Part shown: positions 1 through 64,000 of the stretch, piece after piece
Numbering within the stretch: position 1 is the first letter of the stretch
Layout of the letters: each line of letters begins with the position of its first letter
Sequence record: ON286974
DNA from: Escherichia phage W115
DNA: 64,000 nt
Strand: one strand, 5' to 3'
Made by a program: the position numbers and the translations under genes
The notes under the pieces: generated by a model
Databases searched by the model: none
Told to the model about the DNA's origin: nothing
What the model saw: only the letters and a program-made list of their open reading frames with translations

Positions 1-1106
1 GTGCAATCACTATATTTTTCTTCCGCTGCCGCGATTGTCTCCAGATCTTTGGCGTACTTGCTGGTTGAATAAACTTCTCGGTTACGCCACTCTAACCCAG
101 CCTCATTGAATTTAACAATCTCGTCAAATACCCACCATCCAATGTAGATAAATGAAGTTTTGCGCCACGGGATCGGGTGTACGTAACGAAACATTTTAAC
201 AACTTCCATTGAACATTTTCTACTTGTACTTGTTGCAACTTCTACTGTTTCATCTTCGATCTGTTGATATAGTTTAGCAACACACCAGAATTTGGCTGTG
301 TCATCGTAAGTAGCACTCTCTTTGAACAGATGACCGTCTGGAGTGATAGAAAATCCTTCCAGTGCTTCGCCAACCTCACTACCGATCAGAGTCGGTGACA
401 TTTGCCCTTCGCGCTGCAAATACCAGTTATATTTGATCGTCAAATTAGGCATACCGCTAGAATCGCCTACAATGTTCTCTGACACAACATAATTAAGTAA
501 GATCTCATTACCTAGTGCCACGGTCTTTGATTCCACTACATCCTGATCTACGTTCATTGTTGCCAGCATGATTTTAGTCGATGCGCTATCGGCTGAATCT
601 TCCGACTCACCCCACACTTTTACAGTATACACGCCGTTTTTATCTGCTGTAAATTTTTGGATCGTAATATCCTGTGTTGTGTCTATAACGTCTTCGCCCT
701 TACTCCAACTATAATGTAGTTCATAGTTGTCTGCTGGAGTCTTCCCACCAGAAAATTTTACTGTTGCATGTAATTCTACGTCTGTTTGTGATGATACGTA
801 GAAATGCTGCGGTTCGGTGATATTTACGATTAATTCAGCTTCTTCCATGAGGAAAACTTCAGATTCTACTGATTCCATCGTATCGGTATCCTGTACCGTT
901 ACTTTATAGCTACCCGCATTTTCACTTGTTGCACCTACTACAGATAGCGTAGCTGTGCTATTTTCATGTGGTTGGTCGTCTTTTGTCCATGTATATGTCA
1001 AATTGCTGGGTAATGGTTCGTCACCCGCTACAGTCGCCGTTAAGGTGAAACCATCTCCAGCAAGAAAACATCTTTTGTCAGATTTAATTGATACTGTGAA
1101 AGTCAT
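1..1106 (-). CDS. hoc: Hoc-like outer capsid decoration protein, 3' end beyond window start
   Basis: Minus-strand ORF starting ATG at 1106 (MTFTVSIK...), running off the window edge; hand translation shows repeated Ig-like segments and C-terminal YVHPIPWRKTSFIYIGWWVFDEIV resembling the T4 Hoc capsid-binding region; position next to inh/uvsW as in T4. Confidence 0.6.
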   Translation of the reverse strand, partial: MTFTVSIKSDKRCFLAGDGFTLTATVAGDEPLPSNLTYTWTKDDQPHENSTATLSVVGATSENAGSYKVTVQDTDTMESVESEVFLMEEAELIVNITEPQHFYVSSQTDVELHATVKFSGGKTPADNYELHYSWSKGEDVIDTTQDITIQKFTADKNGVYTVKVWGESEDSADSASTKIMLATMNVDQDVVESKTVALGNEILLNYVVSENIVGDSSGMPNLTIKYNWYLQREGQMSPTLIGSEVGEALEGFSITPDGHLFKESATYDDTAKFWCVAKLYQQIEDETVEVATSTSRKCSMEVVKMFRYVHPIPWRKTSFIYIGWWVFDEIVKFNEAGLEWRNREVYSTSKYAKDLETIAAAEEKYSDC

Positions 1107-1275
1107 ATAAAGCCACTCCCATAGAAAATCCGAATTTAATTAATTGAAATAGTTGATTGCCATCAACCAGATAACCATTGCGAGATTCCAATACATGAGT
1201 ATTAGAATAGTGATGCAACGAGGCCGAAATAGTATCGATCTCGTCTGGGTATTTGTTCTGTTTGATGTAATACAT
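1084..1275 (-). CDS. hypothetical 63-aa ORF overlapping hoc start
   Basis: Track ORF; overlaps hoc start by about 20 nt; no clear RBS examined; may be spurious or a remnant. Confidence 0.2.
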   Translation of the reverse strand: MYYIKQNKYPDEIDTISASLHHYSNTHVLESRNGYLVDGNQLFQLIKFGFSMGVALYDFHSIN

Positions 1276-1371
1276 TGATTTTGTTAGACATGTAGTATCC
1301 TCTTTTTAATTGCATAACGGAACTACAATTAAAATTATAACAAATATTTCACAACTTTTATCACCCAAAAA

Positions 1372-2097
1372 TTACTTGAGTGTGTGGAATTGGCTGTGTT
1401 TAGTCTCTCGCACCTTGACAGACCCATCGCGTTTGATATAATAGATCAGCGACTTGAGGGTGTCGTGTACATACGCGTGCGGGAAACGTTCTGGATACTT
1501 CTTCCAATCTGGAGTATTAACGATCCAGTCGAAAATCCACCACGGGCAGGAGTAGTAACCACGACCGCCACCGATCAAGCAAATGGTCGGACGGAAGCCA
1601 GTAAGATCGCAAAATGAATCAGTGTCATGTGCTGGGGAACGATGCTCTGCTTCGTTAGAGAAAATGTTGGCTACCGGAGATTCCACTTTAACTTCCGGTG
1701 CTTCTTCAACATCTGACTTAACTTCTTCGACCACTGGTTCAACTGCCGGAGATTCTTCTTTTGTTTCTTCAATGACGATCTCAGGTTCTTTCATTGCTTC
1801 AACCAGAGACGGATCAACTTCGTCGAATACCACTTTATCATCTGCGGTGTCTGCTGCCAGAATAAGATCGTTAATACTGGTTCCTTCTGCCGGAGTTTCT
1901 TCTTCCATTTCGGAAGCCAGTTTAGTTAATTCTGTTTCTACGAACTCGATCATGTTCTCTAGCGAGAGCGTCTTTTTGACCTTTATATCAAATTGTTTTG
2001 CGTAGTCCGCTAATTCTGTTTTAGCGGCTTTCTGTGATTCTTTGTCGTCGGACGCCGCAATAGCGCGGAGTTCTTCGAAATATTCTTTATCAAACAT
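1372..2097 (-). CDS. inh: Inh-like protein (hoc-adjacent), acidic linker plus C-terminal WW motif
   Basis: 241-aa ORF between hoc and uvsW as in T4; Glu/Pro-rich middle; C-terminal YYSCPWWIFDWIV resembles the Hoc C-terminal WWVFDEIV motif. Confidence 0.45.
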   Translation of the reverse strand: MFDKEYFEELRAIAASDDKESQKAAKTELADYAKQFDIKVKKTLSLENMIEFVETELTKLASEMEEETPAEGTSINDLILAADTADDKVVFDEVDPSLVEAMKEPEIVIEETKEESPAVEPVVEEVKSDVEEAPEVKVESPVANIFSNEAEHRSPAHDTDSFCDLTGFRPTICLIGGGRGYYSCPWWIFDWIVNTPDWKKYPERFPHAYVHDTLKSLIYYIKRDGSVKVRETKHSQFHTLK

Positions 2098-2123
2098 GTT
2101 ATTCTCCTGATTGGGGGTGTTTG

Positions 2124-2131
2124 TATAAATA
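2124..2131 (+). promoter_or_regulatory. T4-type late promoter box TATAAATA upstream of uvsW
   Basis: Exact TATAAATA about 37 nt upstream of the uvsW ATG. Confidence 0.45.
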
Positions 2132-2167
2132 TTTGTATACTGTATTTATTGAGTGAGGCTATTCGCT

Positions 2168-3670
2168 ATGCAAGATATTAAAATTCACTTTCTGAACTAC
2201 TCCCATGTTCAAATTGAATGTAGCGATTCAATTTTATTAGAAATGCGAGATTATTTTAGTTTTGAAGTCGAGGGAGCGCGGTTTCAAAAAAGATTTAAGT
2301 ATGGTGGATGGGATGGGCGTATTCGTCTTTTAGATTACAACGGAAAGCTGCCAATCGGCCTAACTAAAACCGTGGGAATCTTCGCTAAAAATATGGGCTA
2401 TAGCGTATGGGTAGATCCTCGCTTATTCGAAAAAGAACAAGTTACAGAAGAAGAAATTACAAAATGGTGTAATGACTTAGAATTATATTCCGGTGCTAAC
2501 AGGATCACCCCGCATTGGTATCAATCAAAGGCCGTCTTTGAAGGTATTCATCATAAACGCCGTATGTTAGTTTTGCCTACGTCCGCTGGTAAATCTGCGA
2601 TTGCTTGTATGTTGTCTCGTTGGTACTTAGAGAACTACGAAGGGAAAGTGTTGATCATCGTTCCTACCACGTCGCTAGTGCTGCAAATGCGTGATGACTT
2701 TGTTGATTATCGCCAGTTTCCTTATGAAGCAATTCATACTATCATGAGCGGTACTAGTAAACACGTAGGTGATCGCCTGATCGTTGTTAGTACGTGGCAA
2801 TCTGCATGTAAACAACCTCGTGAGTGGTTCCAACAATTCGGGATGGTTATTGTTGACGAATGTCATAAAGCCACTGCTAAAAACCTGCTAAACATCGTTA
2901 CTGATATGGATCATTGCCAATTTAAGATCGGCATGACTGGTTCCCCTCGTGACGGGAAAGCTAACATGATGCAGTATGTCGGGCTTTTCGGTGATATTTC
3001 TAAGATCGTGAGTATTGACCGCCTGATGGAAGAAGGTCAGGTGACAAAACTGAAAATTAACTGTCTTTTCCTTCGTTATACCGATGAGGAATGTAGCGCG
3101 GTTAAGGGGCGAGAATATGCGGAAGAGATCAAGTATATTACGTCTAACCCACGACGAAATAAGTTTGCTTGTAATTTGGCGCTAAAACTCGCTAAGAAGG
3201 GCGAAAACGTATTCCTGATGTTCCGCAATACTAAGCACGGAAAACTTATGTATGACGCGTTACAGAAGGTACACGACAAGGTTTATTATATTGACGGTGG
3301 AGTTAAGACAGAAGAACGTGATGAATTTAAGAAAATGGCGGAGGGTGACACCGGGATCATTTGTGTTGCGTCTTATGGTGTGTTCTCTACTGGTGTTTCA
3401 ATTAAGAATTTGCACCATGTTATTTTCGGTCATCCAGTGAAGGAATCAACTATCGTTCGTCAGAGTATCGGTCGTGCATTGCGCAAACATGGTTCTAAGG
3501 ATATTGCAACGGTCTGGGATCTTATAGATCATCTGGCGGTGAAGACAAAGAGCAAGAATGCTAAGAAACAGTTTAGTCACCTTAATTATGCTCTTAAACA
3601 TGCCCTTGAAAGAATAAAAATTTACAACACCGACCGATTTGAATATGTCACGAAAACCATCGAGATTTAA
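2168..3670 (+). CDS. uvsW: UvsW DNA/RNA helicase
   Basis: Strong similarity to T4 UvsW along the length (MQDIKIHF..., LPTSAGKS Walker A, DECH box, VWDLIDH); track ORF begins at an upstream GTG, ATG at 2168 matches the T4 N-terminus. Confidence 0.9.
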   Translation: MQDIKIHFLNYSHVQIECSDSILLEMRDYFSFEVEGARFQKRFKYGGWDGRIRLLDYNGKLPIGLTKTVGIFAKNMGYSVWVDPRLFEKEQVTEEEITKWCNDLELYSGANRITPHWYQSKAVFEGIHHKRRMLVLPTSAGKSAIACMLSRWYLENYEGKVLIIVPTTSLVLQMRDDFVDYRQFPYEAIHTIMSGTSKHVGDRLIVVSTWQSACKQPREWFQQFGMVIVDECHKATAKNLLNIVTDMDHCQFKIGMTGSPRDGKANMMQYVGLFGDISKIVSIDRLMEEGQVTKLKINCLFLRYTDEECSAVKGREYAEEIKYITSNPRRNKFACNLALKLAKKGENVFLMFRNTKHGKLMYDALQKVHDKVYYIDGGVKTEERDEFKKMAEGDTGIICVASYGVFSTGVSIKNLHHVIFGHPVKESTIVRQSIGRALRKHGSKDIATVWDLIDHLAVKTKSKNAKKQFSHLNYALKHALERIKIYNTDRFEYVTKTIEI

Positions 3671-3713
3671 TAAATAGGGGCTTTAATGCCCCTTTATTCT
3701 ACGGAGATTAAAA

Positions 3714-3950
3714 ATGATTAGCTTTAAACGTTTTTTGGTTGAGGCCGCTATTGACGGTTTCATGCGTAAGATTTATTCTTGTAATACTATCGAGGGATTA
3801 AATGAACTTGAGGCATATTATGAGAAGCGCAAGAAAGAAACAGAATTGAAACCTGCTGATGATATTTCGATCCGTGATGCCATCGCTGGACGCCGTAAGC
3901 AATTGGAAGCGGACAACGAGCCAGAAGATGAGCCGGAAGAGGATTTTTAA
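3714..3950 (+). CDS. UvsW.1-like small acidic protein
   Basis: 78-aa ORF immediately downstream of uvsW, same position and size as T4 uvsW.1. Confidence 0.5.
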   Translation: MISFKRFLVEAAIDGFMRKIYSCNTIEGLNELEAYYEKRKKETELKPADDISIRDAIAGRRKQLEADNEPEDEPEEDF

Positions 3951-3956
3951 GATATA

Positions 3957-3985
3957 AAAAAGCCCCATCATTGATGGGGCAAAAT
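3957..3985. terminator. bidirectional rho-independent terminator between convergent uvsW.1 and uvsY.-2
   Basis: Hairpin gccccatca/tgatggggc flanked by A-run upstream and A/T-rich tract downstream. Confidence 0.6.
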
Positions 3986-4013
3986 AAACCAATTAAAATC
4001 GGTTATCAACAAA

Positions 4014-4190
4014 TTACATTAACAGCATTGTTTGCTCTACGAGTTGTTCTTGTTCTTCGCCGTTCGCATCTTCACTAATCGAACGTTCTGTTACTAGCTG
4101 TAAGCAGTAGCCAGTGTGAACAACGCCGTTTTCTGTCTGGACGGATAACGCATCCTCGACAGGTTGTTTACAACAAATACAGATTTTCAT
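4014..4190 (-). CDS. UvsY.-2-like small Cys-containing protein (58 aa)
   Basis: Unlisted sub-60-aa ORF MKICICCKQPVEDALSVQTENGVVHTGYCLQ... directly upstream of uvsY. Confidence 0.45.
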   Translation of the reverse strand: MKICICCKQPVEDALSVQTENGVVHTGYCLQLVTERSISEDANGEEQEQLVEQTMLLM

Positions 4191-4211
4191 AAAAATTCCT
4201 CCTGCATGTAT

Positions 4212-4619
4212 TTAGCGACCAGATTCCAGCATACGCAATTCTATAGCATTCTTGATCGCAAAGCCACGAGATTTAACGATATCAAGTGCGCGACCAGCGA
4301 AATCCATTACCATCTGGTAATATGCAATTTTCGTATCAAGCGGTAAGATCTCGTCGTCTGCTGCCATGACAACTTTCAATTCTGATTTCTCATATTCAGC
4401 ACGACACCAGTCATCACTACGGTTAGTGTAAAAGTCAAGACGATTTTTCATAGCCTTTTTCTTTTTAGCCTCAAGAGCAATCGTCTCTCTTTTCGCCTCG
4501 CTGTAAATCCTTAACCACTTTGAGTATACTACCGGATTATTCAGCGCCTCCCATTGCAACTTAGTCGCATCGATCTTCATGTCAGCTTCTAATTGTTCTT
4601 TCAAATCGTTTAGGTCCAT
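4212..4619 (-). CDS. uvsY: UvsY recombination mediator
   Basis: 135 aa; clear similarity to T4 UvsY (LQWEALNN..YSKWL, KSRGFAIK). Confidence 0.85.
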   Translation of the reverse strand: MDLNDLKEQLEADMKIDATKLQWEALNNPVVYSKWLRIYSEAKRETIALEAKKKKAMKNRLDFYTNRSDDWCRAEYEKSELKVVMAADDEILPLDTKIAYYQMVMDFAGRALDIVKSRGFAIKNAIELRMLESGR

Positions 4620-4666
4620 AATATCCCCTTATTCACACTAAGACCTATATCATATCACACACAAAA

Positions 4667-5053
4667 TCACTTTGCAAGTCTTATGCGTAGTTGTTCAAGA
4701 TCATCTGGGTTATCTATTACTGAAAAGTAGATTGATACTATGATTGAGTTATCGTCGTACTGCGGAGTTACTTCTACTGTCAGGTTTCGGACCCGTGGTT
4801 CATAGTTTCGGATCGCCTCATTGATGTTTTTTGATAAGGTATCCACCGTCAGTGGGTTCATGTTCTCAAACAGTGATTTATTGAGATCGCATCCAAACAG
4901 TGGATCAAATGGACGAGATCCCTTGCGAGTAGTCACGATCAGTAGAATAGAATCTTTAACCGCTTTAATCCCTATGTTCTTTTTAACGTCGTTATTCCAC
5001 GATCTGGATATATTGAGATCCAAATCAGTATACATCTGATTAATAGTTGCCAT
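4667..5053 (-). CDS. 25: baseplate wedge protein gp25
   Basis: Similarity to T4 gp25 (TTRKGSRPFDP.FGCDL, RNYEPR, FSVIDNPDD); start re-assigned to ATG at 5053 with GAGG RBS. Confidence 0.85.
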   Translation of the reverse strand: MATINQMYTDLDLNISRSWNNDVKKNIGIKAVKDSILLIVTTRKGSRPFDPLFGCDLNKSLFENMNPLTVDTLSKNINEAIRNYEPRVRNLTVEVTPQYDDNSIIVSIYFSVIDNPDDLEQLRIRLAK

Positions 5054-5061
5054 GTTATACC

Positions 5062-5691
5062 TCAAAGAATTTTAAGGAAACTGGATAGACCTGATAATGA
5101 ATATACACCAGATTCCCCGCATTCGCACTTGATCGGTACTGCCAGCGTGATTTGATTTCTTGTTAGCTCGTCGATCACTTCTTCCACTTTATCCGTGGTA
5201 AGCATATCCAGCACGCGGTCAAAGTCCTGTGCGTTCAGGTCGTCTATATTGAATTGCTGATCGCCGATCACGATATATTCGATACATGCAATTACCATCT
5301 GCATAATATCAACATCTTCTGTAAACTTAGGTTGACGAAATTTGATTTTTACTTGCCCTAAGTCCAGAATATACGGTTCAACTTCTGGTATCTGTGTGCG
5401 TGAAACATCAAGAGAGTATACTTTCTCTTTATTGCATACACCACACACCCAAGTAGCATCAATTTTCATCTTATTGAGGCTGTGACACCATAAGAGAAGA
5501 AAAATATATTCTGCTTCGCATTTCTCTAGCTCTAATGCATTGATCCCCGTACATTCATGTATGATCTCTATAACAACCTCTGACAGCTTGCCAGTCTCTT
5601 TTGCTGCTACCAGTTTTTGAAATTCGCCGAAGGTGAAAGCACGGGCGTGTATCAACTTTTCGCCTAATTGGATCTTGAAAAAGTATTGCAT
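5062..5691 (-). CDS. 26: baseplate hub subunit gp26
   Basis: 209 aa; position upstream of gp25 and divergent from gp51 as in T4. Confidence 0.7.
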   Translation of the reverse strand: MQYFFKIQLGEKLIHARAFTFGEFQKLVAAKETGKLSEVVIEIIHECTGINALELEKCEAEYIFLLLWCHSLNKMKIDATWVCGVCNKEKVYSLDVSRTQIPEVEPYILDLGQVKIKFRQPKFTEDVDIMQMVIACIEYIVIGDQQFNIDDLNAQDFDRVLDMLTTDKVEEVIDELTRNQITLAVPIKCECGESGVYSLSGLSSFLKIL

Positions 5692-5733
5692 AATAAAACA
5701 CCCTTTATAAACACATAGAATTATTTAGTATTT

Positions 5734-5741
5734 TATAAATA
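5734..5741 (+). promoter_or_regulatory. T4-type late promoter box TATAAATA upstream of gene 51
   Basis: Exact TATAAATA about 21 nt upstream of the gp51 ATG. Confidence 0.45.
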
Positions 5742-5761
5742 CCCGAAAGGGGGATTATACC

Positions 5762-6532
5762 ATGAATATTATCCGAATAAAACTACCGGAAGGTGTGCAG
5801 AGATTTAAACCATTCACGGTAAAAGATTATAGAGATTTCCTTCTGGTGTCAACTGAAATTAAGATGAATCCAGAAGAAGAACAAACGATTCTTGATGAGC
5901 TATTAGAAGAAATATATCCAGACGTAGATCCGGCATTTCGTGAATATATTTTCCTGAATGTCTTTACTAGTTCAATTGGTAAAACTAAGATACCGCTTTG
6001 TTTTACTTGCCCGACTTGCAACAAAGAAAGAAGAATGTTGCTTAACTTACAGGTTGAAGCACTAAAACCAATCGTTCTAGAGGCCGCAGGGCTTAAAATA
6101 ACTTTCCGGTATGTTAAACCATCAACCGACTATGCAAAAACGTTTCTGGATGCGATAGAGCGTGTATCTGATGGTATTAATGACTATCTATGGACTGAAT
6201 TGCCGGAAGAAGTTAGAGAACAGGTTATCGATTCAATCTCATTTTCTGAATTTGAAGAAGTTGTTAAGCAGATGCACACAATCAAGATCGAACAAAAGAT
6301 ATCTTGTTGTGAGAGTCATGACCTGAAATACATAGGTCTTCTTCCATTATTCAAATTGTTGTTGAATCCAGATGAGTTATTCATCTTTTATCGAATAAAC
6401 CATCTATTGGCAAAATCAAATTATTCTATCAGTGATCTTATGGACATGTTACCCGTCGAGAGAAACATTGCACTGACACTGGTCGAGAAAGACGTAAAAG
6501 AGGCAAACAATGCAAAGAACGGGGTTTCCTAA
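5762..6532 (+). CDS. 51: baseplate hub assembly protein gp51
   Basis: 256 aa; first gene of the conserved 51-27-28-29-48-54 block; CxxC pairs. Confidence 0.65.
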   Translation: MNIIRIKLPEGVQRFKPFTVKDYRDFLLVSTEIKMNPEEEQTILDELLEEIYPDVDPAFREYIFLNVFTSSIGKTKIPLCFTCPTCNKERRMLLNLQVEALKPIVLEAAGLKITFRYVKPSTDYAKTFLDAIERVSDGINDYLWTELPEEVREQVIDSISFSEFEEVVKQMHTIKIEQKISCCESHDLKYIGLLPLFKLLLNPDELFIFYRINHLLAKSNYSISDLMDMLPVERNIALTLVEKDVKEANNAKNGVS

Positions 6533-7619
6533 TGTCTCAATAAAACTTTATCAGGATTATGAGGCATTTCTAAATCATCGCTTTATAGAATTGGGTGCTA
6601 CCTTTGTTACAATGACTCTGCGTGATTCGATTCGTGGGGTGAACGAAGGATTGTTGCAATTCTATGATAATAAGGCGATGCATACAAAATTAAACGGGAG
6701 AGAGATCATTCAGATTTCGCTATCCACTGCTAATACAGATGAAGTGTTTAACCGAATCTATGGGATCTCTCATAGTAATGTAACAATTGACCAAAAATCC
6801 GACAACATTTTAACATTCCAGTTAAAGAGCTATCACGAATCATTAAACCTTAAATTTTCTCGCTCATTGACAAATAACGCGGTTAATAACGTAACTAGCA
6901 TGATTGATGCCATCTATAAGGAAGTTCCTTTATGGAAACCTACTATAAAGGGTGATAACGTTGTTATTCCTCGTTGTCCGTGGGTTAGTACCATAAATGA
7001 CTATATGGATTTTGTGAGGGCATACGGGCAAAGCGTAGAAACCGAGTCTTTCGTGTATTGCTGGGAAGATTTTGATGGTATAACGATCGCTGGACACGAT
7101 ACAATATTAAAAAATGAGCCAATACCAGCTATAATCTGTGAGCCTAGACTCATGGGGCAGTTTATTGATATGTCGCCTAATCTGATGGTTTTTAATTTCG
7201 AGTGGCAGACTAAGAGCAATGCTAAAGTTAAAAATTCATTTAGCAATGTAACATACACAACTATTGATTTTGTTACTAAGCAGTATAATAAAATTATTGT
7301 TGGTAATGGGGATAACATTGCACACTTTGCTCATGGTGGCGCTTATGGCGATTTAACTTATAAGAATGCGTTTTTGGAAGGTTCTAAACTTGCCACAATA
7401 GAACAATATGATTCATATGCTACCGCCGTGTGTCACGGTAATTTTTCGTTGCGCCCCGGTATGGTTATTCGATTCTTTGATGAGAAGCAACAAGCACGCA
7501 ATGATTTTATTGTTGACGAAGTTGTGCATGAAATTAGCCGAGAGCAATCATTAACTCACCTGTATATGATCGGTAACAGCGAAGAATTACAGGAAGTCAA
7601 ATTTGAAGGTAAGATATAA
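6510..7619 (+). CDS. 27: baseplate hub subunit gp27
   Basis: 369 aa; synteny and N-terminal similarity to T4 gp27 (GFPNVSIKLY). Confidence 0.7.
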   Translation: MQRTGFPNVSIKLYQDYEAFLNHRFIELGATFVTMTLRDSIRGVNEGLLQFYDNKAMHTKLNGREIIQISLSTANTDEVFNRIYGISHSNVTIDQKSDNILTFQLKSYHESLNLKFSRSLTNNAVNNVTSMIDAIYKEVPLWKPTIKGDNVVIPRCPWVSTINDYMDFVRAYGQSVETESFVYCWEDFDGITIAGHDTILKNEPIPAIICEPRLMGQFIDMSPNLMVFNFEWQTKSNAKVKNSFSNVTYTTIDFVTKQYNKIIVGNGDNIAHFAHGGAYGDLTYKNAFLEGSKLATIEQYDSYATAVCHGNFSLRPGMVIRFFDEKQQARNDFIVDEVVHEISREQSLTHLYMIGNSEELQEVKFEGKI

Positions 7620-8137
7620 TGACAGAAACTAAACCTATGTTAAAATTTGTTGTTCCTGTAAAAAAATTAGAGATAAACGGGAAACATATCAAGATCCCAA
7701 AAATGGGGATTAAGCAACATCGATTATTAAAAGATGTTCGTAGCTGTGATGAAACATTAAAGATTCTTCTTGATTCAATCTGTCCTGGGTTAAACGCTGC
7801 CGAGTCTGAATTGGTTATGCTTAACCTTTGTGCGTTTAATGGTAAGTGTCTGGAAGAAAAAGATGGTCTTAAGCTGTCTGATGTGTATATTTGTACAGAG
7901 ACTGAATTTACTTTAAATGGTAAAGTCTTTAAATTTAAAAATCCAATGTATACTTCTGACCCCATTATCGATGACGCTGATTTCTTGAGTCATCATTATC
8001 ACGATCCTAGTGTAGACTTCCATGATTTCCCAGCTTTTATTATGGATTGGGCTACAGGATTAAGAAAAACTATTGCACTGGATACACCGGAAGGTACTAT
8101 CTATGGTGGAATTAACATATTGGATCGCCTATCATGA
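7619..8137 (+). CDS. 28: baseplate hub distal subunit gp28
   Basis: 172 aa; synteny; overlapping stop/start with gp27. Confidence 0.65.
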   Translation: MTETKPMLKFVVPVKKLEINGKHIKIPKMGIKQHRLLKDVRSCDETLKILLDSICPGLNAAESELVMLNLCAFNGKCLEEKDGLKLSDVYICTETEFTLNGKVFKFKNPMYTSDPIIDDADFLSHHYHDPSVDFHDFPAFIMDWATGLRKTIALDTPEGTIYGGINILDRLS

Positions 8138-9867
8138 ATGACGCATTAACATCATTTCGCGGGATGCGCAAGGAAGCGGAAGAAAACCCGATTGATAAAC
8201 TTAACAAATTAGATAAACTTGATTCTATTGATAATTTGCAAGCCGCTACCGAATTGGTGGCGGAGACAGTAGAACAAAAATCTAATGAAGTTGTTGGTGC
8301 GGTAGAGGATAACACCGCAGCCAATGAATTGACGGCAGAGAATACCCAATCTACCGCTGGCAATACCCAAAAAACTTATGAAGAATTGCAAAAACTCAAT
8401 AATTTCTCTTCTCAGATGAATGAGAAATTACGTGGTTTTGGTGTTATGATGGAACGTAGATTTGGTGTTGTCAGTAAAATGGCTAGCGGTATTGGTGCGA
8501 TTGAAGAAGCACTGAAAAAACCGGAACAACCGCAAACAATGCCATCACCTCAGCCAGTTTTGCCTACTGTGCCGGAACAGCCTAATAATGACAACTATCA
8601 AGGTCTTCCAAAGAAAAAACCAGATGTTGAGGAACGGAAGAAAAAGAACGCCACAGATAAGCGTAATGCAGATTCTATGGAAAATCTTCTTAAAGTTGTT
8701 CGTGGAGGATTTAAAGAAACCATAGGTATCTCTAATAAGGTCTTAGGGATGTTATTTAAGATCACCTTGACCGCTATGGCAGAAGCCGCAAAATGGGGCG
8801 CTATTTTGATGGGTATTGTTTTTGCCATCGACACCCTTATGATTCATTTCAGATATTGGAGTGATTTATTCGAAACAAAATTCGATGAATTTATGGATAA
8901 GGCCGGAGAATGGGCTGGTCCTATTAGCGATATTTTAACTACTGTTCGTCAGGTTCGAGATTATTGGTCTAAAGGCGAATATGGGGAGTTAATTAAATCT
9001 CTTGTTATGGGTATTGGTGATGCATTCTATAAAACCTTTATCCAACTTGATCGAATTATCACTACTGGTATTGCTAAAATTCTTCGCATGATCCCTGGTA
9101 TGGGTGATTATGCCGATAAGTTAGAATATGGTGCTTTAAAATCTGCTGTCGCTCAAGGCTATACGCCAAATGAAAGAGAACTCGAATTAATGGATAAGAT
9201 CGAGTCTGAACACGAAGAAGACAAATATGGAGAGCGCACAGGATGGACAGGAAAAGCCCGTGATATTGGCGAAGCTATTGGGGATTCTATTAAGGATAAA
9301 GTTAACGAAGGTCTTGTTAGTCTGGGCTGGAGAGATCAAAAGGATGTTGACGCAGAGAAACGACAAGAAGAATTAAAACGCGGGGAATATAAGTCTGTTT
9401 CTGCTGAACAACGATCTGCTAGTCGTAAACTTAGAATTAAAAGCGAGGGCGCGATCAATAATATTAATGAAGTTATGGAGAATTTGAGCGGTGACTATGA
9501 CAAAGAAAGAATGGGAGAGTTGAAAAAGGATATTGATGTTTACCGTGAGCAAGTTCAAGATCCTACATTAGTTGAAAGTGATCGTTCTCAGTTAGAGCGT
9601 CTTATTGAAAAATTTGATGAGATGTATGCTGATAAAACTAAGGGTGTGGTTCCAACTAATCCTGTTCCTGCAACTGAAACGGAAACAGCAAAACAAGCGG
9701 AACGCACTGAACAAATGCAGAAACAAGCTGCAATCCAGCAACAAACGACAAATCAGACCTCAAACGTAAATAATACACAAATTGTAACAAACAATAGAAC
9801 TATTAAACAGGGTGCACCAACAACTAGAATTGATGCTCCCGGTACAATTAATATGGGGAACTTTTAA
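8134..9867 (+). CDS. 29: baseplate hub / tail length determinator gp29
   Basis: 577 aa; synteny; coiled-coil and hydrophobic internal segment. Confidence 0.7.
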   Translation: MNDALTSFRGMRKEAEENPIDKLNKLDKLDSIDNLQAATELVAETVEQKSNEVVGAVEDNTAANELTAENTQSTAGNTQKTYEELQKLNNFSSQMNEKLRGFGVMMERRFGVVSKMASGIGAIEEALKKPEQPQTMPSPQPVLPTVPEQPNNDNYQGLPKKKPDVEERKKKNATDKRNADSMENLLKVVRGGFKETIGISNKVLGMLFKITLTAMAEAAKWGAILMGIVFAIDTLMIHFRYWSDLFETKFDEFMDKAGEWAGPISDILTTVRQVRDYWSKGEYGELIKSLVMGIGDAFYKTFIQLDRIITTGIAKILRMIPGMGDYADKLEYGALKSAVAQGYTPNERELELMDKIESEHEEDKYGERTGWTGKARDIGEAIGDSIKDKVNEGLVSLGWRDQKDVDAEKRQEELKRGEYKSVSAEQRSASRKLRIKSEGAINNINEVMENLSGDYDKERMGELKKDIDVYREQVQDPTLVESDRSQLERLIEKFDEMYADKTKGVVPTNPVPATETETAKQAERTEQMQKQAAIQQQTTNQTSNVNNTQIVTNNRTIKQGAPTTRIDAPGTINMGNF

Positions 9868-10925
9868 TGAAAATTAGTGTTATCAATGATGCCGTTGATA
9901 GCTTTAAAGCGGGGGTTAAAACCTCCGCTGGTTTTACCTCAAAAAATAAAGGGAAAACATTAACCGCTCAATTCCCCGCTGAACGTGCTAGCGGTAATGA
10001 TGCTAGCGGTTATTATATCAACGACTTATATAATAATGGTCTGTTATTCACTGCATACGATTATACATCTCGTACTACTGGTTCGTTGCGTGATTTCAGG
10101 AAAAAGAAAAATGTTGCTAGCGGTTTTGGTGGTAGCGTTAATATCGCTGGTTTTGATTTAAATTTGGGTGGGAGAAATGCTGCATTTGACCGAGAGGCAA
10201 TTGCTAATATTCTTCTTCCTCGTAGTCAATCTGACGTTGACGCTGCTAGCCATAAGTTTAATGATGTTGGTGAATCTGTTATTTCTCGCGGTGGTGGTAC
10301 TTTAGGCGGTGCTCTTTCTAATATGGCATCTACTGCCGTTTTTGGTGGTATCGAAAGTATTACTGGTGGATACCTTGCCGATCACGGTGAACAGATTTAT
10401 AATACTGCGCGAAGCATGTATGCTGGTGCTGACGCACGAACTAAAAACTACGTATGGCATCTAACCCCACGTAGTATTGAAGACCTTCGCAATATTCTGA
10501 TCATATACGAAACGTTTTTAGAGTTGTCTTATGGGTCTAGTGGTATTTCCAGCACCGCAAAAGAATTAAAAGCGGAAGTTGATGCGTGGTATAAAAATAC
10601 ACTATTGAGAAAATCCACCCCAGAGGAAGCGAAGAGAAATGATACTCTGTTTGAAGGGATCACCGATTTTCTATCAAACGCAATTACTGTATCTAACCCG
10701 ACAATATGGATGATCTCTAACTTCGGCAAGCGTACATCGTTTGAAGGGCGTAGCGATGCATTTGGTCCCGCTCAGATCTCAAGTGTACGTCTGGACAAGT
10801 CGCCTGATGGTAAGTTTAATGGCCTTGCTATTTCTCCTAACTTGCCTAGTACATTTGTTCTGGAAGTATCATTTAGAGAGATCTTGACACTTTCCCGTGG
10901 TACTATATTTGGGAGTGTGGTATAA
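9867..10925 (+). CDS. 48: baseplate tail-tube junction protein gp48
   Basis: 352 aa; synteny. Confidence 0.7.
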   Translation: MKISVINDAVDSFKAGVKTSAGFTSKNKGKTLTAQFPAERASGNDASGYYINDLYNNGLLFTAYDYTSRTTGSLRDFRKKKNVASGFGGSVNIAGFDLNLGGRNAAFDREAIANILLPRSQSDVDAASHKFNDVGESVISRGGGTLGGALSNMASTAVFGGIESITGGYLADHGEQIYNTARSMYAGADARTKNYVWHLTPRSIEDLRNILIIYETFLELSYGSSGISSTAKELKAEVDAWYKNTLLRKSTPEEAKRNDTLFEGITDFLSNAITVSNPTIWMISNFGKRTSFEGRSDAFGPAQISSVRLDKSPDGKFNGLAISPNLPSTFVLEVSFREILTLSRGTIFGSVV

Positions 10926-11857
10926 TGTTTGATTTAAATGATTTTAACGAACAAGCCGCTAACCTTGACTTTCAGCGATCTAACTTATTCAGCGTGGCAT
11001 TTGCCACCACTCCAAGTAATAAGACACAAGCGATCCTAGAAAGTATGGGCGGTGCGGTATATGATATTATACCAAATGCATTAAATGACTATTTCGGGAT
11101 TACTCGTGGTGATTATACTGACGCATTAACAAATCTTGCTGTACAGGGTGTTAGGCGTGCTGTTGATTCATCCGGTGTCAAAAAGTATCTTTTAGGTGCA
11201 ATGTCATCCCGCGTAGTTCAATCTCTTCTGGGGCAATTTGATGTTGGTACATATGCGCTTGACTGGTTCAATATGGCATATAAGACAAGCGGTCTTCTGG
11301 TGTATGCTGTTAAGGTTCCAGAAAACAGATTGAATTATGAAATGGACCGTAACCACAATGCGCCAAACATTCGAATTACCGGACGTGATTTTGATCCGCT
11401 TGTATTGAGCTTTAGAATGGACTCTAGCGCATCAAACTATAGAGCAATGCAGGATTGGGTTAACTCAGTAGAAGACCCCGTGACAGGGCTTCGTGCGCTT
11501 CCTGTTGACGTTGAAGCAGATATTCAGGTTAACTTACATAACCGAATGGGAGTTCCTCACACAATCATGATGTTTAATGGTTGTGTTCCTGTTGGTGTGA
11601 GTGCACCGGAATTAACCTATGAAAACAACAACGAAATTACAACATTCGATGTTACTTTTGCGTATAGGACTATGCAAACTGGTGCTGTAGGAGAGCAAGC
11701 CGCGCGAGAATGGATTGAGGATAAGGCAATAAACGCAATAACAAACACTTTCGGCAATAATTTACTTGATAGTGGGTTATCTGCTGCTGGTAATGCTTTA
11801 TCGCGTCTAAATGGCGTTGGTGGGCGTGTGGTGAATACTGTCACTAACTGGTTCTGA
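10925..11857 (+). CDS. 54: baseplate tail-tube initiator gp54
   Basis: 310 aa; synteny; followed by terminator. Confidence 0.7.
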   Translation: MFDLNDFNEQAANLDFQRSNLFSVAFATTPSNKTQAILESMGGAVYDIIPNALNDYFGITRGDYTDALTNLAVQGVRRAVDSSGVKKYLLGAMSSRVVQSLLGQFDVGTYALDWFNMAYKTSGLLVYAVKVPENRLNYEMDRNHNAPNIRITGRDFDPLVLSFRMDSSASNYRAMQDWVNSVEDPVTGLRALPVDVEADIQVNLHNRMGVPHTIMMFNGCVPVGVSAPELTYENNNEITTFDVTFAYRTMQTGAVGEQAAREWIEDKAINAITNTFGNNLLDSGLSAAGNALSRLNGVGGRVVNTVTNWF

Positions 11858-11866
11858 TAAGCGAAA

Positions 11867-11893
11867 GGCGGGGATTATCCCCGCCTTTTTATT
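11867..11893. terminator. bidirectional rho-independent terminator after gp54 / after lipoprotein gene
   Basis: Hairpin ggcgggg-attat-ccccgcc followed by T-run; A-run on the other side. Confidence 0.7.
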
Positions 11894-12374
11894 TTGCTAA
11901 ATCATTGCAATATTTTAGTGCCTTAGTTTGAAATTCTGCGCTGTTAAGTTCTTCATAACGGTCATAATCACCGTTTAATGCTGCCTTTCTTGCTTCTTGC
12001 TCTATCTGCATGTCAGACATGATAATACAGCGATCCCGCGCTTTCATCTTCTCAAGTTGTATAGACTCTTCTTTCTGCTTGCGCAATTCTTCTTGACGCT
12101 TCTTTTCTTCTTGTGCTTTCTCTTCCCGCGCTTCTTTGATTGCCTCCTTGAACATCTGCGTTTGTGGTGCTAAACCAACTTTAACTCGATCTACGTCTCG
12201 ACGTTCCATTTTAGAAATAAAGCATGATTCGATCTGATCATCACTTGCATATGCTGCTTTACATTCACGAAGCAAGAAAACCGGATCTGATTTAGCATTC
12301 ATCATAGCTTCCATGTTGGCACAACCAGTAAGCATGAATGCAGCCGCAAGACCAATCAGTTTAATCATTTTCAT
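11889..12374 (-). CDS. predicted lipoprotein with coiled-coil, function unknown
   Basis: 161 aa; N-terminal signal peptide with lipobox LTGC; Lys/Glu-rich helix; start overlaps stop of upstream ART gene (ATGA). Confidence 0.55.
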   Translation of the reverse strand: MKMIKLIGLAAAFMLTGCANMEAMMNAKSDPVFLLRECKAAYASDDQIESCFISKMERRDVDRVKVGLAPQTQMFKEAIKEAREEKAQEEKKRQEELRKQKEESIQLEKMKARDRCIIMSDMQIEQEARKAALNGDYDRYEELNSAEFQTKALKYCNDLAK

Positions 12375-13195
12375 TTAGTCACCTCACCGAAAATTGTAAA
12401 TTGTCTACGATTCTCATCGCCGAAAGATTCTACTACGTCGTTTACCTTGACGCAAGTCCCGCGCGGTAAAATTACTTCACATTCGCAAGGGTTCCATGCA
12501 ATGGACCCAACAACAAAACCTTTATGATCTTTTACATCAATCACCCATGATACATTACAAGAATGTTGCATCTTTCCGGTCACGGATTCATATCGATTCT
12601 CACAATAAAGGCTAGTGCTGTTTGATAGCCAGCCTCCAAAGATGATCGGTGTCATGCTGGTCGATACAAAGTTTTTAAAGGTAAATTCCTTATCTTCAAT
12701 AATACGCTCTATTGTCTGAATGTCAAGATGTTGACCTCGATAAAGAGTACCGTTTAACTTTTCGGTTTTATCCATGACGCAATCCATCAAATCAACAATT
12801 TCTGATATCTCGTCGGTCATGTCCTCTTCCCCTAAGAGAGCACCATTTACCCATTCGTATTGTTCAGACACATAATCACAGATTGCATTATATTCTGCTG
12901 GGGTTATGTTGTTATGTTTGTAATGTTTGAATACATTATCTCCAAAGTCTTCGGAATGTACTTCATACATCACATTAATGATTTTCTTGACAAATCCATA
13001 ATCTTGCGTCTCGCGCTCAAGGAAGCGGATAACCTTCACATAATCATCAAAGTTAATCTGATCGCTGATCATCTCAGTGATCATGTAACCATTAATCCCC
13101 TCAATGTCATATGTTTCGATGTAATTATCCATACGTTCCATCATTGATTCGCGTGATTCTTCTGAAAGACGAAAATCCTGTAATTGTTTGAACAT
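12371..13195 (-). CDS. Alt-family ADP-ribosyltransferase paralog (short form)
   Basis: 274 aa; R-S-E motifs TLYRGQ, FVSTS, ECEVILPRG matching those in the adjacent 683-aa Alt; GGGAGG RBS. Confidence 0.65.
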   Translation of the reverse strand: MFKQLQDFRLSEESRESMMERMDNYIETYDIEGINGYMITEMISDQINFDDYVKVIRFLERETQDYGFVKKIINVMYEVHSEDFGDNVFKHYKHNNITPAEYNAICDYVSEQYEWVNGALLGEEDMTDEISEIVDLMDCVMDKTEKLNGTLYRGQHLDIQTIERIIEDKEFTFKNFVSTSMTPIIFGGWLSNSTSLYCENRYESVTGKMQHSCNVSWVIDVKDHKGFVVGSIAWNPCECEVILPRGTCVKVNDVVESFGDENRRQFTIFGEVTK

Positions 13196-13216
13196 TTTAA
13201 ACCTCCCATATAACAG

Positions 13217-13250
13217 AAAACGGGGCTAGTATAAAACTAGTCCCCGTTTG
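13217..13250 (-). terminator. rho-independent terminator downstream of alt
   Basis: Long hairpin aaacggggctagt-ataaa-actagtccccgttt. Confidence 0.6.
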
Positions 13251-13273
13251 AGTCAACCATTATTTCTTAAAAA

Positions 13274-15325
13274 TTACATTTTAAATTTATCTGGCATTGC
13301 GTCTACAGATACCAGATCAGCGATAAGCTGACGTAGAGTTGCCTTATCTGCTTTCTTACGTTCGGTTTTAGCTTCGCTAATGAAGCTGGAGAAAGACAGG
13401 TCAGAAGCAGGTTTAACAACACCTTCACGGATGAATGCATCACCGTCCGCGATCATCTCGCCAGATTCTTGTAATGCTGCCAGTTCATTTTTGTTCATAA
13501 TATGTGCCTCAATGTAATAAGTTTCTTGTGAATCCGTCGATGCCGTAGCACGAGTTACCGTATCAAAGGATAACACAACACCGCGAGGAAGTAAAATCTC
13601 GCATTCTTTGTAAGCAAATGCTTTGTTACCTACTGGCAACACAGGGATGTTTTCCGCGCCAGCAATGGAGAAAGCAACATTAGCGCCACCTTCACCGCGA
13701 GAGCCAGCCATAGAATCAACACCAGCAACGGCACTAGCCACGTTTGCATTCCAGCCGCCAAAAATGTTAGGTTCAAGGGAAGTGCTCACATAGTTTTTAA
13801 AGTAAAACGCTTTTTGCTTACGTGCAGTTTCCCACATTTGCGACCGGAAGTCCATACCACGATACAGAATAGTACCCGGATCAAGTTTAACGCCATAGTT
13901 GGAGAAGGCATTATCCAGTGCATCGCACATCTTGACCAATTCTTCTGGATCTGCGATGCCTTCAAACTCTTCCAGCTTACGGTCGGTTAGGAAGTTGTTC
14001 ATATTGATGTATGCTGCATCGGCATATTCGCTCAACACAAAACCTTCCGCGCCCGGCAGATCAAGATCAATATCTGCCATCATTTCACCCATGTTGCTAG
14101 CAATTGCTTCAAACATACCGGAAGCAACATTACGTAGGGCATCGGTTTTAATCTGGGTGATATGACTACGCAGCATTTCAGCTTTTACATCTGCTGGCAT
14201 AGACTGGTCTACTCGATCCATTGCCAGGGCGGTGATCTTGTTTTCGAATACTTCCTCGCTCATGATTTCTTTTAAGCGTTTGATTGATGCTGCGATAACT
14301 TCCGCAGACAACGGATCATATTGATCCTGAACTTTTACCAGTTCGCTTACTGCGTATTTTGCATCGGCTTCGCTTTCAAAAATAGTACGCATGAAACCAT
14401 AGCGAGTGATAATATCACTTGTCCAGTCATTCAGAGAACGGGCGGTTGAACGTTCTAAGGCTTGACGGTCAATCAGAGTATTAAACTGTTTCTTAGGTTC
14501 TGCTTCGGTGATATCTTCTTCCGGTTTAAGATTAATTTTTTCTGGATGATTCACATAGTCGCTGTTATAGGTCGCTTGAGTTTTCAGCATTTCTTCTTTA
14601 GTCAAACGAGATTTAGCCGCTACGCGTTGTTCTGCTTCCGAGTTTCGTTCTTCTTCTGACACAAGACTAGCCGCATACGCCTCATCTTTAGTCAGAGATT
14701 CACCAGTAGCCTTAGATACCCAGCGATCACCTAAATCACTTTCTACTTTAGTGAACAAGGATTCATCAAGTTTAATCCCTTTAATCTTATCAATCGCCAT
14801 CCCGCGACGCTTGACAACAACTAAAGCGATCTTTTTGCTGGTCATTACTTCCTGCTGGAATACTTCAAACTTCGGTGTACGACGCACCAAACGCTCTATA
14901 ACGCGCTTAACCAGTTCGGTCTTACCTTTCATGCGGGATACGTTAAAACGGAACATAACAGCGTCTAATTGCGCTTTACGGGCTGTTTCCATAACCACAT
15001 CAAAAGCACTTGCCATAACTGCAATCGGGTTATCTCCTAGACCATTTTTAAGCTGTACAATACGACCGCTTTTGTTCATTTCGCACAGTACAACATGTGC
15101 GGTCTTGTCACCCATACGAATGATTTTAGGTGTTTTGTTGGTGAAGTTACAAAGACGGACAATCACATCTTTATCGCGTGTCTGTACTGCAAAAAGCTGT
15201 TTAGGATTCTGCTTAGGCTTTAAGCACTGTACCGGAGCAATACTACCAAAGTTTTCTTCCTCTTCCGTCAACAGCCATTTCTCGAAAGATTCAATCATTA
15301 GATCGTCGATTTCTAAGTTAAACAT
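13274..15325 (-). CDS. alt: Alt ADP-ribosyltransferase (capsid-packaged)
   Basis: 683 aa, same size as T4 Alt; C-terminal ART motifs LYRG, YVSTS, YKECEILLPRG; location after gene 54. Confidence 0.8.
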   Translation of the reverse strand: MFNLEIDDLMIESFEKWLLTEEEENFGSIAPVQCLKPKQNPKQLFAVQTRDKDVIVRLCNFTNKTPKIIRMGDKTAHVVLCEMNKSGRIVQLKNGLGDNPIAVMASAFDVVMETARKAQLDAVMFRFNVSRMKGKTELVKRVIERLVRRTPKFEVFQQEVMTSKKIALVVVKRRGMAIDKIKGIKLDESLFTKVESDLGDRWVSKATGESLTKDEAYAASLVSEEERNSEAEQRVAAKSRLTKEEMLKTQATYNSDYVNHPEKINLKPEEDITEAEPKKQFNTLIDRQALERSTARSLNDWTSDIITRYGFMRTIFESEADAKYAVSELVKVQDQYDPLSAEVIAASIKRLKEIMSEEVFENKITALAMDRVDQSMPADVKAEMLRSHITQIKTDALRNVASGMFEAIASNMGEMMADIDLDLPGAEGFVLSEYADAAYINMNNFLTDRKLEEFEGIADPEELVKMCDALDNAFSNYGVKLDPGTILYRGMDFRSQMWETARKQKAFYFKNYVSTSLEPNIFGGWNANVASAVAGVDSMAGSRGEGGANVAFSIAGAENIPVLPVGNKAFAYKECEILLPRGVVLSFDTVTRATASTDSQETYYIEAHIMNKNELAALQESGEMIADGDAFIREGVVKPASDLSFSSFISEAKTERKKADKATLRQLIADLVSVDAMPDKFKM

Positions 15326-15365
15326 TTTATATCCTCTAGTTGATAACCTATAAACCTATATTTAT

Positions 15366-15392
15366 GAAAAAGGGGCTTAACGCCCCCATTTA
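15366..15392 (-). terminator. rho-independent terminator
   Basis: Hairpin ggggc-ttaac-gcccc with U-run on the minus-strand transcript. Confidence 0.5.
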
Positions 15393-15605
15393 TTATAATG
15401 CACCATCGAGCAATTGCTCTAAGGTGTATCCTGAATAGTCTTTTTCAATCAGGGTATATTTTCCTACTCGTTTAATACAGCCACGCATTTCAACGTATTC
15501 TGCGTAGTTGATGGTGCGAGTTGTTCCATCTTCCAGTAATGCAGTACCGATTTCGTTAATGCGGTCATAAGTTACGTCGGTAATGATGATTTCGATGTTA
15601 GCCAT
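15393..15605 (-). CDS. hypothetical small protein (70 aa)
   Basis: Track ORF with AGGAG RBS and own early promoter. Confidence 0.5.
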   Translation of the reverse strand: MANIEIIITDVTYDRINEIGTALLEDGTTRTINYAEYVEMRGCIKRVGKYTLIEKDYSGYTLEQLLDGAL

Positions 15606-15641
15606 TTGATACTCCTTAGTAGTTCGTTTCGGTATGGGTGT

Positions 15642-15670
15642 ATTATGATATACACCATCTGTTATGTCAA
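15642..15670 (-). promoter_or_regulatory. sigma70-type early promoter (TTGACA-17-CATAAT)
   Basis: Read on minus strand: GTTGACA, 17-nt spacer, CATAAT, upstream A-rich tract. Confidence 0.55.
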
Positions 15671-15676
15671 CAACTT

Positions 15677-15856
15677 TTAGAACATTTTTGAAATTAATTC
15701 TGCTTTGATTTCGCAGAGAACATCTAAAGATTTCTCGTCACCCGCTTTTGCTGCTTCTGCTTGCATTTTTGAAATGGCTTCAATGTCAGTGCAATTATAA
15801 GCCGCTTGAACTTTAGCGATTGCGATGATTGCCGATTCGATGGTTAAGTTTTTCAT
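15677..15856 (-). CDS. hypothetical small protein (59 aa)
   Basis: Unlisted ORF MKNLTIESAIIAIAKVQAAYNC... with GGAGAA RBS downstream of a PeSL promoter. Confidence 0.45.
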   Translation of the reverse strand: MKNLTIESAIIAIAKVQAAYNCTDIEAISKMQAEAAKAGDEKSLDVLCEIKAELISKMF

Positions 15857-15888
15857 GTTTGATTCTCCTTTCGTTTCGGTATGTGTGC

Positions 15889-15918
15889 ATTATAGGGGAT
15901 CACCGATCCCCCTGTCAA
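15889..15918 (-). promoter_or_regulatory. PeSL-type early promoter (stem-loop between -35 and -10)
   Basis: TTGACA then palindrome GGGGATCGGTGATCCCC then TATAAT on the minus strand. Confidence 0.6.
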
Positions 15919-15925
15919 CAATTTT

Positions 15926-16444
15926 TTAGTTATTTTTTAATTGCTCATCTTGCAATAGGGCAATCACATGCTGGCGATGTTCTTCCGATTGAGGCACACC
16001 GAAAAAGTTTGTTTTGTAGAAATACTCTAATCGGTCTTCTCGTGTGCTCTCTTCCATCATGATCGCGGGTAGTCCGAGATTTCGGAAACGTCGCTTTTCT
16101 GCTGGCGTAAAATCACTGTAATACAACATAGAATCATCATTACCAGCAATGCTAAACTCATCCTTCATAAAGGAGAATATTGCGTTTAAACGCTGTTTAC
16201 CGTCCACGATTTCGATCTCATAGCGAGAGCCATCATCAATCTTAGCCATTGCGATAGCACCAACCGGAAAATCATTAATCAGGTTTTCGATAAACATACG
16301 TTTGTTTTCGGTGTCCCATACCAAAGGACGCTGATAATCTGGGTTCATGTTGATATAGCCATCTTCTAACCATGCATCATAAACAGAGATGACAAAGTTT
16401 TTAGTATTGGTATAGTAACGGCGTTTAGGCGTTAAACGGTTCAT
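15926..16444 (-). CDS. DUF262/ParB-like N-terminal domain protein
   Basis: Motifs NPDYQRPLVWD and IVDGKQRL typical of the DUF262 (GmrSD N-terminal / ParB-like) fold; start re-assigned to ATG 16444 with AGGAGA RBS, 1 nt after upstream stop. Confidence 0.5.
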   Translation of the reverse strand: MNRLTPKRRYYTNTKNFVISVYDAWLEDGYINMNPDYQRPLVWDTENKRMFIENLINDFPVGAIAMAKIDDGSRYEIEIVDGKQRLNAIFSFMKDEFSIAGNDDSMLYYSDFTPAEKRRFRNLGLPAIMMEESTREDRLEYFYKTNFFGVPQSEEHRQHVIALLQDEQLKNN

Positions 16445-16445
16445 G

Positions 16446-16778
16446 TTATAGTCTCCTGAATGGATCATCACGTAAATCAATATCTTTTAAGAACTCATCC
16501 CATGAATGGCGGATATTGTTCTTAATTCTCCAGATAAGAGCAGGGATTGAACGCTCTCCCATCTGGAAGTATGGATCATATGATCCGTATGCCCAATATG
16601 CTACTACAATTCCACAATCAGCGCAATAGTATTCTATTTCACTTGCTGGCGACCAAAGTCCATCAATATGATCGGTGATCTTGCTTTCGATGTTATGGCT
16701 ATGACAATCAGGGCAACGGATGCAATGACCTTGTTTATCGTAATTTGACGTTAGCGAATACTTAAACAATCTCATCAT
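16446..16778 (-). CDS. Cys/His-rich zinc-ribbon protein
   Basis: 110 aa with CIRCPDCHSH ... CADCG; ATGA start/stop overlap with upstream gene. Confidence 0.5.
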   Translation of the reverse strand: MMRLFKYSLTSNYDKQGHCIRCPDCHSHNIESKITDHIDGLWSPASEIEYYCADCGIVVAYWAYGSYDPYFQMGERSIPALIWRIKNNIRHSWDEFLKDIDLRDDPFRRL

Positions 16779-17491
16779 AGATCCTTATTGGCTTCAAATA
16801 CTGCCTTTGCGAATCCTCGCGGGGTAAGTGACCTGATAGTCTTTGTTCTGGTTCCTTTCCCGCCTAGCTTAGAATGCTGTTTACTGTACCCTTTATTAAT
16901 CTGCAACGGTTTCTTTTCTGGCATTATAAAGCCTTGTCCGGTCCATAAGCAAGTCTTTTTTGGGTACATATCACGGGCGGCAATATACTCAGGAAACGTA
17001 GGATGTTTATCATCTTCCGGCAAATAACCGCCATATTCCCACGGATGGAACATGTAATCAGGCTTACGCCACATGCTAGAGATAACGCTTACAGGATTCT
17101 CTATCATGTATGGAACTCCTAGCCATTCACCCAAATAAGCGGTTATTTTAGCTGCCCGTACATCATGAACTTGAATCAATGGTCCTTGTTCTCGTTTCTT
17201 TCGTTCAAAGTGCGCAGCGCCACTAACAGCTAAATTGGTGCACGGTGGGAATGCAAAGATAATATCCGGTTTCCCCCATTCAAGGTCCATTGCTCTTTCC
17301 AGCCAGTTCAAATCAATCCAGGTGTTTACATAGGTAATGTTTTGATGTTCAAATCTGGTATTATATTTTTTGTATGTACCGTGGTCGGCGTCATCCGCAT
17401 TAAAGCAGACTACCTTATGACCTGCTTTAGCCCATTCTAGCCCCATTATCCCCGATCCGTCAAAGTTGCAGAATATTAATTTTTGTTTCAT
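16775..17491 (-). CDS. compact cytosine-C5 methyltransferase-like protein (putative)
   Basis: 238 aa; motif I-like FCNFDGSGIMG, ADDADHGTYKKYN, motif IV-like FAFPPC, ENP (ENV-like), C-terminal RSLTPRGFAKA resembling motif IX; no obvious target-recognition domain. Confidence 0.45.
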   Translation of the reverse strand: MKQKLIFCNFDGSGIMGLEWAKAGHKVVCFNADDADHGTYKKYNTRFEHQNITYVNTWIDLNWLERAMDLEWGKPDIIFAFPPCTNLAVSGAAHFERKKREQGPLIQVHDVRAAKITAYLGEWLGVPYMIENPVSVISSMWRKPDYMFHPWEYGGYLPEDDKHPTFPEYIAARDMYPKKTCLWTGQGFIMPEKKPLQINKGYSKQHSKLGGKGTRTKTIRSLTPRGFAKAVFEANKDL

Positions 17492-17733
17492 ATACGCCCC
17501 TTTAATCCAACACAGATTTTAGAAGGTTCTTTGCCGTGCCACATTAAGTAAATTCCGTTAGTACGGCCTTGTTTTGTATATGATTCTTTTCTGATCTTCT
17601 TATAGTGTCGTGCTTCCTCAGCCGATTGTTTAGAATGTCGATCATAAAGGAAGAGGAACAAAGGCCACCCATTAGCGACCTTAATGCAGTTATTCAAAAA
17701 TTCCTTATTTCGTTTAATTAATTTTCTTTTCAC
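17488..17733 (-). CDS. hypothetical basic protein (81 aa)
   Basis: Track ORF; GTG start overlapping upstream stop (GTGA); part of the coupled operon. Confidence 0.4.
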   Translation of the reverse strand: MKRKLIKRNKEFLNNCIKVANGWPLFLFLYDRHSKQSAEEARHYKKIRKESYTKQGRTNGIYLMWHGKEPSKICVGLKGRI

Positions 17734-17981
17734 GCTGCCCCCATTGGTTTGATAGTAACAGAATCTAAAAGACCTTTGTTAGCCAGTTCGCGGCAAGTTT
17801 TCAGATCCGCAACTTCCCAGCCAGCCGCAATCAGGTTATCAATCAGGCTGTTAGCAATTTCTTCGCTCATGAAAGAGCACTGTTTGCCGATGGTGTAGCG
17901 TACACGCTGTAATTTCAGTTTACGGAAGCCTTTAACGTTCAGGTCTTTAGCGATTTTCTTTGCGGTTTCGATGTTAGCCAT
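17730..17981 (-). CDS. hypothetical protein (83 aa), first gene of the coupled operon
   Basis: Track ORF with AGGAGA RBS directly downstream of a PeSL promoter. Confidence 0.5.
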   Translation of the reverse strand: MANIETAKKIAKDLNVKGFRKLKLQRVRYTIGKQCSFMSEEIANSLIDNLIAAGWEVADLKTCRELANKGLLDSVTIKPMGAA

Positions 17982-18021
17982 TGTTTGATTCTCCTAAGTG
18001 GTATCTCGTCTTGATGGTTGT

Positions 18022-18050
18022 ATTGTAGGGGAGTTATCCTCCCCTGTCAA
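18022..18050 (-). promoter_or_regulatory. PeSL-type early promoter
   Basis: TTGACA, palindrome AGGGGAGGATAACTCCCCT, TACAAT on minus strand. Confidence 0.55.
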
Positions 18051-18064
18051 CACTTTTTATAAAA

Positions 18065-18232
18065 TTATTTGTTAATTTCTGGTGCGTTGCTCGGATAGTA
18101 ACCTTCTTTAACACCCAGATATTTTGCAACCATCCCTACAATCTTCTGTGCTACTACAATGTCAAATTTCAGATAATCTTCGCCGTGGGTTTCAATGATA
18201 TATGCTTCACATGCTGCTTTAGTCTCGAACAT
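18065..18232 (-). CDS. hypothetical 55-aa protein, copy 1 of a duplicated gene
   Basis: MFETKAACEAYIIETHGEDYLKFDIVVAQKIVGMVAKYLGVKEGYYPSNAPEINK; near-identical DNA copy at 21852..22019. Confidence 0.5.
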   Translation of the reverse strand: MFETKAACEAYIIETHGEDYLKFDIVVAQKIVGMVAKYLGVKEGYYPSNAPEINK

Positions 18233-18265
18233 TTTGATTCTCCTATTTCGTTTCGGTATGTGTGT

Positions 18266-18295
18266 AGTATAGGGGATCTCCCGATCCCCGTCAAC
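18266..18295 (-). promoter_or_regulatory. PeSL-type early promoter
   Basis: TTGACG, palindrome GGGGATCGGGAGATCCCC, TATACT. Confidence 0.5.
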
Positions 18296-18308
18296 AACTT
18301 TTTTAAAA

Positions 18309-18590
18309 TTATTCGTGATTAGTTTCGATGTTATACATTTTGCACCAGTTCAGCCAATCACCCAGATCCTGATAGTTGATGCTTTTATCTGCTGCCATCG
18401 TTTTTGTCTTGATACCCATATGTGCGTTATGAGTAAGCATTTTTACAGTGAACTCAATTTTATCGCCTTTAGCTTTAACATCAACCAGTTTGGTCCACTG
18501 GCTACCAGCGCCGCGAATGTTCATACCAACGATGTTTCCGATGTATGCTTCTTTGTTTTTCAGGATTTCGGTTGCTTTGATGAATTTCAT
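18309..18590 (-). CDS. hypothetical protein (93 aa)
   Basis: Track ORF with GGAGAA RBS and upstream PeSL promoter. Confidence 0.5.
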   Translation of the reverse strand: MKFIKATEILKNKEAYIGNIVGMNIRGAGSQWTKLVDVKAKGDKIEFTVKMLTHNAHMGIKTKTMAADKSINYQDLGDWLNWCKMYNIETNHE

Positions 18591-18663
18591 TTTTGATTCT
18601 CCAGTTCGTTTCGGTATGGGTGTATTATGCTATGTTCTTACTTTGGTGTCAACAACTTTTTTT

Positions 18664-18933
18664 TTAGATATTTTCAGAAATAAATTTTAAAACTTGACGT
18701 AAATGTTTCTCATCTTTGATAGTTGCCGGAAGTTCTTCTTTTACTTCCTGTGCAAGATAGATATTTCCGTTCCAAGTGAAAGATCCGTCTTCGTTTACTC
18801 GATAGCTGAACATCCACTCGCAATCATTTTCGATTTCATATACACACAGAAGGGTGTAATCGTTAAAGCTATTGATTTCAATGTCGAAGCCGTGACGTTT
18901 TGCAAAGTTGGTAGTGGTTTTAGTCAGTGCCAT
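18664..18933 (-). CDS. hypothetical protein (89 aa)
   Basis: Track ORF with AGGAGAA RBS and upstream promoter cassette. Confidence 0.5.
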   Translation of the reverse strand: MALTKTTTNFAKRHGFDIEINSFNDYTLLCVYEIENDCEWMFSYRVNEDGSFTWNGNIYLAQEVKEELPATIKDEKHLRQVLKFISENI

Positions 18934-19024
18934 TGTTTGATTCTCCTAAGTGGTATCTCGTTTCGATGTGTGTATTATGCTATGGGCGTGATCTGGTGTC
19001 AACAACTTTTTTAAATTTTTGGAA

Positions 19025-19050
19025 ATAAAAAGCCGACACTAAGGTCGGCA
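19025..19050 (-). terminator. rho-independent terminator (gccgac-actaag-gtcggc family)
   Basis: Hairpin plus U-run on minus transcript; same hairpin recurs at 19529-19554. Confidence 0.55.
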
Positions 19051-19053
19051 CAT

Positions 19054-19308
19054 TTAAAAATTCTTGCTATATATGCAAGCCTCATAATCTAGAGGATGAC
19101 CGCCAATCCTACCAGGCTTAATATTCCAACCGCATCGATATTTGCTGACCATGCTAACCGTTTCGGTTCTTAGAGCATTTCTTTGCAAATCATACCCCCT
19201 AAATTCTTGTCTATAAGGACAGTCCGCTTTGCAAGTTGGTGGTTCTACGTCATTTAGCGGGTCAGAAGCAGTTGGCTTTATTATCAATTCTTTGTTTGCA
19301 ATAATCAT
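19054..19308 (-). CDS. hypothetical Cys-rich protein (84 aa)
   Basis: Start re-assigned to ATG 19308 (MIIANKELI...); four Cys. Confidence 0.4.
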   Translation of the reverse strand: MIIANKELIIKPTASDPLNDVEPPTCKADCPYRQEFRGYDLQRNALRTETVSMVSKYRCGWNIKPGRIGGHPLDYEACIYSKNF

Positions 19309-19441
19309 AAGCACATCCCATTGAAGACAATTTAACATCTTCGCAATAAGTGTTGAATCCGTCAAATACAATCACTTCGTATTTGACTCCATCGGCGATA
19401 GCTTTTACTTTATACCATCCATGCTTGTATAAAATCTTCAT
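19262..19441 (-). CDS. hypothetical Cys-containing protein (59 aa)
   Basis: Start re-assigned to ATG 19441 after GAGGGAAA RBS; overlaps next gene. Confidence 0.4.
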   Translation of the reverse strand: MKILYKHGWYKVKAIADGVKYEVIVFDGFNTYCEDVKLSSMGCAYDYCKQRIDNKANCF

Positions 19442-19528
19442 CTTTATTTCCCTCAATCTCGTTTCGATGTGTGTATTATGCTATAGGCTAGACCAGGTTG
19501 TCAACAACTTTTTTAAAATTTTATGCAA

Positions 19529-19554
19529 TAAAAAAGCCGACACTAAGGTCGGCT
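19529..19554 (-). terminator. rho-independent terminator (second copy of gccgac-actaag-gtcggc hairpin)
   Basis: Identical stem to 19032-19049 with U-run. Confidence 0.55.
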
Positions 19555-19561
19555 AATAAAA

Positions 19562-19870
19562 TCATTTAGACAAATAATCTTTCAGTGCAATCCGGTCGGC
19601 ATGTTCCGGCGTTACGTCAATCGCAATCACTTTAACTCGTGCTTTCTTGCGACCTGGGTTTTCTCGTAACCAGTGCTCATGACCGTGAACATTTTTATAC
19701 TGCGATGCTTCTTCGAAGGTACGGATCGGACCTGGGTAATCAGCGTAAAGGATCTCTAGATCTTCGGTGATGTAAAAATATACATCGTAATTGCTGTTCT
19801 CTAGTTTAAGCAGAGACTTTCGGAACATTGGGAGATTTTCGCGGGTAAATTCAAAGATATTATCTTTCAT
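19562..19870 (-). CDS. HxHW/VIAVDV small-protein family member A
   Basis: 102 aa; YFYITEDLEILYADY ... HGHEHW ... VIAIDV. Confidence 0.5.
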   Translation of the reverse strand: MKDNIFEFTRENLPMFRKSLLKLENSNYDVYFYITEDLEILYADYPGPIRTFEEASQYKNVHGHEHWLRENPGRKKARVKVIAIDVTPEHADRIALKDYLSK

Positions 19871-19894
19871 AGTATTATCCTCAATAGTTGGATG

Positions 19895-19916
19895 AAAAGG
19901 GGGGCTTAACGCCCCG
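19895..19916 (-). terminator. rho-independent terminator (ggggc-ttaac-gcccc family)
   Basis: Same hairpin core as 15372-15386. Confidence 0.45.
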
Positions 19917-19920
19917 TATA

Positions 19921-20208
19921 TTAAAACAGTCCTTCCTGTACACCGTAGTAGAGTTCATCGCTGATAATTTCATTAATGCGACGGTGTGCATATTCCTGAT
20001 TTGCGAAGTTATCAGCAAGTTCTACTTTAGTTTCTCCGTCATGAGTCCATTTAGTGATAACTTTACCATCTGCAAATTTGAAGTTGAACTCTTTAGCTAC
20101 TGCATCGCGTACCAGACGTGCGAACTTGTTATTACGGATTGCATTATCGGTTTCGTGTGCAGCGTGAGCGAATTTGTTAACTTTCAGAGTGATAGTAATG
20201 TATGCCAT
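19921..20208 (-). CDS. hypothetical protein (95 aa), paralog of 23218..23529
   Basis: Shares RLVRDAVAKEFNFK / REVRKALAKEFNTK segment with the 23218 gene. Confidence 0.5.
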   Translation of the reverse strand: MAYITITLKVNKFAHAAHETDNAIRNNKFARLVRDAVAKEFNFKFADGKVITKWTHDGETKVELADNFANQEYAHRRINEIISDELYYGVQEGLF

Positions 20209-20289
20209 AATTTGATTCTCCTAGTTAGAAAGTGTATCTCGTTTCGATGGGTGTATTATGCTATACACCCTCTCGCGTGTCAACACTTT

Positions 20290-20568
20290 TTATAAAATAA
20301 TTTTTTGATATTTTTCTATGATGTTTGTGTAATCCACATCAACCGCTATCACCGTTGCTTCGAATCCACCGTTTAGCCAATGGCTATGGTCATGATCGTG
20401 AAAGAAACCAAGACCAGTACGAAGACCTTCTTTATATTCGGCGCGTACATTTAGATCATCATCGATAAACAGATAAAACCATGAATTTTTACTAGGATTG
20501 ATGATACAACCTTTCAGATTAGGGAGAATATCACGACTAAGAATAAACTTATCACCTACTTTGAACAT
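20290..20568 (-). CDS. HxHW/VIAVDV small-protein family member B
   Basis: FYLFIDDDLNV ... HDHDHSHW ... VIAVDV; start re-assigned to ATG 20568 (GAGGA RBS). Confidence 0.5.
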   Translation of the reverse strand: MFKVGDKFILSRDILPNLKGCIINPSKNSWFYLFIDDDLNVRAEYKEGLRTGLGFFHDHDHSHWLNGGFEATVIAVDVDYTNIIEKYQKIIL

Positions 20569-20572
20569 AATA

Positions 20573-20893
20573 TTAGTCCTCATTTATAAGGTCAAACCAA
20601 TTGTTTTTCGCATAATGCTTAATGCGTGCTTGATCTGCTTCCGCTGGTGATAGATTCCATGCAACCACTACAACTTCTGACGCATCGTCATCCGTTTCTG
20701 ATACCCAATGATTGTGATTCATACAGTTATTTGCGATCGAGTGAGCAAATGATTTCATCACTGGAGACGTATAATCATAGTAACGGATTTTCAGATTTTC
20801 ATCAACGTACAAATAGATCGTATAAGGTTTATATTCAGTAACCAGTAACAGACAGTTACGCAATTCTGGGAAAATCTTTTTAGTTAATTTCAT
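20573..20893 (-). CDS. HxHW/VIAVDV small-protein family member C (divergent)
   Basis: IYLYVDENLKI ... NHNHW ... VVVVAW; start re-assigned to ATG 20893. Confidence 0.45.
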   Translation of the reverse strand: MKLTKKIFPELRNCLLLVTEYKPYTIYLYVDENLKIRYYDYTSPVMKSFAHSIANNCMNHNHWVSETDDDASEVVVVAWNLSPAEADQARIKHYAKNNWFDLINED

Positions 20894-20894
20894 T

Positions 20895-21113
20895 TTATAA
20901 TCCTCGGTCGCGGCTATAGTACACGGTACGCCATACAATTTCATGTTTCGTGTCGCTCCAGCACACGATCTCATTTACTCTTAAATCTTTGTTATCAACA
21001 AAAGATGAACATTGTGACGCTTCTTTCATCATTTTATCTGCTGTTTTCTCATCAAATACAGCACAGATTTCTTTATACACTCGATAATCTTTGAATTGAC
21101 TCTGAATACCCAT
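20895..21113 (-). CDS. hypothetical protein, paralog of 21073..21336
   Basis: Shared pattern KxYxxIxxV...AxKMMxxASxCxSF with the next gene; start re-assigned to internal ATG. Confidence 0.4.
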   Translation of the reverse strand: MGIQSQFKDYRVYKEICAVFDEKTADKMMKEASQCSSFVDNKDLRVNEIVCWSDTKHEIVWRTVYYSRDRGL

Positions 21114-21336
21114 AATTAACACCATTCCAACCAATTGTTTTTGAGAAAACGTTTATCCACTGTTGAGTGTAACATGTTTCTTTCCATGATACAATACGAG
21201 TAGAATAATGGTTTTTGTTTCCAGAAAAGGACGGGCATTTTGATGCATCTTCCATCATCTTTTCGGCGAACTCTGGTGCGTATACTCGCAGGATCTGTTG
21301 ATATGCTTTGTATTCTTTAAATTTGCTCATAATCAT
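21073..21336 (-). CDS. hypothetical protein, paralog of 20895..21113
   Basis: 87 aa; same motif pattern. Confidence 0.4.
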   Translation of the reverse strand: MIMSKFKEYKAYQQILRVYAPEFAEKMMEDASKCPSFSGNKNHYSTRIVSWKETCYTQQWINVFSKTIGWNGVNYGYSESIQRLSSV

Positions 21337-21595
21337 TCACTACCTTATCAGCTTCTTTTGTTGTTTTTACATCAACTGCGATAACTCGTAAAGGTTCGTC
21401 ATGGTTCCACCAGTGGTCATGAATATCAGCTTGTGATTTATCACCAAAGGAATCACGAATATCATTTTTACATTTATAGCTAATGTGACCTTCATAGTCA
21501 ACATAAAGGTAATTATCGAAAATCGGCGTTTTTAAGATCATACCGAAAAATCTTTCTTTGTGTGTCTTATCCAGCGTTGCAGTAATTCGCATCAT
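21317..21595 (-). CDS. HxHW/VIAVDV small-protein family member D
   Basis: YLYVDYEGHISY ... HDHWW ... VIAVDV. Confidence 0.5.
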   Translation of the reverse strand: MMRITATLDKTHKERFFGMILKTPIFDNYLYVDYEGHISYKCKNDIRDSFGDKSQADIHDHWWNHDEPLRVIAVDVKTTKEADKVVNDYEQI

Positions 21596-21607
21596 AATAT
21601 ATTCCTC

Positions 21608-21787
21608 TTAGAAAGGGATGGTCATTTCTTGAGCTTGTACATTCTCGTTAGGATTAAACTTCATCCAGCCGATATTGTCTACCAGCATATGCACATTTTT
21701 ATCATATCCTACGTGAGTAGTCAACACTAAATGTGCTTTATCTTCAATGATGAGTTCCATGTACTTCTGAACTTCGATAGCTTTCAT
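21608..21787 (-). CDS. hypothetical small protein (59 aa)
   Basis: Unlisted ORF MKAIEVQKYMELIIEDKAHLVLTTHVGYDKNVHMLVDNIGW... behind a PeSL promoter. Confidence 0.4.
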   Translation of the reverse strand: MKAIEVQKYMELIIEDKAHLVLTTHVGYDKNVHMLVDNIGWMKFNPNENVQAQEMTIPF

Positions 21788-21851
21788 TTTGATTCTCCGT
21801 TTGTTGTCTTGATGGGAGTATCTTACTACTCCCTTTAATCATTGTCAACTA

Positions 21852-22019
21852 TTATTTGTTAATTTCTGGTGCGTTGCTCGGATAGTAACCTTCTTTAACA
21901 CCAAGATATTTTGCAACCATTCCGGTGATCTTCTGTGCTACTACGATATCGAATTTCAGGTAGTCTTCACCGTGGTTTGCTACAATGTACGCTTCGCATT
22001 CTGCTTTAGTCTGGAACAT
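21852..22019 (-). CDS. hypothetical 55-aa protein, copy 2 of duplicated gene
   Basis: MFQTKAECEAYIVANHGEDYLKFDIVVAQKITGMVAKYLGVKEGYYPSNAPEINK; track ORF extends upstream through the promoter. Confidence 0.5.
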   Translation of the reverse strand: MFQTKAECEAYIVANHGEDYLKFDIVVAQKITGMVAKYLGVKEGYYPSNAPEINK

Positions 22020-22053
22020 TTTTGATTCTCCTATATCTCGTTGGTATGTGTGC

Positions 22054-22082
22054 ATTATAGGGGATCGGTGATCCCCTGTCAA
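22054..22082 (-). promoter_or_regulatory. PeSL-type early promoter
   Basis: TTGACA, palindrome GGGGATCACCGATCCCC, TATAAT. Confidence 0.6.
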
Positions 22083-22087
22083 CAACT

Positions 22088-22381
22088 TTATAATGCTTTA
22101 TATGCGTATTTCATAAATTTGTCTGCCACTTCATTGGCATGTTCAGATTCTACGCCTGATTCGAGAACAATAGCTAGGTCGGTTTCGTCATTCCCGCCGT
22201 ACCAATGATTTGATGTTCGATTTTTTTCAATTGGAAATTGGTCACTTTTATCTGTGCGACAAAATACATCTAAATGCTCGTCGATGTAAAAGATCCAATC
22301 TTCATAAAGAATAACGGTATTAGCAAGATTTTTATTGCCTTCAACGAAAGGTTCGGCTACAAACAAATTAGTATGTTCCAT
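22088..22381 (-). CDS. HxHW/VIAVDV small-protein family member E (divergent)
   Basis: IFYIDEHLDVF ... SNHW ... LAIVLE; start re-assigned to ATG 22381. Confidence 0.4.
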   Translation of the reverse strand: MEHTNLFVAEPFVEGNKNLANTVILYEDWIFYIDEHLDVFCRTDKSDQFPIEKNRTSNHWYGGNDETDLAIVLESGVESEHANEVADKFMKYAYKAL

Positions 22382-22397
22382 AGTATTTTCCTCAAAA

Positions 22398-22574
22398 TTA
22401 TACAGCTTCGTAAACTTCCCAATGTCCAACACCAGCACGCTTAACGAAAAGGTTTTCTTTGATGTTATTCATAAACGTCTGGATGGATTTAATGCGGTTT
22501 GAAGGTTTCCATTCTTCGTTTGCATTGCGTCGATACATCATAACATTACCAGTTCGCTTATATTCAGCAACCAT
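22398..22574 (-). CDS. hypothetical small protein (58 aa)
   Basis: Start re-assigned to ATG 22574 after GAGGATAA RBS. Confidence 0.35.
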   Translation of the reverse strand: MVAEYKRTGNVMMYRRNANEEWKPSNRIKSIQTFMNNIKENLFVKRAGVGHWEVYEAV

Positions 22575-22646
22575 TTTAAGACCACACATAATATTATCCT
22601 CAATTTGTGGGAGAGTATTACCCCTCCCAATGATTGTTATGTTATA

Positions 22647-22949
22647 TCACACAAAATGGCGTGTCAATGCTTCTTTTGCGGTTCCGCTAAGATTCTCGAT
22701 CTCTCCTGGCATAACATCAACCGCAAGAACTTCTACAACATCCTCTGATCCTAACCAGTGAGTATGACCTTTGTAGAACTTGATATCCCATTTATCGCTA
22801 TCGCTAGCCCACCACACATCACCGTCGATAAAGTTGATGTAAAGCACACTACGCCACATTGAATTAATTACTTTCAATACTGCGCCTTTCATCTCTTCCA
22901 CGGTGTGGTCTTCCATTTTGAAGACCTCGCCTACCTTAACTTTTGCCAT
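22647..22949 (-). CDS. HxHW/VIAVDV small-protein family member F
   Basis: LYINFIDGDVWW ... GHTHW ... VLAVDV. Confidence 0.5.
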   Translation of the reverse strand: MAKVKVGEVFKMEDHTVEEMKGAVLKVINSMWRSVLYINFIDGDVWWASDSDKWDIKFYKGHTHWLGSEDVVEVLAVDVMPGEIENLSGTAKEALTRHFV

Positions 22950-22966
22950 TTAGTCACCTCTCTTTA

Positions 22967-23146
22967 TTACATAACAATCACGCCAGCCGTTGAAAGTTGA
23001 TGTTTCAACTGAGCATTTTCTGCTACCGTCAAATCAATGATTTCTTGTGACGCTGCAATCATATAGCCATTGGTGATATTGTTTTGCATCAGTTCAATGG
23101 TTTCTTCGTTGTAGCGGATTTTAGCGATGATTTCGTTGAAGTTCAT
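22967..23146 (-). CDS. hypothetical small protein (59 aa)
   Basis: True start MNFNEIIAKIRYNEE...; upstream MLTGDHRSP... of the track ORF is promoter sequence. Confidence 0.4.
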   Translation of the reverse strand: MNFNEIIAKIRYNEETIELMQNNITNGYMIAASQEIIDLTVAENAQLKHQLSTAGVIVM

Positions 23147-23180
23147 AATTGATTCTCCTAGTTCGTTTCGGTATGTGTGT

Positions 23181-23209
23181 AGTATAGGGGATCGGTGATC
23201 CCCTGTCAA
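23181..23209 (-). promoter_or_regulatory. PeSL-type early promoter
   Basis: TTGACA, palindrome GGGGATCACCGATCCCC, TATACT. Confidence 0.55.
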
Positions 23210-23217
23210 CAACTTTT

Positions 23218-23529
23218 TTAAAGTTTTTCCATGATAACGGTCATAATTATATCTTCTGCGCGAGCGGTCAGATTATCAGCGTCAGCATGTGGGCGGTTGG
23301 TTGTTACAGAGATAACACCGTTGCGCACTGGTTTGATGTTGATATCAAGATGATCCGCGAAACGTTCGCCAGTTACAGAATGAATTTTGGTGTTAAATTC
23401 TTTTGCCAGTGCCTTGCGAACTTCACGAATCAGGGTAGCGTTTTTCAGTTGGTTCTCCGCGCTCATGGTCTTCTGGGTGTTCATGGTTCCGTCGAAGTCA
23501 ATCATTGGCAGCGTTACGATGTATTTCAT
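23218..23529 (-). CDS. hypothetical protein (103 aa), paralog of 19921..20208
   Basis: True start MKYIVTLPM...; shared REVRKALAKEFN segment. Confidence 0.45.
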   Translation of the reverse strand: MKYIVTLPMIDFDGTMNTQKTMSAENQLKNATLIREVRKALAKEFNTKIHSVTGERFADHLDINIKPVRNGVISVTTNRPHADADNLTARAEDIIMTVIMEKL

Positions 23530-23615
23530 TTTTGATTCTCCGTTTAAGAAAGTGTGTTTCGTTTTGATGTGTGTAGTATAGGGGATCACCGATCCCCTGT
23601 CAACAACTTTTTGAA

Positions 23616-24092
23616 TTATTTTTCTTGATGCTCGCGATCGTACTTTTCGAAATAAAATTCTACTGGCTGGTCGTGGATTGACAGCAAGCCAAAGCGTTTA
23701 GCCGCTCGCAATCCCATATTGCGCTGAATGTACTTCTGGAAGTTCTCGCGTATACACTTACGCCAGGATTCTAAGCCCATGCAGCTTTTATAAAGATTGC
23801 ATTGCACACATGCCGGATTCATGTTATCAAGTATATCATGCTCCGGTTTATGCATTCCTACAACCTTATACTTCCACGATCCATCATCATTACGGGCAAT
23901 TCGTCCATTTTCATCATAGACAACCTTTGAGCGTCGTAATACTGGTTTGATATGGTCTGCGTGCCAGCGATCCCCTAGTTCCTCGCCACAATAGGCACAA
24001 CGTCCACCGTATTTCATTTTCAGGATCTGACGTTGCTCTTTCTTTGACAATTTTTTAGGTTTAGGGGCTTTCGCCCCTTCATTATCACACAT
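23616..24092 (-). CDS. HNH endonuclease
   Basis: 158 aa; CAYCGEEL...HADHIKP...NMNPACVQCNLYK (HNH with Zn-binding Cys pairs); immediately downstream of DNA ligase. Confidence 0.65.
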   Translation of the reverse strand: MCDNEGAKAPKPKKLSKKEQRQILKMKYGGRCAYCGEELGDRWHADHIKPVLRRSKVVYDENGRIARNDDGSWKYKVVGMHKPEHDILDNMNPACVQCNLYKSCMGLESWRKCIRENFQKYIQRNMGLRAAKRFGLLSIHDQPVEFYFEKYDREHQEK

Positions 24093-25587
24093 CGAATACC
24101 TCTTTTACTGTATTTGCAGCGGTCTTGTCGTAGCGAATACGTTTGATGATTGGGAGAAATAAAGAGAACTCCGGTTCATCTTCTTTACGTGATTTGCTGC
24201 GGATATACCCGTTGCATGTCATCTCAATAACTTTTCCAATCAGGTTATGACGGTCAGCCCATAACATTTCTCGGTCGAGTTCATTTCGACGATCGAACGG
24301 AATTACACGTTCAGTACCATCATCACCTTTTTCGGTTGTAGTGTCGGTTAATCCCGATCCGGTGTTAGTCATCATTCGTCCGCACGCACTACGGACAGTA
24401 AAACCGCCTACCTTATTGGGGTCTTTACTATGCGGATATACATCAACAATTTCCGCGTCGAAGTCAATCACTTCTTTAAATTTAACCTGATCTTTACTAC
24501 GGCGATCTTCAAATACACCATGTAAATTTTTAAGGATAATACCTTCTAATCCCATGTTTACATAGCGATGATATACTTCGCGAGCTTCGTCGATGTTGTT
24601 AACTACAGTATTTTCGATTATCTGAACACGAGGATCGTTAAGTTCTTCAACAATCTGTTTTAGTTCTTCGAATCGATCTTTATATTGCTTCGTTGCTTTC
24701 TCGTTTCCGTAATACACATCACGGTCGATAACATCCCAGACAGTGTAAACAATACATTGGGCTTCTTCTTTTGGAATAGTTCCTTTAAGTGATTTGTTGA
24801 GTATACCATTTCCGGTCTGACGATCTGCAACAACGGATTCTTTCACTGCTTCCGCTACTGGCGTTAATGGCATTTCCTCTTCTTCAAATATCCATGACAG
24901 AGTACCATCATAAACGCTTTCAACGAAGTTCTGCGCTGGTGTTTGCGAAAGGGTAGGCATATATACCAATTCGCCATCTAGAACAATTCCACGGCCTCGT
25001 AGACGCTCTAAAACCGCAAACAAATCATCAAGCCCTTGATAGGTATTACCTGAGCGGGTATAGATTGCTAATGTTTCCCCGTCAATATCAGCCATACCAC
25101 GAGCGCCATCGCTTTTAAGTTGTGCATACGCCGGATACTTGATATTAGCAATAGTCTTATCAGAACATGACGATGCAAGGTGGCACGGTTGCTGAGGGAT
25201 CAGTTTCTTCCATACCTTGTTTGCGGTGGTAGCGGAACAACCGCATTCCAGATCACGATTCAGGACCATCATTGCAACTTTAGCATCATCCTCTGACAAG
25301 CAAGTCAGAGTATCGGTAACTAGCTGTAATGCTGCATTACCAGTTACTTGACGCGTGGCAAGTTTATTTTTAAAGACCTGTAATGCACCGGATAAAGACA
25401 ATACAGACGAATAGCGAGACGGTTTATCGTATTTCTTTACGCCAAACGTAACCTGTTTGCAATATGCCAGATAAAAGCATTCTTTCAGCGTTTCATTGCT
25501 CGCGGATTCTTTCAGAATCTTTTCTTTCAGCGATGTTTTGTCTGTTGCTGCAAGCTGGTTAATGATATTAAGAATTGACATTTTCAC
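24085..25587 (-). CDS. 30: ATP-dependent DNA ligase
   Basis: 500 aa; similarity to T4 DNA ligase incl. adenylation motif KSDGAR, DGELVY, EGIILK, FKEVID. Confidence 0.85.
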   Translation of the reverse strand: MKMSILNIINQLAATDKTSLKEKILKESASNETLKECFYLAYCKQVTFGVKKYDKPSRYSSVLSLSGALQVFKNKLATRQVTGNAALQLVTDTLTCLSEDDAKVAMMVLNRDLECGCSATTANKVWKKLIPQQPCHLASSCSDKTIANIKYPAYAQLKSDGARGMADIDGETLAIYTRSGNTYQGLDDLFAVLERLRGRGIVLDGELVYMPTLSQTPAQNFVESVYDGTLSWIFEEEEMPLTPVAEAVKESVVADRQTGNGILNKSLKGTIPKEEAQCIVYTVWDVIDRDVYYGNEKATKQYKDRFEELKQIVEELNDPRVQIIENTVVNNIDEAREVYHRYVNMGLEGIILKNLHGVFEDRRSKDQVKFKEVIDFDAEIVDVYPHSKDPNKVGGFTVRSACGRMMTNTGSGLTDTTTEKGDDGTERVIPFDRRNELDREMLWADRHNLIGKVIEMTCNGYIRSKSRKEDEPEFSLFLPIIKRIRYDKTAANTVKEVFDV

Positions 25588-26047
25588 CTCGTTTTGTTAA
25601 ACGTTCACGAATATCATTGAGGATACTACAAAATTCCGATTCAGTCAATATAGTCTTTAACGGATCAGTTCCACCTATGCTATGACGTAATTTCTTATTT
25701 CCGGTAGCAAGTAATGCTTTACAAAATTCTGGGTTATTCCGTGCCATCGTAACAAATGCCAGATGTACCAGTCTGTAATAATGCTCACTCATTCGATGAA
25801 TCGGGCGACCCTGAAAATATAACATGTGATTCTCAATCTTTTCAGTTCTTCCGGTTCTTTTTGCTTTGCCACCGTGCATCAAAAAGATTTCTCTTTGTCT
25901 CTGAGGGTTCTTAAATCTTAGCCCCTGTAAAAATCCTTCTGTGCTGTTAATATCGCAGCCAAATAAACGGAATGGTCTTTTATTGAAATTACTCAATTCA
26001 CCCGATGGATAAGGTCCACCCGCATAGATATCAATTTCAGAAGTCAT
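25568..26047 (-). CDS. NADAR (YbiA/DUF1768)-like protein, putative ADP-ribose processing enzyme
   Basis: 159 aa; IDIYAGGPYPSGELSNF...PF...STEGFLQGLRF matches the N-terminal NADAR signature (SNF...STEH.FQ..KF). Confidence 0.45.
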   Translation of the reverse strand: MTSEIDIYAGGPYPSGELSNFNKRPFRLFGCDINSTEGFLQGLRFKNPQRQREIFLMHGGKAKRTGRTEKIENHMLYFQGRPIHRMSEHYYRLVHLAFVTMARNNPEFCKALLATGNKKLRHSIGGTDPLKTILTESEFCSILNDIRERLTKRGENVNS

Positions 26048-26222
26048 TGAAACTAATCTCGCTAATCAGAGAGAACGGATCATAATCGTCATTAGGAATA
26101 TCGATAGTAATCGAATGAGGATTTACCCATACACCAAACTGGTCTTCTTCGGTGAATACTTCGGTATGGATTTCGTGGATGTTTACATTCATAGTTTTCA
26201 TAATAAATTCCTTAATAATCAA
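26037..26222 (-). CDS. hypothetical small protein (61 aa)
   Basis: Track ORF between gp31 and NADAR-like gene. Confidence 0.3.
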   Translation of the reverse strand: MIIKEFIMKTMNVNIHEIHTEVFTEEDQFGVWVNPHSITIDIPNDDYDPFSLISEISFNDF

Positions 26223-26244
26223 TAACTTACAAAATCATATAGCC

Positions 26245-26272
26245 AAAATATAGGCGGGATTATTTCCCGCCG
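26245..26272 (-). terminator. rho-independent terminator downstream of gene 31
   Basis: Hairpin ggcggga-ttatt-tcccgcc with U-run. Confidence 0.6.
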
Positions 26273-26282
26273 TTTAAAATCA

Positions 26283-26606
26283 TTAACCGTAAACTACCAC
26301 AATATTCTGTTTGTGCGTTACAGTCCATTTCAGGTCGATCTCTTCTTCCTTCTTAACGCCGTTAATAACGTCTGGATGAGGAACTTTATTCATCTTGCCA
26401 TGTGGCAGTAGAACAGTTTTACCCAGCAATTCTTTATCTACCGTCTCGCCAATATCAATAATCTTACCTACCAGCGGAATCTCGCCCATAGTGCGCTTTT
26501 GCTCAATAATGATCCCCATAGAGCTTTTTACTTCTGTCCCTGCGCTTTCTGCTTTAGCTTCAATGATCACATAGTCACCAAGTGCTTTAGGAGTTTTAAC
26601 GGTCAT
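26283..26606 (-). CDS. 31: gp31 co-chaperonin (GroES-like)
   Basis: 107 aa; similarity to T4 gp31 (GDYVIIEA, mobile loop, VPHP). Confidence 0.75.
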   Translation of the reverse strand: MTVKTPKALGDYVIIEAKAESAGTEVKSSMGIIIEQKRTMGEIPLVGKIIDIGETVDKELLGKTVLLPHGKMNKVPHPDVINGVKKEEEIDLKWTVTHKQNIVVVYG

Positions 26607-26647
26607 AATTTTATTACCTCTTCAAATCAATACAGTTTAATGATGAA

Positions 26648-26968
26648 TTATTTATAAATTTCGACGATCTGCGCTGGAGTCAGCCCGTCTACATTAATCA
26701 GACTATCAAGCCCAAAACTACGGAAACCTTCAACTGCAATTTCATATACTGGCAAAGATGTTTCTGATTCTTTACGCGGTTTTTCAACATTCGGAACTAA
26801 CCACTTTTCGTATGTTTCAAACGGCATCAGTGCCGGATCTCGCGTGGCGATCATCTCACGGACAGTACCATCTTTCTTAGTAAACTGCAAAGAGTGAGTA
26901 CCGACCGAAAACATTTTCTTTAGTGCTTCACGAAGTGCGATATTATCAACTTGTTCAGTCATTATCAA
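26648..26968 (-). CDS. hypothetical protein (106 aa)
   Basis: Track ORF between cd and gene 31. Confidence 0.4.
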   Translation of the reverse strand: MIMTEQVDNIALREALKKMFSVGTHSLQFTKKDGTVREMIATRDPALMPFETYEKWLVPNVEKPRKESETSLPVYEIAVEGFRSFGLDSLINVDGLTPAQIVEIYK

Positions 26969-27461
26969 TACCCTTCAAATCAGTCAATAATGCTTTTGGA
27001 ATACGAGTAACCGTAATGTCGGCTTTATCCAAAATATCAGCCCAATCACGCCCACCATTTCGATCATATGTGTCGCAATAGTATAGATGTTTAATACCAC
27101 TGTTTGCAATTGCTTTAGCGCAATCTGGACACGGTGAAGCAGTACACCACATACTAGCGCCTTCAATCGATACACCGCTACGGGCAGCAAACAAAATAGC
27201 ATTTAATTCAGCATGGATCTCGTTTTTCTGTGACCATGCACTATGTTCTGGTCGTTTTTCTGGGATCATTTTTCCGTCATCATCCAGCCAACCGCTTTTA
27301 TGTGCATGACAGCTACAATTTACTTGCCCTGCTGGAGTGCCATTAAATCCAGTAGAAATGATTCGCCCGTCTTTTTCGATCAGTGCGCCTACCTTCCACG
27401 AAACGCATTTAGAGTTCTTTGCGATTAGATAAGCGATCTGCATGTAAGTTTGTGACAACAT
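26955..27461 (-). CDS. cd: dCMP deaminase
   Basis: 168 aa; zinc-binding HAE ... PCPDC cytidine/deoxycytidylate deaminase signature. Confidence 0.8.
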   Translation of the reverse strand: MLSQTYMQIAYLIAKNSKCVSWKVGALIEKDGRIISTGFNGTPAGQVNCSCHAHKSGWLDDDGKMIPEKRPEHSAWSQKNEIHAELNAILFAARSGVSIEGASMWCTASPCPDCAKAIANSGIKHLYYCDTYDRNGGRDWADILDKADITVTRIPKALLTDLKGIDND

Positions 27462-27482
27462 AATATAATCCTCACATATTAA

Positions 27483-27686
27483 TTAACCGTATACGCGAAA
27501 GTATTCTACTGATCCGTCGCTATACTGTTTTACATTGAATGTATTCACGCCATGATCATTGCTCATAATGACATACACACTGCGACGCTCATCACTAAAC
27601 GGGTTAACTGGTGCTGGTTCAATTTCAACATTAAAACCACGTTTAGCAAGTGCTTCGCCTAATTGCTTGAGTTTATCGGTAAACAT
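27483..27686 (-). CDS. hypothetical small protein (67 aa)
   Basis: Track ORF downstream of pseT. Confidence 0.4.
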   Translation of the reverse strand: MFTDKLKQLGEALAKRGFNVEIEPAPVNPFSDERRSVYVIMSNDHGVNTFNVKQYSDGSVEYFRVYG

Positions 27687-28585
27687 TAAAAGTCTCCGTA
27701 GTTAACCTGAAAACATTCTACACCAATTGAGCGATACATGTCAACCACTTGATCACGGTCATCTACTGCCAAAACAACATGATATCGCGGTGCAATTTCA
27801 GAGAAGAAAATCTCTTTCTTTACTTCATGATCAGGACGACGATCATTAGTTTCACGTTGAAAGTGATCACTAGGTTCAATACCCTGTTCACGCAACCATT
27901 GCAGAGTATCTTCTTCGCAAACATCCTCACGACCTGAGCATGTAATGATACGATAGCCATTATCACGATACAGTTTAAGCATTTCGATCACTTGCGGACG
28001 TGGTTTATCTTCTTTGACCTTTGTCCAGTCAAACGGATGACGACCGCCCTTATCCGCTAATGTTCCATCAATATCAAAGATCACTGCCTTTGGCAGCATA
28101 GTATTCGGTTTGTATACTTCTTGACCCATATATTCCTGCATCAGATAAAATTGGTTGCGCAAATGAGAAAGTGGAATTGCTTTCTCGCCGCGATAGAAAT
28201 TACGTTTCTTTAGTGTCTCAAATGATTCATTGAACACTTGTTCAGTATACACCGCGTTAAATTCTTTTGCAAGTTCTTTGTAGAATACACGATGTTTTTC
28301 TTTCAGGTTGGTATCGGAGATAATGATACTCAATCCGCGTGATAGAGTCTCACGAGCAATCATTCTCTGAATAGACTCTACCAGCTTTTCTTTTTCCTTA
28401 GTATACTTGTATTTCAAATGTGAGTAAACACCAAACAACATAAGACGAAGATCATCACGATTCACATTACGATAATTACTAAACCGTTTACATGTTTCCA
28501 TCGCCCATGTAGTTTTACCGGACCCAGAACAACCAACGGTTAAAATCACTTCACATTTCGGCATTATTTCTCCTTCGGTTTGCAC
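27686..28585 (-). CDS. pseT: polynucleotide 5'-kinase / 3'-phosphatase
   Basis: 299 aa; Walker A GCSGSGKTT at N-terminus and HAD motif DIDGTLADK, as in T4 Pnk. Confidence 0.85.
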   Translation of the reverse strand: MQTEGEIMPKCEVILTVGCSGSGKTTWAMETCKRFSNYRNVNRDDLRLMLFGVYSHLKYKYTKEKEKLVESIQRMIARETLSRGLSIIISDTNLKEKHRVFYKELAKEFNAVYTEQVFNESFETLKKRNFYRGEKAIPLSHLRNQFYLMQEYMGQEVYKPNTMLPKAVIFDIDGTLADKGGRHPFDWTKVKEDKPRPQVIEMLKLYRDNGYRIITCSGREDVCEEDTLQWLREQGIEPSDHFQRETNDRRPDHEVKKEIFFSEIAPRYHVVLAVDDRDQVVDMYRSIGVECFQVNYGDF

Positions 28586-28896
28586 CGTTCCTCATTAAGT
28601 TCTTTTCGATAATAACACATGATCAACTTACTTTCAAGTGTATATCTCTTAATATCCGCAAGCCAGACTCTGAATTTTTGGGAGTCCTCCCACGACATAG
28701 AAACTCTAGGTTTACCGTCTATTGTATCAACTTTCAGGTCAATGTCAACTTTTTCTATTGGTGCTGGTAGTGGAGGATGTAATTTCGGTTCCTGTGAATA
28801 ATGGTCCATTGTACACGAAGAAAGCGCAAATACAATAGGCACAGCGAAGACATGGATTATGGCGGTCTGAAAATTCTTATGTGCTTTCTTAAACAT
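28564..28896 (-). CDS. o-spanin (outer-membrane lipoprotein, Rz1-like)
   Basis: Signal peptide MFKKAHKNFQTAIIHVFAVPIVFALSSC with lipobox, Pro-rich mature part; track ORF extends to 29016, start ambiguous. Confidence 0.5.
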   Translation of the reverse strand: MFKKAHKNFQTAIIHVFAVPIVFALSSCTMDHYSQEPKLHPPLPAPIEKVDIDLKVDTIDGKPRVSMSWEDSQKFRVWLADIKRYTLESKLIMCYYRKELNEERCKPKEK

Positions 28897-29012
28897 CCAG
28901 TGTATCACGAAAATTGAAAACACCATCAGGATAATAATGCTTGCACCTATCCACAGATAATCAACCAGATTAAAATTGCTTATCTGCTCTTGTGTAGACA
29001 ATATTTCTATGC

Positions 29013-29336
29013 TCATTTAGTAGCCTCCCTTAACTCTTCGGTAAACTCCTTAAATGAATCATTAAGCTGTTTCTCTACCAACTTGGGTTTTTGTGCTACT
29101 ACATAGCCTCGTGTAGCGTCTTTCATTGCTTTGTTTTGTTCTTCTGCAAACTTAGTTCTTATTCCGTACATCTCCTTTTGTAGTGAGTCTACGACCTTCA
29201 TCTTTTCATCGGTCTTTTTCTTATACTCTGTAAATTCCCGATTCAGTCGATCTACCTCCTTTTTATTTTCCCACCACATATTGCCACCTACCCCTAGCAA
29301 CACAGAGATGATAACAATGTATATCAGCTTTGACAT
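29013..29336 (-). CDS. i-spanin (inner-membrane, Rz-like)
   Basis: N-terminal TM helix MSKLIYIVIISVLLGV followed by Lys/Glu-rich coiled coil; adjacent to lipoprotein partner, position between rnlA and pseT as for T4 pseT.3/pseT.2. Confidence 0.55.
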   Translation of the reverse strand: MSKLIYIVIISVLLGVGGNMWWENKKEVDRLNREFTEYKKKTDEKMKVVDSLQKEMYGIRTKFAEEQNKAMKDATRGYVVAQKPKLVEKQLNDSFKEFTEELREATK

Positions 29337-29350
29337 ATTACCCCCAACGA

Positions 29351-29375
29351 CAAAAGGCGGGGAACTAGCCCCGCT
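29351..29375 (-). terminator. rho-independent terminator downstream of rnlA
   Basis: Hairpin gcgggg-aactag-ccccgc with U-run. Confidence 0.55.
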
Positions 29376-29380
29376 TATTA

Positions 29381-30550
29381 TTACCAATCAATCTTATCAG
29401 CCGGAATCAGTTTCTTATAATTCCGTAGATAGTAAGTTTTCATTGAATCCAGAATACGGTCATAATCAAGACCATCAAATGCAATCATCAGACACATGAA
29501 AATATATGCTTGTGCATCACCATGTTTACGTGATTCGATAGTCGCATTGGATGCATATGTCTTTCTGTCTTCTCCCGCGTGTGCGTTATAAAATTCTGTT
29601 GCTGTCGTGAAGGCATTGCGAAGAATAGACCTGAATGCCTCCTCGAATAGCTCGATTCGTTCCAGTGCTTCCGGTTCGCCTTCATATGCAGCACGCAAAT
29701 CATCGGTTTCGCTTTCTACGACATAGTAGATCAGATTATTAGGAAACATCGATGTGTTTTTAATGTTATGCACACCAATATACCATTCACTCTTCACTTT
29801 GAACATTTGACCGTCTTTAGTGCGTGCAACAATTCCTTCGATACCTTCTGCGGTCCGAACTTCATCAAGAATATTGCTAAAACGCGCTGAATCAACCTGT
29901 AACGCATTTACCAGATGAGGACGTAGGATTGCGTCAGCAAATAGCATTTGATGCGGTACGTACTCTCCTGTGACGTTATGGCGTACATTCAGAAGTGTTA
30001 GCGACGGTTCAGAATATTCTACAACAATTCGGTTGCTGGGTGCTGTATATTCAAAGTTGAAAGTATAATCAGACCCAATATCAGCAATCTTAGCGCGTAG
30101 ATCCGCATACTTCTCTGAATACAGAAGACCGTTTGCTCTCTCTGCCTGGCTTGAGTACAAGGCCGCTTTAGACTTCAACTGAACATAGCCGTTATCAATG
30201 TAGGTGCTTACTAGACTACCGTCCATTTTGTCCATGACCATTTCCACATCTTCCGGCTTAAAGCGAGCGCGATCATTCTCGCCTAAATTAAAAAACTTCT
30301 CCATAGGACGAGATGCAATGCGGACCGGACGACCTTTATCGTCAATTTCAAACATGATCCCGCGACACTCTAACGCATCTGGTTTATTCCACATTTCCGG
30401 TTTGCTCAAGTACAGATAACTAAAAATGCGCATACGGGTTTGCATCGCCGTAATTTCATCTTTGTAATAGAACGTATCAGATCCGTCACATAGTGCCATC
30501 AGATTTTTGAACAATGCTAAAACTTTTTTGTTGTTTTCTTTTGTTGACAT
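29381..30550 (-). CDS. rnlA: RNA ligase 1
   Basis: 389 aa; similarity to T4 Rnl1 (ALECRGIMFE, RPMEKFFNL, nucleotidyl-lysine motif KMDGSL). Confidence 0.85.
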   Translation of the reverse strand: MSTKENNKKVLALFKNLMALCDGSDTFYYKDEITAMQTRMRIFSYLYLSKPEMWNKPDALECRGIMFEIDDKGRPVRIASRPMEKFFNLGENDRARFKPEDVEMVMDKMDGSLVSTYIDNGYVQLKSKAALYSSQAERANGLLYSEKYADLRAKIADIGSDYTFNFEYTAPSNRIVVEYSEPSLTLLNVRHNVTGEYVPHQMLFADAILRPHLVNALQVDSARFSNILDEVRTAEGIEGIVARTKDGQMFKVKSEWYIGVHNIKNTSMFPNNLIYYVVESETDDLRAAYEGEPEALERIELFEEAFRSILRNAFTTATEFYNAHAGEDRKTYASNATIESRKHGDAQAYIFMCLMIAFDGLDYDRILDSMKTYYLRNYKKLIPADKIDW

Positions 30551-30947
30551 AATTTGTGTTCCATTCTGGTTTAAATTTGGTGATCAAAACAGGTTCTTCG
30601 ATATCGGCAGTGCTTATAATATCCTTACCCGTTGGATTCTCGATGTACAACTCAAAGCACTGTCGGTAATAGAATGTTACTGTCTTACCTTCCTCTAGCG
30701 CCTTATGAATATTCTTACTCTTGCGAGTATCCGCTGTTGGTGTTTGTCTGTTAATGCTAGTCCGGTAATAATTGATCCGCTTTCTGAGATTGACAGTCTG
30801 ACCAATGTATACCAGTTCATCATCAACAACAATAGCGTAAAGAACATTTAAACGGTTCTTCTGAGGCGGCAGAATCACATCACCATCTTTACACTCTAAA
30901 CATGAATATTTAACGAATCCATAGTTTTCTATTAGCTCATTAATCAT
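30486..30947 (-). CDS. denA: endonuclease II (GIY-YIG)
   Basis: 153 aa; VLYAIVVDDELVYIGQTVNLRKRINYYRT nearly identical in pattern to T4 EndoII GIY-YIG core. Confidence 0.8.
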   Translation of the reverse strand: MINELIENYGFVKYSCLECKDGDVILPPQKNRLNVLYAIVVDDELVYIGQTVNLRKRINYYRTSINRQTPTADTRKSKNIHKALEEGKTVTFYYRQCFELYIENPTGKDIISTADIEEPVLITKFKPEWNTNYVNKRKQQKSFSIVQKSDGTM

Positions 30948-30967
30948 TATCCTTTCCTCACGTCACA

Positions 30968-30991
30968 ACAAAGGCGGGATTTCTCCCGCCC
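30968..30991 (-). terminator. rho-independent terminator
   Basis: Hairpin ggcggga-tttc-tcccgcc with U-run. Confidence 0.55.
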
Positions 30992-30997
30992 ACCTTA

Positions 30998-31396
30998 TTA
31001 ACTTTCCAGAATATCGCGAGCTTCGTTACGCTCCTTGATGATTTTCAGGACAAATTCCAGTTTTTCTTTGTTCAGTGTTCCGTTTTCCATTGCTTCTTTG
31101 ACGGTAAACACTCCGCCACCTTGCCCGTATACAGTGACAGTGATTTCACCTAACATCGTGGTATGAAAACCGCCAATTTTCGGTGATTCGAAAGAAACAA
31201 TTACCTCGCGAACAGTATTACCGTCGTTGATTTCTGAGAGGGTAATGTCGTTTTTGTAGGCGGTTGCTTTAACCATACGGATCAGCATAGTCTGATCTGG
31301 GGAGATGGTCATTTTGTCCATTGCATGTTGCAATGCAGCGTAACCGAAAACTTTAACGAAGTCCAGAACATCTTTGCGAGTTTGAAATTTAATCAT
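30998..31396 (-). CDS. hypothetical protein (132 aa)
   Basis: Track ORF with GGAG RBS and upstream PeSL promoter. Confidence 0.5.
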   Translation of the reverse strand: MIKFQTRKDVLDFVKVFGYAALQHAMDKMTISPDQTMLIRMVKATAYKNDITLSEINDGNTVREVIVSFESPKIGGFHTTMLGEITVTVYGQGGGVFTVKEAMENGTLNKEKLEFVLKIIKERNEARDILES

Positions 31397-31466
31397 CTTG
31401 GTACTCCTTAGTTGTTTTGGTGTGGGAGTATCTTACTACTCCCGTGATATGCTGTCAACTGCTTTT

Positions 31467-31616
31467 TTATGCAACCGCAAACATCAACATTTGAACATTC
31501 TTGGCTGTCTGGCTTTCAAAGTTCTGACATTCTTTGATAATGTCCTCTACTTTCTCGCCGGAGATCTCCGCGTAAGTTTCGATTGCCATTTTCAGTACCG
31601 CGTCAAAGTTGTTCAT
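31467..31616 (-). CDS. hypothetical small protein (49 aa)
   Basis: Unlisted ORF MNNFDAVLKMAIETYAEISGEKVEDIIKECQNF... behind a PeSL promoter. Confidence 0.35.
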   Translation of the reverse strand: MNNFDAVLKMAIETYAEISGEKVEDIIKECQNFESQTAKNVQMLMFAVA

Positions 31617-31683
31617 TTGATTCTCCTTAAAGTGTATTTCGTTTCGATGGGGGTATATTACTACCCCCGTTTCATGCTGTCAA

Positions 31684-31902
31684 CTACTTTTTAATGACAA
31701 GTTCGAATTTTGCTACCTTGCGTCCTCGTTTATTGAAAGCAACCCACGGACGGTTTTCAATGTAGAACAATTCTTCACCAATAATGAATACTGGCTGATT
31801 GTAAAGGCGACCCATCAGGTCACGCTGGCGAATGGTAGTAGATTCGTATACTTCGCCTACTACAAAGTGTTTGCTGATAGAGTCGGTGCAAGTAAATTTC
31901 AT
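31684..31902 (-). CDS. hypothetical protein (72 aa)
   Basis: Track ORF with GGAGAA RBS and PeSL promoter. Confidence 0.45.
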   Translation of the reverse strand: MKFTCTDSISKHFVVGEVYESTTIRQRDLMGRLYNQPVFIIGEELFYIENRPWVAFNKRGRKVAKFELVIKK

Positions 31903-31970
31903 TTTGATTCTCCTTTGTTTTCTTGATGGGAGTATCTTACTACCCCCCGTTATTCAGTGTCAACTACTTT

Positions 31971-32189
31971 TTACTTGTTGTATTCATTCCACCACTGGGT
32001 GAGCTTATCAATTATTTTTGTGTTTCTATCCAACTTCTCCCACCGTTTTCTAGGGTTTATCAACCGGAATAGGTAAGGTGTACTTGTTAAGTGAACTCGG
32101 TCAATGTAGTGATTGATGTACTGCTTTTCGATTCTAAGTTTCATCTTTTTACGATGAAAATATGCAATGACTTGTTCTTCTGTTTCCAT
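31971..32189 (-). CDS. hypothetical basic protein (72 aa)
   Basis: Track ORF with GGAGGAA RBS and PeSL promoter. Confidence 0.45.
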   Translation of the reverse strand: METEEQVIAYFHRKKMKLRIEKQYINHYIDRVHLTSTPYLFRLINPRKRWEKLDRNTKIIDKLTQWWNEYNK

Positions 32190-32289
32190 ATGTTCCTCCG
32201 TTTCGATGGGTGCATTATGCTATACCCCGATCCGATTGTCAACACCCAATAACAAAAAAGTCGCCACTATGGGCGACTTTGAACAAACA

Positions 32290-32766
32290 TTAATCATGAC
32301 CGTGATTTGCAATATCCGCTCGCGTCTTATCTTTGTGATTTCCTACGTCAAAGACACGATAACCATTTTCACGCAAAACTTTAATCACTTCTGGGTTATC
32401 CTCAAAGACTCCGACAACTTCATCTTTATCAAAGGATTTAATTACCTCTAATTTTATGTGATAGTCTTTACGGGAATCGGTACGGCCTCTCATAAAGATT
32501 TTATCAAAACACACCCCGTTAGAAATTAACCAATCAATTGTTTCCATGTAAGCATGTGAACTTCGTCCGGTGAGGATGTAAATCAAATGCCCGTTGTCGG
32601 AAAGAGCATTAATAACACGAATTACATCGTAAATGGGGGAATCACCCCCACATGCCTTGTTATATTCGATCCATGACTCGACTTTATCAAGATTTTCAGT
32701 TGGCATCTTTGCTAGTCGATGCGTTGGATCTGTGATCGTAAAATCTAAATCGACAAAATATATCAT
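32290..32766 (-). CDS. HAD-family phosphatase (possible nucleotidase)
   Basis: 158 aa; motif I DLDFT, motif II TGR, C-terminal FEDN; start overlaps nrdB stop (ATGA). Confidence 0.5.
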   Translation of the reverse strand: MIYFVDLDFTITDPTHRLAKMPTENLDKVESWIEYNKACGGDSPIYDVIRVINALSDNGHLIYILTGRSSHAYMETIDWLISNGVCFDKIFMRGRTDSRKDYHIKLEVIKSFDKDEVVGVFEDNPEVIKVLRENGYRVFDVGNHKDKTRADIANHGHD

Positions 32767-33923
32767 AGATATTTCCCGAATCGGTTGTAGTCATCGTCTG
32801 TTAAATCGGTATTAACCTGAGATACCAGATACATAATCTCTACTTCCTGCGCTGCATTCTGTACTTCGTCAGAGTTCAACCATTTACGCATCCACGGTAA
32901 CGGATGACGACGAACACTAAACGGGCTTTTCAGTCCGGCAGCACGCATACGGGAATCTGCCAGGTATTCTACATAGGTTTTCAGAATTTCCGGTGACAGG
33001 TTAGGAATTGCCCCCATTGCGAATAGGTGGTCTACCCATTCTTTTTCTTGCTCGACAACATCCAGAAAGATTTTCGTTGCTTCGCCTTCAAGTTCTTCCG
33101 CAATCTGTTTCCACTCATCACCATCAACCCCCGTTTGCCATTGACGAATAATGTATTGTGTGCCTTTTAAGTGAAGTTGTTCATCACGCGCAATAAATTT
33201 CATGATCTTCGCGTTACCTTCCAGTAAACCACGTTCGGCAAAGCTGAAAGTACATGCAAAGGACACATAAAAACGAATTGCTTCCAGTGCATTGACGCAG
33301 TGTGCACACAGATAAATCGAAGCCATCAGATCTCGTTTTGTATCTTCAAAAAATCTTCTTGCATCATCTAATGCTGTCTGGTCGTCTCGTTCTTCCCAAT
33401 AACGGAGATCTTCTTTTGCATTCTCATACTTACGAATCCAATAAAGAACATCATCATAATATTTCCCGATAGATTCCGCTCGCTTCATGATAGCAGGGTT
33501 ATCGATGATCTGGTCGAACTCACTAGCCGGATCAATGAAACAGTTACGCATAATGTGTGTATAGCTTCGGCTATGAATTGTTTCGCTGAATGTCCATGTT
33601 TGCAACCATGTATCGAGAGTTGGATCAGATACAATTGGACCAAATGCTGCGGACGGTGCGCGACCTTGAATAGAATCAAGTAATGTCTGATACTTCAAGT
33701 TTTCTGTGAAGAAACGCTTTTCGACGTCACCCATATTAAGATATTGAATGCGGTCAGTTGCAAGCGAGATCTCTTCTGGACGCCAGAAAAATGACAATTG
33801 CTTTTCGATCAGTTCTTCAAATACTTGATGACGCTGAATATCATAGCGAGCGATACCCAACCCACTACCCAGAAACATTGGTTCGTTCATAATATCAACA
33901 TGTTCGCGGTTAAATACGCTCAT
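32763..33923 (-). CDS. nrdB: ribonucleotide reductase small subunit
   Basis: 386 aa; strong similarity to T4 NrdB (FFWRPEE, SETIHSRSYTHI, RDEQLHLKGTQYI); uninterrupted. Confidence 0.9.
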   Translation of the reverse strand: MSVFNREHVDIMNEPMFLGSGLGIARYDIQRHQVFEELIEKQLSFFWRPEEISLATDRIQYLNMGDVEKRFFTENLKYQTLLDSIQGRAPSAAFGPIVSDPTLDTWLQTWTFSETIHSRSYTHIMRNCFIDPASEFDQIIDNPAIMKRAESIGKYYDDVLYWIRKYENAKEDLRYWEERDDQTALDDARRFFEDTKRDLMASIYLCAHCVNALEAIRFYVSFACTFSFAERGLLEGNAKIMKFIARDEQLHLKGTQYIIRQWQTGVDGDEWKQIAEELEGEATKIFLDVVEQEKEWVDHLFAMGAIPNLSPEILKTYVEYLADSRMRAAGLKSPFSVRRHPLPWMRKWLNSDEVQNAAQEVEIMYLVSQVNTDLTDDDYNRFGKYL

Positions 33924-33938
33924 TAATTCACCTCACTA

Positions 33939-34106
33939 TCACTTTTTAACACAAAAGAACTTAGTATTTCTGTTTATTTCGCTATCCTGCTGCAATTCCT
34001 GCACAGCTTCAAAACAATTTTGATATGATGAAAACTCTACGCTGGTAACAGTTCCTTTATTATATACGCCTACGCTAACGGAAAGCAATAACCATAATGT
34101 AGCCAT
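33939..34106 (-). CDS. hypothetical small hydrophobic protein (55 aa), paralog 1
   Basis: Unlisted ORF MATLWLLLSVSVGVYNKG...; TAATG overlap with paralog 2. Confidence 0.4.
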   Translation of the reverse strand: MATLWLLLSVSVGVYNKGTVTSVEFSSYQNCFEAVQELQQDSEINRNTKFFCVKK

Positions 34107-34279
34107 TAGTTCACCTTTTGTTTTTCAACGCAATATAGATTCATAAAGCGTTTATTGTCTTCGCGGATAATCTCGCGAACTTTAACGCAATCCTGCTTTG
34201 TTGCAAACTCAATGCTTGACATATTTCCGTAATTATACATTGAATTGCTGATTGCAATCAATAACCATACAGTAGCCAT
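34106..34279 (-). CDS. hypothetical small hydrophobic protein (57 aa), paralog 2
   Basis: Unlisted ORF MATVWLLIAISNSMYNYG...; TAATG overlap with upstream gene. Confidence 0.4.
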   Translation of the reverse strand: MATVWLLIAISNSMYNYGNMSSIEFATKQDCVKVREIIREDNKRFMNLYCVEKQKVN

Positions 34280-34446
34280 TATCCTACAACCTCAAAACAT
34301 TTATCATCAGGAAGAATCGCCCATTCTACACCGTATTCATCCTCGACGTAGTAGCAAGTCCCATCATGTCGAGCATCATATTCATCACCAACAACAAAGC
34401 TATCAGCTAGCTCAAAATCTACAGCAACACATTTTAATTTGGTCAT
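34279..34446 (-). CDS. hypothetical small protein (55 aa)
   Basis: True start MTKLKCVAVDF... after RBS; the track ORF N-terminus is promoter sequence. Confidence 0.4.
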   Translation of the reverse strand: MTKLKCVAVDFELADSFVVGDEYDARHDGTCYYVEDEYGVEWAILPDDKCFEVVG

Positions 34447-34514
34447 AATAAAATACTCACTTGTTTTTGATGGTTGTATTATAGCGGGGATTTCTCCCCG
34501 CGTCAACACTTATT

Positions 34515-36758
34515 TTACAGCTTGCAAGATGAGCACTCGCTAGCGTCTTCCGTACCATCAGCACCGTCGCGAACGTTCGCATAATACAGGGTTTTCAGAC
34601 CGTAATATTGAGCAAACAACATATCATCTAACACATCAGCAATATCGACTTTACCAGTCTTATAAGTGCTTGGATCGTATGATGTATTGGAACTAATCGC
34701 CTGATCCACAAACTTCTGCATGATCGCTGCCAGTGTCAGATAAGGCTTGTTACCTTTCTTGATCAGTGTCCAAAGCAGGTCAATAACATCAGCATTATTC
34801 TCTACGTTCGGAATAACCTGATTAAATTGCCCTTCTTTCGATCCTTTAACCGATACAATCCCGCGAGGCGGTTCAATACCATTTGTGCTGTTAGACACCT
34901 GAGAGGACGACTCACAAGGCATCAGAGCCGAAAGCGTACTATTACGAATGCCATATTTTTTCAGGTCTTCGCGCAGTTCTTCCCAATCCATCTCATACAC
35001 CGGATCAACCAGTTCATCTACTGTCTTTTTGTACCAGTCGATAGGCAGTTCACCGCGACCATAACGTGTTTCGTGCATCAGTTCGCAAGCACCCTTCTCT
35101 TTTGCTAGCTGCACACTAGCTTTAATCAGAGCATATTGCAAGCGTTCAAACGTTTTATGCGTAAACTCGCTAGCGTCTTCATATGTGAAGAAATTATCCG
35201 CGAGATACGATGCAAAGTTAGTCACCCCAACACCCAGAGAGCGACGTTTTTTGGCTGTCAGAGCTTGCTCTACAGGATAATCCTGATAATCTAACAGGTT
35301 GTCAAGTGCACGCACCATAACCATAGCAATGCGTTCTACTTCTTCCATGTTTTCGATATCGAAATTACCTAAAACATATGCTGCCAAAGTACATAGGCTG
35401 ATCTCTGAATCATCACGACCCATCGGTTTTGTTGGCAGAGCAATTTCACAACACAGGTTAGATTGTTTAATCGGTGCTACATTACGAATAAACGCCCCGT
35501 GATTGTTCATGTTGTCTGTGAACGTTGGGTAGATTCGACCAGTGTTAAAACGTTCAATTGCCACCGCTAAAAACAGGTCTTCGGCTTTAACACGAGTTTT
35601 ACGAACACTCGGATCTTTTTCCAGTTTTTCGTAAAGCTGACGGAAACCTTCCTCATCTCGGAAGTATAGATCCCACAACAAGCCACCTGCAACATCTGGA
35701 CTAAACAGAGTAATGTAATCCCGTTTAAGGAATCGCTCTACCATCAGGTTATTAATCTGTACGCCGTAATCAAGATGACGAATGCGGTTATCTTCTACCC
35801 CTTTGTTATTCTTTAACACAATCAGACTTTCAAACTCTAAATGCCACATTGGGTAATAGAGAGTCGCCGCCCCGCCACGAATACCGCCTTGTGAGCATGA
35901 CTTAACGGCAGTCTGAAAATGTTTCCAGAATGGGATAACGCCAGTATGACGAACTTCACCATGCCCGATCTTAGATCCTTCCGCGCGAATCATGCCAGCG
36001 TTGATACCGATACCAGCACGCTTGCTAATATACTTAATGATTGCATTTGCGGTTTCATTAATACCCTGCAATGAGTCATCACTTTCAATCACCACACACG
36101 AACTAAATTGGCGTGTTGGGGTACGCACACCTGCCATAATCGGAGTAGGCAGAGAGATTTGCTTATTCGCAACAGCATTATAAAAATCAATCACATGTTC
36201 AAGTCGATTTTCTGTCTCTTCTTGATGCAAGCACATACCGATCAGCATATACGCAAATTGCGGTGTTTCGATGATTTTCTTAGTGCTGCGATCCTGAACA
36301 AGATATTTCTCTTTTAACTGCATCGCACCAGCATAGGTCATTTTAAAATCAAGTTTATGGTCGATGAATTTCTCCAGATATTCCACTTCTTCACGGGAAT
36401 ATTTTTGCAGAATTTCGCGATCATATTTTCCGGTTTCAATATTACGCTCAATATGGCTGTAAAAATCAATCGGTTGGAATTGACCGTATACTGATTTACG
36501 AAGCGCGAACATTGCAAGGTTACTTGCTACATATTGATAATCGGGTGTTTCGACAGTAATGTTATCTGCTGCGACCTTAATCAATACTTTCTGGATATCA
36601 TTGGTAGACATACCTTCTGTCAGAAGTGGTTCAACCATATCAAACAATTCATATGGATCAACGTTATGACCTTCGGCTGCCGCTTCCAGAATTTTCATTA
36701 CTTTTTCTTTTTCAAACGGAACAGTCAGACCGGAAGACTTAACAACATTTTTAATCAT
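34515..36758 (-). CDS. nrdA: ribonucleotide reductase large subunit
   Basis: 747 aa; ATP-cone N-terminus, catalytic NLCCEIALPT, C-terminal Cys pair; similarity to T4 NrdA. Confidence 0.9.
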   Translation of the reverse strand: MIKNVVKSSGLTVPFEKEKVMKILEAAAEGHNVDPYELFDMVEPLLTEGMSTNDIQKVLIKVAADNITVETPDYQYVASNLAMFALRKSVYGQFQPIDFYSHIERNIETGKYDREILQKYSREEVEYLEKFIDHKLDFKMTYAGAMQLKEKYLVQDRSTKKIIETPQFAYMLIGMCLHQEETENRLEHVIDFYNAVANKQISLPTPIMAGVRTPTRQFSSCVVIESDDSLQGINETANAIIKYISKRAGIGINAGMIRAEGSKIGHGEVRHTGVIPFWKHFQTAVKSCSQGGIRGGAATLYYPMWHLEFESLIVLKNNKGVEDNRIRHLDYGVQINNLMVERFLKRDYITLFSPDVAGGLLWDLYFRDEEGFRQLYEKLEKDPSVRKTRVKAEDLFLAVAIERFNTGRIYPTFTDNMNNHGAFIRNVAPIKQSNLCCEIALPTKPMGRDDSEISLCTLAAYVLGNFDIENMEEVERIAMVMVRALDNLLDYQDYPVEQALTAKKRRSLGVGVTNFASYLADNFFTYEDASEFTHKTFERLQYALIKASVQLAKEKGACELMHETRYGRGELPIDWYKKTVDELVDPVYEMDWEELREDLKKYGIRNSTLSALMPCESSSQVSNSTNGIEPPRGIVSVKGSKEGQFNQVIPNVENNADVIDLLWTLIKKGNKPYLTLAAIMQKFVDQAISSNTSYDPSTYKTGKVDIADVLDDMLFAQYYGLKTLYYANVRDGADGTEDASECSSCKL

Positions 36759-36826
36759 ATTACCTCACTTCATATTTTAGCAGGAACAAGTTTATCCTCC
36801 ATATTGGGGGCTTTCGCCCCCTTTGT

Positions 36827-38047
36827 TTATACTGCCATTTGAGCGGTGATGGCTGGATGGCTTTGATAGTTGTGAATTTTAAAGTCTTTCGGAGTTTTTG
36901 TCAATACCTCATCTAAAGATTTAAATTCCGGCAACTCAATTGTTGGTTTATCAAACGGAACACGGCTTAACTGTTCCATGACTTGATCAAAATGGTTTTT
37001 GTAAATGTGAGTATCTCCACCAGAGAAAATCAGTTCTCCTACCTCAAGATCACACATTTTCGCTATGATGTGAGTTAACAGCGCATAGCTGGCAACATTA
37101 AAGGGCAAGCCCAAAAAGCTGTCTACGCTTCGCTGAAACCACATACAAGACAGTTTACCTTCATTGACGTAGAATTGTACGAACGGATGACATACACCCA
37201 ATACAGCATTATGTGTTCCTTGTACGTTCCATGAGTCAATAATGATCCGGCGATCCGTTGGATTGTTTTTAATTTGTTCGATCACATTTTGTAACTGGTC
37301 TTCCCAAATCTTCGGGCGATAGACATATTCTTCATCGTCTTTAGTGCTTGATGTGTCTACGTCCATACTAACAAACATCGTGGTATCCGGTGCTATAATA
37401 TCCCCACCCAGATAATCACTATCAAGCAGATAACCGAAATAACCGTCATCTACCCATTCCTGGAATCCCCACAAGCAATATGCATCATTAACAAAATTAG
37501 ATTGAGTCTTCCAGTGGTCTGCTACCAGAATATAATCAAACTCTTCATAACGCATACCACGCCAGATAGCACATAAACGGTCTTCTGTTTCATTGGTTGG
37601 CGTAAAGTCTTCTACCCACGGGTGTTTAAATGTATGTGTATATTTGCTCTTAACGCGCTTAATTTTGATTTCACCGTGTGGATGAATCGGTTTGCGTCGC
37701 CATGCCATGCCATACATATTGCCGACATTATAACCATTGAATCGCAAAGGATTCTTTTCTTTCATATCAAGACAGTTGCCGCGCCAAATGTCGAAGGCTT
37801 CTTCGTCAAACTTACCGCGTGTAATTTCCTGTAAGCGACGGCGGTCAAGTGATCCCTCCATAAACCATAGCAACTCGCCAATTATAGAGGCTGTAGCCAT
37901 CTTTTTGGTGGTCAGTAATGGAAAACCCTTGCTTAAATCAATTCGCATCTCTGCGCCGAATTTAGAGAGCGTACCTACCCCCGTGCGGTCTTCACGAGGC
38001 CAGCCATTATCAAGAACATCACGCAACAGTTTCAAATATTCTTTCAT
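36827..38047 (-). CDS. td: thymidylate synthase with large internal insertion
   Basis: 406 aa; N-terminal DRTGVGT, active-site region LGVCHPFVQFY, C-terminal FSGGDTHIY; about 110 extra residues inserted relative to T4 Td. Confidence 0.8.
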   Translation of the reverse strand: MKEYLKLLRDVLDNGWPREDRTGVGTLSKFGAEMRIDLSKGFPLLTTKKMATASIIGELLWFMEGSLDRRRLQEITRGKFDEEAFDIWRGNCLDMKEKNPLRFNGYNVGNMYGMAWRRKPIHPHGEIKIKRVKSKYTHTFKHPWVEDFTPTNETEDRLCAIWRGMRYEEFDYILVADHWKTQSNFVNDAYCLWGFQEWVDDGYFGYLLDSDYLGGDIIAPDTTMFVSMDVDTSSTKDDEEYVYRPKIWEDQLQNVIEQIKNNPTDRRIIIDSWNVQGTHNAVLGVCHPFVQFYVNEGKLSCMWFQRSVDSFLGLPFNVASYALLTHIIAKMCDLEVGELIFSGGDTHIYKNHFDQVMEQLSRVPFDKPTIELPEFKSLDEVLTKTPKDFKIHNYQSHPAITAQMAV

Positions 38048-38288
38048 CCCACATCACCTTTTTCTTGTTGATTGCTTTCTTACGCAGTTTTGCTACTGTC
38101 TCGTCAATATCGATAAAGACAACGCCACGGTCGAATACAGTTGCAGGTCTTGAGATATCGCTATTTTCTTGCACAGGAAGCCATGATGCGCTCGCTTCAT
38201 CATAGAGATATTGTAAACCGTAATAATCTACGGCTACTGCGTAGTTTTCACTGGTAGCCGTCCATAATTGAATAATACCGACTTTCAT
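38019..38288 (-). CDS. hypothetical protein (89 aa)
   Basis: Start re-assigned to ATG 38288 (MKVGIIQLW...), TAATG overlap with upstream mini-ORF; overlaps td start. Confidence 0.4.
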   Translation of the reverse strand: MKVGIIQLWTATSENYAVAVDYYGLQYLYDEASASWLPVQENSDISRPATVFDRGVVFIDIDETVAKLRKKAINKKKVMWDERIFETVA

Positions 38289-38380
38289 TATTGTTCCCGT
38301 CCGCAATGTAAGCACCGACTACCAGCAAACATCAAAGATTCACCACAATGTTTGCACTCATAATCTGTCAGAATTTTCAT
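38288..38380 (-). CDS. zinc-ribbon mini-protein (30 aa)
   Basis: Unlisted ORF MKILTDYECKHCGESLMFAGSRCLHCGREQ; starts 1 nt after frd stop (TAACATG). Confidence 0.35.
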   Translation of the reverse strand: MKILTDYECKHCGESLMFAGSRCLHCGREQ

Positions 38381-38381
38381 G

Positions 38382-38951
38382 TTACGCCTTCTTACGTTCT
38401 AAAATTTGTTCGCTGATCAGGTAATCATCAAGGAAGTAATTATGTTCTTCTTTGGTTGCAAAGTCAAAATATAATTCCTGAATCATTTCCTTAGAGATTC
38501 CAACATCATATTCAAATGGATCGTTGACCCCTGAACGTTGAACATACGTTAACACAATACGGTCCGCAAAGTCAACCGCTTTTTCAATCAGGGAAGGTCC
38601 GCCGATAACACTTACCAAACCTTGCGTTTTCTCTAGGGCTTTTAACAGATCCTTCAATTCAATTCCAGTATACACATCAGGTTGGTCGCCGTTTTTAGCT
38701 TTCGGTTCTGGCTTGCTGGTATCGGTACTAATAACCACATTCAAACGTCCCCAAAGTGCTTTAGGCAGACTTTCAAAGGTATTACGTCCCATTACTACCG
38801 CAGCAAAATCAACCTCGCCAATAGTGCGGATTTTAAAGTTTTCCATATCTTTTTTGATTGGACGCCCCCACGGTAAACCGCCTTTAAAACCAAAAGCCCA
38901 ATTTTCATCCGACATTTTAGTGTCACCAATCGCAAATACACATTGAATCAT
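38382..38951 (-). CDS. frd: dihydrofolate reductase
   Basis: 189 aa; DHFR-like pattern (AIGDTK, LPWGRP, GRNTFESLP, VIGGPSL). Confidence 0.8.
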   Translation of the reverse strand: MIQCVFAIGDTKMSDENWAFGFKGGLPWGRPIKKDMENFKIRTIGEVDFAAVVMGRNTFESLPKALWGRLNVVISTDTSKPEPKAKNGDQPDVYTGIELKDLLKALEKTQGLVSVIGGPSLIEKAVDFADRIVLTYVQRSGVNDPFEYDVGISKEMIQELYFDFATKEEHNYFLDDYLISEQILERKKA

Positions 38952-38966
38952 AATATAAATCTCCTA

Positions 38967-39296
38967 TCAAATCAGTTTAAAGAAGTTTTCGTTTACATTT
39001 TCTTCGGTGATTGCTGTCTTAAATTCTTGACCGTTATCCGGTGTGATGAAATAACGGTCAGAATAATCACGATAACGTTTTAAGTGAGATACACCAACAT
39101 TAACACCATTTTCCCAAAAACGAAAGGTAATCATTTTTGGTTCATATCGATAGTCGCTGGTTAACACAGTACCATCACCGCGACGGGCTTCATAAACCGT
39201 AATACATTCACGATTAGCGGCTTTTAGGCATTCTTCAATAGTGCCACATGAGATAATACTTACTTTTTCATCTACGATTTGTTCTACAGTCCACAT
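38967..39296 (-). CDS. hypothetical protein (109 aa)
   Basis: True start MWTVEQIVDEK... after GAGAGGA RBS; track N-terminus is promoter. Confidence 0.45.
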   Translation of the reverse strand: MWTVEQIVDEKVSIISCGTIEECLKAANRECITVYEARRGDGTVLTSDYRYEPKMITFRFWENGVNVGVSHLKRYRDYSDRYFITPDNGQEFKTAITEENVNENFFKLI

Positions 39297-39343
39297 AATA
39301 TAATCCTCTCTTTGTTTCGATATGTACATTATACACTATTGCG

Positions 39344-40360
39344 TTACGCTGTCAACTCTTTTTCAAAAGTTTTTACGATATACATGATAGTGCTCAATTC
39401 AGACGGCGCGACTGTTTCTGTGTAGCCATCCGGCATATCTTCTTTTGAGATATAGGAAGTTTTACCTTTCATCGCTTCCTTGATCTTGTTCTCTAATTCT
39501 AAGATCTTTTGACCGTCTTGTAAAGTCAATTCATAAAAGATCTCGTGGTCGAATTTAGATTTCGCTGATTGGTTTCTCATTCGTTCTTGTGTTGTTAAAT
39601 TGGTTATTCCAAATTTGATTCCATAAAAACATGATTTTTTAATTAGTTTTTGAATGTATAGTGTTCCGTGTTTTAAAGTGTTGTATCCAAATCTAGCACA
39701 ACTTGAACATCTATTTCCTGATAGAAACCCGTTAATTGTTGGTGTAAATGTATGACCATTACAACATTGCAATTTTAATTTTGTTGTATTTCCTTTCCAT
39801 TCACCTATAAATCCATTGAATAGTATGTTTTCTTTATCAAAGATTGGTTTAATTCTAATAATATAGTCATCTTTGGGTATTGATTTTAATTCTTTCAGTT
39901 TTAACCGGTAGCATTCTTGGCAGCGTCTTCCATTTTTGAAATTGTTAATTGTTGGTGTAAATGTATGTCCATTACAACATTGTAGATTTAATTTTGTCGA
40001 TGACCTTTTCCATTCACCTATAAATCCATTGAATAGTATGTTTTCTTTATCAAAGATTGGAGTTAACTTATGTAGATGTTCATCTTCCGAAAAAGATTTC
40101 ATCCTTCCATTCTTTATGTCTGCACATTTATGACAGCGATTTCCAGCGTTGAAATTGTTAATTGTTATTGTAAATGTATGACCATTACAACATTGCAATT
40201 TTAATTTTGTTGTATTTCCTTTCCATTCACCTATAAATCCAATAAACTTTATATTTTCTTTAAAGAATGTTGGTTTTAATTCTTCGTAGTAATTCACTGG
40301 AGATTTTGAATTGTGAGCTTTTCTAACCCATTCAATCTCATGTGCTTGACGTACTAACAT
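39344..40360 (-). CDS. protein with three tandem Cys-rich repeats (putative Zn-binding), function unknown
   Basis: Three repeats of about 70 aa, FDKENILFNGFIGEWK...TKL.LQCCNGHTFT.TINNF..G.RC..C; start re-assigned to ATG 40360 after GGAGGATAA RBS. Confidence 0.55.
   Translation of the reverse strand: MLVRQAHEIEWVRKAHNSKSPVNYYEELKPTFFKENIKFIGFIGEWKGNTTKLKLQCCNGHTFTITINNFNAGNRCHKCADIKNGRMKSFSEDEHLHKLTPIFDKENILFNGFIGEWKRSSTKLNLQCCNGHTFTPTINNFKNGRRCQECYRLKLKELKSIPKDDYIIRIKPIFDKENILFNGFIGEWKGNTTKLKLQCCNGHTFTPTINGFLSGNRCSSCARFGYNTLKHGTLYIQKLIKKSCFYGIKFGITNLTTQERMRNQSAKSKFDHEIFYELTLQDGQKILELENKIKEAMKGKTSYISKEDMPDGYTETVAPSELSTIMYIVKTFEKELTA
39720..40280. repeat. three tandem DNA repeats of about 210-215 bp inside the Cys-rich repeat gene
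   Basis: Near-identical stretches around 39730-39850, 39945-40060 and 40155-40275. Confidence 0.6.
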
Positions 40361-40443
40361 AATTTTATCCTCCGTTGTTTCTATGGGTGCATTATACATT
40401 ACCACATCAGCATGTCAATACATTTTCATAAAATTTTAGGCAA

Positions 40444-40471
40444 TAAAAAAAGCCTCCCCGAAGGAAGGCTT
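40444..40471 (-). terminator. rho-independent terminator downstream of gene 32
   Basis: Hairpin agcctccc-cgaa-ggaaggct with U-run. Confidence 0.55.
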
Positions 40472-40480
40472 TAAAATTCA

Positions 40481-41455
40481 TTACATCCCTAACAGAGCGT
40501 CAAGATCATCCAGATCAGAAGCGGAGGAAGTACCGCCACCCAGATCCAGCGATGCCATCAGGTCATCAGCGGAAGAATCTAACGCCGTGCTAGCTGCGTT
40601 AATACCAACTACAGTGCTAGCTGCGTTAATACCAGAATCGAATGCATTCATCTGTGCGTCAAAATCGTCAAGCTGGCTGTTAATCGCTGCCGCAGCACTG
40701 GAAGCCGCAGCACCAGCTACCATAGAAACGCCCATAGTTTTCTTAAATTTGGTTTCCAGTTCATCGAACGGTTTAAACTGGCTAGGCGCTACAATCTCAC
40801 TCAGGTCAACCATGTTTTCCATCAGATATTTCTGATATGCTTCGTCTTCAATTTTCGGAAGCTGTGATTGCTGCATGAAACGAGAATCATCATAGTTCTG
40901 GTGTTTATCAACCTTCTTAGCTTTCAGGAGGAAGTTAGCACCGGAGAACACACAAGTTACATCTACCGGAACTTCGCCCATGTCGGTATTCACGTTCACC
41001 ATTGCAACGATCTTATCATAAATTTTCTGACCGAAGCGGAATTTGAATACCTTACCTTCATTTTCTGGTGCTTGAGGATCTTTCAGTACCAGAATGTTTG
41101 CGTAGTAAGACGCTTTACGCTTAATCAGTTGCCATTCGGTTTTATCGGTATTGTACAGGTCTTTTTCGTTAATATATTTGCACACAGGGCAAGAATCAAA
41201 ATCACCGTGGGTGCTGGAGCAGTTTTCCCAATACCATTTGCCATTAACTTTGAAGGAATGGTTTACCAGTTTCACAATCGGCAGACCGTCTTCTGTCTTC
41301 GACGGCAGGAAGCGAATCAGGGCTTCACCGTTACCTGCTGCATCAGTCTTAATCTTCCACTCTTTCGGATCTTCTTTGGAGAAACCGTTGCCACCTTTCA
41401 GTGCGGCCAGTTGAGCTTGCAGTTTGGAAGAATCTTGGCGTTTAAACATATTCAC
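40481..41455 (-). CDS. 32: gp32 single-stranded DNA-binding protein
   Basis: 324 aa; strong similarity to T4 gp32 (IRFLPSK, zinc site CSSTHGD...[10 protein letters not shown], acidic C-terminus). Confidence 0.9.
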
Positions 41456-41485
41456 TATTCCTTCTTTTGATTGATTTACTAGACT

Positions 41486-41513
41486 ATTATACAGATTTAA
41501 ATTTACTTGTCAA
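41486..41513 (-). promoter_or_regulatory. sigma70-type promoter upstream of gene 32 (TTGACA-16-TATAAT)
   Basis: Read on minus strand; overlaps the 3' end of gene 59. Confidence 0.5.
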
Positions 41514-42190
41514 CTATTTGTTTCGGCTTTTAATTGAGATATTTCTTTACACTCTTTAACTACTTTAACAAATAATGCTCTTGCTTTTGCGGCGTCAATA
41601 ACAAGTAGTTTCTTGTACGCCTTCATTTTAACACTATAAGTTTGCCAAATCAAGTCTTTGGCTACCTTGTCGTGTTCGTCGATTATATTTAGAAAGCTAT
41701 CTAACAACATAAACGACTCAAACGATATAATCCGATTTTGCAGTAGTTTAAAGATACCGCTAGTTTCGGTTGCGGGATTATATGTAATTAGCTCTTTAAG
41801 AGTAACCCCGCGTTTCTCTGAGAAGTATACAAGACTTTTAATGTCATCGTCAAATCTTGTTGCTGCATCGGTTATCTTTCCTATGTATTCCATATAAAAG
41901 CCGTATGCGTCAACATCAGTGATTTCACCTACCCATGCATCGGTATTAGCTACCAGATTGCTTAGGAATAGGAAGTATAATTCTCTTAGATTGTACTTTT
42001 CCGCTAATTTTGCGAAATAATACTTATCTCTGCGTTTATTGAATGCGGCATCAGACAACCGCATCCTCCAATTGTATTTTACGCAATCATAACGCCCGTT
42101 CATGTGAGCTTTCATCATGCAATATAACATATACACAGATTTAGCATTAATTCGCATATCTGGATCTGGAGGAAGACGGTTTCTGATCAT
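41510..42190 (-). CDS. 59: gp59 helicase loader
   Basis: 226 aa; similarity to T4 gp59 (KYNWRMR.SDAA..KRRDKY, FLSNLVAN.DAW, FESFMLLDSFLNIID). Confidence 0.85.
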   Translation of the reverse strand: MIRNRLPPDPDMRINAKSVYMLYCMMKAHMNGRYDCVKYNWRMRLSDAAFNKRRDKYYFAKLAEKYNLRELYFLFLSNLVANTDAWVGEITDVDAYGFYMEYIGKITDAATRFDDDIKSLVYFSEKRGVTLKELITYNPATETSGIFKLLQNRIISFESFMLLDSFLNIIDEHDKVAKDLIWQTYSVKMKAYKKLLVIDAAKARALFVKVVKECKEISQLKAETNS

Positions 42191-42199
42191 ACATACCCC

Positions 42200-42469
42200 T
42201 TAAATATCGAGAGTGTTGGTCGGTTCGTCGATCACTCCCTTCCTGAGCGTTCTATTTACTATACATTCTTGTGTGATCTTGTCAATAATGGACACCGGAA
42301 TATACTTCTGATAGTGACCATATTCGATAGAGTTTTCCTCTACAAACTGCGTTGTCGCTTCAAGATAAGTCAATCCCTCTTCAACAACCAGTTTTTCGAT
42401 TGCAAGACCGTTTGCTGTTTTATTCGCGGCTTTTACCGCATGTTCATTAAGCATTGAACACCCGATCAT
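42200..42469 (-). CDS. 33: gp33 late transcription co-activator
   Basis: 89 aa; LTYLEATTQFVEENSI matches T4 gp33 core. Confidence 0.7.
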   Translation of the reverse strand: MIGCSMLNEHAVKAANKTANGLAIEKLVVEEGLTYLEATTQFVEENSIEYGHYQKYIPVSIIDKITQECIVNRTLRKGVIDEPTNTLDI

Positions 42470-42722
42470 AGAGTTCTACCGCTTCGTCGCGTTCTGCTTC
42501 GAAGGTTTCGCGCTGTTGCTGGTGATACAGTTTAAACAGAATGCCCCACATTTTACCATCTACGCCTAATTCTTCTTTAGCACGCTGTTTGATCTCTTTG
42601 ATCTTATCGCCATATGCTTCTTGAATGGTTTTCTGATCGCTGGCTTCTTTAATCAGTTGTGCCAGGGTATTTCCGTGTACATTTTCGTCAAATACTACTT
42701 TTTCTTTTTTCTGTTCAGTCAT
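42447..42722 (-). CDS. dsbA: DsbA double-stranded DNA-binding protein
   Basis: 91 aa; similarity to T4 DsbA (ELGVDGKM, LYH, FEAE..E.VELYD.VF). Confidence 0.75.
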   Translation of the reverse strand: MTEQKKEKVVFDENVHGNTLAQLIKEASDQKTIQEAYGDKIKEIKQRAKEELGVDGKMWGILFKLYHQQQRETFEAERDEAVELYDRVFNA

Positions 42723-42726
42723 AATA

Positions 42727-43326
42727 TTAACCCTCTTTAGTAATTAATTGAAAACCACGTTCAGCTTTTGATATTTCGCTAGGACTTAAATCGTCACCAA
42801 CATATTCTAGCATCATTTCTCGGATAATGTCAAGTGCTTTTTCATCACCTGATTTTAACTCGAACTCAAGTTCATAATGAGCAGTGTCGCCCAATCCTTC
42901 GCCTACTTTGCCATAATAGAAAGTGTCTTTGCACATTTCCACTATACCACAACCCATATCTAGAGTCAATGACTTGCGATATGTCATTACTTGCATTATT
43001 GTAGTGATATAGTCGGAGTTTACCCCTAGACTATCAATAAAATGGACGAACTCATCCCAATTTGAAAATGTCATTTCCTCGCGGTTGAATAGTCCAGATT
43101 CATTATCACCCATTTTGACCATGATCTCTGATTTTCTACAGTCAAGTCGTGCATAAATTCCTTTTTGACGTAGCGCATGATCTTCGGTATCATAATAAAA
43201 TTCGTGTTTTAATATGTTATCTCGGTCTAAGAGATTGTACCCGTCATACATTACCACCCACAAATCACAGATGGTTTCGACGCCAATTTGTGAGTGTGCA
43301 TAGTATTTTAATTCAAGTTCTTTCAT
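42727..43326 (-). CDS. CYTH-like (triphosphate tunnel metalloenzyme) domain protein
   Basis: 199 aa; N-terminal ELELK (ExExK) motif and C-terminal YELEFELK acidic motif typical of CYTH/CyaB/ThTPase; inserted between dsbA and rnh. Confidence 0.45.
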   Translation of the reverse strand: MKELELKYYAHSQIGVETICDLWVVMYDGYNLLDRDNILKHEFYYDTEDHALRQKGIYARLDCRKSEIMVKMGDNESGLFNREEMTFSNWDEFVHFIDSLGVNSDYITTIMQVMTYRKSLTLDMGCGIVEMCKDTFYYGKVGEGLGDTAHYELEFELKSGDEKALDIIREMMLEYVGDDLSPSEISKAERGFQLITKEG

Positions 43327-43336
43327 GTGTCAACCC

Positions 43337-44284
43337 TTAGAACTCACCAATTTTCTGTAACATTTTAACTAACGCATTTGTTACAAAATAGTTATAAATT
43401 TTACCGCGTGGTGCTGGTTTAGATTTCTCCCATGCTAACAAAATTTCATATTCGATGTTATCAGGAATAAATTCAAAATCAATAAGTTCGCGGTTTTCGT
43501 CAAAGCGTCGTGCTTCTTCCTCTGTCATCAAAGACTTTGGATCTTCGGCATCGAAAATTTGCTCTAACCATTTGGTTGCAATTGGTTTAGCTCGTTCTCC
43601 TTCCAGTCGTGAGATAATGAAATCACTACGGCACTTGATCGAAGCTACACCGTCTTTTGCGTCACCCTTAACACATTTTACCATAAGGTCTTTGTAAGGG
43701 CTACCATATTTGCATTTCTTCCATGCTTTCTGTACTGGTGCCCACTGTTTCACATTTTTGTATTTGTGCAACTGTGTGTAGTCACCATCGCCGGAGTTGA
43801 TTAGCACCTGGCGACCTTCTACAGAAAACTTTTTAGTTAATACAGCGATTATATCATCCGCTTCAACTTTGTCAACCTTAATAACGTGATAAGGCATGTT
43901 CTCTTTAAACTCTTCGGTGATCTTATTGATCGCAGCAAAGATCATCTCCCAATCACGCGGATCTGCGTCTCGTTTTTCCTTACGGTTGCGTTTATAGTAA
44001 GGTGCGATATCACGTCGCCAGTAACCTTTGCTTGAATCAAAGGCAAGTACCGTAATTGGGTATTGCTCTTTGAATTTTGTCATATTATAACGCATGGTGT
44101 CAAGAATAAGATGACGAATCATGCCTTCATTAATAGGATCTTCCGGTTTAAAGGTATGCGAGATAGTAGCAATCATAAGCTGCGACATATCAATCAAATG
44201 CACACCTTCCGGCAGTTTATCTTCTGGATCATCGAAGAAATCATTAAGTGTAGCGGTAGTTTTTGTAAATGGGTTATACGTCAT
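43337..44284 (-). CDS. rnh: RNase H / 5'-3' flap exonuclease
   Basis: 315 aa; FEN-type N-terminus (HLIDMSQL), position before gene 34 as in T4. Confidence 0.75.
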   Translation of the reverse strand: MTYNPFTKTTATLNDFFDDPEDKLPEGVHLIDMSQLMIATISHTFKPEDPINEGMIRHLILDTMRYNMTKFKEQYPITVLAFDSSKGYWRRDIAPYYKRNRKEKRDADPRDWEMIFAAINKITEEFKENMPYHVIKVDKVEADDIIAVLTKKFSVEGRQVLINSGDGDYTQLHKYKNVKQWAPVQKAWKKCKYGSPYKDLMVKCVKGDAKDGVASIKCRSDFIISRLEGERAKPIATKWLEQIFDAEDPKSLMTEEEARRFDENRELIDFEFIPDNIEYEILLAWEKSKPAPRGKIYNYFVTNALVKMLQKIGEF

Positions 44285-44286
44285 AA

Positions 44287-44472
44287 TTAAGTTCTCTCCA
44301 CTCTCACAACAACATATTCGCCAAACGAGTTAGATACTTCACGATCATACCCGTATTTCTCCATAACTCGCAGAATTGCATTGTTTAATTCGGCACGGAA
44401 ATAATTGTAATCCTTATCAGGGATTCTGTCAACTACCCATTTTGCACCTTCTGACAAATCAACTTTAACCAT
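44287..44472 (-). CDS. hypothetical small protein (61 aa)
   Basis: Track ORF directly upstream of rnh. Confidence 0.4.
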   Translation of the reverse strand: MVKVDLSEGAKWVVDRIPDKDYNYFRAELNNAILRVMEKYGYDREVSNSFGEYVVVRVERT

Positions 44473-44510
44473 AATATATCATCCTCTTTTGTTTCTATCA
44501 AGCCTTATTT

Positions 44511-44518
44511 TATAAATA
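44511..44518 (+). promoter_or_regulatory. T4-type late promoter box TATAAATA upstream of gene 34
   Basis: Exact TATAAATA about 29 nt upstream of gp34 ATG; AAGGAG RBS. Confidence 0.5.
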
Positions 44519-44546
44519 TGAACATACTATAAAAGGAGACCCAATA

Positions 44547-47500
44547 ATGGCAGATTTTTCTCAACATTTCAAGGCCACATTTGGCTTTGACGCTGGTAAT
44601 GAAAAGGTCGTCAATGTAGCATTGGCTGATAAGAATGTCAACACCGATGCGGTCAACGTTGAATTTTTCAATTACCATAATGGTATTACTCAGTATGACA
44701 CAACTCGCGGTTATGATCAATACGGAACTACAATCTATCAAAACCGTCCGTATTATGCAAAAGAAGATATCACAAAGCCAGCAGGTGATTTTGACCCGAC
44801 TAAATGGCAAGCACTGCGCACGGACCCACGTTGGGATTATATTGCAGCAACTTCCGGTGATACTCCTTTAAAGTCTGGTGATTATATCGCAGCAGATGGT
44901 CAATTTGCAAACTTGACTTTCTCTATGCCAACTAAACCAGCAGAGGGAGACACTATAACAGTAAAAGATATCGGTGGCAAGTGTGGTGTTAACGAATTAT
45001 CGTTCTTGAGTACAGGACATGAGTTTTACCATAATGGTAATGTATATAACAGAAAATGGTATTGCACTACCCCGTATGCAATGAACTATTTCATCTTTGT
45101 TCGGAATCGTTGGCATGTTTATCAGACAGGAACAGAGCCACGCGGTGTGTACGCACAGCCAGCGATTGATGCTATTCAAATGCAGAATGGTGATCAGGTA
45201 TTTCGTCGTAGTTCGTTGGGTAATATTACCTTAGTGCTTCCTAAGTTTGCCAACAATGGCGACATGATCCAGACTACAGACCTTGACGGATTAACCGCAA
45301 CCAACCACGTTACGGTTAAAGTTCATGAGCACGCAGAAGAACAATCAATTGGCACGTCCGGTCTAAAAGAGATTATCGGTAAGCGTAGCGGTCATGGTGT
45401 ATTCATCTTTGACAAGACGGAAAACTTATGGCGTTTGTGGGATGGTGATCAGTCTGTTCGTCTTAAACCGATCATCAATGACACTCGCTTGCAACCTAAT
45501 AGCTATGTTGCTGTATTTGGTGGTCGTGATGTTACTCTGACGCTGCCGACCAATGTCGAGCCGGGTGATCGTATTCAAGTTTCTATGCAGTATATGCACG
45601 GAAACCAGACTTGCCGAATCATTACCTCAGAAGAGGATACAAAAATCCTTATGCAGAAAAACATGGTTCAGTTTCCTAAGCGTAGCGAGTACCCATTCAA
45701 TGGGACCGATACATGGACTGGAGTGTCTGAATTGTCTTTCAACGCTGCAAATGATTATGTACCTTATCTGGAGTTCTCTTATTCAGAAGGTGATGATGGT
45801 AAGAAATACTGGTTGGTGGCACATGCTCACCCGATTGTAGAACGAGTAGATCCGACTCGTAAAGATCGTGTTGGTGTAATTGCACTGGCTACCCAGACTG
45901 AAACGAATAAAAACCATGAAGAGAATCCTAGCGACGAAGTTGCTGTAACACCAAAAATGCTGGCTAATAAAACAGCCAACGAAACTCGACGCGGTATTGC
46001 TCGCATTGCGACTCAAGCGGAAACGCATCAAGATACTGGTTCCAACTTCCTGGATGATGTTATCGTTACACCCAAAAAGTTAAATGACTGTGTTGCTACC
46101 GAAGCCCGTCGTGGTGTGATGGAAATTGCAACCCAGCACGAAACCAATGAAGGTTTAGACGATACCCGCGCTATTACTCCTAAGAAATTAGAAGAACGTC
46201 GCGCTTCCGAAGATCTAGCTGGTATTGCTGAAATTGTTCAGGCTGGCGGTAGTGCTGCCGCTCGACGTGGCGAAGCTGGTACAGGGATCTATAACATCAA
46301 CGACCATGCTAAAATTGTTACGCCACAAAACATCAACGAAGTCAAGGCGACCGAAACTTCCCGTGGTGTTGGCTATCTGGCAACTGACGCGGAAGTGCAA
46401 GGGGCTACAGAATCAACCCCGCAAGATGCTTTACTAATCACGACTCGCACGCTAACGAAACGTACTGCTACCGAATCGCGCACTGGTATCGCTGAAATTG
46501 CAACTCAGGAAGAAACAAACTTAGGTCAAAGTGATAACCATATCATCACGCCTAAAAAGCTGCATACTCGCCGCGCAACTGAAACTTTACATGGTTTAGC
46601 AGAAATTGCAACTCAACCGGAGTTTGACGCAGGTCGTGACGATTCTCGCATTTCTACCCCATTGAAGATTAAAACCTTCTTTGAGAATGCACAGCGTTTG
46701 AAAGTAGATCCGACTCAGGGGCTTAACCTTACTGGTGATTTGTGGCAAGGTATCATGATCAGCGGTCTGGATGCAACCGAAGACACAAAAGGTGTCGCTA
46801 AAGTTGCTACTACTCAGCTTACTGACGCTGGTCAAGATGATACTACAATCATCACGCCTAAAAAGCTGCAAGGCAAAAAGGCCACCGAAGGTAAAGAAGG
46901 CATTATCCGAGTTGGTACTCAAGCCGAAACCGTGGCTGGTATTATGGACAATGTAGCAATTTCTCCGAAGAACTTCAAATATGTTGTTCAGACAGAGGAT
47001 ACATGGAAAGCAACCGAAGCGCGTCGTGGATTCTTGAAAGTTGCTACTCAGGAAAACTGTTTTGTTGGTGATAATCTGCAAGGTTCTACTCAAGAACTAG
47101 GAAACTACCAGCATGACGGAATTGCTGTTACCCCTAAAGGATTAAACTACGCACTTGCTAATTTCTTACCTAAGATGGCAACCGCTCAGAATAGTTTGAA
47201 ATTGGGTAACGTAGAGGCCTCTAAATGGGCGCGTAGAGACATTGACCAGACCATTGAGAGCAATTACACGTTTAATAAAAACGTTAACGTGAAGGGCGAT
47301 TTAGAGTGCTTAAAATCTGGTTCCTTTGAAACTCTGTCTGTGACTAAGAACTCGACCGATGTTCCGAGTAATGGTCATCTGGTGTTGGGTGAGCGTGGAG
47401 TTGACGGTCACACCGGAATTACTCTGCATGGCACAACCGCATCGGAAGGCATGAAAAACTCTTGGTCTATTATCGTTGGTGGTACTGGAACAGCGCAAGT

Positions 47501-48287
47501 TGTTGATAGTGATGCTATCGCTTTCGGTAAAATCAATGATGGTGGAGTCGTTGAGCATTACGCCTTTGCTATGAAACACAATGGCGACGCGACAGCATAT
47601 AGAGACTTTATTGCAGGTCGTAACCTGTATGCGAAACAAGGCGGTTTATACATTGTTGACCAGTCTAATCCGGCAATGACTCGTTCCCCAGATGGTATGC
47701 TGAATATCGGTCACGGTGGAAGTGTTAACATCAAGGCAGGGCATCAAACGTTAACTACAGAGATCGCCGGACAGAAATATCAGATCGTACACGCAGGAAA
47801 CGCTGACGAAGTTCTTAACCGTCAGTTTGTTAAGAATGCTGGCGATACAATGGTCGGTAAGCTGACTATGGATAATGCGCCTATTGTTTCTGTTAAGCAT
47901 GAAGCTAGCGCGGCAACCGCTCCGGCAATCGGTAACATCGGTTTCTGGAATATGCGAGTTACTACCCAGAACATCAAAGAAACTTATCCAGAGAAGAAAA
48001 ACGGTACTCTGATGCAATGGGGTACTGACGCGGACGGGCTTACCCAGCTTTGGTCCCCTGATGGTACTCATAAACATTATATCCGTTCCGGTACTGGTGG
48101 TCAATGGACCGCATGGGGTGAAATTTACACCAAACAGAATAAGCCTACCGCTCAGGAAATCGGGGCAGTAGTTGCAGAAGGTGGTTTAATGAACTCTATG
48201 ACGGTTCGTGATTGGATCAAAGTTGGTAATGTTAAAATCATCGCCAATAATCTGACTCGTACCGTAGACTTTATCTGGGAAGACTAA
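44547..48287 (+). CDS. 34: long tail fibre proximal subunit gp34
   Basis: 1246 aa; N-terminus similar to T4 gp34; repeated ATQ.E motifs. Confidence 0.85.
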   Translation: MADFSQHFKATFGFDAGNEKVVNVALADKNVNTDAVNVEFFNYHNGITQYDTTRGYDQYGTTIYQNRPYYAKEDITKPAGDFDPTKWQALRTDPRWDYIAATSGDTPLKSGDYIAADGQFANLTFSMPTKPAEGDTITVKDIGGKCGVNELSFLSTGHEFYHNGNVYNRKWYCTTPYAMNYFIFVRNRWHVYQTGTEPRGVYAQPAIDAIQMQNGDQVFRRSSLGNITLVLPKFANNGDMIQTTDLDGLTATNHVTVKVHEHAEEQSIGTSGLKEIIGKRSGHGVFIFDKTENLWRLWDGDQSVRLKPIINDTRLQPNSYVAVFGGRDVTLTLPTNVEPGDRIQVSMQYMHGNQTCRIITSEEDTKILMQKNMVQFPKRSEYPFNGTDTWTGVSELSFNAANDYVPYLEFSYSEGDDGKKYWLVAHAHPIVERVDPTRKDRVGVIALATQTETNKNHEENPSDEVAVTPKMLANKTANETRRGIARIATQAETHQDTGSNFLDDVIVTPKKLNDCVATEARRGVMEIATQHETNEGLDDTRAITPKKLEERRASEDLAGIAEIVQAGGSAAARRGEAGTGIYNINDHAKIVTPQNINEVKATETSRGVGYLATDAEVQGATESTPQDALLITTRTLTKRTATESRTGIAEIATQEETNLGQSDNHIITPKKLHTRRATETLHGLAEIATQPEFDAGRDDSRISTPLKIKTFFENAQRLKVDPTQGLNLTGDLWQGIMISGLDATEDTKGVAKVATTQLTDAGQDDTTIITPKKLQGKKATEGKEGIIRVGTQAETVAGIMDNVAISPKNFKYVVQTEDTWKATEARRGFLKVATQENCFVGDNLQGSTQELGNYQHDGIAVTPKGLNYALANFLPKMATAQNSLKLGNVEASKWARRDIDQTIESNYTFNKNVNVKGDLECLKSGSFETLSVTKNSTDVPSNGHLVLGERGVDGHTGITLHGTTASEGMKNSWSIIVGGTGTAQVVDSDAIAFGKINDGGVVEHYAFAMKHNGDATAYRDFIAGRNLYAKQGGLYIVDQSNPAMTRSPDGMLNIGHGGSVNIKAGHQTLTTEIAGQKYQIVHAGNADEVLNRQFVKNAGDTMVGKLTMDNAPIVSVKHEASAATAPAIGNIGFWNMRVTTQNIKETYPEKKNGTLMQWGTDADGLTQLWSPDGTHKHYIRSGTGGQWTAWGEIYTKQNKPTAQEIGAVVAEGGLMNSMTVRDWIKVGNVKIIANNLTRTVDFIWED

Positions 48288-48320
48288 TTAAAGGGGGCGA
48301 AAGCCCCCTATGGGGTTATT

Positions 48321-49460
48321 ATGACACAAGATATAGAATTACGCAATACTGGAATTAGGTTTGCGCATTTCGACGAAGACTCTGCGACATTTACCAGCAT
48401 TTCAGAAAATAACTCTGTGATGTATAAGCTGGAAGTGCGCGGATCTAATGCGGATTCTACCAAACCAGCAAGGATTAGATTTAATGGAGTGGAGATCGTT
48501 GGCACTGGCTATGAAAATGGCCTAAATTTTAAAGTTCTTACTCCAACTGGACAACTACACGAAGAAAAGGTATTCTATGGTCGCGGTGCTGTTTTGGCAA
48601 TGCGTGATTATCTTTCTTTGCTGAAAGGTGACTATATCATTGCGATGGCAACGCATGGAGAATTGTTTGCAGATCCGATAAGTGATGTTGTATTTTCTAA
48701 GATGGGATCTGTATCATTCCCGAATCACATTTTGCTACAGCAAATGCCTCGTGTATCCTATGCAGCAATTTATTCTACTAAAATGGGTAAAATTGTGTGC
48801 GAAGGGATGCAAGCGACCAACGGGGAAGGACAAGATTCATCTATACAAATTGAGAAGGTTTATGATACTATAGATGATCTTGCTATAACAGGAACACCAC
48901 AACGATTTTTAGATTATCCGGTTGAGTATGTTAGCGAAGATGCCGAACATTTCGAGCTAATACAATGGCCTCATGATGAGACCAGCGCCCCACTTGAGGA
49001 TTTTAACATAAAGGCAGGTGACAAACTATCAATATCCTTTGAATTGTTCCGTGATAGTGCCGCAGCCGCAGCCAACGTAACAGCGCGTTTCTATCACAAC
49101 TACTTCACCGATGGACAATATCAAACTGGTGTTCGATACAATGCCAGCAAAAAAGACCAATGGGAAAAGTTTGAAGCCGTCTATACCGTACCGGAAGGAG
49201 TTGATAGTGTAGTAACTGGTTGTATCAGATATCCAACCAACTCCAATGAAGGTATTGTTAAAATTAGAAACATACTAATAACGCCGATCAGTGGAGTCGT
49301 CAAAACTACTGGTCCTACTTCATTTGGTGTTAATGGTGTTAGAACAACTCATATTCAGGATAACGGTGATTTTACTAACCCTGTAATGAGTCTTCTTAAA
49401 CTACCCAGAGATAATAAACACATCACATCCAACAACTTTAAAGAGTTCGATGTTGATTAA
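48321..49460 (+). CDS. 35: long tail fibre hinge protein gp35
   Basis: 379 aa; synteny; FGVNGVR motif. Confidence 0.7.
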   Translation: MTQDIELRNTGIRFAHFDEDSATFTSISENNSVMYKLEVRGSNADSTKPARIRFNGVEIVGTGYENGLNFKVLTPTGQLHEEKVFYGRGAVLAMRDYLSLLKGDYIIAMATHGELFADPISDVVFSKMGSVSFPNHILLQQMPRVSYAAIYSTKMGKIVCEGMQATNGEGQDSSIQIEKVYDTIDDLAITGTPQRFLDYPVEYVSEDAEHFELIQWPHDETSAPLEDFNIKAGDKLSISFELFRDSAAAAANVTARFYHNYFTDGQYQTGVRYNASKKDQWEKFEAVYTVPEGVDSVVTGCIRYPTNSNEGIVKIRNILITPISGVVKTTGPTSFGVNGVRTTHIQDNGDFTNPVMSLLKLPRDNKHITSNNFKEFDVD

Positions 49461-49470
49461 CATTTTTAAC

Positions 49471-49500
49471 AAGCCGATCCATGTGGTCGGCTTTATTTTT
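49471..49500 (+). terminator. rho-independent terminator after gene 35
   Basis: Hairpin agccgatcc-atg-tggtcggct followed by T-run. Confidence 0.6.
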
Positions 49501-49620
49501 ATACAGTTGGTTAAATTGTAACCAAAACGAAGAAAGATCTTTAGAATAATAGAAATTTGTTTCGGTTAAAAATTAGTCAGTGCCTACGGCACGTCGCGAA
49601 GCGATATTTTGTTAACATTC

Positions 49621-49628
49621 TATAAATA
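49621..49628 (+). promoter_or_regulatory. T4-type late promoter box TATAAATA upstream of gene 36
   Basis: Exact TATAAATA about 34 nt upstream of gp36 ATG. Confidence 0.5.
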
Positions 49629-49661
49629 CTCGGAACTATAACTAATTTTTGAGGTTACTTT

Positions 49662-51152
49662 ATGGCAGATTTGAAATATGGATCTACTGTAGGTGGATCG
49701 CCCATTTGGACGCAAGGAAACTTGACGATCCAGCCAGCGGGGGATCAGCTTTTCTACAAAGGTCATAAAATCTATACCGCTTTTGATAGACCTTCGGCTA
49801 CCGATTTTGATGCTGTTAGTGCATCCGAAGGTGGCACATTTCAAAAGCAAGTTCATTTCGAGGAAGGTTTAAGCGTAGGTAGCGCATCGGCTGGAGAAAC
49901 CAAAAAGAATGGTATCTTTAAAGGGCAGAGTGACGCTGCTAATTTTGACGGCGTAAGCTGGGGTTTGCATTCATGGAAGTCAATCGGCTTTGTTAATGCC
50001 CGTGATGGCGTTATCATGGCGTATATTGACACCACAACGGGCGAATTTAAGTCTAAAGGGACTATCGAAGGGACAACCATTAAAGATACAGGTCAACGCG
50101 TCTATAGCCCTGTTAATAAACCAACGAATAATGATTTGGATTTAGTTTCCCGTCGCGGTGATACTCTCACAGGAACATATAATTTAAACACTGTCACTGT
50201 TAAACTATCGGTTGATTCGAAATTAATTGCAAGGGAACGTGATTTAATTAATTTTGATGCGACTAAGATCTATTATGGTAACGTTCTTGATACGTTGGTC
50301 TTCCGAAGTAAAGATGAGCCTACCATTTTTGTTAATGGCAAAGAAGGTCGTTTTTATCACACCAACAATAAACCAACTAAAGCCGATGTTGGACTAGGTA
50401 ATGTCACCAATGATGCACAGGTTAAACGTGCTGGTGATATTATGGAAGGTAACTTGCAAGCGCCTAGAATGTTGGCGACAAACGATCCTGCTGGTCCTAA
50501 TGAATTGGTTCGTTTGAGCTACTTTGAGAGAAAATCAATGGTAGCAAATCCAACCATCATTGGAAACGTTGATTGGAACACTCTTATTAATCGCGGTATC
50601 TATCGTGTGGAAAATGCTGGGTCGGGTACTAATAAACCGTCTGATAGCTATTATAACGGCGTTTTGATGGTATATCGCCCAGAAGATGCGGTCGGTACTC
50701 GTCGAATTGTTCAGGTGTATTATCCTGAATCTATTGACCATCCGATGTGCTGGCGTTCGTGTTCTAATGAATCATGGACTGCATGGAACTATGTAGATCA
50801 CCGTAAATTAGCCGATATTCGCTATGTTAACGTAACTGGCGATACCATGACAGGACCGTTAACTGTTCCGGCTGCAAATGGCGTTAGAACAGCTAAAACT
50901 AACTATAACGGGGATAACTGTTATGCGGCGTTAAGCGGTGCTGATGGTACTGCTATGATTCACCGCATTAGTGATATTAAAGGGACCGAAAAGCTGGGGA
51001 TCACCCACGACTCAAAGGTCGTGTTTTTCCGTTCTAGAAACAATACTCAAACCGTGGACCGCTATCAGCTTTATCATGAAGGTAATAAACCTACTCCGGC
51101 TGATGTTGGAGCGGTTCCACTTAATGCGGTGATTGATTTTGGTACTTTCTAA
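49662..51152 (+). CDS. 36: long tail fibre distal connector gp36 (enlarged)
   Basis: 496 aa; N-terminus MADLKYGSTVGGSPIWTQGN like T4 gp36 but more than twice as long. Confidence 0.7.
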   Translation: MADLKYGSTVGGSPIWTQGNLTIQPAGDQLFYKGHKIYTAFDRPSATDFDAVSASEGGTFQKQVHFEEGLSVGSASAGETKKNGIFKGQSDAANFDGVSWGLHSWKSIGFVNARDGVIMAYIDTTTGEFKSKGTIEGTTIKDTGQRVYSPVNKPTNNDLDLVSRRGDTLTGTYNLNTVTVKLSVDSKLIARERDLINFDATKIYYGNVLDTLVFRSKDEPTIFVNGKEGRFYHTNNKPTKADVGLGNVTNDAQVKRAGDIMEGNLQAPRMLATNDPAGPNELVRLSYFERKSMVANPTIIGNVDWNTLINRGIYRVENAGSGTNKPSDSYYNGVLMVYRPEDAVGTRRIVQVYYPESIDHPMCWRSCSNESWTAWNYVDHRKLADIRYVNVTGDTMTGPLTVPAANGVRTAKTNYNGDNCYAALSGADGTAMIHRISDIKGTEKLGITHDSKVVFFRSRNNTQTVDRYQLYHEGNKPTPADVGAVPLNAVIDFGTF

Positions 51153-51156
51153 TTTT

Positions 51157-51182
51157 AGCGGGGATTATCTCCCCGCTTTTCT
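51157..51182 (+). terminator. rho-independent terminator after gene 36
   Basis: Hairpin gcgggga-ttatc-tccccgc followed by T-run. Confidence 0.6.
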
Positions 51183-51222
51183 AAATAATATTATTCTAAT
51201 AACCGTTTAAGGATTTTATAAA

Positions 51223-54138
51223 ATGGCAGATTTAAGCAGAATCCAATTTAAACGCACTAGCACTAAAGGTCGTAAACCGGATGCTAGTACGATGAATCCG
51301 GGGGAATTGGCAATCAACCTTGCGGATCAATATCTTCTTACTAAAAATGATTCCGGTGATATTATCAATTTAAGTTGTCCTCCGGTGTATGACCGCGATG
51401 TTACAATGGCGGGTAAGGTTAAAGGTAATAATTATATCTTAGGTAAAACCGCCAACTATCTGGAAGATCAGACAGCGCGAGATCTTAACTATTTTGGTGC
51501 TTTCCGTACCAATGGTCTTGATGGTTTTCTCGAACTCACGCTAAACGTTCCTCATTCTTCTGGTGTTCAGCATGGTCGAGGATTTACTTTCCAGTATGGA
51601 CACACAGGAAACCGTGTAGAAACTTATGGTTATAATAAAGAAGGACAAAAAGCATTTAGTTATAAAATGTATCACGAAGGTGATAAACCAACTCCAGGAG
51701 AATTGAACGTCTATAGCAAACAAGAAATTGACAGAATGTTTATTAAAAACGTTAAAATGTCTGTTCCTTCCGGTGACGCAACTCGTGGTTACTTTAAGAT
51801 CGCGACCGCAATGATTCCGCAGAATGGTCGAATGGCATTTTTACGGATTTACGGCGGAAACGGATATAATGTTAACTCCTACGATCAGGTGGATTTCCTT
51901 GAAATTGTGATTCGTGGTGGTAATAATAACCCTAAAGGTGTTAGTATTGCTGCATATCGTCGTAATTCTTTGAACGTCCATGAAGTATTTGCAATTAATA
52001 CTTCCGGTGATAACTATGACATTTATGTTAACTATGGTCGTTACACCGATAACGTTATTGTAGAGTTTGGAAAAACTGTTGATGTTGCATTGACTGTTCA
52101 TGATGTTCCTGAATTTTCGGCGACTAAACCAGCAACCGGAACTAAATTTGATGCTCGTGTTATTACAATGTTCAACACCGAAAACAAAGCCGGAACGTTG
52201 ATGTTTGATAATAACGGTCAAGGAACGTATGATATTATCAGCTTGAATAACTCGACTGATAGCAATAAAAAATATCTTCGTAAGTTTCGTAGCAAATCCG
52301 CAGAAACAATATGGCATGAAGTTGTCGAGGGTAGCGTATATCGTTTAGCTACGGGCGTTACTGATCAGTCAGACCAACTAAAAATTGATTTTAATGGGGT
52401 TACTGTAAATCGTCTTTTCGTTAAGGGAAATAATGCTATCAGAATGGAGCGTAGAGACGGACAAAGTAATTACCTAGAATTTTATGATTATCGTTCCGGT
52501 GCTAACCGCCGTCAAGGTTATCTAGGATATGGTGACGGTACTACTAACACCGTACAGTTAGTAAATGAATTAACGGAAGGTACTAACTCATTACGACTGG
52601 ATGATACTGGTCAGGTTACGCTGTCAGTAGGCAAAACAAAAATTGTATATACCAACGGACAATATTATTCCGCTAACTCTGATGCATTCCGTATGATTTA
52701 CGGCAATTATGGCGCATTCTGGCGAAATGATGGTCAAAAAGTATATTTGTTGTCTACTGCCGAAAATGATCGTTTTGGTGGATGGAACGGCAACCGACCA
52801 TTCATTTACGACCTGTCAACTGGTAAAGTTACTTTAGGTGGCGACGGTAACGAAGGCGCATTAGTTCTCGAAAGAGATAGCCGTGCGGCTAGATTTGCAG
52901 GTGACATTTATGTCGGTAACGGGATGTTAACCTTTGATGCTGGGCGATTAAATTCTCGTGATTACTTCCGATTTAATCATTGGGGCGATAGCAATAACGC
53001 TCGTGATAACATCTTACAGCTTGACGATAGCAAGGGTGCTCATTTTACCACTGAACGTACTTTAGCAACTGGTGCAATTAAAACTAAATTCTTCGGTGAT
53101 TTGGAATCTGCTGGTCAAATTAAATGGGGTAAAGGGACCGCCACATCTACGTTTAATATACGTGTGTGGGGTGCTGATGCTCGTAAACAGGTGTTTGAGT
53201 GTGCTGATGAAAGCGGTTGGCATTGGTATACCCAACGTCCGGGCGGTCCAGATACTTCTGCAATTGAGTTTGTCATCAATGGTACTGTTAAACCTCAAGC
53301 AATCCACACTGGCGGTAATATCACGCTTAACGGTGCTGATATTGAATTTAAACGAAGCGGTAACAAGCATTTATGGTTTAGAGATCCGAACGGCTTAGAG
53401 TTGGGTCTGTTGTACTGCGATGATGCTGGTGTTATGCGTATTCGTGGGGAGAAATCGACCGAAGTATGGAAATTCTCAGCAAAACAGATTCATCTGGAAA
53501 CTGGTACTGCCGGAAATGGTGTAGGCTTGCTTCGTGGTGCTGTAGGTGGTGGCGCATGGACTCAATGGCGAGATCGTGGCACTGGCTTGCAGGTTGATTG
53601 TCAGCAATCTGAAAACTCAGCGCATAACGTATGGAGAGCTACGCATCAAGGAAAATACCACATCGCGGCAATGGGTGTACACGTTCCTGGTGGTACTATC
53701 GGAAATGCTATGGTGCGTATTCACGTACACGATGCAACTTTTGACTTTAGCGCAACTGGTGATTTCCAAGCAGGTCGTAACGGTAATTTTAACGATGTGT
53801 ACATTCGTTCTGATGCTCGCCTGAAAATCAATAAGGAAGAGTATAAAGAGAATGCTACCGATAAAGTTAATCGCTTGACGGTATACACCTATGACAAGGT
53901 TAAATCTTTAAGTGACCGTACTGTCATTGCTCATGAAGTTGGTATTATTGCTCAGGATCTTGAGAAAGAATTGCCAGAAGCAGTAAAAACCTCGAAGATC
54001 GGCGACGGTGATACACCAGAAGAGATCTTAACAATTTCTAACTCTGCTGTCAACGCTCTTTTAATTAAGGCGTTTCAGGAAATGAGCGAAGAATTGAAAG
54101 CCGTTAAAGCTGAACTAGCGGAACTTAAAAAGAATTAA
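51223..54138 (+). CDS. 37: long tail fibre distal subunit gp37 with C-terminal intramolecular chaperone domain
   Basis: 971 aa; N-terminus like T4 gp37; C-terminal 107 aa carry SDARLKINKEEY...GIIAQDLEKELPEAV...coiled-coil typical of the self-cleaving chaperone (peptidase S74-type) domain. Confidence 0.8.
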   Translation: MADLSRIQFKRTSTKGRKPDASTMNPGELAINLADQYLLTKNDSGDIINLSCPPVYDRDVTMAGKVKGNNYILGKTANYLEDQTARDLNYFGAFRTNGLDGFLELTLNVPHSSGVQHGRGFTFQYGHTGNRVETYGYNKEGQKAFSYKMYHEGDKPTPGELNVYSKQEIDRMFIKNVKMSVPSGDATRGYFKIATAMIPQNGRMAFLRIYGGNGYNVNSYDQVDFLEIVIRGGNNNPKGVSIAAYRRNSLNVHEVFAINTSGDNYDIYVNYGRYTDNVIVEFGKTVDVALTVHDVPEFSATKPATGTKFDARVITMFNTENKAGTLMFDNNGQGTYDIISLNNSTDSNKKYLRKFRSKSAETIWHEVVEGSVYRLATGVTDQSDQLKIDFNGVTVNRLFVKGNNAIRMERRDGQSNYLEFYDYRSGANRRQGYLGYGDGTTNTVQLVNELTEGTNSLRLDDTGQVTLSVGKTKIVYTNGQYYSANSDAFRMIYGNYGAFWRNDGQKVYLLSTAENDRFGGWNGNRPFIYDLSTGKVTLGGDGNEGALVLERDSRAARFAGDIYVGNGMLTFDAGRLNSRDYFRFNHWGDSNNARDNILQLDDSKGAHFTTERTLATGAIKTKFFGDLESAGQIKWGKGTATSTFNIRVWGADARKQVFECADESGWHWYTQRPGGPDTSAIEFVINGTVKPQAIHTGGNITLNGADIEFKRSGNKHLWFRDPNGLELGLLYCDDAGVMRIRGEKSTEVWKFSAKQIHLETGTAGNGVGLLRGAVGGGAWTQWRDRGTGLQVDCQQSENSAHNVWRATHQGKYHIAAMGVHVPGGTIGNAMVRIHVHDATFDFSATGDFQAGRNGNFNDVYIRSDARLKINKEEYKENATDKVNRLTVYTYDKVKSLSDRTVIAHEVGIIAQDLEKELPEAVKTSKIGDGDTPEEILTISNSAVNALLIKAFQEMSEELKAVKAELAELKKN

Positions 54139-54180
54139 GGAAAAATCCCAGGGAAGGGAAACTACTAAGGAGAAACGGCT

Positions 54181-54420
54181 ATGGTCTATAATATCGTCAT
54201 TGGTGCTTTGTCTAGTTTCGGAATGAAACTATTATCAAAGTTAATTAGTGAAAAGATGCTCACTAAAATTTTCTTCTACTGCGCTCGTCGTCTTGCGGCC
54301 TATACCAATACGCCAATTGATGATCGTTTTGTGGAAGAACTTTATAAGGAGTTTAATAAAGATCAATCAGAAGATAGCAACGAGCAAGATAAACCTAGTG
54401 ATAGTCAAGTACCTAAATAA
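54181..54420 (+). CDS. hypothetical small protein (79 aa) at the position of gene 38
   Basis: Strong TAAGGAG RBS; hydrophobic N-terminus, acidic C-terminus. Confidence 0.45.
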   Translation: MVYNIVIGALSSFGMKLLSKLISEKMLTKIFFYCARRLAAYTNTPIDDRFVEELYKEFNKDQSEDSNEQDKPSDSQVPK

Positions 54421-54453
54421 GAGTACACTGTCATAGTTATCTTAGGGCATTAT

Positions 54454-55110
54454 ATGCAAGTTTCTGAAAAAGAGAAAGACTTTGCTATCTCAAATGTCCT
54501 GCGCGCTATTTTCACAACTAAAAGCACGGAGTTGCTCGTACTTCGTGTTTTTGCTGCCGTCGTGTTGTCCATATTAGCATTTGTCGTTTATAGTAAAAAC
54601 GAGTTATTTGCGCTTTATAAAGAGACTCGTTATGAGACTTATGCTCACGTTCTCCAGGTAGAGAAAGACCGCAATTTTGATAATGCAGCACAGGAGCAGT
54701 TACAGATAGTTCATGTGTCGGCTGATGCCGATTTTTCTGCTGTTTTTAGTTTTCGTCCGAAAAACCTAAACTATTTTGTTGATTTGGTGGCATATGAAGG
54801 AAAGCTACCGCACACAATCGATGAAAAAAATTTAGGCGGATTCCCTATCAATAAAACGAGTGAAGAATATCGTAGGCATCTTTTAGGTAAATCATATTTT
54901 ACCGATAAAGATTTCCAGTATATTCCATCAAGAGAAAAGAAATTAGAGAATATCGATATAGGTTTCATGTATTCTTGTCCTATATTCAATCTCGATAATG
55001 TCTATTCTGGTAGTATCGCCATTGCATGGAGGAATAAACCAGATATTGACATTGAGAATTTAGATACTCTTTGCAATCAATCTGCCAGAATCCTCGGAAG
55101 GATTAGATAA
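54454..55110 (+). CDS. t: holin
   Basis: 218 aa; single N-terminal TM and periplasmic domain with strong similarity to T4 holin T (LQIVHVSADADFSAVFSFRPKNLNYFVDLVAYEGKLP, ARILGR). Confidence 0.9.
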   Translation: MQVSEKEKDFAISNVLRAIFTTKSTELLVLRVFAAVVLSILAFVVYSKNELFALYKETRYETYAHVLQVEKDRNFDNAAQEQLQIVHVSADADFSAVFSFRPKNLNYFVDLVAYEGKLPHTIDEKNLGGFPINKTSEEYRRHLLGKSYFTDKDFQYIPSREKKLENIDIGFMYSCPIFNLDNVYSGSIAIAWRNKPDIDIENLDTLCNQSARILGRIR

Positions 55111-55116
55111 CTTAAA

Positions 55117-55149
55117 AGGGGAAGCCTTTCGGCCTCCCCTTCTTTTTTA
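55117..55149. terminator. bidirectional rho-independent terminator after t
   Basis: Hairpin ggggaagcc-tttc-ggcctcccc with T-run; A-run on other side. Confidence 0.65.
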
Positions 55150-55395
55150 TTGGCGCATAGAAGCCCCTGAATCACATTTTGACGCTGTATGATGAAAACA
55201 TGTAGCGTACCAGTCATCGGCTTGTTTGTCTTCGTCAGAAAACGCGTAATTTCGTTGTATACCGTTTTCTACTTTGACCAGTGCGATAGCTGTTTCTGGA
55301 AGATCAATCAATCGGACAAAATCGCCATCTTCCCATTCTACACGAGCAATATCATAGCCCATCTCAAAGTATACAATCGCTTGTTCTAATTTCAT
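55147..55395 (-). CDS. DUF2829-like small protein (Tad2-like candidate)
   Basis: 82 aa; N-terminal LEQAIVYFEMGYDIARVEW and C-terminal KQADDW resemble the DUF2829 signature. Confidence 0.4.
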   Translation of the reverse strand: MKLEQAIVYFEMGYDIARVEWEDGDFVRLIDLPETAIALVKVENGIQRNYAFSDEDKQADDWYATCFHHTASKCDSGASMRQ

Positions 55396-55721
55396 TCTGG
55401 AAACTTCCCGTAAACATTCTCTGCCAACTTACGTGCATCTTTTACAATATCTTTCATGTAATGGCTATAATTTTTAGCTAAATCAATGATGCAATCAACA
55501 AAGAAGTAATAGCGTCGCAGTGCTACCAGCTCAACATCTTCAAGATGACCATTTTCCCCAATCGCTGAAATATGTTTAAATTCCTTTCGGATCGCGTCCA
55601 TCGCTACATTAACTTCTTTTATAATATCTTTCGTATTATATGCACCTCGACTAATCAAAATTTTGGTTAGGTCTTCTGCTTTTTCGTGAAAGTTGTCAAT
55701 TTCAAACTCGATCATAATCAC
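55392..55721 (-). CDS. hypothetical protein (109 aa), paralog of 55830..56162
   Basis: Both proteins share the architecture and the C-terminal ENVYGKF/ENIFGKF motif. Confidence 0.45.
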   Translation of the reverse strand: MIMIEFEIDNFHEKAEDLTKILISRGAYNTKDIIKEVNVAMDAIRKEFKHISAIGENGHLEDVELVALRRYYFFVDCIIDLAKNYSHYMKDIVKDARKLAENVYGKFPE

Positions 55722-55829
55722 CTCTCATAATTTCACGCTGTTGTGTCAACATTTTTTCGTGGTTTGCTAATTCTATACATTGTAATAGCATAACCAGTGC
55801 AATTTTCAATGATTCATCATCTTTCATAA

Positions 55830-56162
55830 TCAAAATTTACCGAAAATATTCTCTGTCATAATTCTTGCTTCGTCGATTATTTTCGTCATGTTCATGGTGT
55901 AGTTATGATCATTTAGTGCCTTAATGACAACGAGCAAGGAATCTAAAAACACTCGATACCGGGTATATTCTACGCTATTTGTGAATACCGATGTTTTCTC
56001 TACTTTATCGATCAGATAGCCTAAAGCCGATAGCGCCTCGTTTACTTCCCTTGTTACTTTATCGGCGCTAAACAACACCGGATAAAGACGCGGTGTGATT
56101 AACCGCGCTGCCTCTTTCAATTCGGTCGCTTTCCATGATTCATATTTGTCATAGTTAAACAT
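55830..56162 (-). CDS. hypothetical protein (110 aa), paralog of 55392..55721
   Basis: See paralog. Confidence 0.45.
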   Translation of the reverse strand: MFNYDKYESWKATELKEAARLITPRLYPVLFSADKVTREVNEALSALGYLIDKVEKTSVFTNSVEYTRYRVFLDSLLVVIKALNDHNYTMNMTKIIDEARIMTENIFGKF

Positions 56163-56174
56163 TGTATAATCTCC

Positions 56175-56507
56175 TTACAGATGAAAACCTGTTACGATCA
56201 CCGCATCGATCATACCGCTAGGAATAAACGGTTCGCCCTCTTTTATTTCAACTTTGAATTGATGCCATTTCGCTAATACTTCTTCCGGTACACCCAGCGA
56301 TTCGGCGTCTGCTTTAGTTTCATCCATAATCCAACTAGGCTGCATGAGAGCATAGTTTACATAGTCCATTTCTGGGGTCATGTCATCAATGTTAATATAT
56401 TTGCAGTTGACGCGTTTCAGAATTTCAAATTCTTTATTGTCAACCTGTACCATGTATAATTCAGTAGTTTCTGGAATCAGTTCCCACACAATCAGTACAT
56501 TTTTCAT
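56175..56507 (-). CDS. hypothetical protein (110 aa)
   Basis: Track ORF. Confidence 0.4.
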   Translation of the reverse strand: MKNVLIVWELIPETTELYMVQVDNKEFEILKRVNCKYINIDDMTPEMDYVNYALMQPSWIMDETKADAESLGVPEEVLAKWHQFKVEIKEGEPFIPSGMIDAVIVTGFHL

Positions 56508-56515
56508 AGTTCACC

Positions 56516-56884
56516 TCACTTAACAAAGATTTTCTTTAATGCTTTCAGGATCGTTGCTTCCGGCGCTTCTTCCGGTGGAGGAAGCAATTCTACCACTTCC
56601 TCTTCCAACTCGATATAGTCTACCAGATATTCTACATAGAATGCAAGTGCTTCCATGAAATTAGATGCTACATCCGATTCACCACAAGCGCCTACATGCA
56701 TTGTATAAACATCACTGCGATCAAGTTTGTGGATGCTTCCCAGATAGTTTCGGTTATACCAGACTTCCCACACTTTCAGCTTTCCGGTTTTGGTTGCTGT
56801 TTTATAATCGGTTTCGTAATGATGCAATTGACGTTGCAAATCATTGATAATAACACATTTTTCGTAATTGTTTTGAATTTCCAT
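56516..56884 (-). CDS. hypothetical protein (122 aa)
   Basis: Track ORF. Confidence 0.4.
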   Translation of the reverse strand: MEIQNNYEKCVIINDLQRQLHHYETDYKTATKTGKLKVWEVWYNRNYLGSIHKLDRSDVYTMHVGACGESDVASNFMEALAFYVEYLVDYIELEEEVVELLPPPEEAPEATILKALKKIFVK

Positions 56885-56894
56885 GATGTAATCC

Positions 56895-57086
56895 TCACTT
56901 ATCGTTAAGAAGTTCTAAAACTTTCTGTCGTACTTTGTCAATATTAGTTGATTCAAAAACTGTACGGTATCCCCAGCTTTGACCGTATGAGCGGTTGCAA
57001 TCTCCATATCCCCATTGTTCAACCTGGTAGTATTCAAGGAATGGATGCTGCCGAACTATGATACCATCGCGATTAAAAATTACCAT
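56895..57086 (-). CDS. hypothetical small protein (63 aa)
   Basis: Track ORF. Confidence 0.35.
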   Translation of the reverse strand: MVIFNRDGIIVRQHPFLEYYQVEQWGYGDCNRSYGQSWGYRTVFESTNIDKVRQKVLELLNDK

Positions 57087-57109
57087 AATATAATCCTCAC
57101 GTCAACAAC

Positions 57110-57403
57110 TTATTTTCGGTTGTGGTCGCGATATGTTTTAAAATATCCCTCGTACCACGGTAAAATATCTGGATTTTTACCACTATACAGACCTTTAACC
57201 ATCATGTCAATAAGGCCATCTGGTGTCTGATAGTTTCCAGCTTTTATAAGCTCTCTGATTAAAATCTCTCTGTATATGTCTTTCGGATCTTCGTAATCAA
57301 CTTGTATTGTGGTTGTGGTTGTGGTCTCATTCAATTTGGTTTCTGGAGTATCTCGCATTGCATCCCACCAATCTTTTGTGACCTTCATGTTATTGAATTG
57401 CAT
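57110..57403 (-). CDS. hypothetical protein (97 aa)
   Basis: Track ORF with Thr-rich linker. Confidence 0.4.
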   Translation of the reverse strand: MQFNNMKVTKDWWDAMRDTPETKLNETTTTTTIQVDYEDPKDIYREILIRELIKAGNYQTPDGLIDMMVKGLYSGKNPDILPWYEGYFKTYRDHNRK

Positions 57404-57414
57404 AATTTAACCTC

Positions 57415-58173
57415 TTACTTGCAAACGTATTGATCTACATCAATTGCGCCACCGAATGTAGGATGACGTTTTTCAAATCGAATAGTTCCGTCGTTTGGTT
57501 CGAAAACGGAGTATTCATATAGATCTTTCTTGCCAACATTCTTATAAAACCCGCCTTTAGTCATAACGGTTTCTTGTACGTTTGCTTTGTGTACGTTGTA
57601 TTCATCAATGTATACAAAATCAACCATCTTCCCATTTTTAATGGTTACTTTAAGATCCCCTGGCTGGTTTCCATATTTTGCATACAGTGGAGCCTCTTTA
57701 ATTTTGGTGGAAATTCCATCTTTCATACTCCACTCATAACGAACGGTGCATTGATAGGTAAAAGTTTCAACCTTCGGTTCTTCCACCACTTTTTCTTCCT
57801 GTTTCGGTTGTTCTTCGTCAACCTTCACGGAAGTCTCTGAATCGCTTTCTGACGCGGTCTCTTCTTTAGGTAATACATTCATCAAGTTTTGGATTTGAGC
57901 GTTGTATACAGCCTCCAGTGGCTGAATCTGCCCGATATTGATCATTGTATCACGAACAGTTTTATTCCAGTTGCGTTGCTCTTGTTTCAGAGACGGATCA
58001 ATCTTAACAGCTTTAACATATACTTCATGAAGTTTAGAGTCCAGTGCGGAGATAGACTCATTAGAACAAATAAACTTCTCTGATTTGGTAGTAGCTTTAG
58101 CGCAATCAAAGGACGCAGCGTTAGCACCGAAAGCAGTAGCAGAAAGAACGATAGCAGCGATAATGTTTTTCAT
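57415..58173 (-). CDS. secreted protein with LprI-like (DUF1311) N-terminal domain
   Basis: 252 aa; signal peptide MKNIIAAIVLSATAFGANA; FDCAKATTKSEKFICSNESISALDSKLHEVY ... QEQRNW pattern of DUF1311; acidic linker; Cys-flanked beta-rich C-terminal domain. Confidence 0.5.
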   Translation of the reverse strand: MKNIIAAIVLSATAFGANAASFDCAKATTKSEKFICSNESISALDSKLHEVYVKAVKIDPSLKQEQRNWNKTVRDTMINIGQIQPLEAVYNAQIQNLMNVLPKEETASESDSETSVKVDEEQPKQEEKVVEEPKVETFTYQCTVRYEWSMKDGISTKIKEAPLYAKYGNQPGDLKVTIKNGKMVDFVYIDEYNVHKANVQETVMTKGGFYKNVGKKDLYEYSVFEPNDGTIRFEKRHPTFGGAIDVDQYVCK

Positions 58174-58242
58174 AATATATTCCTCAGTGTTTTGTCTTGA
58201 TGGGAGTATCTTACTACTCCCTTAATCCGGTGTCAACTATTT

Positions 58243-58398
58243 TTAAATTTCTTCTACAGTAAAGTCTTCAATGTTATTGTGCTCGGAGAACGTTGCCAGA
58301 CCAGCATTCCATGCATCATCCTCAGAGAAGAATACACCGTAACGTTCATATCCTTTAGCGCCTTCAAATTTAACCATTAATTTGTGAGTATGTTTCAT
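58243..58398 (-). CDS. hypothetical small protein (51 aa)
   Basis: True start MKHTHKLMVKF...; track N-terminus is PeSL promoter. Confidence 0.35.
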   Translation of the reverse strand: MKHTHKLMVKFEGAKGYERYGVFFSEDDAWNAGLATFSEHNNIEDFTVEEI

Positions 58399-58468
58399 TT
58401 TGATTCTCCTTCGTTGTCTTGATGAGTTCATTGTAGGGGATCGCCGATCCCCTGTCAACAACTATTTT

Positions 58469-58681
58469 TTAATTTTTACCCGCTCGTGCATTAATACGCA
58501 TTTTCTGAATAGCCATGATCTGGCTTACTGCTTCTTCTTTACGTTCTTGCGTGATAACGTGACCAGATTCCGCAAACTCTCCCGCAACTTCTTCTACGAT
58601 CTCGCGAACTTGAGAACGTCCAAAGATGCGGTTTCCTTCGTAGCTCATAAACTCGGTTACTACTTGCTCGATAGATTTCAT
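58469..58681 (-). CDS. hypothetical protein (70 aa)
   Basis: Track ORF with GGAGAA RBS. Confidence 0.4.
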   Translation of the reverse strand: MKSIEQVVTEFMSYEGNRIFGRSQVREIVEEVAGEFAESGHVITQERKEEAVSQIMAIQKMRINARAGKN

Positions 58682-58747
58682 GTGATTCTCCTTTCGTTTC
58701 GGTGTGGGAGTATGTTAATACTCCCATTTCTTTACGTCAACCAGTTT

Positions 58748-58990
58748 TTAGAAATTTTTCGCTTCTTCTTCGGTCATCATCACCGCGCATTCGTGCATAA
58801 CTTTGAAAACCGGGTCAATCATATCGAATGCTTCGCTGGACAGTTTACGAGAAGCGATTTTGATTGCTTCAACGTCTTCTACTACAGGAACAAAAACAGT
58901 TTTCAGTTCGTCGAGCACGGCAGCTTCTTTTTCATTCAGGAAGATCCCAGCGTCGTACAGTGCAACTTCGATAACATTAACTTTAACCAT
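58748..58990 (-). CDS. hypothetical protein (80 aa)
   Basis: True start MVKVNVIEVALYDAG... after GGAGGAAATAAAA RBS. Confidence 0.4.
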   Translation of the reverse strand: MVKVNVIEVALYDAGIFLNEKEAAVLDELKTVFVPVVEDVEAIKIASRKLSSEAFDMIDPVFKVMHECAVMMTEEEAKNF

Positions 58991-59030
58991 TTTTATTTCC
59001 TCCAGTTCGTTTCGGTATGGGAGTATAATA

Positions 59031-59255
59031 CTACCGATGACCTTTGGCGTCAACTGCTTTTTTATTATTTTCGTGAAAATTTTTCGTCGCCTCATGTGCT
59101 TTTCGCTGGGCTTCTTGTTGTGCTTGCTGGCGTGCTGCCTCTTGTGAAGCCATAACGGAAGCATTTGCAGCAGTTACAGCCGCTACCATCGCTGCGGTAT
59201 TAGCATTTACAGTACATGCACTAGCCAGCAAAGCAATTGCAATCATTTTCTTCAT
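59031..59255 (-). CDS. small secreted/lipoprotein-like protein (74 aa)
   Basis: Signal peptide MKKMIAIALLASAC with possible lipobox; Ala/Gln-rich helix. Confidence 0.4.
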   Translation of the reverse strand: MKKMIAIALLASACTVNANTAAMVAAVTAANASVMASQEAARQQAQQEAQRKAHEATKNFHENNKKAVDAKGHR

Positions 59256-59422
59256 AGTTTCCCCTTTAGGTTATCTTCGACCTTCACCCATTCCGCGTAT
59301 TCTTGCGCGGCTACTTTTGGATTTAGTCCGTCTTCGTACATTGCTTCAAGTAATTCTTCGTCGGTGGGCTTATACCCTAGATAAGCCTTCACCTGATTTT
59401 TCCAAATTTTATACCAGTTCAT
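59252..59422 (-). CDS. hypothetical small protein (56 aa)
   Basis: True start MNWYKIWKNQVKAY... Confidence 0.35.
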   Translation of the reverse strand: MNWYKIWKNQVKAYLGYKPTDEELLEAMYEDGLNPKVAAQEYAEWVKVEDNLKGKL

Positions 59423-59426
59423 ATTA

Positions 59427-59699
59427 TCACCAGTCAAGAGCGCGTGTCTCTGCGTCTTCCCATGCTTGATCCATAACAGCCTTGAAAACATATTCTAAAG
59501 TATCATCTTTAGAGAATCCGAAGACCTTAGACGGAATATCTTCAATTGCTACTCCCGCGACTTCTGCATTACGCGCTTGGCAATAATGCAACTCTAAGTT
59601 ATCGAGATAGCGACCGCCTAATTTCTCCATATCATCCCAGCATTTCCAGTAACCTACTTTATTTGCAATCGCTAACACCTTGCTGTTTTCGTTGTTCAT
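59427..59699 (-). CDS. hypothetical protein (90 aa)
   Basis: True start MNNENSKVLAIANKVGYWKCW... after GGAGAA RBS. Confidence 0.4.
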   Translation of the reverse strand: MNNENSKVLAIANKVGYWKCWDDMEKLGGRYLDNLELHYCQARNAEVAGVAIEDIPSKVFGFSKDDTLEYVFKAVMDQAWEDAETRALDW

Positions 59700-59761
59700 C
59701 TTTGATTCTCCTTTTGTTTGGTATGTGTGTATTATGCAATGATGGATTTGTGAAGTCAACA

Positions 59762-59790
59762 ACTTTTTAAAATAAAAAAGCCGACCACAC
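59762..59790 (-). terminator. rho-independent terminator
   Basis: Hairpin gccga-ccacacgga-tcggc preceded by A-run (U-run on minus transcript); related to the hairpin at 49471-49500. Confidence 0.55.
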
Positions 59791-59809
59791 GGATCGGCTT
59801 AATAATCAG

Positions 59810-60205
59810 TTACTTACTAAATTTCTTTTTGGCTTCGTCTACCGCATGAGATGCCAGTACCGCAGCCGCATGTGCACTTTTATCTGTGTTGCAGAGAACG
59901 CCCAGATAAACATCACGCCAAAGTTTAATCATCTCGTAGATCATATCAATATCATTTTCTTGTTTGTTGGCGATGCTATTCGTCGTTATCTGGTAAGGTA
60001 ACGGCTTGATCTGTACTGGTTCCGCCATCGGGCTAATCGGTTTCGGATCAGTCATAATAGGTGCTGTTGTGGGTGGTGTTTTCCATACGTCATTATTCCA
60101 CGGTTTAATCGTTGTATCGTAAAGTTTATAAGGATTTTTGTCTGGATTAACCATCCAGGCATGATGAGTACCCAAACCATTTGAAGTGATGCGTCGTTCA
60201 GTCAT
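59810..60205 (-). CDS. hypothetical Pro-rich protein (131 aa)
   Basis: Track ORF downstream of gene 52. Confidence 0.4.
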   Translation of the reverse strand: MTERRITSNGLGTHHAWMVNPDKNPYKLYDTTIKPWNNDVWKTPPTTAPIMTDPKPISPMAEPVQIKPLPYQITTNSIANKQENDIDMIYEMIKLWRDVYLGVLCNTDKSAHAAAVLASHAVDEAKKKFSK

Positions 60206-60407
60206 ACTTTCCCTCCAAAAATTCTTTCATCAAATAGTCTATCGTTGCTCTGTGTTCTGGTGTGTTTGTTATCTCTGCTAACTTATTCAGAGATTCAATA
60301 GTGATCCGGTTGGCTTCTTCCATAGTCTCAACGACCATTGGCACAATCTTTTTATTGTTGTACACAAATGCAATATAACCGCCTTCTGGATATTCTTTCA
60401 TAATCAA
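60198..60407 (-). CDS. hypothetical small protein (69 aa)
   Basis: Track ORF coupled to gene 52 stop. Confidence 0.4.
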   Translation of the reverse strand: MIMKEYPEGGYIAFVYNNKKIVPMVVETMEEANRITIESLNKLAEITNTPEHRATIDYLMKEFLEGKYD

Positions 60408-61765
60408 CCCTTCTTAAGTTCTTTAAGATCTTTCTTATATTCCTTCATTGCGGTCGTCTTTGTCCAATACTCATATTCACTATGATGTTTATCGGCATCT
60501 TTGACCAGTCGATCATACTCTTCTTGAGTAACGCTATACAATGGCATAGAAACTAGCTTATCGGCGTATGGACGCAGTTTTTCATGTCCATTGATGGATT
60601 GCATTACCTCGGCCTTTTTCTTGCCCTGTAGCTCGATTTCGCCCTTAATTACGCGGTCGATAAATTCAGCTTTAGCCATTGCATAATTGTATGCTTCCAG
60701 TGTTTCCGCTTGCATCAATTCAATGCGTTTATCGACATACCCTAATCGGATTTCGACGAATCGACGGATCAGATCGCTCGCTTTCTCGAATACTTCAACT
60801 AAACCACGTTCATTAACCACTACGATATTCTGGGCTACTAACTGCGTTAGTTTAAAATCCTTCATGATTTGCTCATGTCGAGCGGATTCATCTTCGCTTT
60901 TGAAATAATCGCGTTTCAGTGTTACTTCAAATCTGAATCCGTCCTTAGAGCAACGGTCATTATACGATACAATCAGATCTTTTTCTTCCAGTGCATCAAG
61001 TACCGCTACATATTCTTCACGGTCGAACTTATAAGGAACTTCTGATATTGTCAGCTTAGTCTTGCCGTTTAGTTCATATGTACCCTCAAGAATCACACCA
61101 TCGCGATCATCTCGCGGGATAACTTTACCCGTGAATTTCGGGAATTGAACACTAGGTTCTTTATCCAGTTTTCCGGCAAGTGCTAGCTCTGTGCATTCAA
61201 TGAGGCTTTCCAGTGAATGCGGTAAAATGTCAGTTTTATACCCTGTAGCAATACCACTAATACCATTAGCCAATACCATTGGCACAACTGGCAAGTAGAA
61301 CGCTGGCGGGATGTGTTCCAGATCTTCGTGCTTGGGTGCGCAATTCATATCTTTATAGATTTTAAAGAAGTTTTCATGCACGCGAGCAAAGATATAACGT
61401 GCCGCACCTGCTTTCTGGACTAAACGCGATCCGAAGTTACCTTGACCGTCAAGCAGTGGAGTATTATTGCTCCATGTATTCGCCATAAGTGATCCGGCTT
61501 CTACGGCATTAGTTTCCCCGTGGTGATAACCCAACTCGGCAACACCAGATCCAATATCTGCCATCTTACGGAATTTCTTACGGTCGCCTTTACTCTTTTG
61601 CAAAGCACATTCCATAACAAAGCGTTGCACTGGTTTAAGCCCATCTACTAATTGAGGAATCCCGCGTTCCTCGGCAGAATAGATCGCATATTCCTTAGCT
61701 TCATTATGTACAATGCTTTCAAGGCTGCGGTAAGTAACTGATTTATTCATCTTCACCTCATACAC
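60404..61765 (-). CDS. 52: DNA topoisomerase II medium subunit gp52
   Basis: 453 aa; strong similarity to T4 gp52 (KPVQRFV, GYHHGE, LLDGQGNFGSR, ARYIFAR, catalytic-Tyr region). Confidence 0.9.
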   Translation of the reverse strand: MYEVKMNKSVTYRSLESIVHNEAKEYAIYSAEERGIPQLVDGLKPVQRFVMECALQKSKGDRKKFRKMADIGSGVAELGYHHGETNAVEAGSLMANTWSNNTPLLDGQGNFGSRLVQKAGAARYIFARVHENFFKIYKDMNCAPKHEDLEHIPPAFYLPVVPMVLANGISGIATGYKTDILPHSLESLIECTELALAGKLDKEPSVQFPKFTGKVIPRDDRDGVILEGTYELNGKTKLTISEVPYKFDREEYVAVLDALEEKDLIVSYNDRCSKDGFRFEVTLKRDYFKSEDESARHEQIMKDFKLTQLVAQNIVVVNERGLVEVFEKASDLIRRFVEIRLGYVDKRIELMQAETLEAYNYAMAKAEFIDRVIKGEIELQGKKKAEVMQSINGHEKLRPYADKLVSMPLYSVTQEEYDRLVKDADKHHSEYEYWTKTTAMKEYKKDLKELKKG

Positions 61766-62120
61766 GCTTACAAATCACATTCTTTACTTTATCAGATTTA
61801 TCAGCCCAATCCAATAGCCATTTTAACGGAAGGATTGACACAATAAACGGGGCAGCAATCAAAGCAAACATGATACACCTGATAATCAGGAAAACGCAAG
61901 TGACAAAACTAGCGATAGTGATCCCGACAAAACAAAATACCATAGAAAACAGAGTAATGATATAGAAAGGCCAGAATACCCACTCCCGCATCTTAACGCC
62001 TTTGTATTCTCTGAATTGCTTAAAATCTACAAACAACTCTCGGATAGACGCGTACAGGACAGAAAAATCATCTTTCATTGCTCTGAATGAGCAATCTTCT
62101 ATTTTAGAATGACCTAGCAT
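61758..62120 (-). CDS. predicted membrane protein (120 aa)
   Basis: Two long hydrophobic segments. Confidence 0.45.
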   Translation of the reverse strand: MLGHSKIEDCSFRAMKDDFSVLYASIRELFVDFKQFREYKGVKMREWVFWPFYIITLFSMVFCFVGITIASFVTCVFLIIRCIMFALIAAPFIVSILPLKWLLDWADKSDKVKNVICKRV

Positions 62121-62122
62121 TA

Positions 62123-62416
62123 TTAACCGCCTTTAACCATTGATACAGGAATTGTTTTCTGATTTGTGTATAAGTGGCCTACTTCAATTTTTTCTTGAAT
62201 CACCACGACGTTACAATATCCACTGTCTTTAAGTTTTCTGATAATGACTCGCTTTTGTTCGTCGGTGATAGGATTGACTGTTCTCACCAATTCACCGCAA
62301 ATAATAGCACCATCTTTACAATTACCAGTAACTTTCATGCTACGACCGTGAACAACAACCACGTCACCGTAAATCACATTTTCGTCGTCGTATTTGGTAA
62401 TAACCGTGACCGTCAT
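62123..62416 (-). CDS. hypothetical protein (97 aa)
   Basis: Track ORF. Confidence 0.4.
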   Translation of the reverse strand: MTVTVITKYDDENVIYGDVVVVHGRSMKVTGNCKDGAIICGELVRTVNPITDEQKRVIIRKLKDSGYCNVVVIQEKIEVGHLYTNQKTIPVSMVKGG

Positions 62417-62430
62417 AATGTATTCCCTCT

Positions 62431-62453
62431 AAGAAAGGCCGCGCAAAGCGGCC
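62431..62453 (-). terminator. rho-independent terminator
   Basis: Hairpin ggccgc-gcaaa-gcggcc with U-run on minus transcript. Confidence 0.55.
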
Positions 62454-62461
62454 TATGTTGA

Positions 62462-62794
62462 TTATTGTTCTACAGTATAACCGTTGTTTTCAAGCCATGC
62501 AATAACAATCTTTTCGCCAATTTCATCGAGCATTTCATCAGCGCCATATTCTTTAATGAAAGTCGATGGATCATTATTGCTTACTACGTGCTGGATCACA
62601 ACATGTTCAGGAATTGCGTCTAGTAGTTCGCTATGATCATACTCATTAACGATATCTTCAACACTAACATTATTAACCAAATCAACATCATCCATAGTCA
62701 CAGTAACGCGACCGGACGGACGCAATGAATATTGGCTACTTTCAACTTCAACATGTGCACTTTCGCAAGTAACTTTCATATCAACCATAATCAA
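62462..62794 (-). CDS. hypothetical acidic protein (110 aa)
   Basis: Track ORF. Confidence 0.4.
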   Translation of the reverse strand: MIMVDMKVTCESAHVEVESSQYSLRPSGRVTVTMDDVDLVNNVSVEDIVNEYDHSELLDAIPEHVVIQHVVSNNDPSTFIKEYGADEMLDEIGEKIVIAWLENNGYTVEQ

Positions 62795-62802
62795 TTCCTC
62801 TG

Positions 62803-63804
62803 TTAGTAATGGCTAAAACCTTCGGTCACATCTTCAACCACATAGTAACGATGACAGCGCATTTTGGCATTTGCATAATCTTTCGGGATACTTACAACGT
62901 GACGCGGATCAACTTTGCATTTAATGATTCGGCCTCGTCCACCGCCATAGTGCGGAATATAGTGTTTCGCTGCAACGTGGAGGCCATTAGAGCAAGTGCG
63001 ATCATCATCTGGGTCCACGTCTTTACGCTTCATTTTAACCGTGCGACCTGGGCTATTATCAAACGTATGCGTAAAGAAATCTTTATAATCAACATCAACA
63101 CGTTTCCATGCATAGAAACAACCATCTTCCACGATCTCAATGTCGTTGTGCTCTAAGAAGTCAAATAGACGATCTACGGCCTTACGGCTAGGGTTTTTCT
63201 TGCACTTCTCAAAGAAGTTCAGATAGTGCGTATATGGCTTATTCTCTTTAATCGACTCCACAACTCGACGAGTCAGATTATTATCAAGAACAATATTATG
63301 ATAATACACAATACCATTTTCGATACGGAAAGCACCGTGATAATATACTTCAACCGCTTTCTTAATGTCAATCAGCGTAATAGCTTTGATGAAATCATTA
63401 TGTTTAATCGCTTCCAGTGCTTCATTAAAGTTAACATGTGATGGATCAGCAGTATAAACAATGTCACCACATGTAATAGTAATAAACTTAGTTGAGGCTA
63501 TGGCTACGATTTTTGAGGAAGTAGTCACGGGCTTTTTTGCGCGTTCACCGCCTTTTCCTTTACTGGTTTTACGGCGTGCTTTACGTTTTTCTAGTGCCTT
63601 ACGACCTTCCGCTACTGCGTCTTTCTGAATCAGTAATACGCGGGAAGCAGTACGACGAGATACACCAAATGCTGCCGCAAGTGCTTCGCGGGTAGTAAAC
63701 TTACCTTCACCCCACTGTTTAGCCAGTTTGATTTGTTTCGCAGAATCCAGGCATTGAACGTTACGGTCAGAGACGGTGATTTTTGCTTTAGTCATAGTAT
63801 TCAT
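62803..63804 (-). CDS. putative DNA-binding protein with N-terminal HTH and Cys/His-rich C-terminal domain
   Basis: 333 aa; N-terminus REALAAAFGVSRRTASRVL HTH-like; basic linker; C-terminal Cys/His-rich region. Confidence 0.4.
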   Translation of the reverse strand: MNTMTKAKITVSDRNVQCLDSAKQIKLAKQWGEGKFTTREALAAAFGVSRRTASRVLLIQKDAVAEGRKALEKRKARRKTSKGKGGERAKKPVTTSSKIVAIASTKFITITCGDIVYTADPSHVNFNEALEAIKHNDFIKAITLIDIKKAVEVYYHGAFRIENGIVYYHNIVLDNNLTRRVVESIKENKPYTHYLNFFEKCKKNPSRKAVDRLFDFLEHNDIEIVEDGCFYAWKRVDVDYKDFFTHTFDNSPGRTVKMKRKDVDPDDDRTCSNGLHVAAKHYIPHYGGGRGRIIKCKVDPRHVVSIPKDYANAKMRCHRYYVVEDVTEGFSHY

Positions 63805-63857
63805 TCCTCTATTAGTTGGGCGACTATCGCCGCCCGATTCACATCATTATACCAGAA

Positions 63858-63989
63858 TTACTTTGCTTCGACAACCTTGCGGATTGTGCGGTCTGATACA
63901 TTATAGATTCGTGCCAGTTCGCCTTTAGTCAAGCCGCGAGCGTATTGTTTACGGATGGTTTCTTTCTGGATAGCGGTCAGTTTAGTCAT
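63858..63989 (-). CDS. small HTH protein (43 aa)
   Basis: Unlisted ORF MTKLTAIQKETIRKQYARGLTKGELARIYNVSDRTIRKVVEAK with GAGGTG RBS; HTH-like. Confidence 0.4.
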   Translation of the reverse strand: MTKLTAIQKETIRKQYARGLTKGELARIYNVSDRTIRKVVEAK

Positions 63990-64000
63990 AATATCACCTC

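Follow-up and report, generated by a model that had tools for sequence, protein, structure and literature searches.

The rnh-dsbA junction of phage W115

The window analysed here is a stretch of 64,000 nt from Escherichia phage W115 (sequence record ON286974). A sequence-only reading of the window had pointed to a 199-aa ORF between rnh and dsbA, with an ELELK motif near the N-terminus and a YELEFELK motif toward the C-terminus, and had proposed a CYTH-like triphosphate tunnel protein. The ORF is found on the minus strand flanked by these two genes, and its translation carries ELELK at residues 3-7 and YELEFELK at residues 151-158. The gene and its direct neighbours are as follows:

43337-44284, minus strand: rnh (T4-type RNase H / 5'-3' exonuclease), upstream neighbour; Pfam RNaseH_C (2.6e-37) and 5_3_exonuc_N
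42727-43326, minus strand: YgiF-type CYTH gene of the triphosphate tunnel metalloenzyme (TTM) group, 199 aa, ATG start, orthologue of RB49ORF244c
42447-42722, minus strand: dsbA (late-transcription dsDNA-binding protein), downstream neighbour; Pfam Phage_DsbA (5.4e-22)

The CYTH gene is separated from rnh by 10 nt and from dsbA by 4 nt. Downstream of dsbA, Pfam searches identified gp33, gp59 and gp32, all encoded on the minus strand. A Shine-Dalgarno-like AAGGG is located upstream of the CYTH start codon. An in-frame TGA lies two codons 5' of the ATG, and only Met-Lys precedes the ExExK motif; the TGA fixes the N-terminus and leaves no room for a longer form. We take the ORF for a genuine gene rather than a frame left open by chance, because it is found in 58 of 58 Krischvirus records, shows a dN/dS of 0.16 to 0.38 and matches phrog_14893 (3.9e-132), a PHROGs family annotated as "unknown function". 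NCBIfam and PADLOC searches gave no match for the protein.

Two other features of the region were noted. A 61-aa ORF (44287-44472, minus strand) between rnh and gene 34 belongs to phrog_3594 (unknown function, E = 2.6e-31). It is conserved in RB49 (ORF246c), Phi1, Skers and other phages, but in T4 this position is empty. The ORF is a second lineage-specific small gene of the same junction region. At the 59-32 junction, a gene of ~600 nt for an HNH homing endonuclease is present in phages Skers and G2494 (5802-6398 of locus L002 and 4298-4894 of locus L014, respectively). The window (41456-41509), RB49 and Phi1 have only a short spacer without the HNH gene, and T4 has the GIY-YIG endonuclease SegG.

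Insertion and distribution of the CYTH gene

In the T4 genome dsbA adjoins rnh, as the earlier reading had stated. The same adjacency is found in Dhakavirus WG01, Bragavirus phiP4-3, Karamvirus CC31, Biquartavirus 44RR2.8t, Slopekvirus KP27 and Lasallevirus Acj61. Since rnh lies directly beside dsbA in seven other Straboviridae genera checked (T4's included), it was concluded that the CYTH gene is a lineage-specific insertion, in a junction that the family otherwise conserves. A tblastn search of 50,697 phage records found the protein in 58, every one of them a Krischvirus; two far more divergent relatives used as queries returned the same 58 records and no others. The ORF is intact in 57 of these 58 cultured genomes. 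Krischvirus phages such as RB49, Phi1 and ECD7 are 96-99% identical to this region, and a scan of IMG/VR returned only three near-identical Krischvirus loci.

Three uncultured T4-like contigs encode a more distant CYTH homolog (47%, 36% and 31% identical) directly 5' of dsbA-gene 33. Their dsbA and gp33 are 69-81% identical to those of the window, compared with 58% for T4 dsbA and 50% for T4 gp33. The presence of the homolog upstream of dsbA-gene 33 in these divergent contigs indicates that the insertion is old within the lineage. The CYTH-dsbA-33 order is seen in four further divergent lineages, with rnh confirmed immediately upstream in Skers and one of the uncultured contigs (L006) only. 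Because stand-alone CYTH genes from Proteobacteria (196-205 aa) are the nearest relatives outside the phages, we infer that an ancestor of the Krischvirus lineage would have taken the gene from such a proteobacterial source and placed it between rnh and dsbA.

Assignment to the YgiF lineage

The protein matches Pfam CYTH (PF01928) at residues 27-191 with 29.2 bits (cut-off 23.2, E = 1e-6). A single-sequence search of the PDB gave marginal matches only, and a family profile was needed to reach YgiF. With a profile built from 19 family members, E. coli YgiF (5a60) was the only convincing match (E = 4.5e-13, residues 2-196), aligned end to end with the YgiF tunnel domain. The AlphaFold2 model (pLDDT 93.8, pTM 0.87) predicts eight long strands and a terminal helix. 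The best 30 PDB fold matches to the model are TTM proteins except for a few Mediator Med18 subunits, so that the eight-strand tunnel fold proposed for this ORF is supported by structure prediction. YgiF is the closest relative by both sequence and fold, which places the protein in the lineage of the YgiF-type tripolyphosphatases. This lineage corresponds to 'cluster 1' in the SSN of Vogt et al. 2021 (PMC8233210).

An HMM search of 1.84 billion representative proteins found 3,368 relatives. In the best 150 of them two architectures predominate, stand-alone proteins (~200 aa) and CYTH-CHAD proteins (~500 aa). E-values below 1e-30 were obtained for three relatives only, which marks the phage clade as a narrow, divergent offshoot. 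Taken together with the active-site residues described below, we estimate a probability of roughly 70% that the gene encodes a catalytically competent, single-domain TTM of the YgiF lineage.

A role as RNA 5'-triphosphatase was also considered, in which the enzyme would act on pppRNA ends, either of the pppApC... primers removed by RNase H or of host or phage transcripts marked for decay. The gene lies immediately 3' of rnh in one apparent transcription unit, and TTM RNA triphosphatases of eukaryotic viruses are found among the distant fold matches. The Cet1-like RNA triphosphatase family (PF02940) was neither a profile match nor the closest fold match, and we regard this role as quite improbable.

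Active site and tunnel residues

An alignment to the family HMM served to compare active-site positions between the phage clade, 147 bacterial relatives and YgiF. The motifs that form the predicted active site are located as follows:

43306-43320, minus strand: ExExK motif (E3, E5, K7) on strand beta1; E3 and E5 correspond to YgiF E4 and E6 (metal 2)
43141-43155, minus strand: Y58-A-R60-L-D62 strand; R60 corresponds to the catalytic R56 of YgiF, D62 replaces YgiF R58 and Y58 occupies the aromatic position of thiamine triphosphatase (ThTPase)
42853-42879, minus strand: strand beta8, H150-Y-E152-L-E154-F-E156-L-K158; the YgiF counterparts are E160 (metal 1) for E154 and E162 (metal 2) for E156
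42754-42771, minus strand: SKAERG of the C-terminal plug helix, the SKAxRG hallmark of the YgiF lineage

In YgiF, E4, E6 and E162 bind metal 2, E160 binds metal 1, and R56 and K69 are catalytic (Martinez et al. 2015, PMC4641920). The equivalents of E4, E6, E160, E162, R56 and K69 in the phage protein are E3, E5, E154, E156, R60 and K71, all of them invariant. Equivalents of YgiF K8, R81, E83, R126, E139, E158, K189 and R192 are present as well. Among eight allele representatives, with identity down to 31%, these 14 residues vary little or not at all. The ExExK motif is invariant in the phage clade and likewise in 86-87 of the 147 bacterial relatives, namely those with an aligned stretch that covers the motif. 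In the plug helix, K187 is kept in 147/147 relatives and R190 in 132/147.

The pocket itself differs from that of the bacterial enzymes. Position 62 is Arg in 146 of 147 bacterial relatives and Asp or Asn in 5/5 phage-clade representatives. Other clade-specific residues at positions of tunnel parity are K40 (mostly Leu in the others), H150 (mostly Ile), Y58 (Ala, Gly or Ser), F80 (His) and T115 (Phe). Tunnel-facing positions were assigned here by strand parity in the DSSP string, not from coordinates. The W/YxRxR motif of ThTPase appears as YxRxD in the phage protein; its second Arg is missing, and the aromatic residue is found in 6/8 allele representatives, with Val or Ile at the position of Y58 in the two that diverge most. 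In thiamine triphosphatase, the aromatic residue at the equivalent position stacks on the organic moiety of the substrate (PMC8233210). We read this pattern as a catalytic core that would still be competent, combined with changes that would have remodelled the substrate pocket. The change from RxR to RxD removes a phosphate-binding Arg kept in 146/147 relatives, and the activity on PPPi could therefore be weak. A salt bridge between K40 and D62 was considered, which might compensate and preserve the tunnel charge.

Hydrolase versus cyclase

Three records (AV108, KMB43 and PHB13) in GenBank label the gene 'adenylate cyclase', and the class IV (CyaB-type) cyclases belong to the same Pfam family. 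An enzyme that makes cAMP to reprogramme the host was weighed as an alternative. Three signatures set the class IV adenylate cyclases apart from the hydrolases: an HF dipeptide separated from ExExK by four residues (HFxxxxExExK), a small residue at the position of the central beta3 Arg, and ExA instead of ExE (PMC8233210). In the phage protein, the HF motif is absent and both the central Arg (R60) and E154-x-E156 are retained. Since all three cyclase signatures fail, the protein falls into the hydrolase class by the criteria of PMC8233210. The cyaB equivalog TIGR00318 (NCBIfam) gave no match at E <= 1, and YgiF itself shows no cyclase activity (PMC3440374). The retained R60 and ExE, the missing HF and the lack of a TIGR00318 match speak against a cyclase identity; the chance that cAMP is the product is very slight. 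On the three failed signatures, the TIGR00318 result and the lack of cyclase activity in YgiF, the GenBank "adenylate cyclase" labels are very probably wrong. The CYTH assignment of the sequence-only reading, which had listed class IV adenylate cyclase among the candidates, is thus borne out by the above-threshold Pfam match and the YgiF profile match and narrowed to the YgiF type; its cyclase option is very improbable.

The protein is probably a Mg2+/Mn2+-dependent triphosphate phosphohydrolase. The mechanism proposed here is drawn from the conserved residues. A Mg2+/Mn2+-triphosphate complex would enter the tunnel, with E154 as its ligand at metal site 1. E3, E5 and E156 would bind the second metal, and this metal would activate a water molecule for attack on the terminal phosphate, with R60 assisting the leaving group. 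Hydrolysis of the terminal phosphoanhydride bond would yield PPi or X-PP plus Pi, with no cyclisation.

Tripolyphosphatase activity is a good prospect in vitro. As to the physiological substrate, free PPPi or short polyP and an organic (nucleotide-like) triphosphate carry equal weight in a joint estimate, each somewhat short of even odds, and some other substrate takes the smaller remainder. The uncertainty comes from the remodelling of the pocket relative to YgiF (R58 to D62, L36 to K40, I156 to H150 and G54 to Y58). Free PPPi or short polyP is favoured by the specificity of the closest characterised relative for PPPi and by the retained basic residues of the plug helix. It is disfavoured by the loss of the near-universal Arg, by the gain of an aromatic residue and a His in the pocket and by the ample PPPase activity of the host. 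In E. coli, inorganic pyrophosphatase provides abundant PPPase activity, which is not reduced in a ygiF knockout (PMC3440374), so a plain phage PPPase would seem redundant.

Divergence and allele replacement

Comparison of the window copy with related phages and with the three uncultured contigs (L006, L007 and L010) gave the following identities:

RB49: CYTH 83%, rnh 97%, dsbA 99%, gp33 100%, gp59 99.6%
Skers: CYTH 57%, rnh 97%, dsbA 100%, gp33 100%, gp59 98%
L006: CYTH 47%, rnh 81%, dsbA 81%, gp33 80%; gp59 not found
L007: CYTH 36%, dsbA 79%, gp33 79%
L010: CYTH 31%, dsbA 69%, gp33 80%

The CYTH gene is the fastest-evolving gene of its module, with a divergence 2 to 3.5 times that of its neighbours. 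Pairwise dN/dS of CYTH is 0.31-0.38 against divergent alleles and 0.16-0.21 against near-identical ones, compared with 0-0.24 for the comparably sized neighbours rnh, gp59 and gp32. Values up to 0.43 for orf246 and dsbA come from very short genes and are unstable. The divergence is unevenly distributed along the gene:

42880-43300, minus strand: variable segment (~residues 10-149), a trough of DNA identity between otherwise near-identical Krischvirus genomes
42727-42879, minus strand: constant 3' quarter (residues 150-199), with ~97-100% DNA identity to Skers

By sliding window, DNA identity in the variable segment is ~42-70% to Skers (~0.48-0.70 in 90-nt windows) and 77-90% to RB49. Outside the trough it is mostly 92-100%, including rnh, dsbA and gene 33; the exceptions are a patch at the rnh 3' end and an adjoining window of 0.86. 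The protein encoded by the constant 3' quarter is nearly identical across alleles of 56-58% identity. The sharp boundaries of the trough against Skers are the signature of allele replacement by recombination.

The patch at the rnh 3' end (~43410-43510, minus strand) shows 62-82% DNA identity to RB49, GEC-3S, Phi1 and Skers and is not seen in comparison with JK32; the rest of rnh is 94-100% identical. It looks like a second small mosaic segment.

Conservation follows the predicted tunnel. Over the eight allele representatives, entropy averages 0.64 bits at the strand residues that face the tunnel, 20 of 45 of which are invariant, compared with ~1.5 bits for outward-facing strand, helix and loop residues. 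Tunnel conservation together with a dN/dS below 0.4 indicates that the enzyme is under purifying selection. Of the 58 Krischvirus records, only that of phage G2494 (MK327935) has the gene disrupted: a frameshift of 1 nt close to codon 58 splits the orthologue (2501-3096 of locus L014) into two annotated ORFs. This may be a true pseudogene, with loss of the gene, or a sequencing error. The frameshifted copy and the high overall divergence could also be taken as signs of a remnant, in which the gene is decaying toward loss or its product has no catalytic activity and serves as a binding protein ('sponge'). That reading has very little going for it, as the metal-binding and catalytic residues are kept across alleles down to 31% identity, the tunnel lining is far more conserved than the remainder of the protein and the ORF is intact in all cultured genomes except G2494.

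The location within the core replication module had been taken as a sign of stable integration and not of an accessory gene. The gene is stably present in the lineage, but its fast divergence, the bounded replacement allele (in one phage) and the frameshifted copy (in one genome) amount to accessory-gene behaviour. In these comparisons it appears to behave as a host-interaction accessory gene and not as a component of the replication core. A kept enzyme with a fast-changing surface fits either a host-interacting accessory gene or relaxed constraint outside the tunnel.

Expression signals

One candidate promoter would read into the CYTH gene:

43848-43875, minus strand: sigma70-type site with perfect consensus inside rnh (TTGACA-16-TATAAT with TG; consensus scan only), candidate early promoter

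Sigma70-like sites upstream of the CYTH gene on the minus strand are located at 44501, 44432 and 43875 (consensus matches only). Between 40300 and 44900, 27 sigma70-type sites were found compared with 13.2 +/- 3.0 in shuffled sequence, nearly all on the coding (minus) strand. Three of the sites are perfect TTGACA-16-TATAAT matches (43875, 41513 and 40418), and the one at 41513 corresponds to the early promoter annotated upstream of gene 32 in RB49 and GEC-3S. No late promoter TATAAATA was found on the minus strand between 39000 and 46000; the sole T4-type late promoter motif TATAAATA in this interval is on the plus strand at 44511, 36 nt before gene 34. Because sigma70-like sites lie upstream and the minus strand shows no late promoter, early transcription of the CYTH gene, jointly with rnh, dsbA and gene 33, is plausible.

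A further site, TTGACA-18-TAGAAT with TG (42833-42804, minus strand), is found in the constant 3' quarter of the CYTH gene, oriented toward dsbA and gene 33. A functional promoter here could be part of the reason why this quarter keeps ~97-100% DNA identity to Skers, with an allele that is elsewhere only ~50-60% identical. A strong terminator-like hairpin (40449-40472, minus strand), with a 10-bp stem followed by a T run, is located just 3' of gene 32.

A possible role in host takeover

The pattern of divergence raises a further possibility, that the protein serves anti-defence or host takeover. The remodelled tunnel (D62, K40, H150 and Y58) would destroy a specific triphosphate-bearing nucleotide made by the host, such as an immune signal or its precursor, an alarmone (pppGpp, pppApp) or a toxic non-canonical NTP. 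Host factors able to sense or inhibit the enzyme would put pressure on its surface, which would respond by diversifying through allele swapping. This proposal would account for a CYTH protein at 31-57% identity, the fastest in its module, where dsbA and gp33 stay at 69-100%, and for the sharply bounded allele replacement in genomes that are otherwise mostly 94-100% identical. It is also consistent with the conserved tunnel and variable surface, with clade-specific pocket residues that include Y58 at the position where ThTPase stacks the organic moiety, with probable early expression, and with a host that already supplies PPPase activity. However, PADLOC shows no relation of the protein to any defence component, and the literature search gave no link. 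The dN/dS is below 1, the rapid divergence also fits relaxed constraint on a dispensable gene, and the plug-helix residues K187 and R190 are retained as in the PPPi-specific YgiF. We know of no triphosphate-linked defence signal that needs a TTM, which counts against an anti-defence role. We consider such a role unlikely, with better prospects than the RNA triphosphatase, cyclase or remnant readings. If it were true, a TTM would for the first time be implicated in phage-host conflict, and the phage protein could offer a lead to the substrate on which the YgiF family acts in the cell.

Prior annotation and significance

The domain assignment is not new. The GenBank record of RB49 carries the note "similar to P45267, P30871, HI1598, ygiF" for RB49ORF244c, and a CYTH domain match was listed for the RB49 orthologue by Nolan et al. 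2006 (PMC1524935). Some GenBank records name the gene "inorganic triphosphatase" or "adenylate cyclase". The assignment has been public since about 2003-2006, and the discovery is for this reason modest. A literature search found no functional or experimental study of a phage CYTH protein. The cyclase exclusion, the RxD variant, the conserved tunnel with a variable surface, the allele cassette and the undisturbed junction in seven genera may be new. The present analysis also allows correction of the "adenylate cyclase" labels that are spreading in Krischvirus GenBank records.

Even in E. coli, where a ygiF knockout keeps its cellular PPPase activity (PMC3440374), the physiological role of YgiF-type tunnel enzymes is poorly understood. 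A CHAD-less copy that has been kept for a long time, with the tunnel preserved, one Arg changed and the remainder diverging, suggests a substrate that matters in infection. The small size of the gene and the growth of these phages on E. coli K-12 and B make it a tractable entry to the biology of the family.

Comparison with known systems

Class IV adenylate cyclases (CyaB, YpAC-IV; PDB 2fjt, 3n10) share the Pfam family and the tunnel fold with the phage protein. The mammalian 25-kDa thiamine triphosphatase (PDB 3bhd, 5a64) has the TTM fold and the ExE hydrolase chemistry in common with it. W53 of ThTPase and Y58 of the phage protein are both aromatic and located two positions before the catalytic Arg.

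E. coli YgiF (PDB 5a60/5a61) is a CYTH-CHAD inorganic triphosphatase of 433 aa, whereas the phage protein has 199 aa, lacks CHAD and ends after the plug helix. The two share ~21-24% identity. YgiF R58 is replaced by Asp, and the tunnel residues L36, I156, G54, H79 and F124 of YgiF correspond to Lys, His, Tyr, Phe and Thr in the phage protein. The CHAD-less form of ~200 aa is also found in many bacterial relatives.

The stand-alone YgiF-like CYTH proteins of Proteobacteria (~196-210 aa; P0044, P0046 and H. influenzae HI1598) have the same single-domain architecture and length as the phage protein. Among the matches listed in the search of 1.84 billion proteins, they are its nearest non-phage relatives (E = 8e-25 and weaker). 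A scan of genome contigs with P0046 as query found nothing. When the query was an alignment of the bacterial relatives, the scan gave 80 proteobacterial loci, and stand-alone CYTH genes are common in Gamma- and Betaproteobacteria. The genes for P0044 and P0046, on the metagenomic bacterial contigs L008 and L011, are divergently oriented to a neighbouring PhoU-like/PHO4 phosphate-transporter pair and have an rsmD-like methyltransferase gene after them; this context points to a link with phosphate metabolism. The stand-alone bacterial proteins differ from the phage protein in their chromosomal contexts and in the canonical RxR, kept in 146/147 of them, where the phage protein has RxD.

Follow-up and report, generated by a model that had tools for sequence, protein, structure and literature searches.

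How is the tip of a long tail fibre completed when the gene following gene 37 is not gene 38? In T4, gp37 carries a C-terminal needle and receptor-binding domain (gp37_C) without an intramolecular chaperone (IMC), and the needle is folded by gp57A and by gp38, a non-structural chaperone that is unrelated to the adhesin of the same name. In the DNA analyzed here, a stretch of 64 kb from Escherichia phage W115 (referred to as the window), gp37 has an IMC and no gp37_C, and no such chaperone gene comes after gene 37. The original prediction for this locus was that the tip is assembled and recognizes its receptor in a way different from T4, with the implication that the IMC stands in for gp38.

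An RB49-like fibre and lysis locus

Judged from its matches, the window comes from an RB49-like coliphage (Krischvirus, Straboviridae) and represents its long-tail-fibre and lysis end. The phage collection contains no identical record; the closest relative is FL37, with 98.1% identity over 24 kb and 95.8% over the part from gp37 to t, and matches to the region were also obtained from RB49 and some 60 further Krischvirus records. The gene order, 34-35-36-37-small ORF-t, is that of RB49 and other Krischvirus loci, which likewise have a 496-aa gp36, a 79-aa ORF, a gp37 with a C-terminal IMC, and a gene 38 displaced far off. At the protein level, gp34, gp35, gp36, and t are 98–99.8% identical to their RB49 counterparts, while the identity of gp37 is 77.9%. 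The locus shares with T4 a four-protein fibre (gp34–37), late promoters before genes 34 and 36, and holin t downstream. The T4-type late promoter motif 5′ of gene 36 probably starts a 36-37-orf79-t late transcript, and a terminator-like hairpin (49471–49493) lies 3′ of gene 35. The motif occurs five times in the window against 5.7 expected, no excess over chance, so that promoter calls are positional only. Features of the locus are listed in Table 1.

Table 1. Features of the distal fibre and lysis genes (positions in the window)
Feature	Position	Strand	Basis or remark
T4-type late promoter motif TATAAATA	49621..49628	+	34 nt 5′ of gene 36; position only
gp36, proximal part of distal half-fibre, 496 aa	49662..51152	+	99.8% identical to RB49 gp36
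gp37 precursor, distal long-tail-fibre subunit, 971 aa	51223..54138	+	phrog_1699 "long tail fiber protein distal subunit", E 1.1e-182
Gp34_trimer-like knob domain in gp37 shaft, residues 456–529	52588..52809	+	Pfam PF21446, E 3.4e-26
DVYIR, residues 858–862, predicted new C-terminus of mature gp37 and docking strand for gp38 N-terminal domain	53794..53808	+	Published junction
IMC (Peptidase_S74), residues 863–971 and stop codon, ending in a heptad-like helix	53809..54138	+	Pfam and S16 alignment
Predicted catalytic dyad of gp37, Ser863 and Lys868 codons	53809–53811, 53824–53826	+	Alignment
Shine-Dalgarno AAGGAG of 79-aa ORF	54167..54172	+	8 nt before ATG
79-aa ORF (RB49 "Dc5"/RB49p252)	54181..54420	+	phrog_402/Pfam PF26925 (Phage_PM2_Gpl); predicted three helices and acidic tail
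Holin t	54454..55110	+	Pfam Phage_holin_T, E 1.7e-61; 98.2% identical to RB49 t

The C-terminal chaperone of gp37

The C-terminus of gp37 had been predicted to be a self-cleaving IMC of the K1F and T5 type, and a profile search bears this out: Peptidase_S74 (PF13884) matches residues 863–922 with an E value of 1.2e-11, far beyond chance, its score of 45.1 bits exceeding the curated cut-off of 22. Over its last 113 residues, gp37 can be aligned throughout with S16 gp37 (PDB 6f45_A; E 9.9e-6), and a weaker match is found to the MYRF autoprocessing domain (7dc3). The IMC extends to the final residue of gp37, where ELKAVKAELAELKKN is matched to the terminal helix of S16 gp37 in the alignment. The piece starting at SDARLK is present with its serine at residue 863 (nt 53809), and its length is 109 aa instead of the 107 aa originally given. 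The gp37_C needle and receptor-binding domain (PF12604) gives no match in gp37, in a search that does find PF12604 in the Felixounavirus fibre.

Ser863 and Lys868 fall in invariant columns and are aligned with Ser911/Lys916 of K1F endoNF and with S-DRRI-K of S16. Presumably, Ser911/Lys916 is the catalytic dyad of the K1F protein, as Schulz et al. reportedly found in 2010. The K1F endosialidase and T5 pb1 resemble gp37 also in that the domain is of the same Pfam family, is located at the C-terminus, and has a helical end. However, fibres of the T5 and K1F types bind the receptor directly, the mature protein's own tip being an enzyme or a receptor binder, whereas cleavage in gp37 would create a dock for a separate adhesin.

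The junction in gp37, DVYIR^SDARLKI, is the same as that published for the fPS phages, DVYIR^SDGRLKI; in these T2-like phages, the DVYIR^SDxRLKI junction was aligned to the S16 cleavage site, DLNVS^SDRRIKK (PMC7917993). Directly upstream of the cleavage site, gp37 and S16 gp37 have low similarity except in the last few residues. In S16 and T2/T6, too, gp37 has at its C-terminus an IMC of about 110 aa that contains an S-D-x-R-x-K motif and cleaves itself off, and cleavage of gp37 would be expected in RB49-type phages by homology to S16 and T2.

The 79-aa ORF before holin t

The slot occupied by gene 38 in other phages was predicted to hold only a 79-aa ORF with a strong ribosome-binding site, followed by holin t. 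This is indeed the arrangement found: gene 37 is followed by a 42-nt spacer, the ORF preceded by AAGGAG, and then t. Searches of Pfam, PHROGs, and NCBIfam linked the ORF to no chaperone, Tfa, or GP38 family; those of Pfam and NCBIfam were uninformative, the Pfam set searched being one without PF26925. This family (Phage_PM2_Gpl) is precomputed on homologues 59–95% identical to the ORF, and an hhalign comparison of the ORF family profile with PM2 gp l gave a probability of 86.6% (E 4.5e-6) over 41 columns. An AlphaFold2 model made with 10 homologues consists of three helices with a mean pLDDT of 59.8, too poor for a fold search. The N-terminal helix is a borderline membrane span (KD19 1.3–2.1 across homologues), so that no topology is claimed. 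A literature search on PF26925 or phrog_402 found no paper.

In all RB49-related loci the ORF adjoins holin t, and it travels with t whichever distal fibre or adhesin precedes. For example, contig L014, whose holin t is 85% identical to that of the window, has the order gp37 with IMC, gp38, small ORF, and t. In contig L012, a different 524-aa fibre without an IMC is followed by the same pair of small ORF and t, and in contig L018 a 925-aa gp37 with an IMC precedes the small ORF, with no gp38. A related-locus search with the family alignment of the ORF returned mostly Felixounavirus, L018 and L048 being the only new contexts. Judged from these comparisons, the 79-aa ORF and gp38 are unrelated; as the ORF coexists with an adjacent gp38 in L014, it is no replacement for it. 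Given its membership in the family of gp l, a lysis protein of phage PM2, the ORF is probably an accessory lysis gene that goes with holin t, and not a fibre gene.

A more specific role can be proposed tentatively: the small ORF (phrog_402/PF26925) may be a lysis accessory of the PM2 gp l type that works together with the T holin, the phage also encoding a canonical pair of spanins. PM2 gp l (P18), a corticovirus lysis factor needed for outer-membrane disruption, shares the PF26925 family with the ORF, and in both cases the gene is small and late, closes a structural operon, and has a holin-type gene beside it. On the other hand, PM2 gp l is a 51-aa protein that has only about 20% identity to the ORF and lacks both the beginning of the N-terminal helix and the acidic tail, and PM2 has no spanin pair, in contrast to this phage. 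If true, this role would give a first function to a family that occurs in Krischvirus, Felixounavirus, 7-11-like, and Vibrio phages.

It is improbable, though, that the ORF is a small fibre-specific factor, either a chaperone or a helper in cleavage or docking, that took the slot of gene 38. In Krischvirus as well as in Felixounavirus, it comes directly after the distal fibre gene and has a strong ribosome-binding site, which would suit such a factor. Homologues also lie at most about 1 kb from tail or fibre genes in 7-11-like phages, where the homologue sits in the neck and tail module, and in Lahexavirus phages, and in Vibrio phage 1.003.O a convergent tailspike gene with an S74 domain is about 750 bp away. 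However, the Vibrio phage homologue directly follows a GH108 endolysin, and the tip of the upstream fibre in Felixounavirus is of the T4 type (gp37_C) and has no IMC. Moreover, the ORF stays between gp38 and t in L014 and follows a fibre without an IMC in L012, and the match of its family to PM2 gp l points away from the fibre.

Tip adhesin and shaft of the fibre

As predicted, no gp38 gene follows gene 37, and the rest of the 64-kb window has none either: with RB49 and FL37 gp38 as queries, tblastn gave a best E value of 2.6, and a glycine-rich-motif screen of all ORFs of at least 150 aa gave nothing. An RB49p262-like ORF of 252 aa (57415–58173, minus strand), a candidate for a displaced gp38 by its size, has neither glycine-rich motifs nor a tblastn match and was rejected.

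Relatives of this phage carry the gene at a distant site. In RB49 (gene 38 at 45367–46143), FL37 ("adhesin protein" at 81526–82311), and more than 20 other relatives checked, about 58 kb separate the gp38 gene from gene 37, and a gp38 of at least 80% identity occurs in at least 24 of the 30 best matches to the gp37 locus. The RB49 and FL37 proteins both have Pfam GP38 (E about 1e-70) and Gp38_N matches and are 50% identical to S16 gp38, with W7 and W20 invariant. They also resemble the S16 and T2/T6 proteins in domain layout, with an N-terminal attachment domain that contains Trp and a receptor domain of the polyglycine-sandwich type. In S16, T2, and T6, gene 38 is located directly between 37 and t, whereas the Krischvirus loci have the PM2-gp-l-like ORF before t. 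A gp57A chaperone is found in RB49. A displaced gene 38 with a small ORF in its place was reported for RB49 in a passage of Trojet (2011; PMC3157838) that cites Desplats (2002), and in the FL37 paper gp38 is not near the holin (PMC12032242). In this genus, gene 38 lies near rI among accessory genes, beyond the part covered by the window; by synteny with the relatives, that of the present genome would be found about 45 kb past the window end.

The distal tip is thus most probably (roughly 90%) of the T2/T6/S16 type, with IMC-assisted trimerisation, autocleavage, and docking of a gp38 monomer encoded by a distant gene 38. In the 971-aa precursor, the C-terminal IMC of 109 residues would drive trimerisation and folding of the preceding shaft and would remove itself by a Ser863/Lys868-mediated cut between Arg862 and Ser863. 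The DVYIR strand would thereby be exposed as the new C-terminus of gp37, and one gp38 adhesin monomer would dock on it via the conserved Trp residues of its N-terminal domain. By homology and from the literature, receptor specificity would be carried by gp38, which may recognize OmpA or certain O antigens in RB49-like phages. RB49 gp37 has indeed been described as having a self-cleaving chaperone, after which the gp38 monomer attaches, and RB49 host-range mutants map to gp38 E230K (Efimov, 2022; PMC9569957). In fibres of the T2/T6/S16 type, IMC cleavage exposes the gp38 docking site (Efimov, 2022; PMC7917993), so that cleavage and gp38 are not alternatives there. T4 itself represents the minority arrangement in the account of Efimov (2022) and in the relevant passage of Trojet (2011).

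The implied claim that the IMC stands in for gp38 is not supported, a gp38 homologue being encoded elsewhere in the genome of every sequenced close relative (RB49 and FL37 among them). A fibre in which the IMC replaces the function of gp38 and the mature gp37 tip binds the receptor like T5 pb1 or the K1F endosialidase would agree with the absence of gp38 beside gp37 and in the window, with direct receptor binding by IMC-bearing fibres of those phages, with gp37 being the most diverged protein of the locus, and with the self-contained distal tip (Gp10_C) lacking an adjacent gp38 in L012, but is hardly credible against a full-length gp38 adhesin at the syntenic distant site in every sequenced Krischvirus checked, a conserved DVYIR docking strand, conserved Trp prongs of gp38, and host-range mutations in RB49 gp38. 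As predicted, the tip is built differently from that of T4; that it belongs to an unusual fibre without gp38 is not supported.

The T2/T6/S16-type tip is common and differs from T4 yet is not new, as the displacement of gene 38 was reported in 2011 (Trojet) and the model of cleavage followed by gp38 attachment was stated for RB49 in 2022. An IMC-bearing gp37, a displaced gene 38, and a small ORF in its slot are a documented trait of RB49-like phages, real but ordinary. For annotation and host-range engineering in Krischvirus, the receptor-binding adhesin has to be looked for at a distance of about 58 kb from the fibre operon, and a missing gp38 beside gp37 should not be taken as a sign of a gp38-less fibre.

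RB49 gp37 has 979 aa against 971 aa here, and the diverged blocks cover approximately residues 361–480 and 681–800. Because gp37 alone among the proteins of the locus has diverged strongly (78% identity to RB49), it may itself contribute to host range beside gp38. A weaker alternative reading is that the two diverged blocks are lateral binding sites that add to gp38; if true, such sites might go some way towards explaining a puzzling report, the recognition of multiple O antigens by RB49-like phages. The knob domain of the shaft matches PDB structures of T4 gp34 (4uxe and 5nxf).

In S16, gp37 has 749 aa and gp36 221 aa. The expectation that gp36 is more than twice the T4 size was correct, with 496 aa here against about 220 aa in T4 (Trojet, 2011; PMC3157838). 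It appears to be built of two modules, each closing in YHxxNKPT (residues 232 and 471).

The C-terminal chaperone of gp37

The ORF map of the window matches the layout originally predicted, including the strong RBS of a 79-aa ORF and holin t behind it (Table). Gene order is identical in RB49. Escherichia phage FL37 is 95.8% identical to the window over gp37-t and 98.1% over 24 kb, and RB49, Phi1, ECD7 and many further Krischvirus records show 84-92% identity over gp37-t.

Table. Features of the window and of related genomes and contigs
Source	Feature	Coordinates	Strand	Size	Remarks
Window	spanin pair, pseT.3/pseT.2-like	28564-29387	-		canonical two-component
Window	TATAAATA motif	44511			late promoter candidate, 29-34 nt upstream of gene 34
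Window	gp34	44547-48287		1246 aa	ORF map
Window	gp35	48321-49460		379 aa	ORF map
Window	TATAAATA motif	49621			late promoter candidate, 29-34 nt upstream of gene 36
Window	gp36	49662-51152	+	496 aa	ORF map
Window	gp37	51223-54138	+	971 aa	ORF map
Window	small ORF	54181-54420	+	79 aa	AAGGAG at 54167-54172, 8 nt before ATG
Window	holin t	54454-55110			Pfam Phage_holin_T, E 1.7e-61
RB49	gene 38	45367-46143	-		original annotation "similar to T2 and RB69 gp38 adhesin"
FL37	"adhesin protein" (gp38)	81526-82311			where synteny predicts, ~57.7 kb beyond gene 37 start
Contig L014	small ORF	1248-1478			gp37 (S74) - gp38 (265 aa, GP38 + Gp38_N) - small ORF - t; t 85% identical to the window's
Contig L012	small ORF	3399-3617			gp36 (501 aa) - 524-aa fibre with Gp10_C tip, without S74 - small ORF - t
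Contig L018	small ORF	4001-4219			gp37 (925 aa, S74) - small ORF - t; gp38 not adjacent

As had been proposed, the C-terminus of gp37 carries a Peptidase_S74 ("chaperone of endosialidase") domain, found by Pfam at residues 863-922 (E 1.2e-11, 45.1 bits; curated cut-off 22 bits). The Ser codon of SDARLK, at nt 53809, encodes residue 863, which makes the C-terminal piece 109 residues long and not 107. The 113 C-terminal residues of gp37 can be aligned from end to end with gp37 of Salmonella phage S16 (PDB 6F45; E 9.9e-6); the MYRF autoprocessing domain (7dc3) and a further phage fibre (8jov) match less well. When the window, RB49 and S16 gp37 are aligned with the K1F endosialidase and a Vibrio phage tailspike that carries S74, the columns of Ser863 and Lys868 are invariant. 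Counted along the K1F sequence, they correspond to Ser911 and Lys916, the pair reported as the catalytic dyad of the endosialidase chaperone (Schulz et al. 2010). Judged by sequence, the intramolecular chaperone (IMC) of gp37, about 90-98% identical to that of RB49, is genuine. The cleavage site of S16 gp37, DLNVS^SDRRIKK, has been aligned to DVYIR^SDGRLKI of T2-like phages, in which DVYIR is the docking strand for the gp38 N-terminal domain (Salem et al. 2021, PMC7917993). The window junction, DVYIR|SDARLKI, is the same as the T2-like one.

Gene 38 and the fibre tip

No gp38 was detected in the 64-kb window by tblastn with the RB49 and FL37 proteins (best E 2.6), and the glycine-rich pattern of the adhesin is absent from all window ORFs of at least 150 aa; the predicted lack of gp38 after gp37, where the 79-aa ORF lies instead, therefore holds. 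The RB49 and FL37 gp38 both contain Pfam GP38 (E about 1e-70) and Gp38_N (E about 1e-18), and S16 gp38 is 50% identical to each, with N-terminal W7 and W20 invariant. At 80% identity or more, gp38 is found by tblastn in 47 phage records; of the 30 records that best match the gp37 locus, at least 24 are among them. By synteny, the gp38 gene of the window phage would sit about 45 kb past the window end, displaced to a distant site and not missing. The FL37 gene has been reported to lie away from the holin (FL37 paper, PMC12032242), and host-range mutants of RB49 map to gp38 E230K (Efimov et al., PMC9569957).

By homology with S16 and T2, gp37 precursors would trimerise with the aid of the C-terminal IMC and probably also of gp57A, a general fibre chaperone encoded in RB49. 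The chain would then be cut between Arg862 and Ser863 by Ser863/Lys868, the 109-aa IMC would depart, and a single gp38 monomer would dock via Trp prongs on the exposed DVYIR tip and, from the literature on relatives, may bind OmpA or particular O antigens. In T4, the receptor is bound by the needle domain of gp37 and gp38 is a chaperone, whereas a Pfam search found no gp37_C domain in the window gp37. With gp37_C absent and the IMC present, the predicted difference from T4 stands, but not as something unusual: since most T-even-like phages combine an IMC with a gp38 adhesin, that interpretation is only partly supported. The window phage very probably has the usual T2/S16-type tip, with gene 38 displaced, as already published for RB49 and relatives: the distant gene 38 and the small ORF in its place were described for RB49 by Trojet et al. 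2011, and a self-cleaving chaperone on RB49 gp37, followed by attachment of a gp38 monomer, by Efimov et al. 2022.

In the FL37 locus (76000-90000, numbered locally), gp38 lies at 5527-6312, amid small accessory ORFs and following rI, which has the same orientation. Directly before the gp38 RBS, at ~5490-5512, is a GC hairpin that resembles a terminator and carries a T-run, and the sole consensus late promoter on this strand is TATAAATA at 2939-2946, 2.6 kb upstream, before rI. In the window, this motif is no more frequent than chance predicts, so the promoter assignments for genes 34 and 36, made from position only, are weak. A terminator-like hairpin with a 9-bp stem follows gene 35, and no terminator-like site was found between 37, the small ORF and t.

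Shaft proteins

The window gp36 is 99.8% identical to RB49 gp36 and, as originally predicted, more than twice T4 size, with 496 aa versus 221 aa in S16 and about 220 aa in T4 (Trojet 2011, PMC3157838). A YHxxNKPT motif is found at residues 232 and 471 of gp36 and 150 of gp37, at apparent module ends, suggesting one additional shaft module compared with T4/S16 gp36. PHROGs places gp36 with the long "hinge connector" proteins found in other T4-like phages outside the T-even group; a long gp36 is a known trait of the genus. Identity to RB49 is 98-99.8% for gp34, gp35, gp36 and t and 77.9% for gp37, in which residues ~361-480 and ~681-800 form diverged blocks (45-65% identity). Such mosaicism suggests that the fibre shaft itself, and not just the gp38 adhesin, has undergone recombination or diversifying selection.

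The small ORF before holin t

The 79-aa ORF corresponds to RB49p252/"Dc5", a member of phrog_402 (function not annotated), and shares 95% identity with its RB49 counterpart, from which it differs by 6 synonymous and 4 non-synonymous codons. It is no replacement for gp38, because in three RB49-related metagenomic contigs it is paired with t irrespective of the preceding genes, and in L014 it stands beside gp38 itself (Table). The 524-aa distal fibre of L012 (1722-3296; ERZ27235516 k99_9381) replaces gp37, with a Gp10_C-like end and no adjacent gp38; it represents a third distal-tip type within the same locus frame.

In Felixounavirus, homologues immediately follow a fibre that has a T4-type gp37_C tip and lacks an IMC; in Vibrio phage 1.003.O, the homologue comes directly after a GH108 endolysin; and in 7-11-like phages and Lahexavirus, homologues lie within the neck and tail module. 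Invariant residues in the first homologue set include F13, E24, F31-F32, A35, T42, T44 and D47-D48. Homologues are annotated as PF26925 "Phage_PM2_Gpl" (precomputed Pfam), and the family profile matches the PM2 lysis factor gp l, reported as P18 (Krupovic et al. 2007), by hhalign (86.6% probability, E 4.5e-6). The AlphaFold2 model is poor (pLDDT 59.8, three helices). Tentatively, and at somewhat less than even odds, the 79-aa ORF may encode an accessory lysis protein. Outer-membrane disruption is already served by a dedicated system in the window phage, the canonical spanin pair (pseT.3 and pseT.2 in RB49), so any lysis role of this ORF would be additional. The first spanin ORF has an N-terminal membrane helix and a coiled-coil-like region, and the next a lipobox-like FALSSC signal. 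What is modestly new is that the ORF is linked to the lysis family of PM2 gp l and is constantly paired with holin t.

In the Vibrio phage 1.003.O locus, a tailspike (3956-5899, minus strand) that begins with a P22-like Head_binding region and carries Peptidase_S74 at its C-terminus is convergent with the gp-l-like small ORF, ~750 bp apart.

Follow-up and report, generated by a model that had tools for sequence, protein, structure and literature searches.

A divergent Tad2-fold protein encoded at the end of a probable early operon in RB49-like coliphages

An 82-amino-acid (aa) protein of RB49-like coliphages is a divergent variant of the Tad2 fold, a domain call that UniRef already carries, and its putative ligand-binding positions depart from those of the characterised Tad2 proteins. 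The reading that we rank as most likely, with a probability of about 0.45, is that of an early-expressed protein acting as a signal sponge of altered specificity; a Tad2 fold repurposed for a task other than trapping a signal is a serious rival. Among the families of phage signal sponges, Tad2 is the most widespread and the most versatile, and we know of no member that has been studied in T4-like coliphages. The DNA analysed here, referred to as the window, is a stretch of 64,000 nucleotides from Escherichia phage W115 (sequence record ON286974), a Krischvirus, i.e. an RB49-like T4-type coliphage.

Results

A small gene conserved among Krischvirus records

The open reading frame (ORF) starts with ATG on the minus strand, encodes 82 aa and occupies exactly positions 55147..55395 in the ORF listing, which bears out the first-pass annotation of this DNA. 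The encoded protein is MKLEQAIVYFEMGYDIARVEWEDGDFVRLIDLPETAIALVKVENGIQRNYAFSDEDKQADDWYATCFHHTASKCDSGASMRQ. The N-terminal string quoted in that annotation is present, directly after M-K, but the protein does not end in KQADDW as had been stated: KQADDW corresponds to residues 57-62, and the β-strand WYATCF and a tail of about 15 aa come after it. The features of the locus are as follows.

55114..55143, both strands: bidirectional terminator hairpin, common to holin t (plus) and the Tad2-like gene (minus), predicted by RNA folding
55147..55395, minus strand: Tad2-like gene, stop codon 55147-55149; PF11195/DUF2829; ortholog of RB49p255 / NP_891826.1
55150..55194, minus strand: C-terminal tail HHTASKCDSGASMRQ, residues 68-82, predicted to be disordered
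55207..55395, minus strand: Pfam Tad2-like match, residues 1-63 on model positions 1-71 of 73
55392..58173, minus strand: eight upstream genes, from ORF coordinates and PHROG and Pfam results
58195..58245, minus strand: putative PeSL (promoter-early stem-loop), promoter scan 10/12, stem-loop fold z -2.5

The protein is 100% identical (tblastn) to RB49p255 (NP_891826.1), which carries the label ‘hypothetical protein’ in the RB49 GenBank record. The ORF is present and intact in 58/58 Krischvirus records, at 97.6-100% aa identity, and the 4.2 kb surrounding the gene are 96-98.5% identical to the 20 listed of the 58 matching records, FL37, TB34 and RB49 among them. All nucleotide differences are synonymous, seven of seven relative to RB49 and five of five relative to TB34. 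P0001, the representative of the Krischvirus cluster, carries C74Y and A78D, both within the C-terminal tail. Length and motifs are kept in two homologs from metagenomes, of 59% and 49% identity. The latter occurs with the same synteny in a T4-like contig that is divergent (L003), where the order is topoisomerase, Y16F, two phrog_9457 paralogs and the Tad2-like gene, the latter converging on holin T.

That the ORF arose by chance, or is a decaying and functionless remnant, can be set aside almost entirely: AT-rich phage DNA does yield many spurious ORFs of similar size, and the existence of a truncated 40-aa version means that losing the gene may be tolerated, but the synonymous nature of all 12 nucleotide differences from two relatives, the intact state of the gene in every one of the 58 genomes, the retention of length, motifs and synteny in homologs of 49-59% identity, the significant profile match and the ATGA overlap with the upstream gene all speak against it. 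The 82-aa ORF is a true gene, conserved in the RB49-like (Krischvirus) coliphages. The 40-aa version, P0006, is a frameshifted form on a 165-kb contig and reflects either a sequencing error or natural gene loss. P0002 (83 aa) was considered as a C-terminal variant and rejected: its tail is almost the same as the translated antisense ORF of this locus, which makes it a fold-back assembly chimera.

The Tad2-like gene is the last of nine in a putative early operon

Nine close-packed genes run on the minus strand from 58173 to 55147, separated by gaps of at most 23 nt or overlapping one another, and the Tad2-like gene is the last of them; its start codon overlaps the stop codon of the upstream gene (ATGA). 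It had been described as the first gene of its block after the holin terminator, which holds true only in map order, holin t being on the opposite (plus) strand and convergent with it. The eight genes upstream encode a 252-aa secreted LprI-domain protein, ORFs of 97, 63, 122 and 110 aa, and two phrog_9457 paralogs with a 43-aa ORF between them. In the divergent contig L003, too, a phrog_9457 pair precedes the Tad2-like gene.

Two of these neighbours deserve a description of their own. The phrog_9457 paralogs (minus strand, 55392-55721 and 55830-56162) are 110 and 109 aa in length and 26% identical (E 8e-8), and the one nearer the Tad2-like gene is the one that overlaps the start codon of the latter. 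The 252-aa product of the first gene of the operon (minus strand, 57415-58173) resembles a signal peptide at its N-terminus and contains an LprI (lysozyme inhibitor) domain that scores 23.6 bits against a Pfam cut-off of 22; a secreted lysozyme-inhibitor-like protein is unusual content for an early phage operon.

The PeSL ahead of the nine-gene block is composed of an AT-rich tract, TTGACA-17-TAAGAT at 58236-58208, a GGGAGTA/TACTCCC stem-loop over the -10 element, and then GAGGA and ATG. PeSL elements were described, and assayed as promoters and terminators, by Arbiol et al. 2010 (PMC2839356), and the element found here agrees with that description, as expected from the first-pass proposal of a PeSL-driven block. 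The gaps between genes leave no space for a further PeSL inside the block. The PeSL at 58195..58245 most likely drives all nine genes. Two further promoter-like sequences were observed on the minus strand. A strong sigma70-like site, TTGACA-17-TATAGT (11/12), lies at 57182-57210 inside the 97-aa gene and may be an internal promoter for the distal operon. A second PeSL (58420-58470), one gene further upstream, has TTGACA, a GGGGATCggcGATCCCC stem-loop between -35 and -10, and TACAAT (11/12), and drives a 51-aa ORF.

At the other end of the block, the hairpin at 55114-55143 folds on the minus strand at -23.8 kcal/mol, with a 13-bp stem followed by UUUUAAGUU (z -5.0); on the plus (holin) strand it is less stable, at -16.8 kcal/mol, and is followed by UUCUUUUUU (z -3.5). 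In the annotation of phage TB34, a terminator is placed at the same position. The Tad2-like gene is on the same strand as topoisomerase gene 52, and near it on that strand there is no T4-type late promoter (TATAAATA), which would have matched the late class of its Klebsiella relatives (see below). Together, the PeSL upstream and the lack of a late-promoter consensus nearby on this strand indicate that the Tad2-like gene is most likely transcribed early. PeSL regions have been characterised as hyperplastic zones of non-essential adaptive ORFans (PMC2839356), and an early PeSL context within such a zone would fit an early counter-defence gene.

On the plus strand, between the distal tail-fibre gene and holin t, a 79-aa ORF (54181-54420) belongs to phrog_402; RB49 annotates an internal start of it as ‘Dc5’. 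The product of its same-position counterpart in L003 carries PF26925 (Phage_PM2_Gpl). Its product in the window is probably a small membrane protein that belongs to the lysis or the tail-fibre module.

Marginal profile scores, but very probable homology to Tad2

The Pfam model PF11195 (Tad2-like, formerly DUF2829) gives the 82-aa protein 27.9 bits, the gathering score being 25 (E 3.4e-6). The first-pass annotation, which had quoted terminal motifs in placing the protein in DUF2829, had made that placement depend on a significant profile match; one above the gathering score was found, and the placement is further upheld by the profile-profile and structure comparisons below. Canonical Tad2 proteins score 86-98 bits (85.8 for SPO1 Tad2, 97.5 for a 72-aa canonical member), and the match of the 82-aa protein to the family is, on its sequence, marginal. 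P0004 and P0005 likewise pass the PF11195 cut-off.

An exhaustive phmmer search of the full library yielded only four real relatives. P0003, P0007 and P0008 also gave phmmer E-values of 1e-9 to 1e-14, but these are long proteins in which six to eight weak stretches are summed, and they were treated as spurious. The one of the three whose sequence was inspected, P0007, is a tandem-repeat protein, a class for which whole-sequence E-values mislead. A seeded profile search recovered 237 family members, and the family alignment analysed here comprises 104 members and is dominated by canonical Tad2. Within this alignment the 82-aa protein, P0001, P0004, P0005 (located on a T4-like contig) and six Klebsiella proteins constitute a ten-member subclade whose members share derived residues at otherwise near-invariant positions. 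Five residues are invariant across all 104 aligned members: R18, W21, D56, D61 and W62 in the numbering of the 82-aa protein, i.e. the R, the W of WN, the D of TD and the final D-W. When the subclade profile was aligned to 36 canonical members using hhalign, a full-length match was obtained (E 2.5e-5, probability 75%).

Neither the protein by itself nor a 4-sequence profile matched anything in searches of PDB sequences. The 104-sequence profile did match Tad2 entries; being dominated by canonical Tad2, this profile does not provide independent evidence. NCBIfam has no model for the family. In UniRef the orthologs are automatically named ‘Thoeris anti-defense 2-like domain-containing protein’, so the domain call made here is correct but not new. 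Taken as a whole, these comparisons make it very probable that the 82-aa protein is homologous to Tad2. Our literature search returned nothing relevant linking RB49 or Krischvirus to Tad2, Thoeris, CBASS or Pycsar, and nothing under the locus tag or accession.

A predicted Tad2 fold with a shortened β2-β3 link and a disordered tail

An AlphaFold model computed with the 104-sequence alignment has a pLDDT of 83.9, and its top 17 Foldseek matches in the PDB are all Tad2, with TM scores of 0.66-0.79. Because that alignment consists mostly of canonical Tad2, a control model was computed with the nine subclade sequences only. Its pLDDT is 76.9 and the order of its secondary-structure elements is the same; a Foldseek search with the control model returned nothing significant, and Tad2 was not recovered. 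The predicted elements are α1 (3-11), β1 (14-18), β2 (26-32), β3 (36-43), β4 (46-49), α3 (54-58) and β5 (62-67), the last extending 4 residues beyond the stretch matched by Pfam (residues 1-63). According to these models, the 82-aa protein is a Tad2 fold of α1, an antiparallel β-sheet, α3 and β5. The link between β2 and β3 is about 4 residues long (32-35) and α2 is absent from both models. The C-terminal tail falls below a pLDDT of 50 at residues 72-81 in the 104-sequence model and at residues 71-73 and 75-82 in the control model. It has no counterpart in canonical Tad2; the tails of P0004 and P0005 are similar in length and different in sequence.

The closest named system is SPO1 Tad2 (gp34.65; PDB 8SME/8SMF/8SMG), the founding 3'cADPR/2'cADPR sponge of PF11195, the sequence of which was recovered from the SPO1 genome. 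In the course of that search, SPO1 gp0.9 and gp34.72 were also translated and found not to be Tad2. SPO1 Tad2 is the best Foldseek match of the 82-aa protein model (TM 0.69). Both are small phage proteins with the element order α1, β1, β2, β3, β4, α3, β5, and they share the family-invariant R, W, D and D-W. Their sequences are nevertheless only 17% identical in the alignment and 14-18% in structure alignments, and the 82-aa protein differs further by its extra 15-residue C-terminal tail, predicted to be disordered, and by a net charge of -8 as against -3 for SPO1 Tad2.

The ligand-binding positions of Tad2 are extensively replaced

SPO1 Tad2 binds 3'cADPR between protomers: W25 and W73 provide stacking, N26 and D79 contact phosphates and hydroxyls, T78, I63 and T65 contact the adenine, and D67, H71 and S76 contact waters. 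Of these ten residues contacting 3'cADPR or its waters, only a W, an S and a D are identical in the 82-aa protein.

SPO1 W25: W21 in the 82-aa protein, identical
SPO1 N26: E22, acidic replacement
SPO1 I63: V40, conservative
SPO1 T65: V42, replaced
SPO1 D67: N44, replaced
SPO1 H71: R48, replaced
SPO1 W73: Y50, conservative
SPO1 S76: S53, identical
SPO1 T78: E55, acidic replacement
SPO1 D79: D56, identical

The motifs in which these residues lie have changed as well. WNGK and PW..SQTD are common to all four characterised Tad2 proteins (SPO1, Spt, Hgm and Mod), and in the 104-sequence alignment the conservation of N, G and K in WNGK is 89% or more at each position. In the 82-aa protein, the WNGK loop is replaced by W21-E22-D23-G24, and PW..SQTD becomes N49-Y50-A-F-S53-D54-E55-D56, with S and D kept and W changed to Y; P49 is replaced by N, W50 by Y, Q54 by D and T55 by E, all at positions with 90% or higher conservation in the family. 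The ligand diphosphate is bound in HgmTad2 by the Asn (N22) and by the backbone of the next Gly, and it is this glycine that D23 replaces. With the Asn/Gly diphosphate sites now acidic, the ligand diphosphate should be repelled. W21, Y50 and D56 are invariant in the subclade, despite its members being only 28-49% identical to the 82-aa protein. Such invariance in a divergent subclade would be expected if some pocket or interface were still under selection and, as far as can be judged from the residues, some pocket may survive.

The second major change is the loss of the 24-residue insertion between β2 and β3 (SPO1 residues 36-59), which is cut to about 4 residues. In SPO1 Tad2 this insertion carries helix α2 and the V-shaped dimer interface; in HgmTad2 and MoTad2 it builds a second pocket, for cyclic nucleotides. 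Since the insertion is missing, the second (cyclic di-/mononucleotide) pocket cannot exist in the 82-aa protein, and since helix α2, the V-dimer element, is missing with it, a tetramer may not form. ModTad2/MoTad2 (PDB 8V3E, 9EIB) and HgmTad2/AcrIIA7 (PDB 8KBI) are homologs that bind other or additional ligands (His-ADPR, cUMP/cCMP, cGG/cGAMP) and show that the fold tolerates a change of ligand. They keep WNGK and W..S..D, whereas the 82-aa protein has WEDG; their extra pocket depends on the long β2-β3 insertion, so that the CBASS/Pycsar inhibition route would not be available to the 82-aa protein. Ligand use is highly plastic across Tad2 homologs, the reported ligands being 3'cADPR, His-ADPR, N7-cADPR, cUMP/cCMP and cyclic dinucleotides (PMC12393519), which provides a precedent for altered specificity.

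Thirdly, the protein is strongly acidic (net charge -8, pI 4.46), as is the whole subclade (-6 to -12), while the median net charge of canonical Tad2 is -1 (98 members). The known sponges share a positively charged pocket, and this trait has served to discover new ones; they are sought as short (<100 aa) homo-oligomers with such a pocket (PMC12265669). At 82 aa the protein is short enough; at the sequence level, its pocket positions gain E22, D23, D54 and E55, and these residues, together with the net charge of -8, point away from a positive pocket. As for the first-pass proposal of a Tad2-type sponge directed against Thoeris, the Tad2-like fold stood, but the step to a Thoeris sponge is partly contradicted by the pocket residues, the missing insertion and the acidity.

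Klebsiella relatives are linked to tailspike genes

Outside the T4-like phages, the nearest relatives of the 82-aa protein (28-34% identity) are mini Tad2-like proteins of Klebsiella phages and prophages (P0009 and P0011-P0015; e.g. UVX30944.1 of phage VLCpiP4a). They resemble it in their minimal architecture, in the derived motifs W-[VD]-[DE] and Y-x-P-T-D-x-D, in their strong acidity and in their marginal Pfam scores (16.8-26.5 bits), and differ in being 68-72 aa long and in having no C-terminal tail. They also differ in genomic setting: the Klebsiella genes directly follow a tailspike gene in a late/structural region, whereas the Krischvirus gene is in an early operon. The start of every Klebsiella member lies 1 nt inside the tailspike stop codon (L004:2953-3159; L008-L010:6001-6216; L011:5001-5216), in contexts as different as prophages (where holin and endolysin follow), a lytic N4-like phage (flanked by two tail proteins) and a metagenomic contig. 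The tailspikes of a prophage and of the unrelated lytic N4-like phage differ at their N-termini but share 95% identity over the C-terminal 615 residues, and a third tailspike, 46% identical overall, has the same final residues. Because the C-terminal module is conserved across contexts, module and small gene appear to move together, and the linkage may mean either that an accessory gene is hitch-hiking or that the two are functionally tied.

This linkage lends weight to the possibility that the Tad2 fold has been repurposed for a non-sponge role in protein-protein interaction or charge mimicry, e.g. as a host-protein inhibitor or an acidic decoy or, if the function is common to the Klebsiella relatives, as a tailspike- or tail-fibre-linked factor. 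We consider such repurposing a real possibility and a serious rival. The acidity of the protein and of its subclade relative to canonical Tad2, the disappearance of the canonical phosphate-binding residues, the fixed position of the Klebsiella genes in all three contexts and the conservation of the adjoining tailspike modules across unrelated phage and prophage are all in line with it, and the Krischvirus gene, too, borders the distal tail-fibre and holin module. However, the Krischvirus gene does so on the opposite, early strand, in a PeSL operon with no late-promoter consensus; the invariance in the subclade of the counterparts of the two pocket-wall aromatics and the ribose-binding Asp is easier to explain if a pocket has been kept; and the flanks of tail-fibre genes commonly host accessory genes, so that hitch-hiking may account for the linkage. 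To our knowledge, no Tad2-fold protein acts as a chaperone or DNA mimic, which also counts against repurposing.

Discussion

The altered-specificity sponge, which we rank first among the readings considered, would operate as follows. As the product of the distal gene of a PeSL-driven operon, the 82-aa protein would be made from the first minutes of infection. It would assemble into a homo-oligomer through helix α1, and a small-molecule immune signal of the host would be trapped in an inter-protomer pocket with W21 and Y50 as walls, closed by S53 and D56. The trapped signal would then be unable to activate its defence effector. With WEDG in place of WNGK, Glu in place of the adenine-contacting Thr, and no insertion, the ligand is probably not bound in the way that SPO1 Tad2 binds 3'cADPR.

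E. coli strains natively carry TIR-signalling systems, e.g. type VI Thoeris, the signal of which is 2'cADPR (bioRxiv 2025.12.03.692087). T4 TadIV-1 (Vs.3), the N7-cADPR sponge of T-even phages, is a small Straboviridae protein that counters an E. coli TIR-signalling system by sequestration (PMC13243611), and would be a functional analogue if the 82-aa protein is a sponge. It differs in having no recognizable protein domain, in being a dimer and in forming its pocket from an N-terminal flexible loop (PMC13243611). Identity of the two was considered and rejected, the two being taken as unrelated proteins.

We regard it as quite unlikely that the 82-aa protein is a canonical Tad2, i.e. a homotetramer that sequesters 3'cADPR (1''-3' gcADPR) and thereby blocks type I Thoeris. 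Family and fold are the same, W21, S53 and D56 correspond to SPO1 W25, S76 and D79, V40 and Y50 are conservative for I63 and W73, and type I Thoeris is inhibited by most of the Tad2 homologs put to the test (bioRxiv 2024.01.03.573942). A survey of Tad2 catalogued 2,783 homologs and tested 18. Set against a canonical role are, in SPO1 numbering, Glu in place of N26 and T78 and Val in place of T65, the altered WNGK and PW..SQTD motifs, the missing α2 dimer element and the acidic pocket positions.

A broader and rather doubtful proposal is that the Krischvirus and Klebsiella-phage proteins make up a distinct clade, an ‘acidic-pocket mini-Tad2’, which would either sequester a signal outside the range of the known sponges or have a task other than that of a sponge, connected with tailspike modules. 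The signal of such a clade could be a cationic, zwitterionic or metal-bridged ADPR derivative, such as canonical cADPR, which Tad1 and MoTad2 reportedly failed to block.

If this acidic, minimal version still traps a signal, it would be the smallest working Tad2 scaffold and would reveal the extent to which the Tad2 pocket can be rebuilt. It could then also be used as a probe to isolate an immune signal of E. coli or Klebsiella, in the way that ModTad2 led to His-ADPR. Should it trap no signal, it would be a warning that “Thoeris anti-defense 2-like”, as an automatic name, promises too much function for proteins at the margin of the family. In both cases the practical importance is modest, concerning one accessory gene in a phage genus that is used for therapy.

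Follow-up and report, generated by a model that had tools for sequence, protein, structure and literature searches.

What is the role of the gene at positions 57415..58173 (minus strand) of the window, by which we mean the whole stretch of 64,000 nt from Escherichia phage W115 (ON286974) analysed here? To our knowledge, Spackle and Imm are the only factors of superinfection exclusion in T4-like phages whose mechanism is understood. Neither of them is detectable in the genome of the Krischvirus RB49, and this makes the gene of interest. The source phage of the window is itself a Krischvirus, an RB49-like relative of T4, and the approximately 2.6 kb around the gene match 58 phage records at 90-99% identity. 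The ORF list and the homologs define a complete CDS that runs from an ATG to a stop codon and encodes 252 aa; it is the ortholog of the gene annotated as RB49ORF260c in RB49. Genes of this type were found in 56 phage records at a coverage of at least 80%, with about 58 Krischvirus records in all. The orthologs are labelled hypothetical in all phage records, the PHROGs family of the protein (14799) is in the function class unknown, and the RB49 protein bears the automatic UniProt name "LprI-like N-terminal domain-containing protein".

The gene lies in a plastic stretch rich in unrelated ORFans, which extends from the holin gene t (54454..55110, about 2.3 kb away) to the topoisomerase gene 52. 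The ORF is a real gene and is under purifying selection. Downstream follows a small gene of 97 aa (57110..57403, minus strand), the ortholog of RB49ORF259c. A nearby 74-aa ORF with a signal peptide (59031..59255), to which the sequence-only reading had drawn attention, was confirmed; the record of phage GEC-3S annotates it as well. PADLOC defence profiles matched neither the window protein nor its neighbour nor the cargo genes of the prophages described below. NCBIfam yielded only sub-threshold noise for the window protein, and Pfam was uninformative for the prophage cargo neighbours and for most adjacent phage ORFs, with the exception of one Tad2-like match.

The protein starts with a predicted signal peptide (residues 1-19; 58117..58173, minus strand), which is suggested by sequence features and by an invariant junction. 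The leader MKNIIAAIVLSATAFGANA, followed by AS, follows the n-h-c layout with a single basic residue, then a hydrophobic core and an A-x-A motif, with a predicted signal peptidase I (SPase I) cut at ANA/AS. The sequence AASFDC at this cut is invariant in 28 of 28 aligned relatives, distant bacterial ones included; the leader itself varies. Residues 1-17 have a pLDDT below 50 in the AF2 model. There is no lipobox in the leader GANA/ASFDC: the first Cys comes 5 residues after the SPase I cut predicted here, and it is not part of an L-x-x-C motif. From the sequence we infer that the protein is exported to the periplasm and carries disulfides.

The adjoining N-domain (residues 20-102; 57868..58116, minus strand) was delimited by Pfam, AF2 and dN/dS and is, judged by its profile match, a divergent LprI/DUF1311 domain. 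Pfam PF07007 (LprI, formerly DUF1311) matched residues 24-76 with 23.6 bits and E=6.8e-5, the curated gathering cutoff being 22 bits; the match is marginal and partial, covering model positions 1-71 of 106 (two thirds of the model). The same profile was matched by all 21 close family members, with a best E of 9.7e-6. AF2, run on a 28-sequence alignment, predicted a helical domain at residues 30-98 (pLDDT ~88), in which helices 30-37, 39-58, 62-80 and 83-98 form a compact unit directly after the signal peptide. The only cysteines of the N-domain are Cys24 and Cys36, that is one pair, and the LprI/DUF1311 family is typified by four conserved Cys forming two disulfides (PMC7933661). The second pair is absent: where bacterial relatives have C-x-D-x-x-C, the window protein reads INIGQIQPLE. 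Neither the family profile nor the N-module by itself retrieved anything credible from PDB in sequence searches.

An acidic linker follows (residues 103-134; 57772..57867, minus strand) with a net charge of -7 by charge count. AF2 predicts it to be disordered (pLDDT <50), the disordered segment comprising residues ~105-131. The remainder of the protein is a polymorphic C-domain (residues 135-252; 57418..57771, minus strand), delimited by AF2 and alignment and represented by allele A in the window. Eight beta strands in a barrel-like arrangement were predicted for residues 135-251 (pLDDT ~88), and Cys142 in the first strand (57748..57750, minus strand) and Cys251 in the last (57421..57423, minus strand) are invariant across the family. 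A second AF2 model, made for allele C', shows the same plan at lower confidence (pLDDT 65). The signal peptide, the DUF1311-like segment, the acidic linker and the Cys-flanked, beta-rich C-terminal domain which the sequence-only reading had proposed are thus all recovered. The same reading had equated this layout with the architecture of the bacterial lysozyme inhibitor LprI. Here only a part held: the LprI/DUF1311-type N-domain and the domain order stand, whereas the lysozyme-inhibitor plan is not supported, and of the two profiles that it had named PF07007 scored above its cutoff but MliC (PF09864) gave zero matches at E<=10 among 21 family members.

At the sequence level the C-domain is an orphan. 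An exhaustive profile search against 1.84 billion representatives returned only its own family and long proteins matched via many short stretches, which are probably compositional. Foldseek found no significant match to the model in PDB; Cap15, OMPs, avidins and lipocalins scored the same as MliC/PliC-type barrels, and the fold resembles binding barrels in general, such as NHBA, fHbp, TbpB and lipocalins. According to the model, the C-domain would be a generic small 8-stranded barrel. The loop motifs SxSGAxY and YxxxTKG of MliC/PliC proteins, which Callewaert and colleagues reportedly described in 2008, are said to insert into the lysozyme active site. They are not conserved here: the only residues invariant among 14 C-domain alleles are Cys, Gly and Cys, and TKG is present in allele A (VMTKGG) but not conserved among the other alleles. 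We did not adopt membership of the C-domain in MliC/PliC, given the lack of a Pfam match in 21 members and the non-significant Foldseek results against PDB, and "barrel of similar size" is the description that we retained. Since there is no MliC match and no significant Foldseek hit in PDB and the C-domain is an orphan, the resemblance to LprI is architectural or at the level of fold at most.

Of all aspects of this gene, its mosaic evolution and its movement between lytic and temperate phages are shown most firmly. Among close relatives the signal peptide, the N-domain and the start of the linker are nearly invariant, and the C-domains are very different. At least seven C-domain subtypes exist (A, A2, A3, B1, B2, C and C'), with 16-39% identity to the window allele A and up to 57% between neighbouring subtypes. 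In profiles of DNA identity a sharp breakpoint falls within the linker, approximately at nt +390 to +410 from the gene start, which argues for domain swapping instead of shuffling of whole ORFs. In JSE, Phi1 and GEC-3S the divergent block continues through the next small gene, the RB49ORF259c ortholog, which was swapped along with the C-domain; in UPWr_E1 the divergence is limited to the C-domain. By the Nei-Gojobori method, the N-module has a dS of 0.09-0.24 and a dN/dS of 0.03-0.13, and the dN/dS of the linker is 0.25-1.1. Between C-domain alleles dS is above 1.3 or saturated, with a dN/dS of ~0.24 where measurable, and within one allele the C-domain is almost unchanged. Saturation between alleles together with near-stasis within them means that the C-domain alleles are old and individually constrained. 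Recombination has thus joined them to an N-module that is much younger or has been homogenised. A conserved N-module joined to old, stable C-domain alleles looks like the signature of a competition gene.

Upstream of the gene, consensus scan, folding and conservation reveal a PeSL-type early promoter cassette (58202..58250, minus strand, like all its elements). It is composed of an AT-rich tract (58237..58250), a -35 box TTGACA (58236..58231), a 17-nt spacer, a -10 box TAAGAT (58213..58208) and a stem-loop GGGAGTA/TACTCCC (58221..58202) overlapping the -10 box. A Shine-Dalgarno sequence GAGG can be read 9 nt 5' of the ATG (58182..58185; ATG at 58173..58171). The sigma70 consensus is matched at 10 of 12 positions, and the hairpin has a folding energy of -13 kcal/mol (z = -2.3). 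The element is kept in RB49, JSE, Phi1, GEC-3S and UPWr_E1, and an independent promoter annotation is found at the equivalent position of the GEC-3S record. PeSL cassettes of RB49 and phi1 are strong early promoters and recombination sites (Arbiol et al., PMC2839356), and the window element agrees with the definition given there: AT-rich tract, sigma70 -35/-10, stem-loop, SD and ATG, all of it intergenic. Because it fits these proven early cassettes, the gene is very probably expressed early.

The time of expression also bears on the idea that the protein modulates a host wall enzyme, for example a lytic transglycosylase, or the periplasmic lysis machinery, and thereby tunes envelope integrity or lysis inhibition. 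The Salmonella protein ScwA, a periplasmic LprI-domain protein with no lysozyme phenotype, raises the levels of MltD, and its overproduction leads to lysis (PMC7933661); moreover, the holin gene t is close. However, the plastic, ORFan-filled stretch from t to gene 52 accounts for this proximity, and the promoter is of the early and not of the late type. Conserved host enzymes and a conserved holin would leave the ancient polymorphism of the C-domain unexplained, and a prophage moron that perturbs lysis offers no obvious benefit. We consider such a modulator improbable, and for lysis timing, which the sequence-only reading had offered as an alternative, we found no specific support.

A chromosomal copy of the gene is present in 26 of 5426 complete E. 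coli genomes, with its first 381-408 nt 93.7-95.8% identical to the window gene. At the loci examined it is the last cargo gene of a prophage that has inserted into hicB, and it lies just before the truncated hicB at the prophage boundary. A promoter-like site (TTGAAA-16-TAAAGT) lies 40 nt upstream and a terminator with a 10-bp stem downstream, both at the level of consensus, so that the copy appears to be a moron-like promoter-gene-terminator unit at the end of the element. Between identical flanks this prophage locus carries at least three alleles (A2, B2 and C'). Allele classes A2, B2 and C are common to the hicB prophage and to Krischvirus genomes, the carriers in Krischvirus context being JSE for C, the metagenomic contig L018 for B2 and L020 for A2. 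The A2 proteins of prophage and Krischvirus share 94% identity over their full length, and comparisons of phage with prophage show no more synonymous divergence in the N-module than comparisons among phages. The 94-96% DNA identity over ~400 nt and this protein pair testify to recent gene flow between virulent Straboviridae and an E. coli prophage. Two prophage alleles keep, after the stop codon, the first ~75 nt of the neighbouring Krischvirus gene (RB49ORF259c type) with a premature stop. Since the prophage copies carry this fragment of the adjacent gene, the sequences point to transfer from a T4-like phage to the prophage, probably repeatedly. GC content was discarded as a clue to the direction: it is uninformative because the prophage itself has ~41% GC. 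The label "lysozyme inhibitor LprI family protein" on the E. coli copies in databases derives from the N-domain only and is unverified.

In a hyperplastic region with many ORFans and recombination cassettes, a gene can be suspected of being a functionless hitch-hiker that is shuffled by PeSL recombination. This is hardly credible here, given that both the N-module and every single C-domain allele are under strong purifying selection, and given the retention of the gene across Krischviruses and its intactness in prophages in three alleles.

A constant N-terminus combined with polymorphic C-termini recalls polymorphic toxin/immunity systems, and carriage by a prophage fits lysogenic conversion. 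On these grounds the protein might be an immunity-like shield against periplasm-acting peptidoglycan hydrolases of bacteria (T6SS effectors or lysozyme-like bacteriocins), to the benefit of the lysogen or, up to the burst, of the infected cell. The sole experimentally supported role of an E. coli DUF1311 protein that we found is of this kind: Etsi4 rescues the toxicity of the periplasmic T6SS effector Etse4 (PMC12981562). Furthermore, LprI-domain orphan immunity genes adjoin lysozyme-like effectors in T6SS islands of Pantoea (PMC9796082), and LprI-domain genes are also found, by gene context, next to WHIX effectors. On the other hand, no T6SS effector or component lies beside the gene in phage or prophage, where the neighbours are ORFans (phage) or ORFs that lack Pfam and PADLOC hits (prophage), and its promoter is of the early phage type. 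Given its short cycle, a virulent phage would gain little from such a shield, yet the gene is present in 56 of ~58 Krischvirus records under strong purifying selection. A role as a shield against bacterial hydrolases therefore seems quite unlikely to us.

Relatives of the protein at larger distance occur in phages of Klebsiella (F48), Aeromonas (CC2) and Salmonella (SSU5). These distant phage proteins match PF07007 with 23.1-28.4 bits and have kept the signal peptide, the LprI-type N-domain and a charged linker, while their C-domains are unrelated, again with two Cys. In another relative, P0028, the N-module is fused to PF11738. Retention of the N-module and linker with exchange of 2-Cys C-domains is what would be expected of a specificity module, and this also suits exclusion by a mechanism other than hydrolase inhibition. 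The barrel could bind the tape-measure protein or the tail-tube tip of an incoming phage, a factor needed for entry at the inner membrane, or an outer-membrane receptor on its periplasmic side, and the LprI-type domain would be a mere stable, exportable scaffold. The C-domain, which has no inhibitor motifs and resembles general ligand- or protein-binding barrels, agrees with this, and secreted or lipoprotein exclusion factors do exist in other phages, for which the Ltp family (PMC3952083) sets a precedent. However, a scaffold role explains neither the near-invariance of the N-module (dN/dS 0.03-0.13) nor its repeated tie to antagonism of cell-wall enzymes. We regard exclusion of this non-hydrolase type as unlikely.

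If a cell-wall hydrolase of incoming phages is the target, the tail lysozyme is the first to be considered. T4 Spackle (gp61.3), a small helical bundle made early in infection, inhibits the gp5 tail lysozyme in the periplasm (PMC7677548). In the RB49 genome we found no tblastn homolog of T4 Sp or Imm, and the controls gp41, gp61 and Dmd were found; when the window was searched together with this genome, Sp gave a single spurious match (E=0.11) inside gene 41. The RB49 genome encodes exactly one domain of the T4-lysozyme type, which is a part of gp5 (599 aa; pI of the lysozyme domain 9.4). Since gp5 is present and Sp is undetected, the candidate target exists and its known inhibitor appears to be missing. 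The early PeSL promoter, the lack of detectable Spackle and Imm in RB49 and the terminal position in the prophage fit an exclusion or competition factor. The sequence-only reading had considered Spackle unrelated to the window protein but possibly analogous to it, and the first of these statements is confirmed, there being no kinship in sequence or fold.

Two observations speak against this analogy. Firstly, Krischviruses show next to no variation in the lysozyme domain of gp5, with an identity of at least 99% in 57 records and of 95-99% in 2, as opposed to 64% or less in other genera. Thus, the polymorphic C-domain cannot be tracking the phage's own lysozyme, and co-evolution of the two was ruled out. 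If gp5 of the own type were the target, the constant N-module would be the better candidate for binding it, and the C-domain would address heterologous targets. Secondly, Klebsiella phage F48 has a syntenic Spackle-like ORF together with a protein containing the LprI-type N-domain, and for the wider family a general replacement of Spackle by such proteins was thereby ruled out.

Taking this evidence together, we favour a periplasmic binder that acts in competition between phages, that is in superinfection exclusion, possibly by inhibiting incoming cell-wall hydrolases, and give this reading a probability of roughly one in three. The protein would be made early from its own strong sigma70 cassette as an accessory periplasmic protein, exported via Sec and cut at ANA/AS to a mature form of ~26.6 kDa. 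In this form, a flexible acidic tether of 32 residues would link the constant helical LprI-type domain to an 8-stranded beta domain clamped by a disulfide. As a stoichiometric binder or inhibitor in the periplasm of the infected cell or the lysogen, it would capture a component delivered by an incoming phage, and cell-wall hydrolases, for instance tail lysozymes of the gp5 type, are the leading candidates. A common activity or an anchor would come from the constant N-module, and the range of targets would depend on which allele of the swappable C-domain is present. Binding activity, target identity and exclusion phenotype are what we infer for the protein under this proposal. By analogy, DUF1311 proteins may serve as a family precedent for the neutralisation of cell-wall enzymes acting in the periplasm, and the position as the last cargo gene of the hicB prophage is typical for exclusion genes. 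The probability left over by the readings discussed here goes to something that we have not considered.

Based on these observations, it is tempting to generalise that phage proteins with an LprI-type N-domain are an unrecognised class of polymorphic periplasmic exclusion factors. They would combine a constant handle (N-domain and acidic tether) with interchangeable disulfide-clamped warheads, draw on an allele pool common to virulent T4-like phages and prophages, and take the place of Spackle in Krischviruses. We put this wider proposal forward as doubtful, tentative at best. If it is true, lytic phages and lysogens draw on one arsenal for warfare between phages. The natural allelic series A, A2, A3, B1, B2, C and C' on a near-invariant N-module could reveal how exclusion specificity is encoded, and a small, easily cloned protein with predicted secretion is a direct experimental handle. 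New here is a protein of the LprI-N family that bears an orphan, swappable barrel domain.

How does this protein compare with known systems? With MliC, PliC, ACP and PhiA inhibitors it shares neither a profile match nor the family loop motifs, and unrelated barrels score equally well. In LprI of M. tuberculosis the MliC part is credited with lysozyme inhibition, as stated in PMC7933661. The phage protein differs from it in having no lipobox, no MliC match in 21 members and an orphan C-domain, and in having one Cys pair in the N-domain instead of two and a long acidic linker. With ScwA it has in common a soluble periplasmic nature, an LprI domain, disulfides (DsbA-dependent in ScwA) and horizontal acquisition, of which periplasmic location and disulfides are predicted for the phage protein. 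However, ScwA (275 aa) is all-helical, carries its LprI domain at the C-terminus and has no barrel, and the sequence similarity is limited to the domain. The DUF1311 immunity proteins of T6SS resemble it by a periplasmic DUF1311 domain, again predicted here; unlike them, the gene is borne by phages and prophages, has an additional polymorphic C-domain and is preceded by an early phage promoter.

T4 Spackle is similar in being the product of an early gene with a predicted signal peptide and periplasmic location, and blocking the tail lysozyme of a superinfecting phage is the role proposed here. The two differ in sequence and fold, a helical domain plus a barrel being predicted for the window protein, and Spackle is conserved, whereas the ORF260c-type protein is polymorphic. 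Like other genes with PeSL cassettes, the window gene is preceded by a canonical PeSL, but the main breakpoint is inside its coding sequence, in the linker, and not only at the flanking PeSLs. Finally, the prophage copy resembles prophage morons in being an autonomous unit at the end of the prophage.

Directly downstream of the gene for the LprI-like protein, on the minus strand, lies a 97-aa gene (57110..57403), the ortholog of RB49ORF259c. We found that it exists in two diverged forms, which in JSE, Phi1 and GEC-3S are exchanged jointly with the C-domain of the LprI-like gene. It also contains an (ACCACA)n poly-Thr tract, which encodes six Thr residues in the window versus four in RB49. The 97-aa gene had no match in the Pfam or PADLOC profiles.

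Upstream of the LprI-like gene, the gene content of the window agrees with that of GEC-3S and not with that of RB49. Between 57182 and 59053 (minus strand), same-strand promoter-like sites of the type TTGACA-17-TAnnnT were detected at 59053, 58740, 58458, 58236 and 57210, each standing ahead of successive small ORFs. Such a series would be expected from an array of PeSL cassettes, in which an early promoter is combined with a stem-loop. The sequence-only reading had pointed out a 74-aa signal-peptide ORF in this region (59031..59255, minus strand). GEC-3S has an annotated counterpart of 67 aa, whereas RB49 lacks the ORF, which is thus an insertion/deletion cassette. The leader of its product reads ...LLASAC/TVNA, which could be a weak lipobox or a signal peptidase I site, and the mature part is rich in A, Q and E. 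The ORF overlaps a longer one in a different frame (58748..59164); of the latter, the GEC-3S annotation covers only the stretch 58748..58990 (80 aa).

An 82-aa ORF (55147..55395, minus strand) adjoins the holin gene in the same plastic region. Its product scores 27.9 bits (E=3.4e-6) with the Pfam profile for the Tad2-like domain (Thoeris anti-defence 2), above the curated cutoff of 25 bits, and the ORF is a candidate anti-defence gene.

Two observations concern relatives of the LprI-like protein. In E. coli chromosomes, a prophage with an LprI-like gene is inserted in hicB (L004, 13013..13546; L005, 13034..13564); at both loci the hicB antitoxin gene is annotated as a C-terminally truncated pseudogene, and the hicA toxin gene is intact. 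Further, a metagenomic bacterial relative of 436 aa harbours the AASFDC...LprI-N module three times in tandem, followed by a Cys-containing C-terminal region.

With respect to lysozymes, our search of the RB49 genome for T4-lysozyme-type domains revealed the one in gp5 (44783..46582) and no second match such as an e-type endolysin would give. The RB49 endolysin must therefore belong to another family. In Klebsiella phage F48, vBKpnF48_103 (8841..9122) adjoins the gene 41 homolog and is annotated as hypothetical. Its 93-aa product carries a signal peptide and aligns with T4 Spackle over residues 1-38 of the latter (E=6e-9). This product is probably a diverged Spackle, the T4 periplasmic inhibitor of the gp5 tail lysozyme, not annotated as such.
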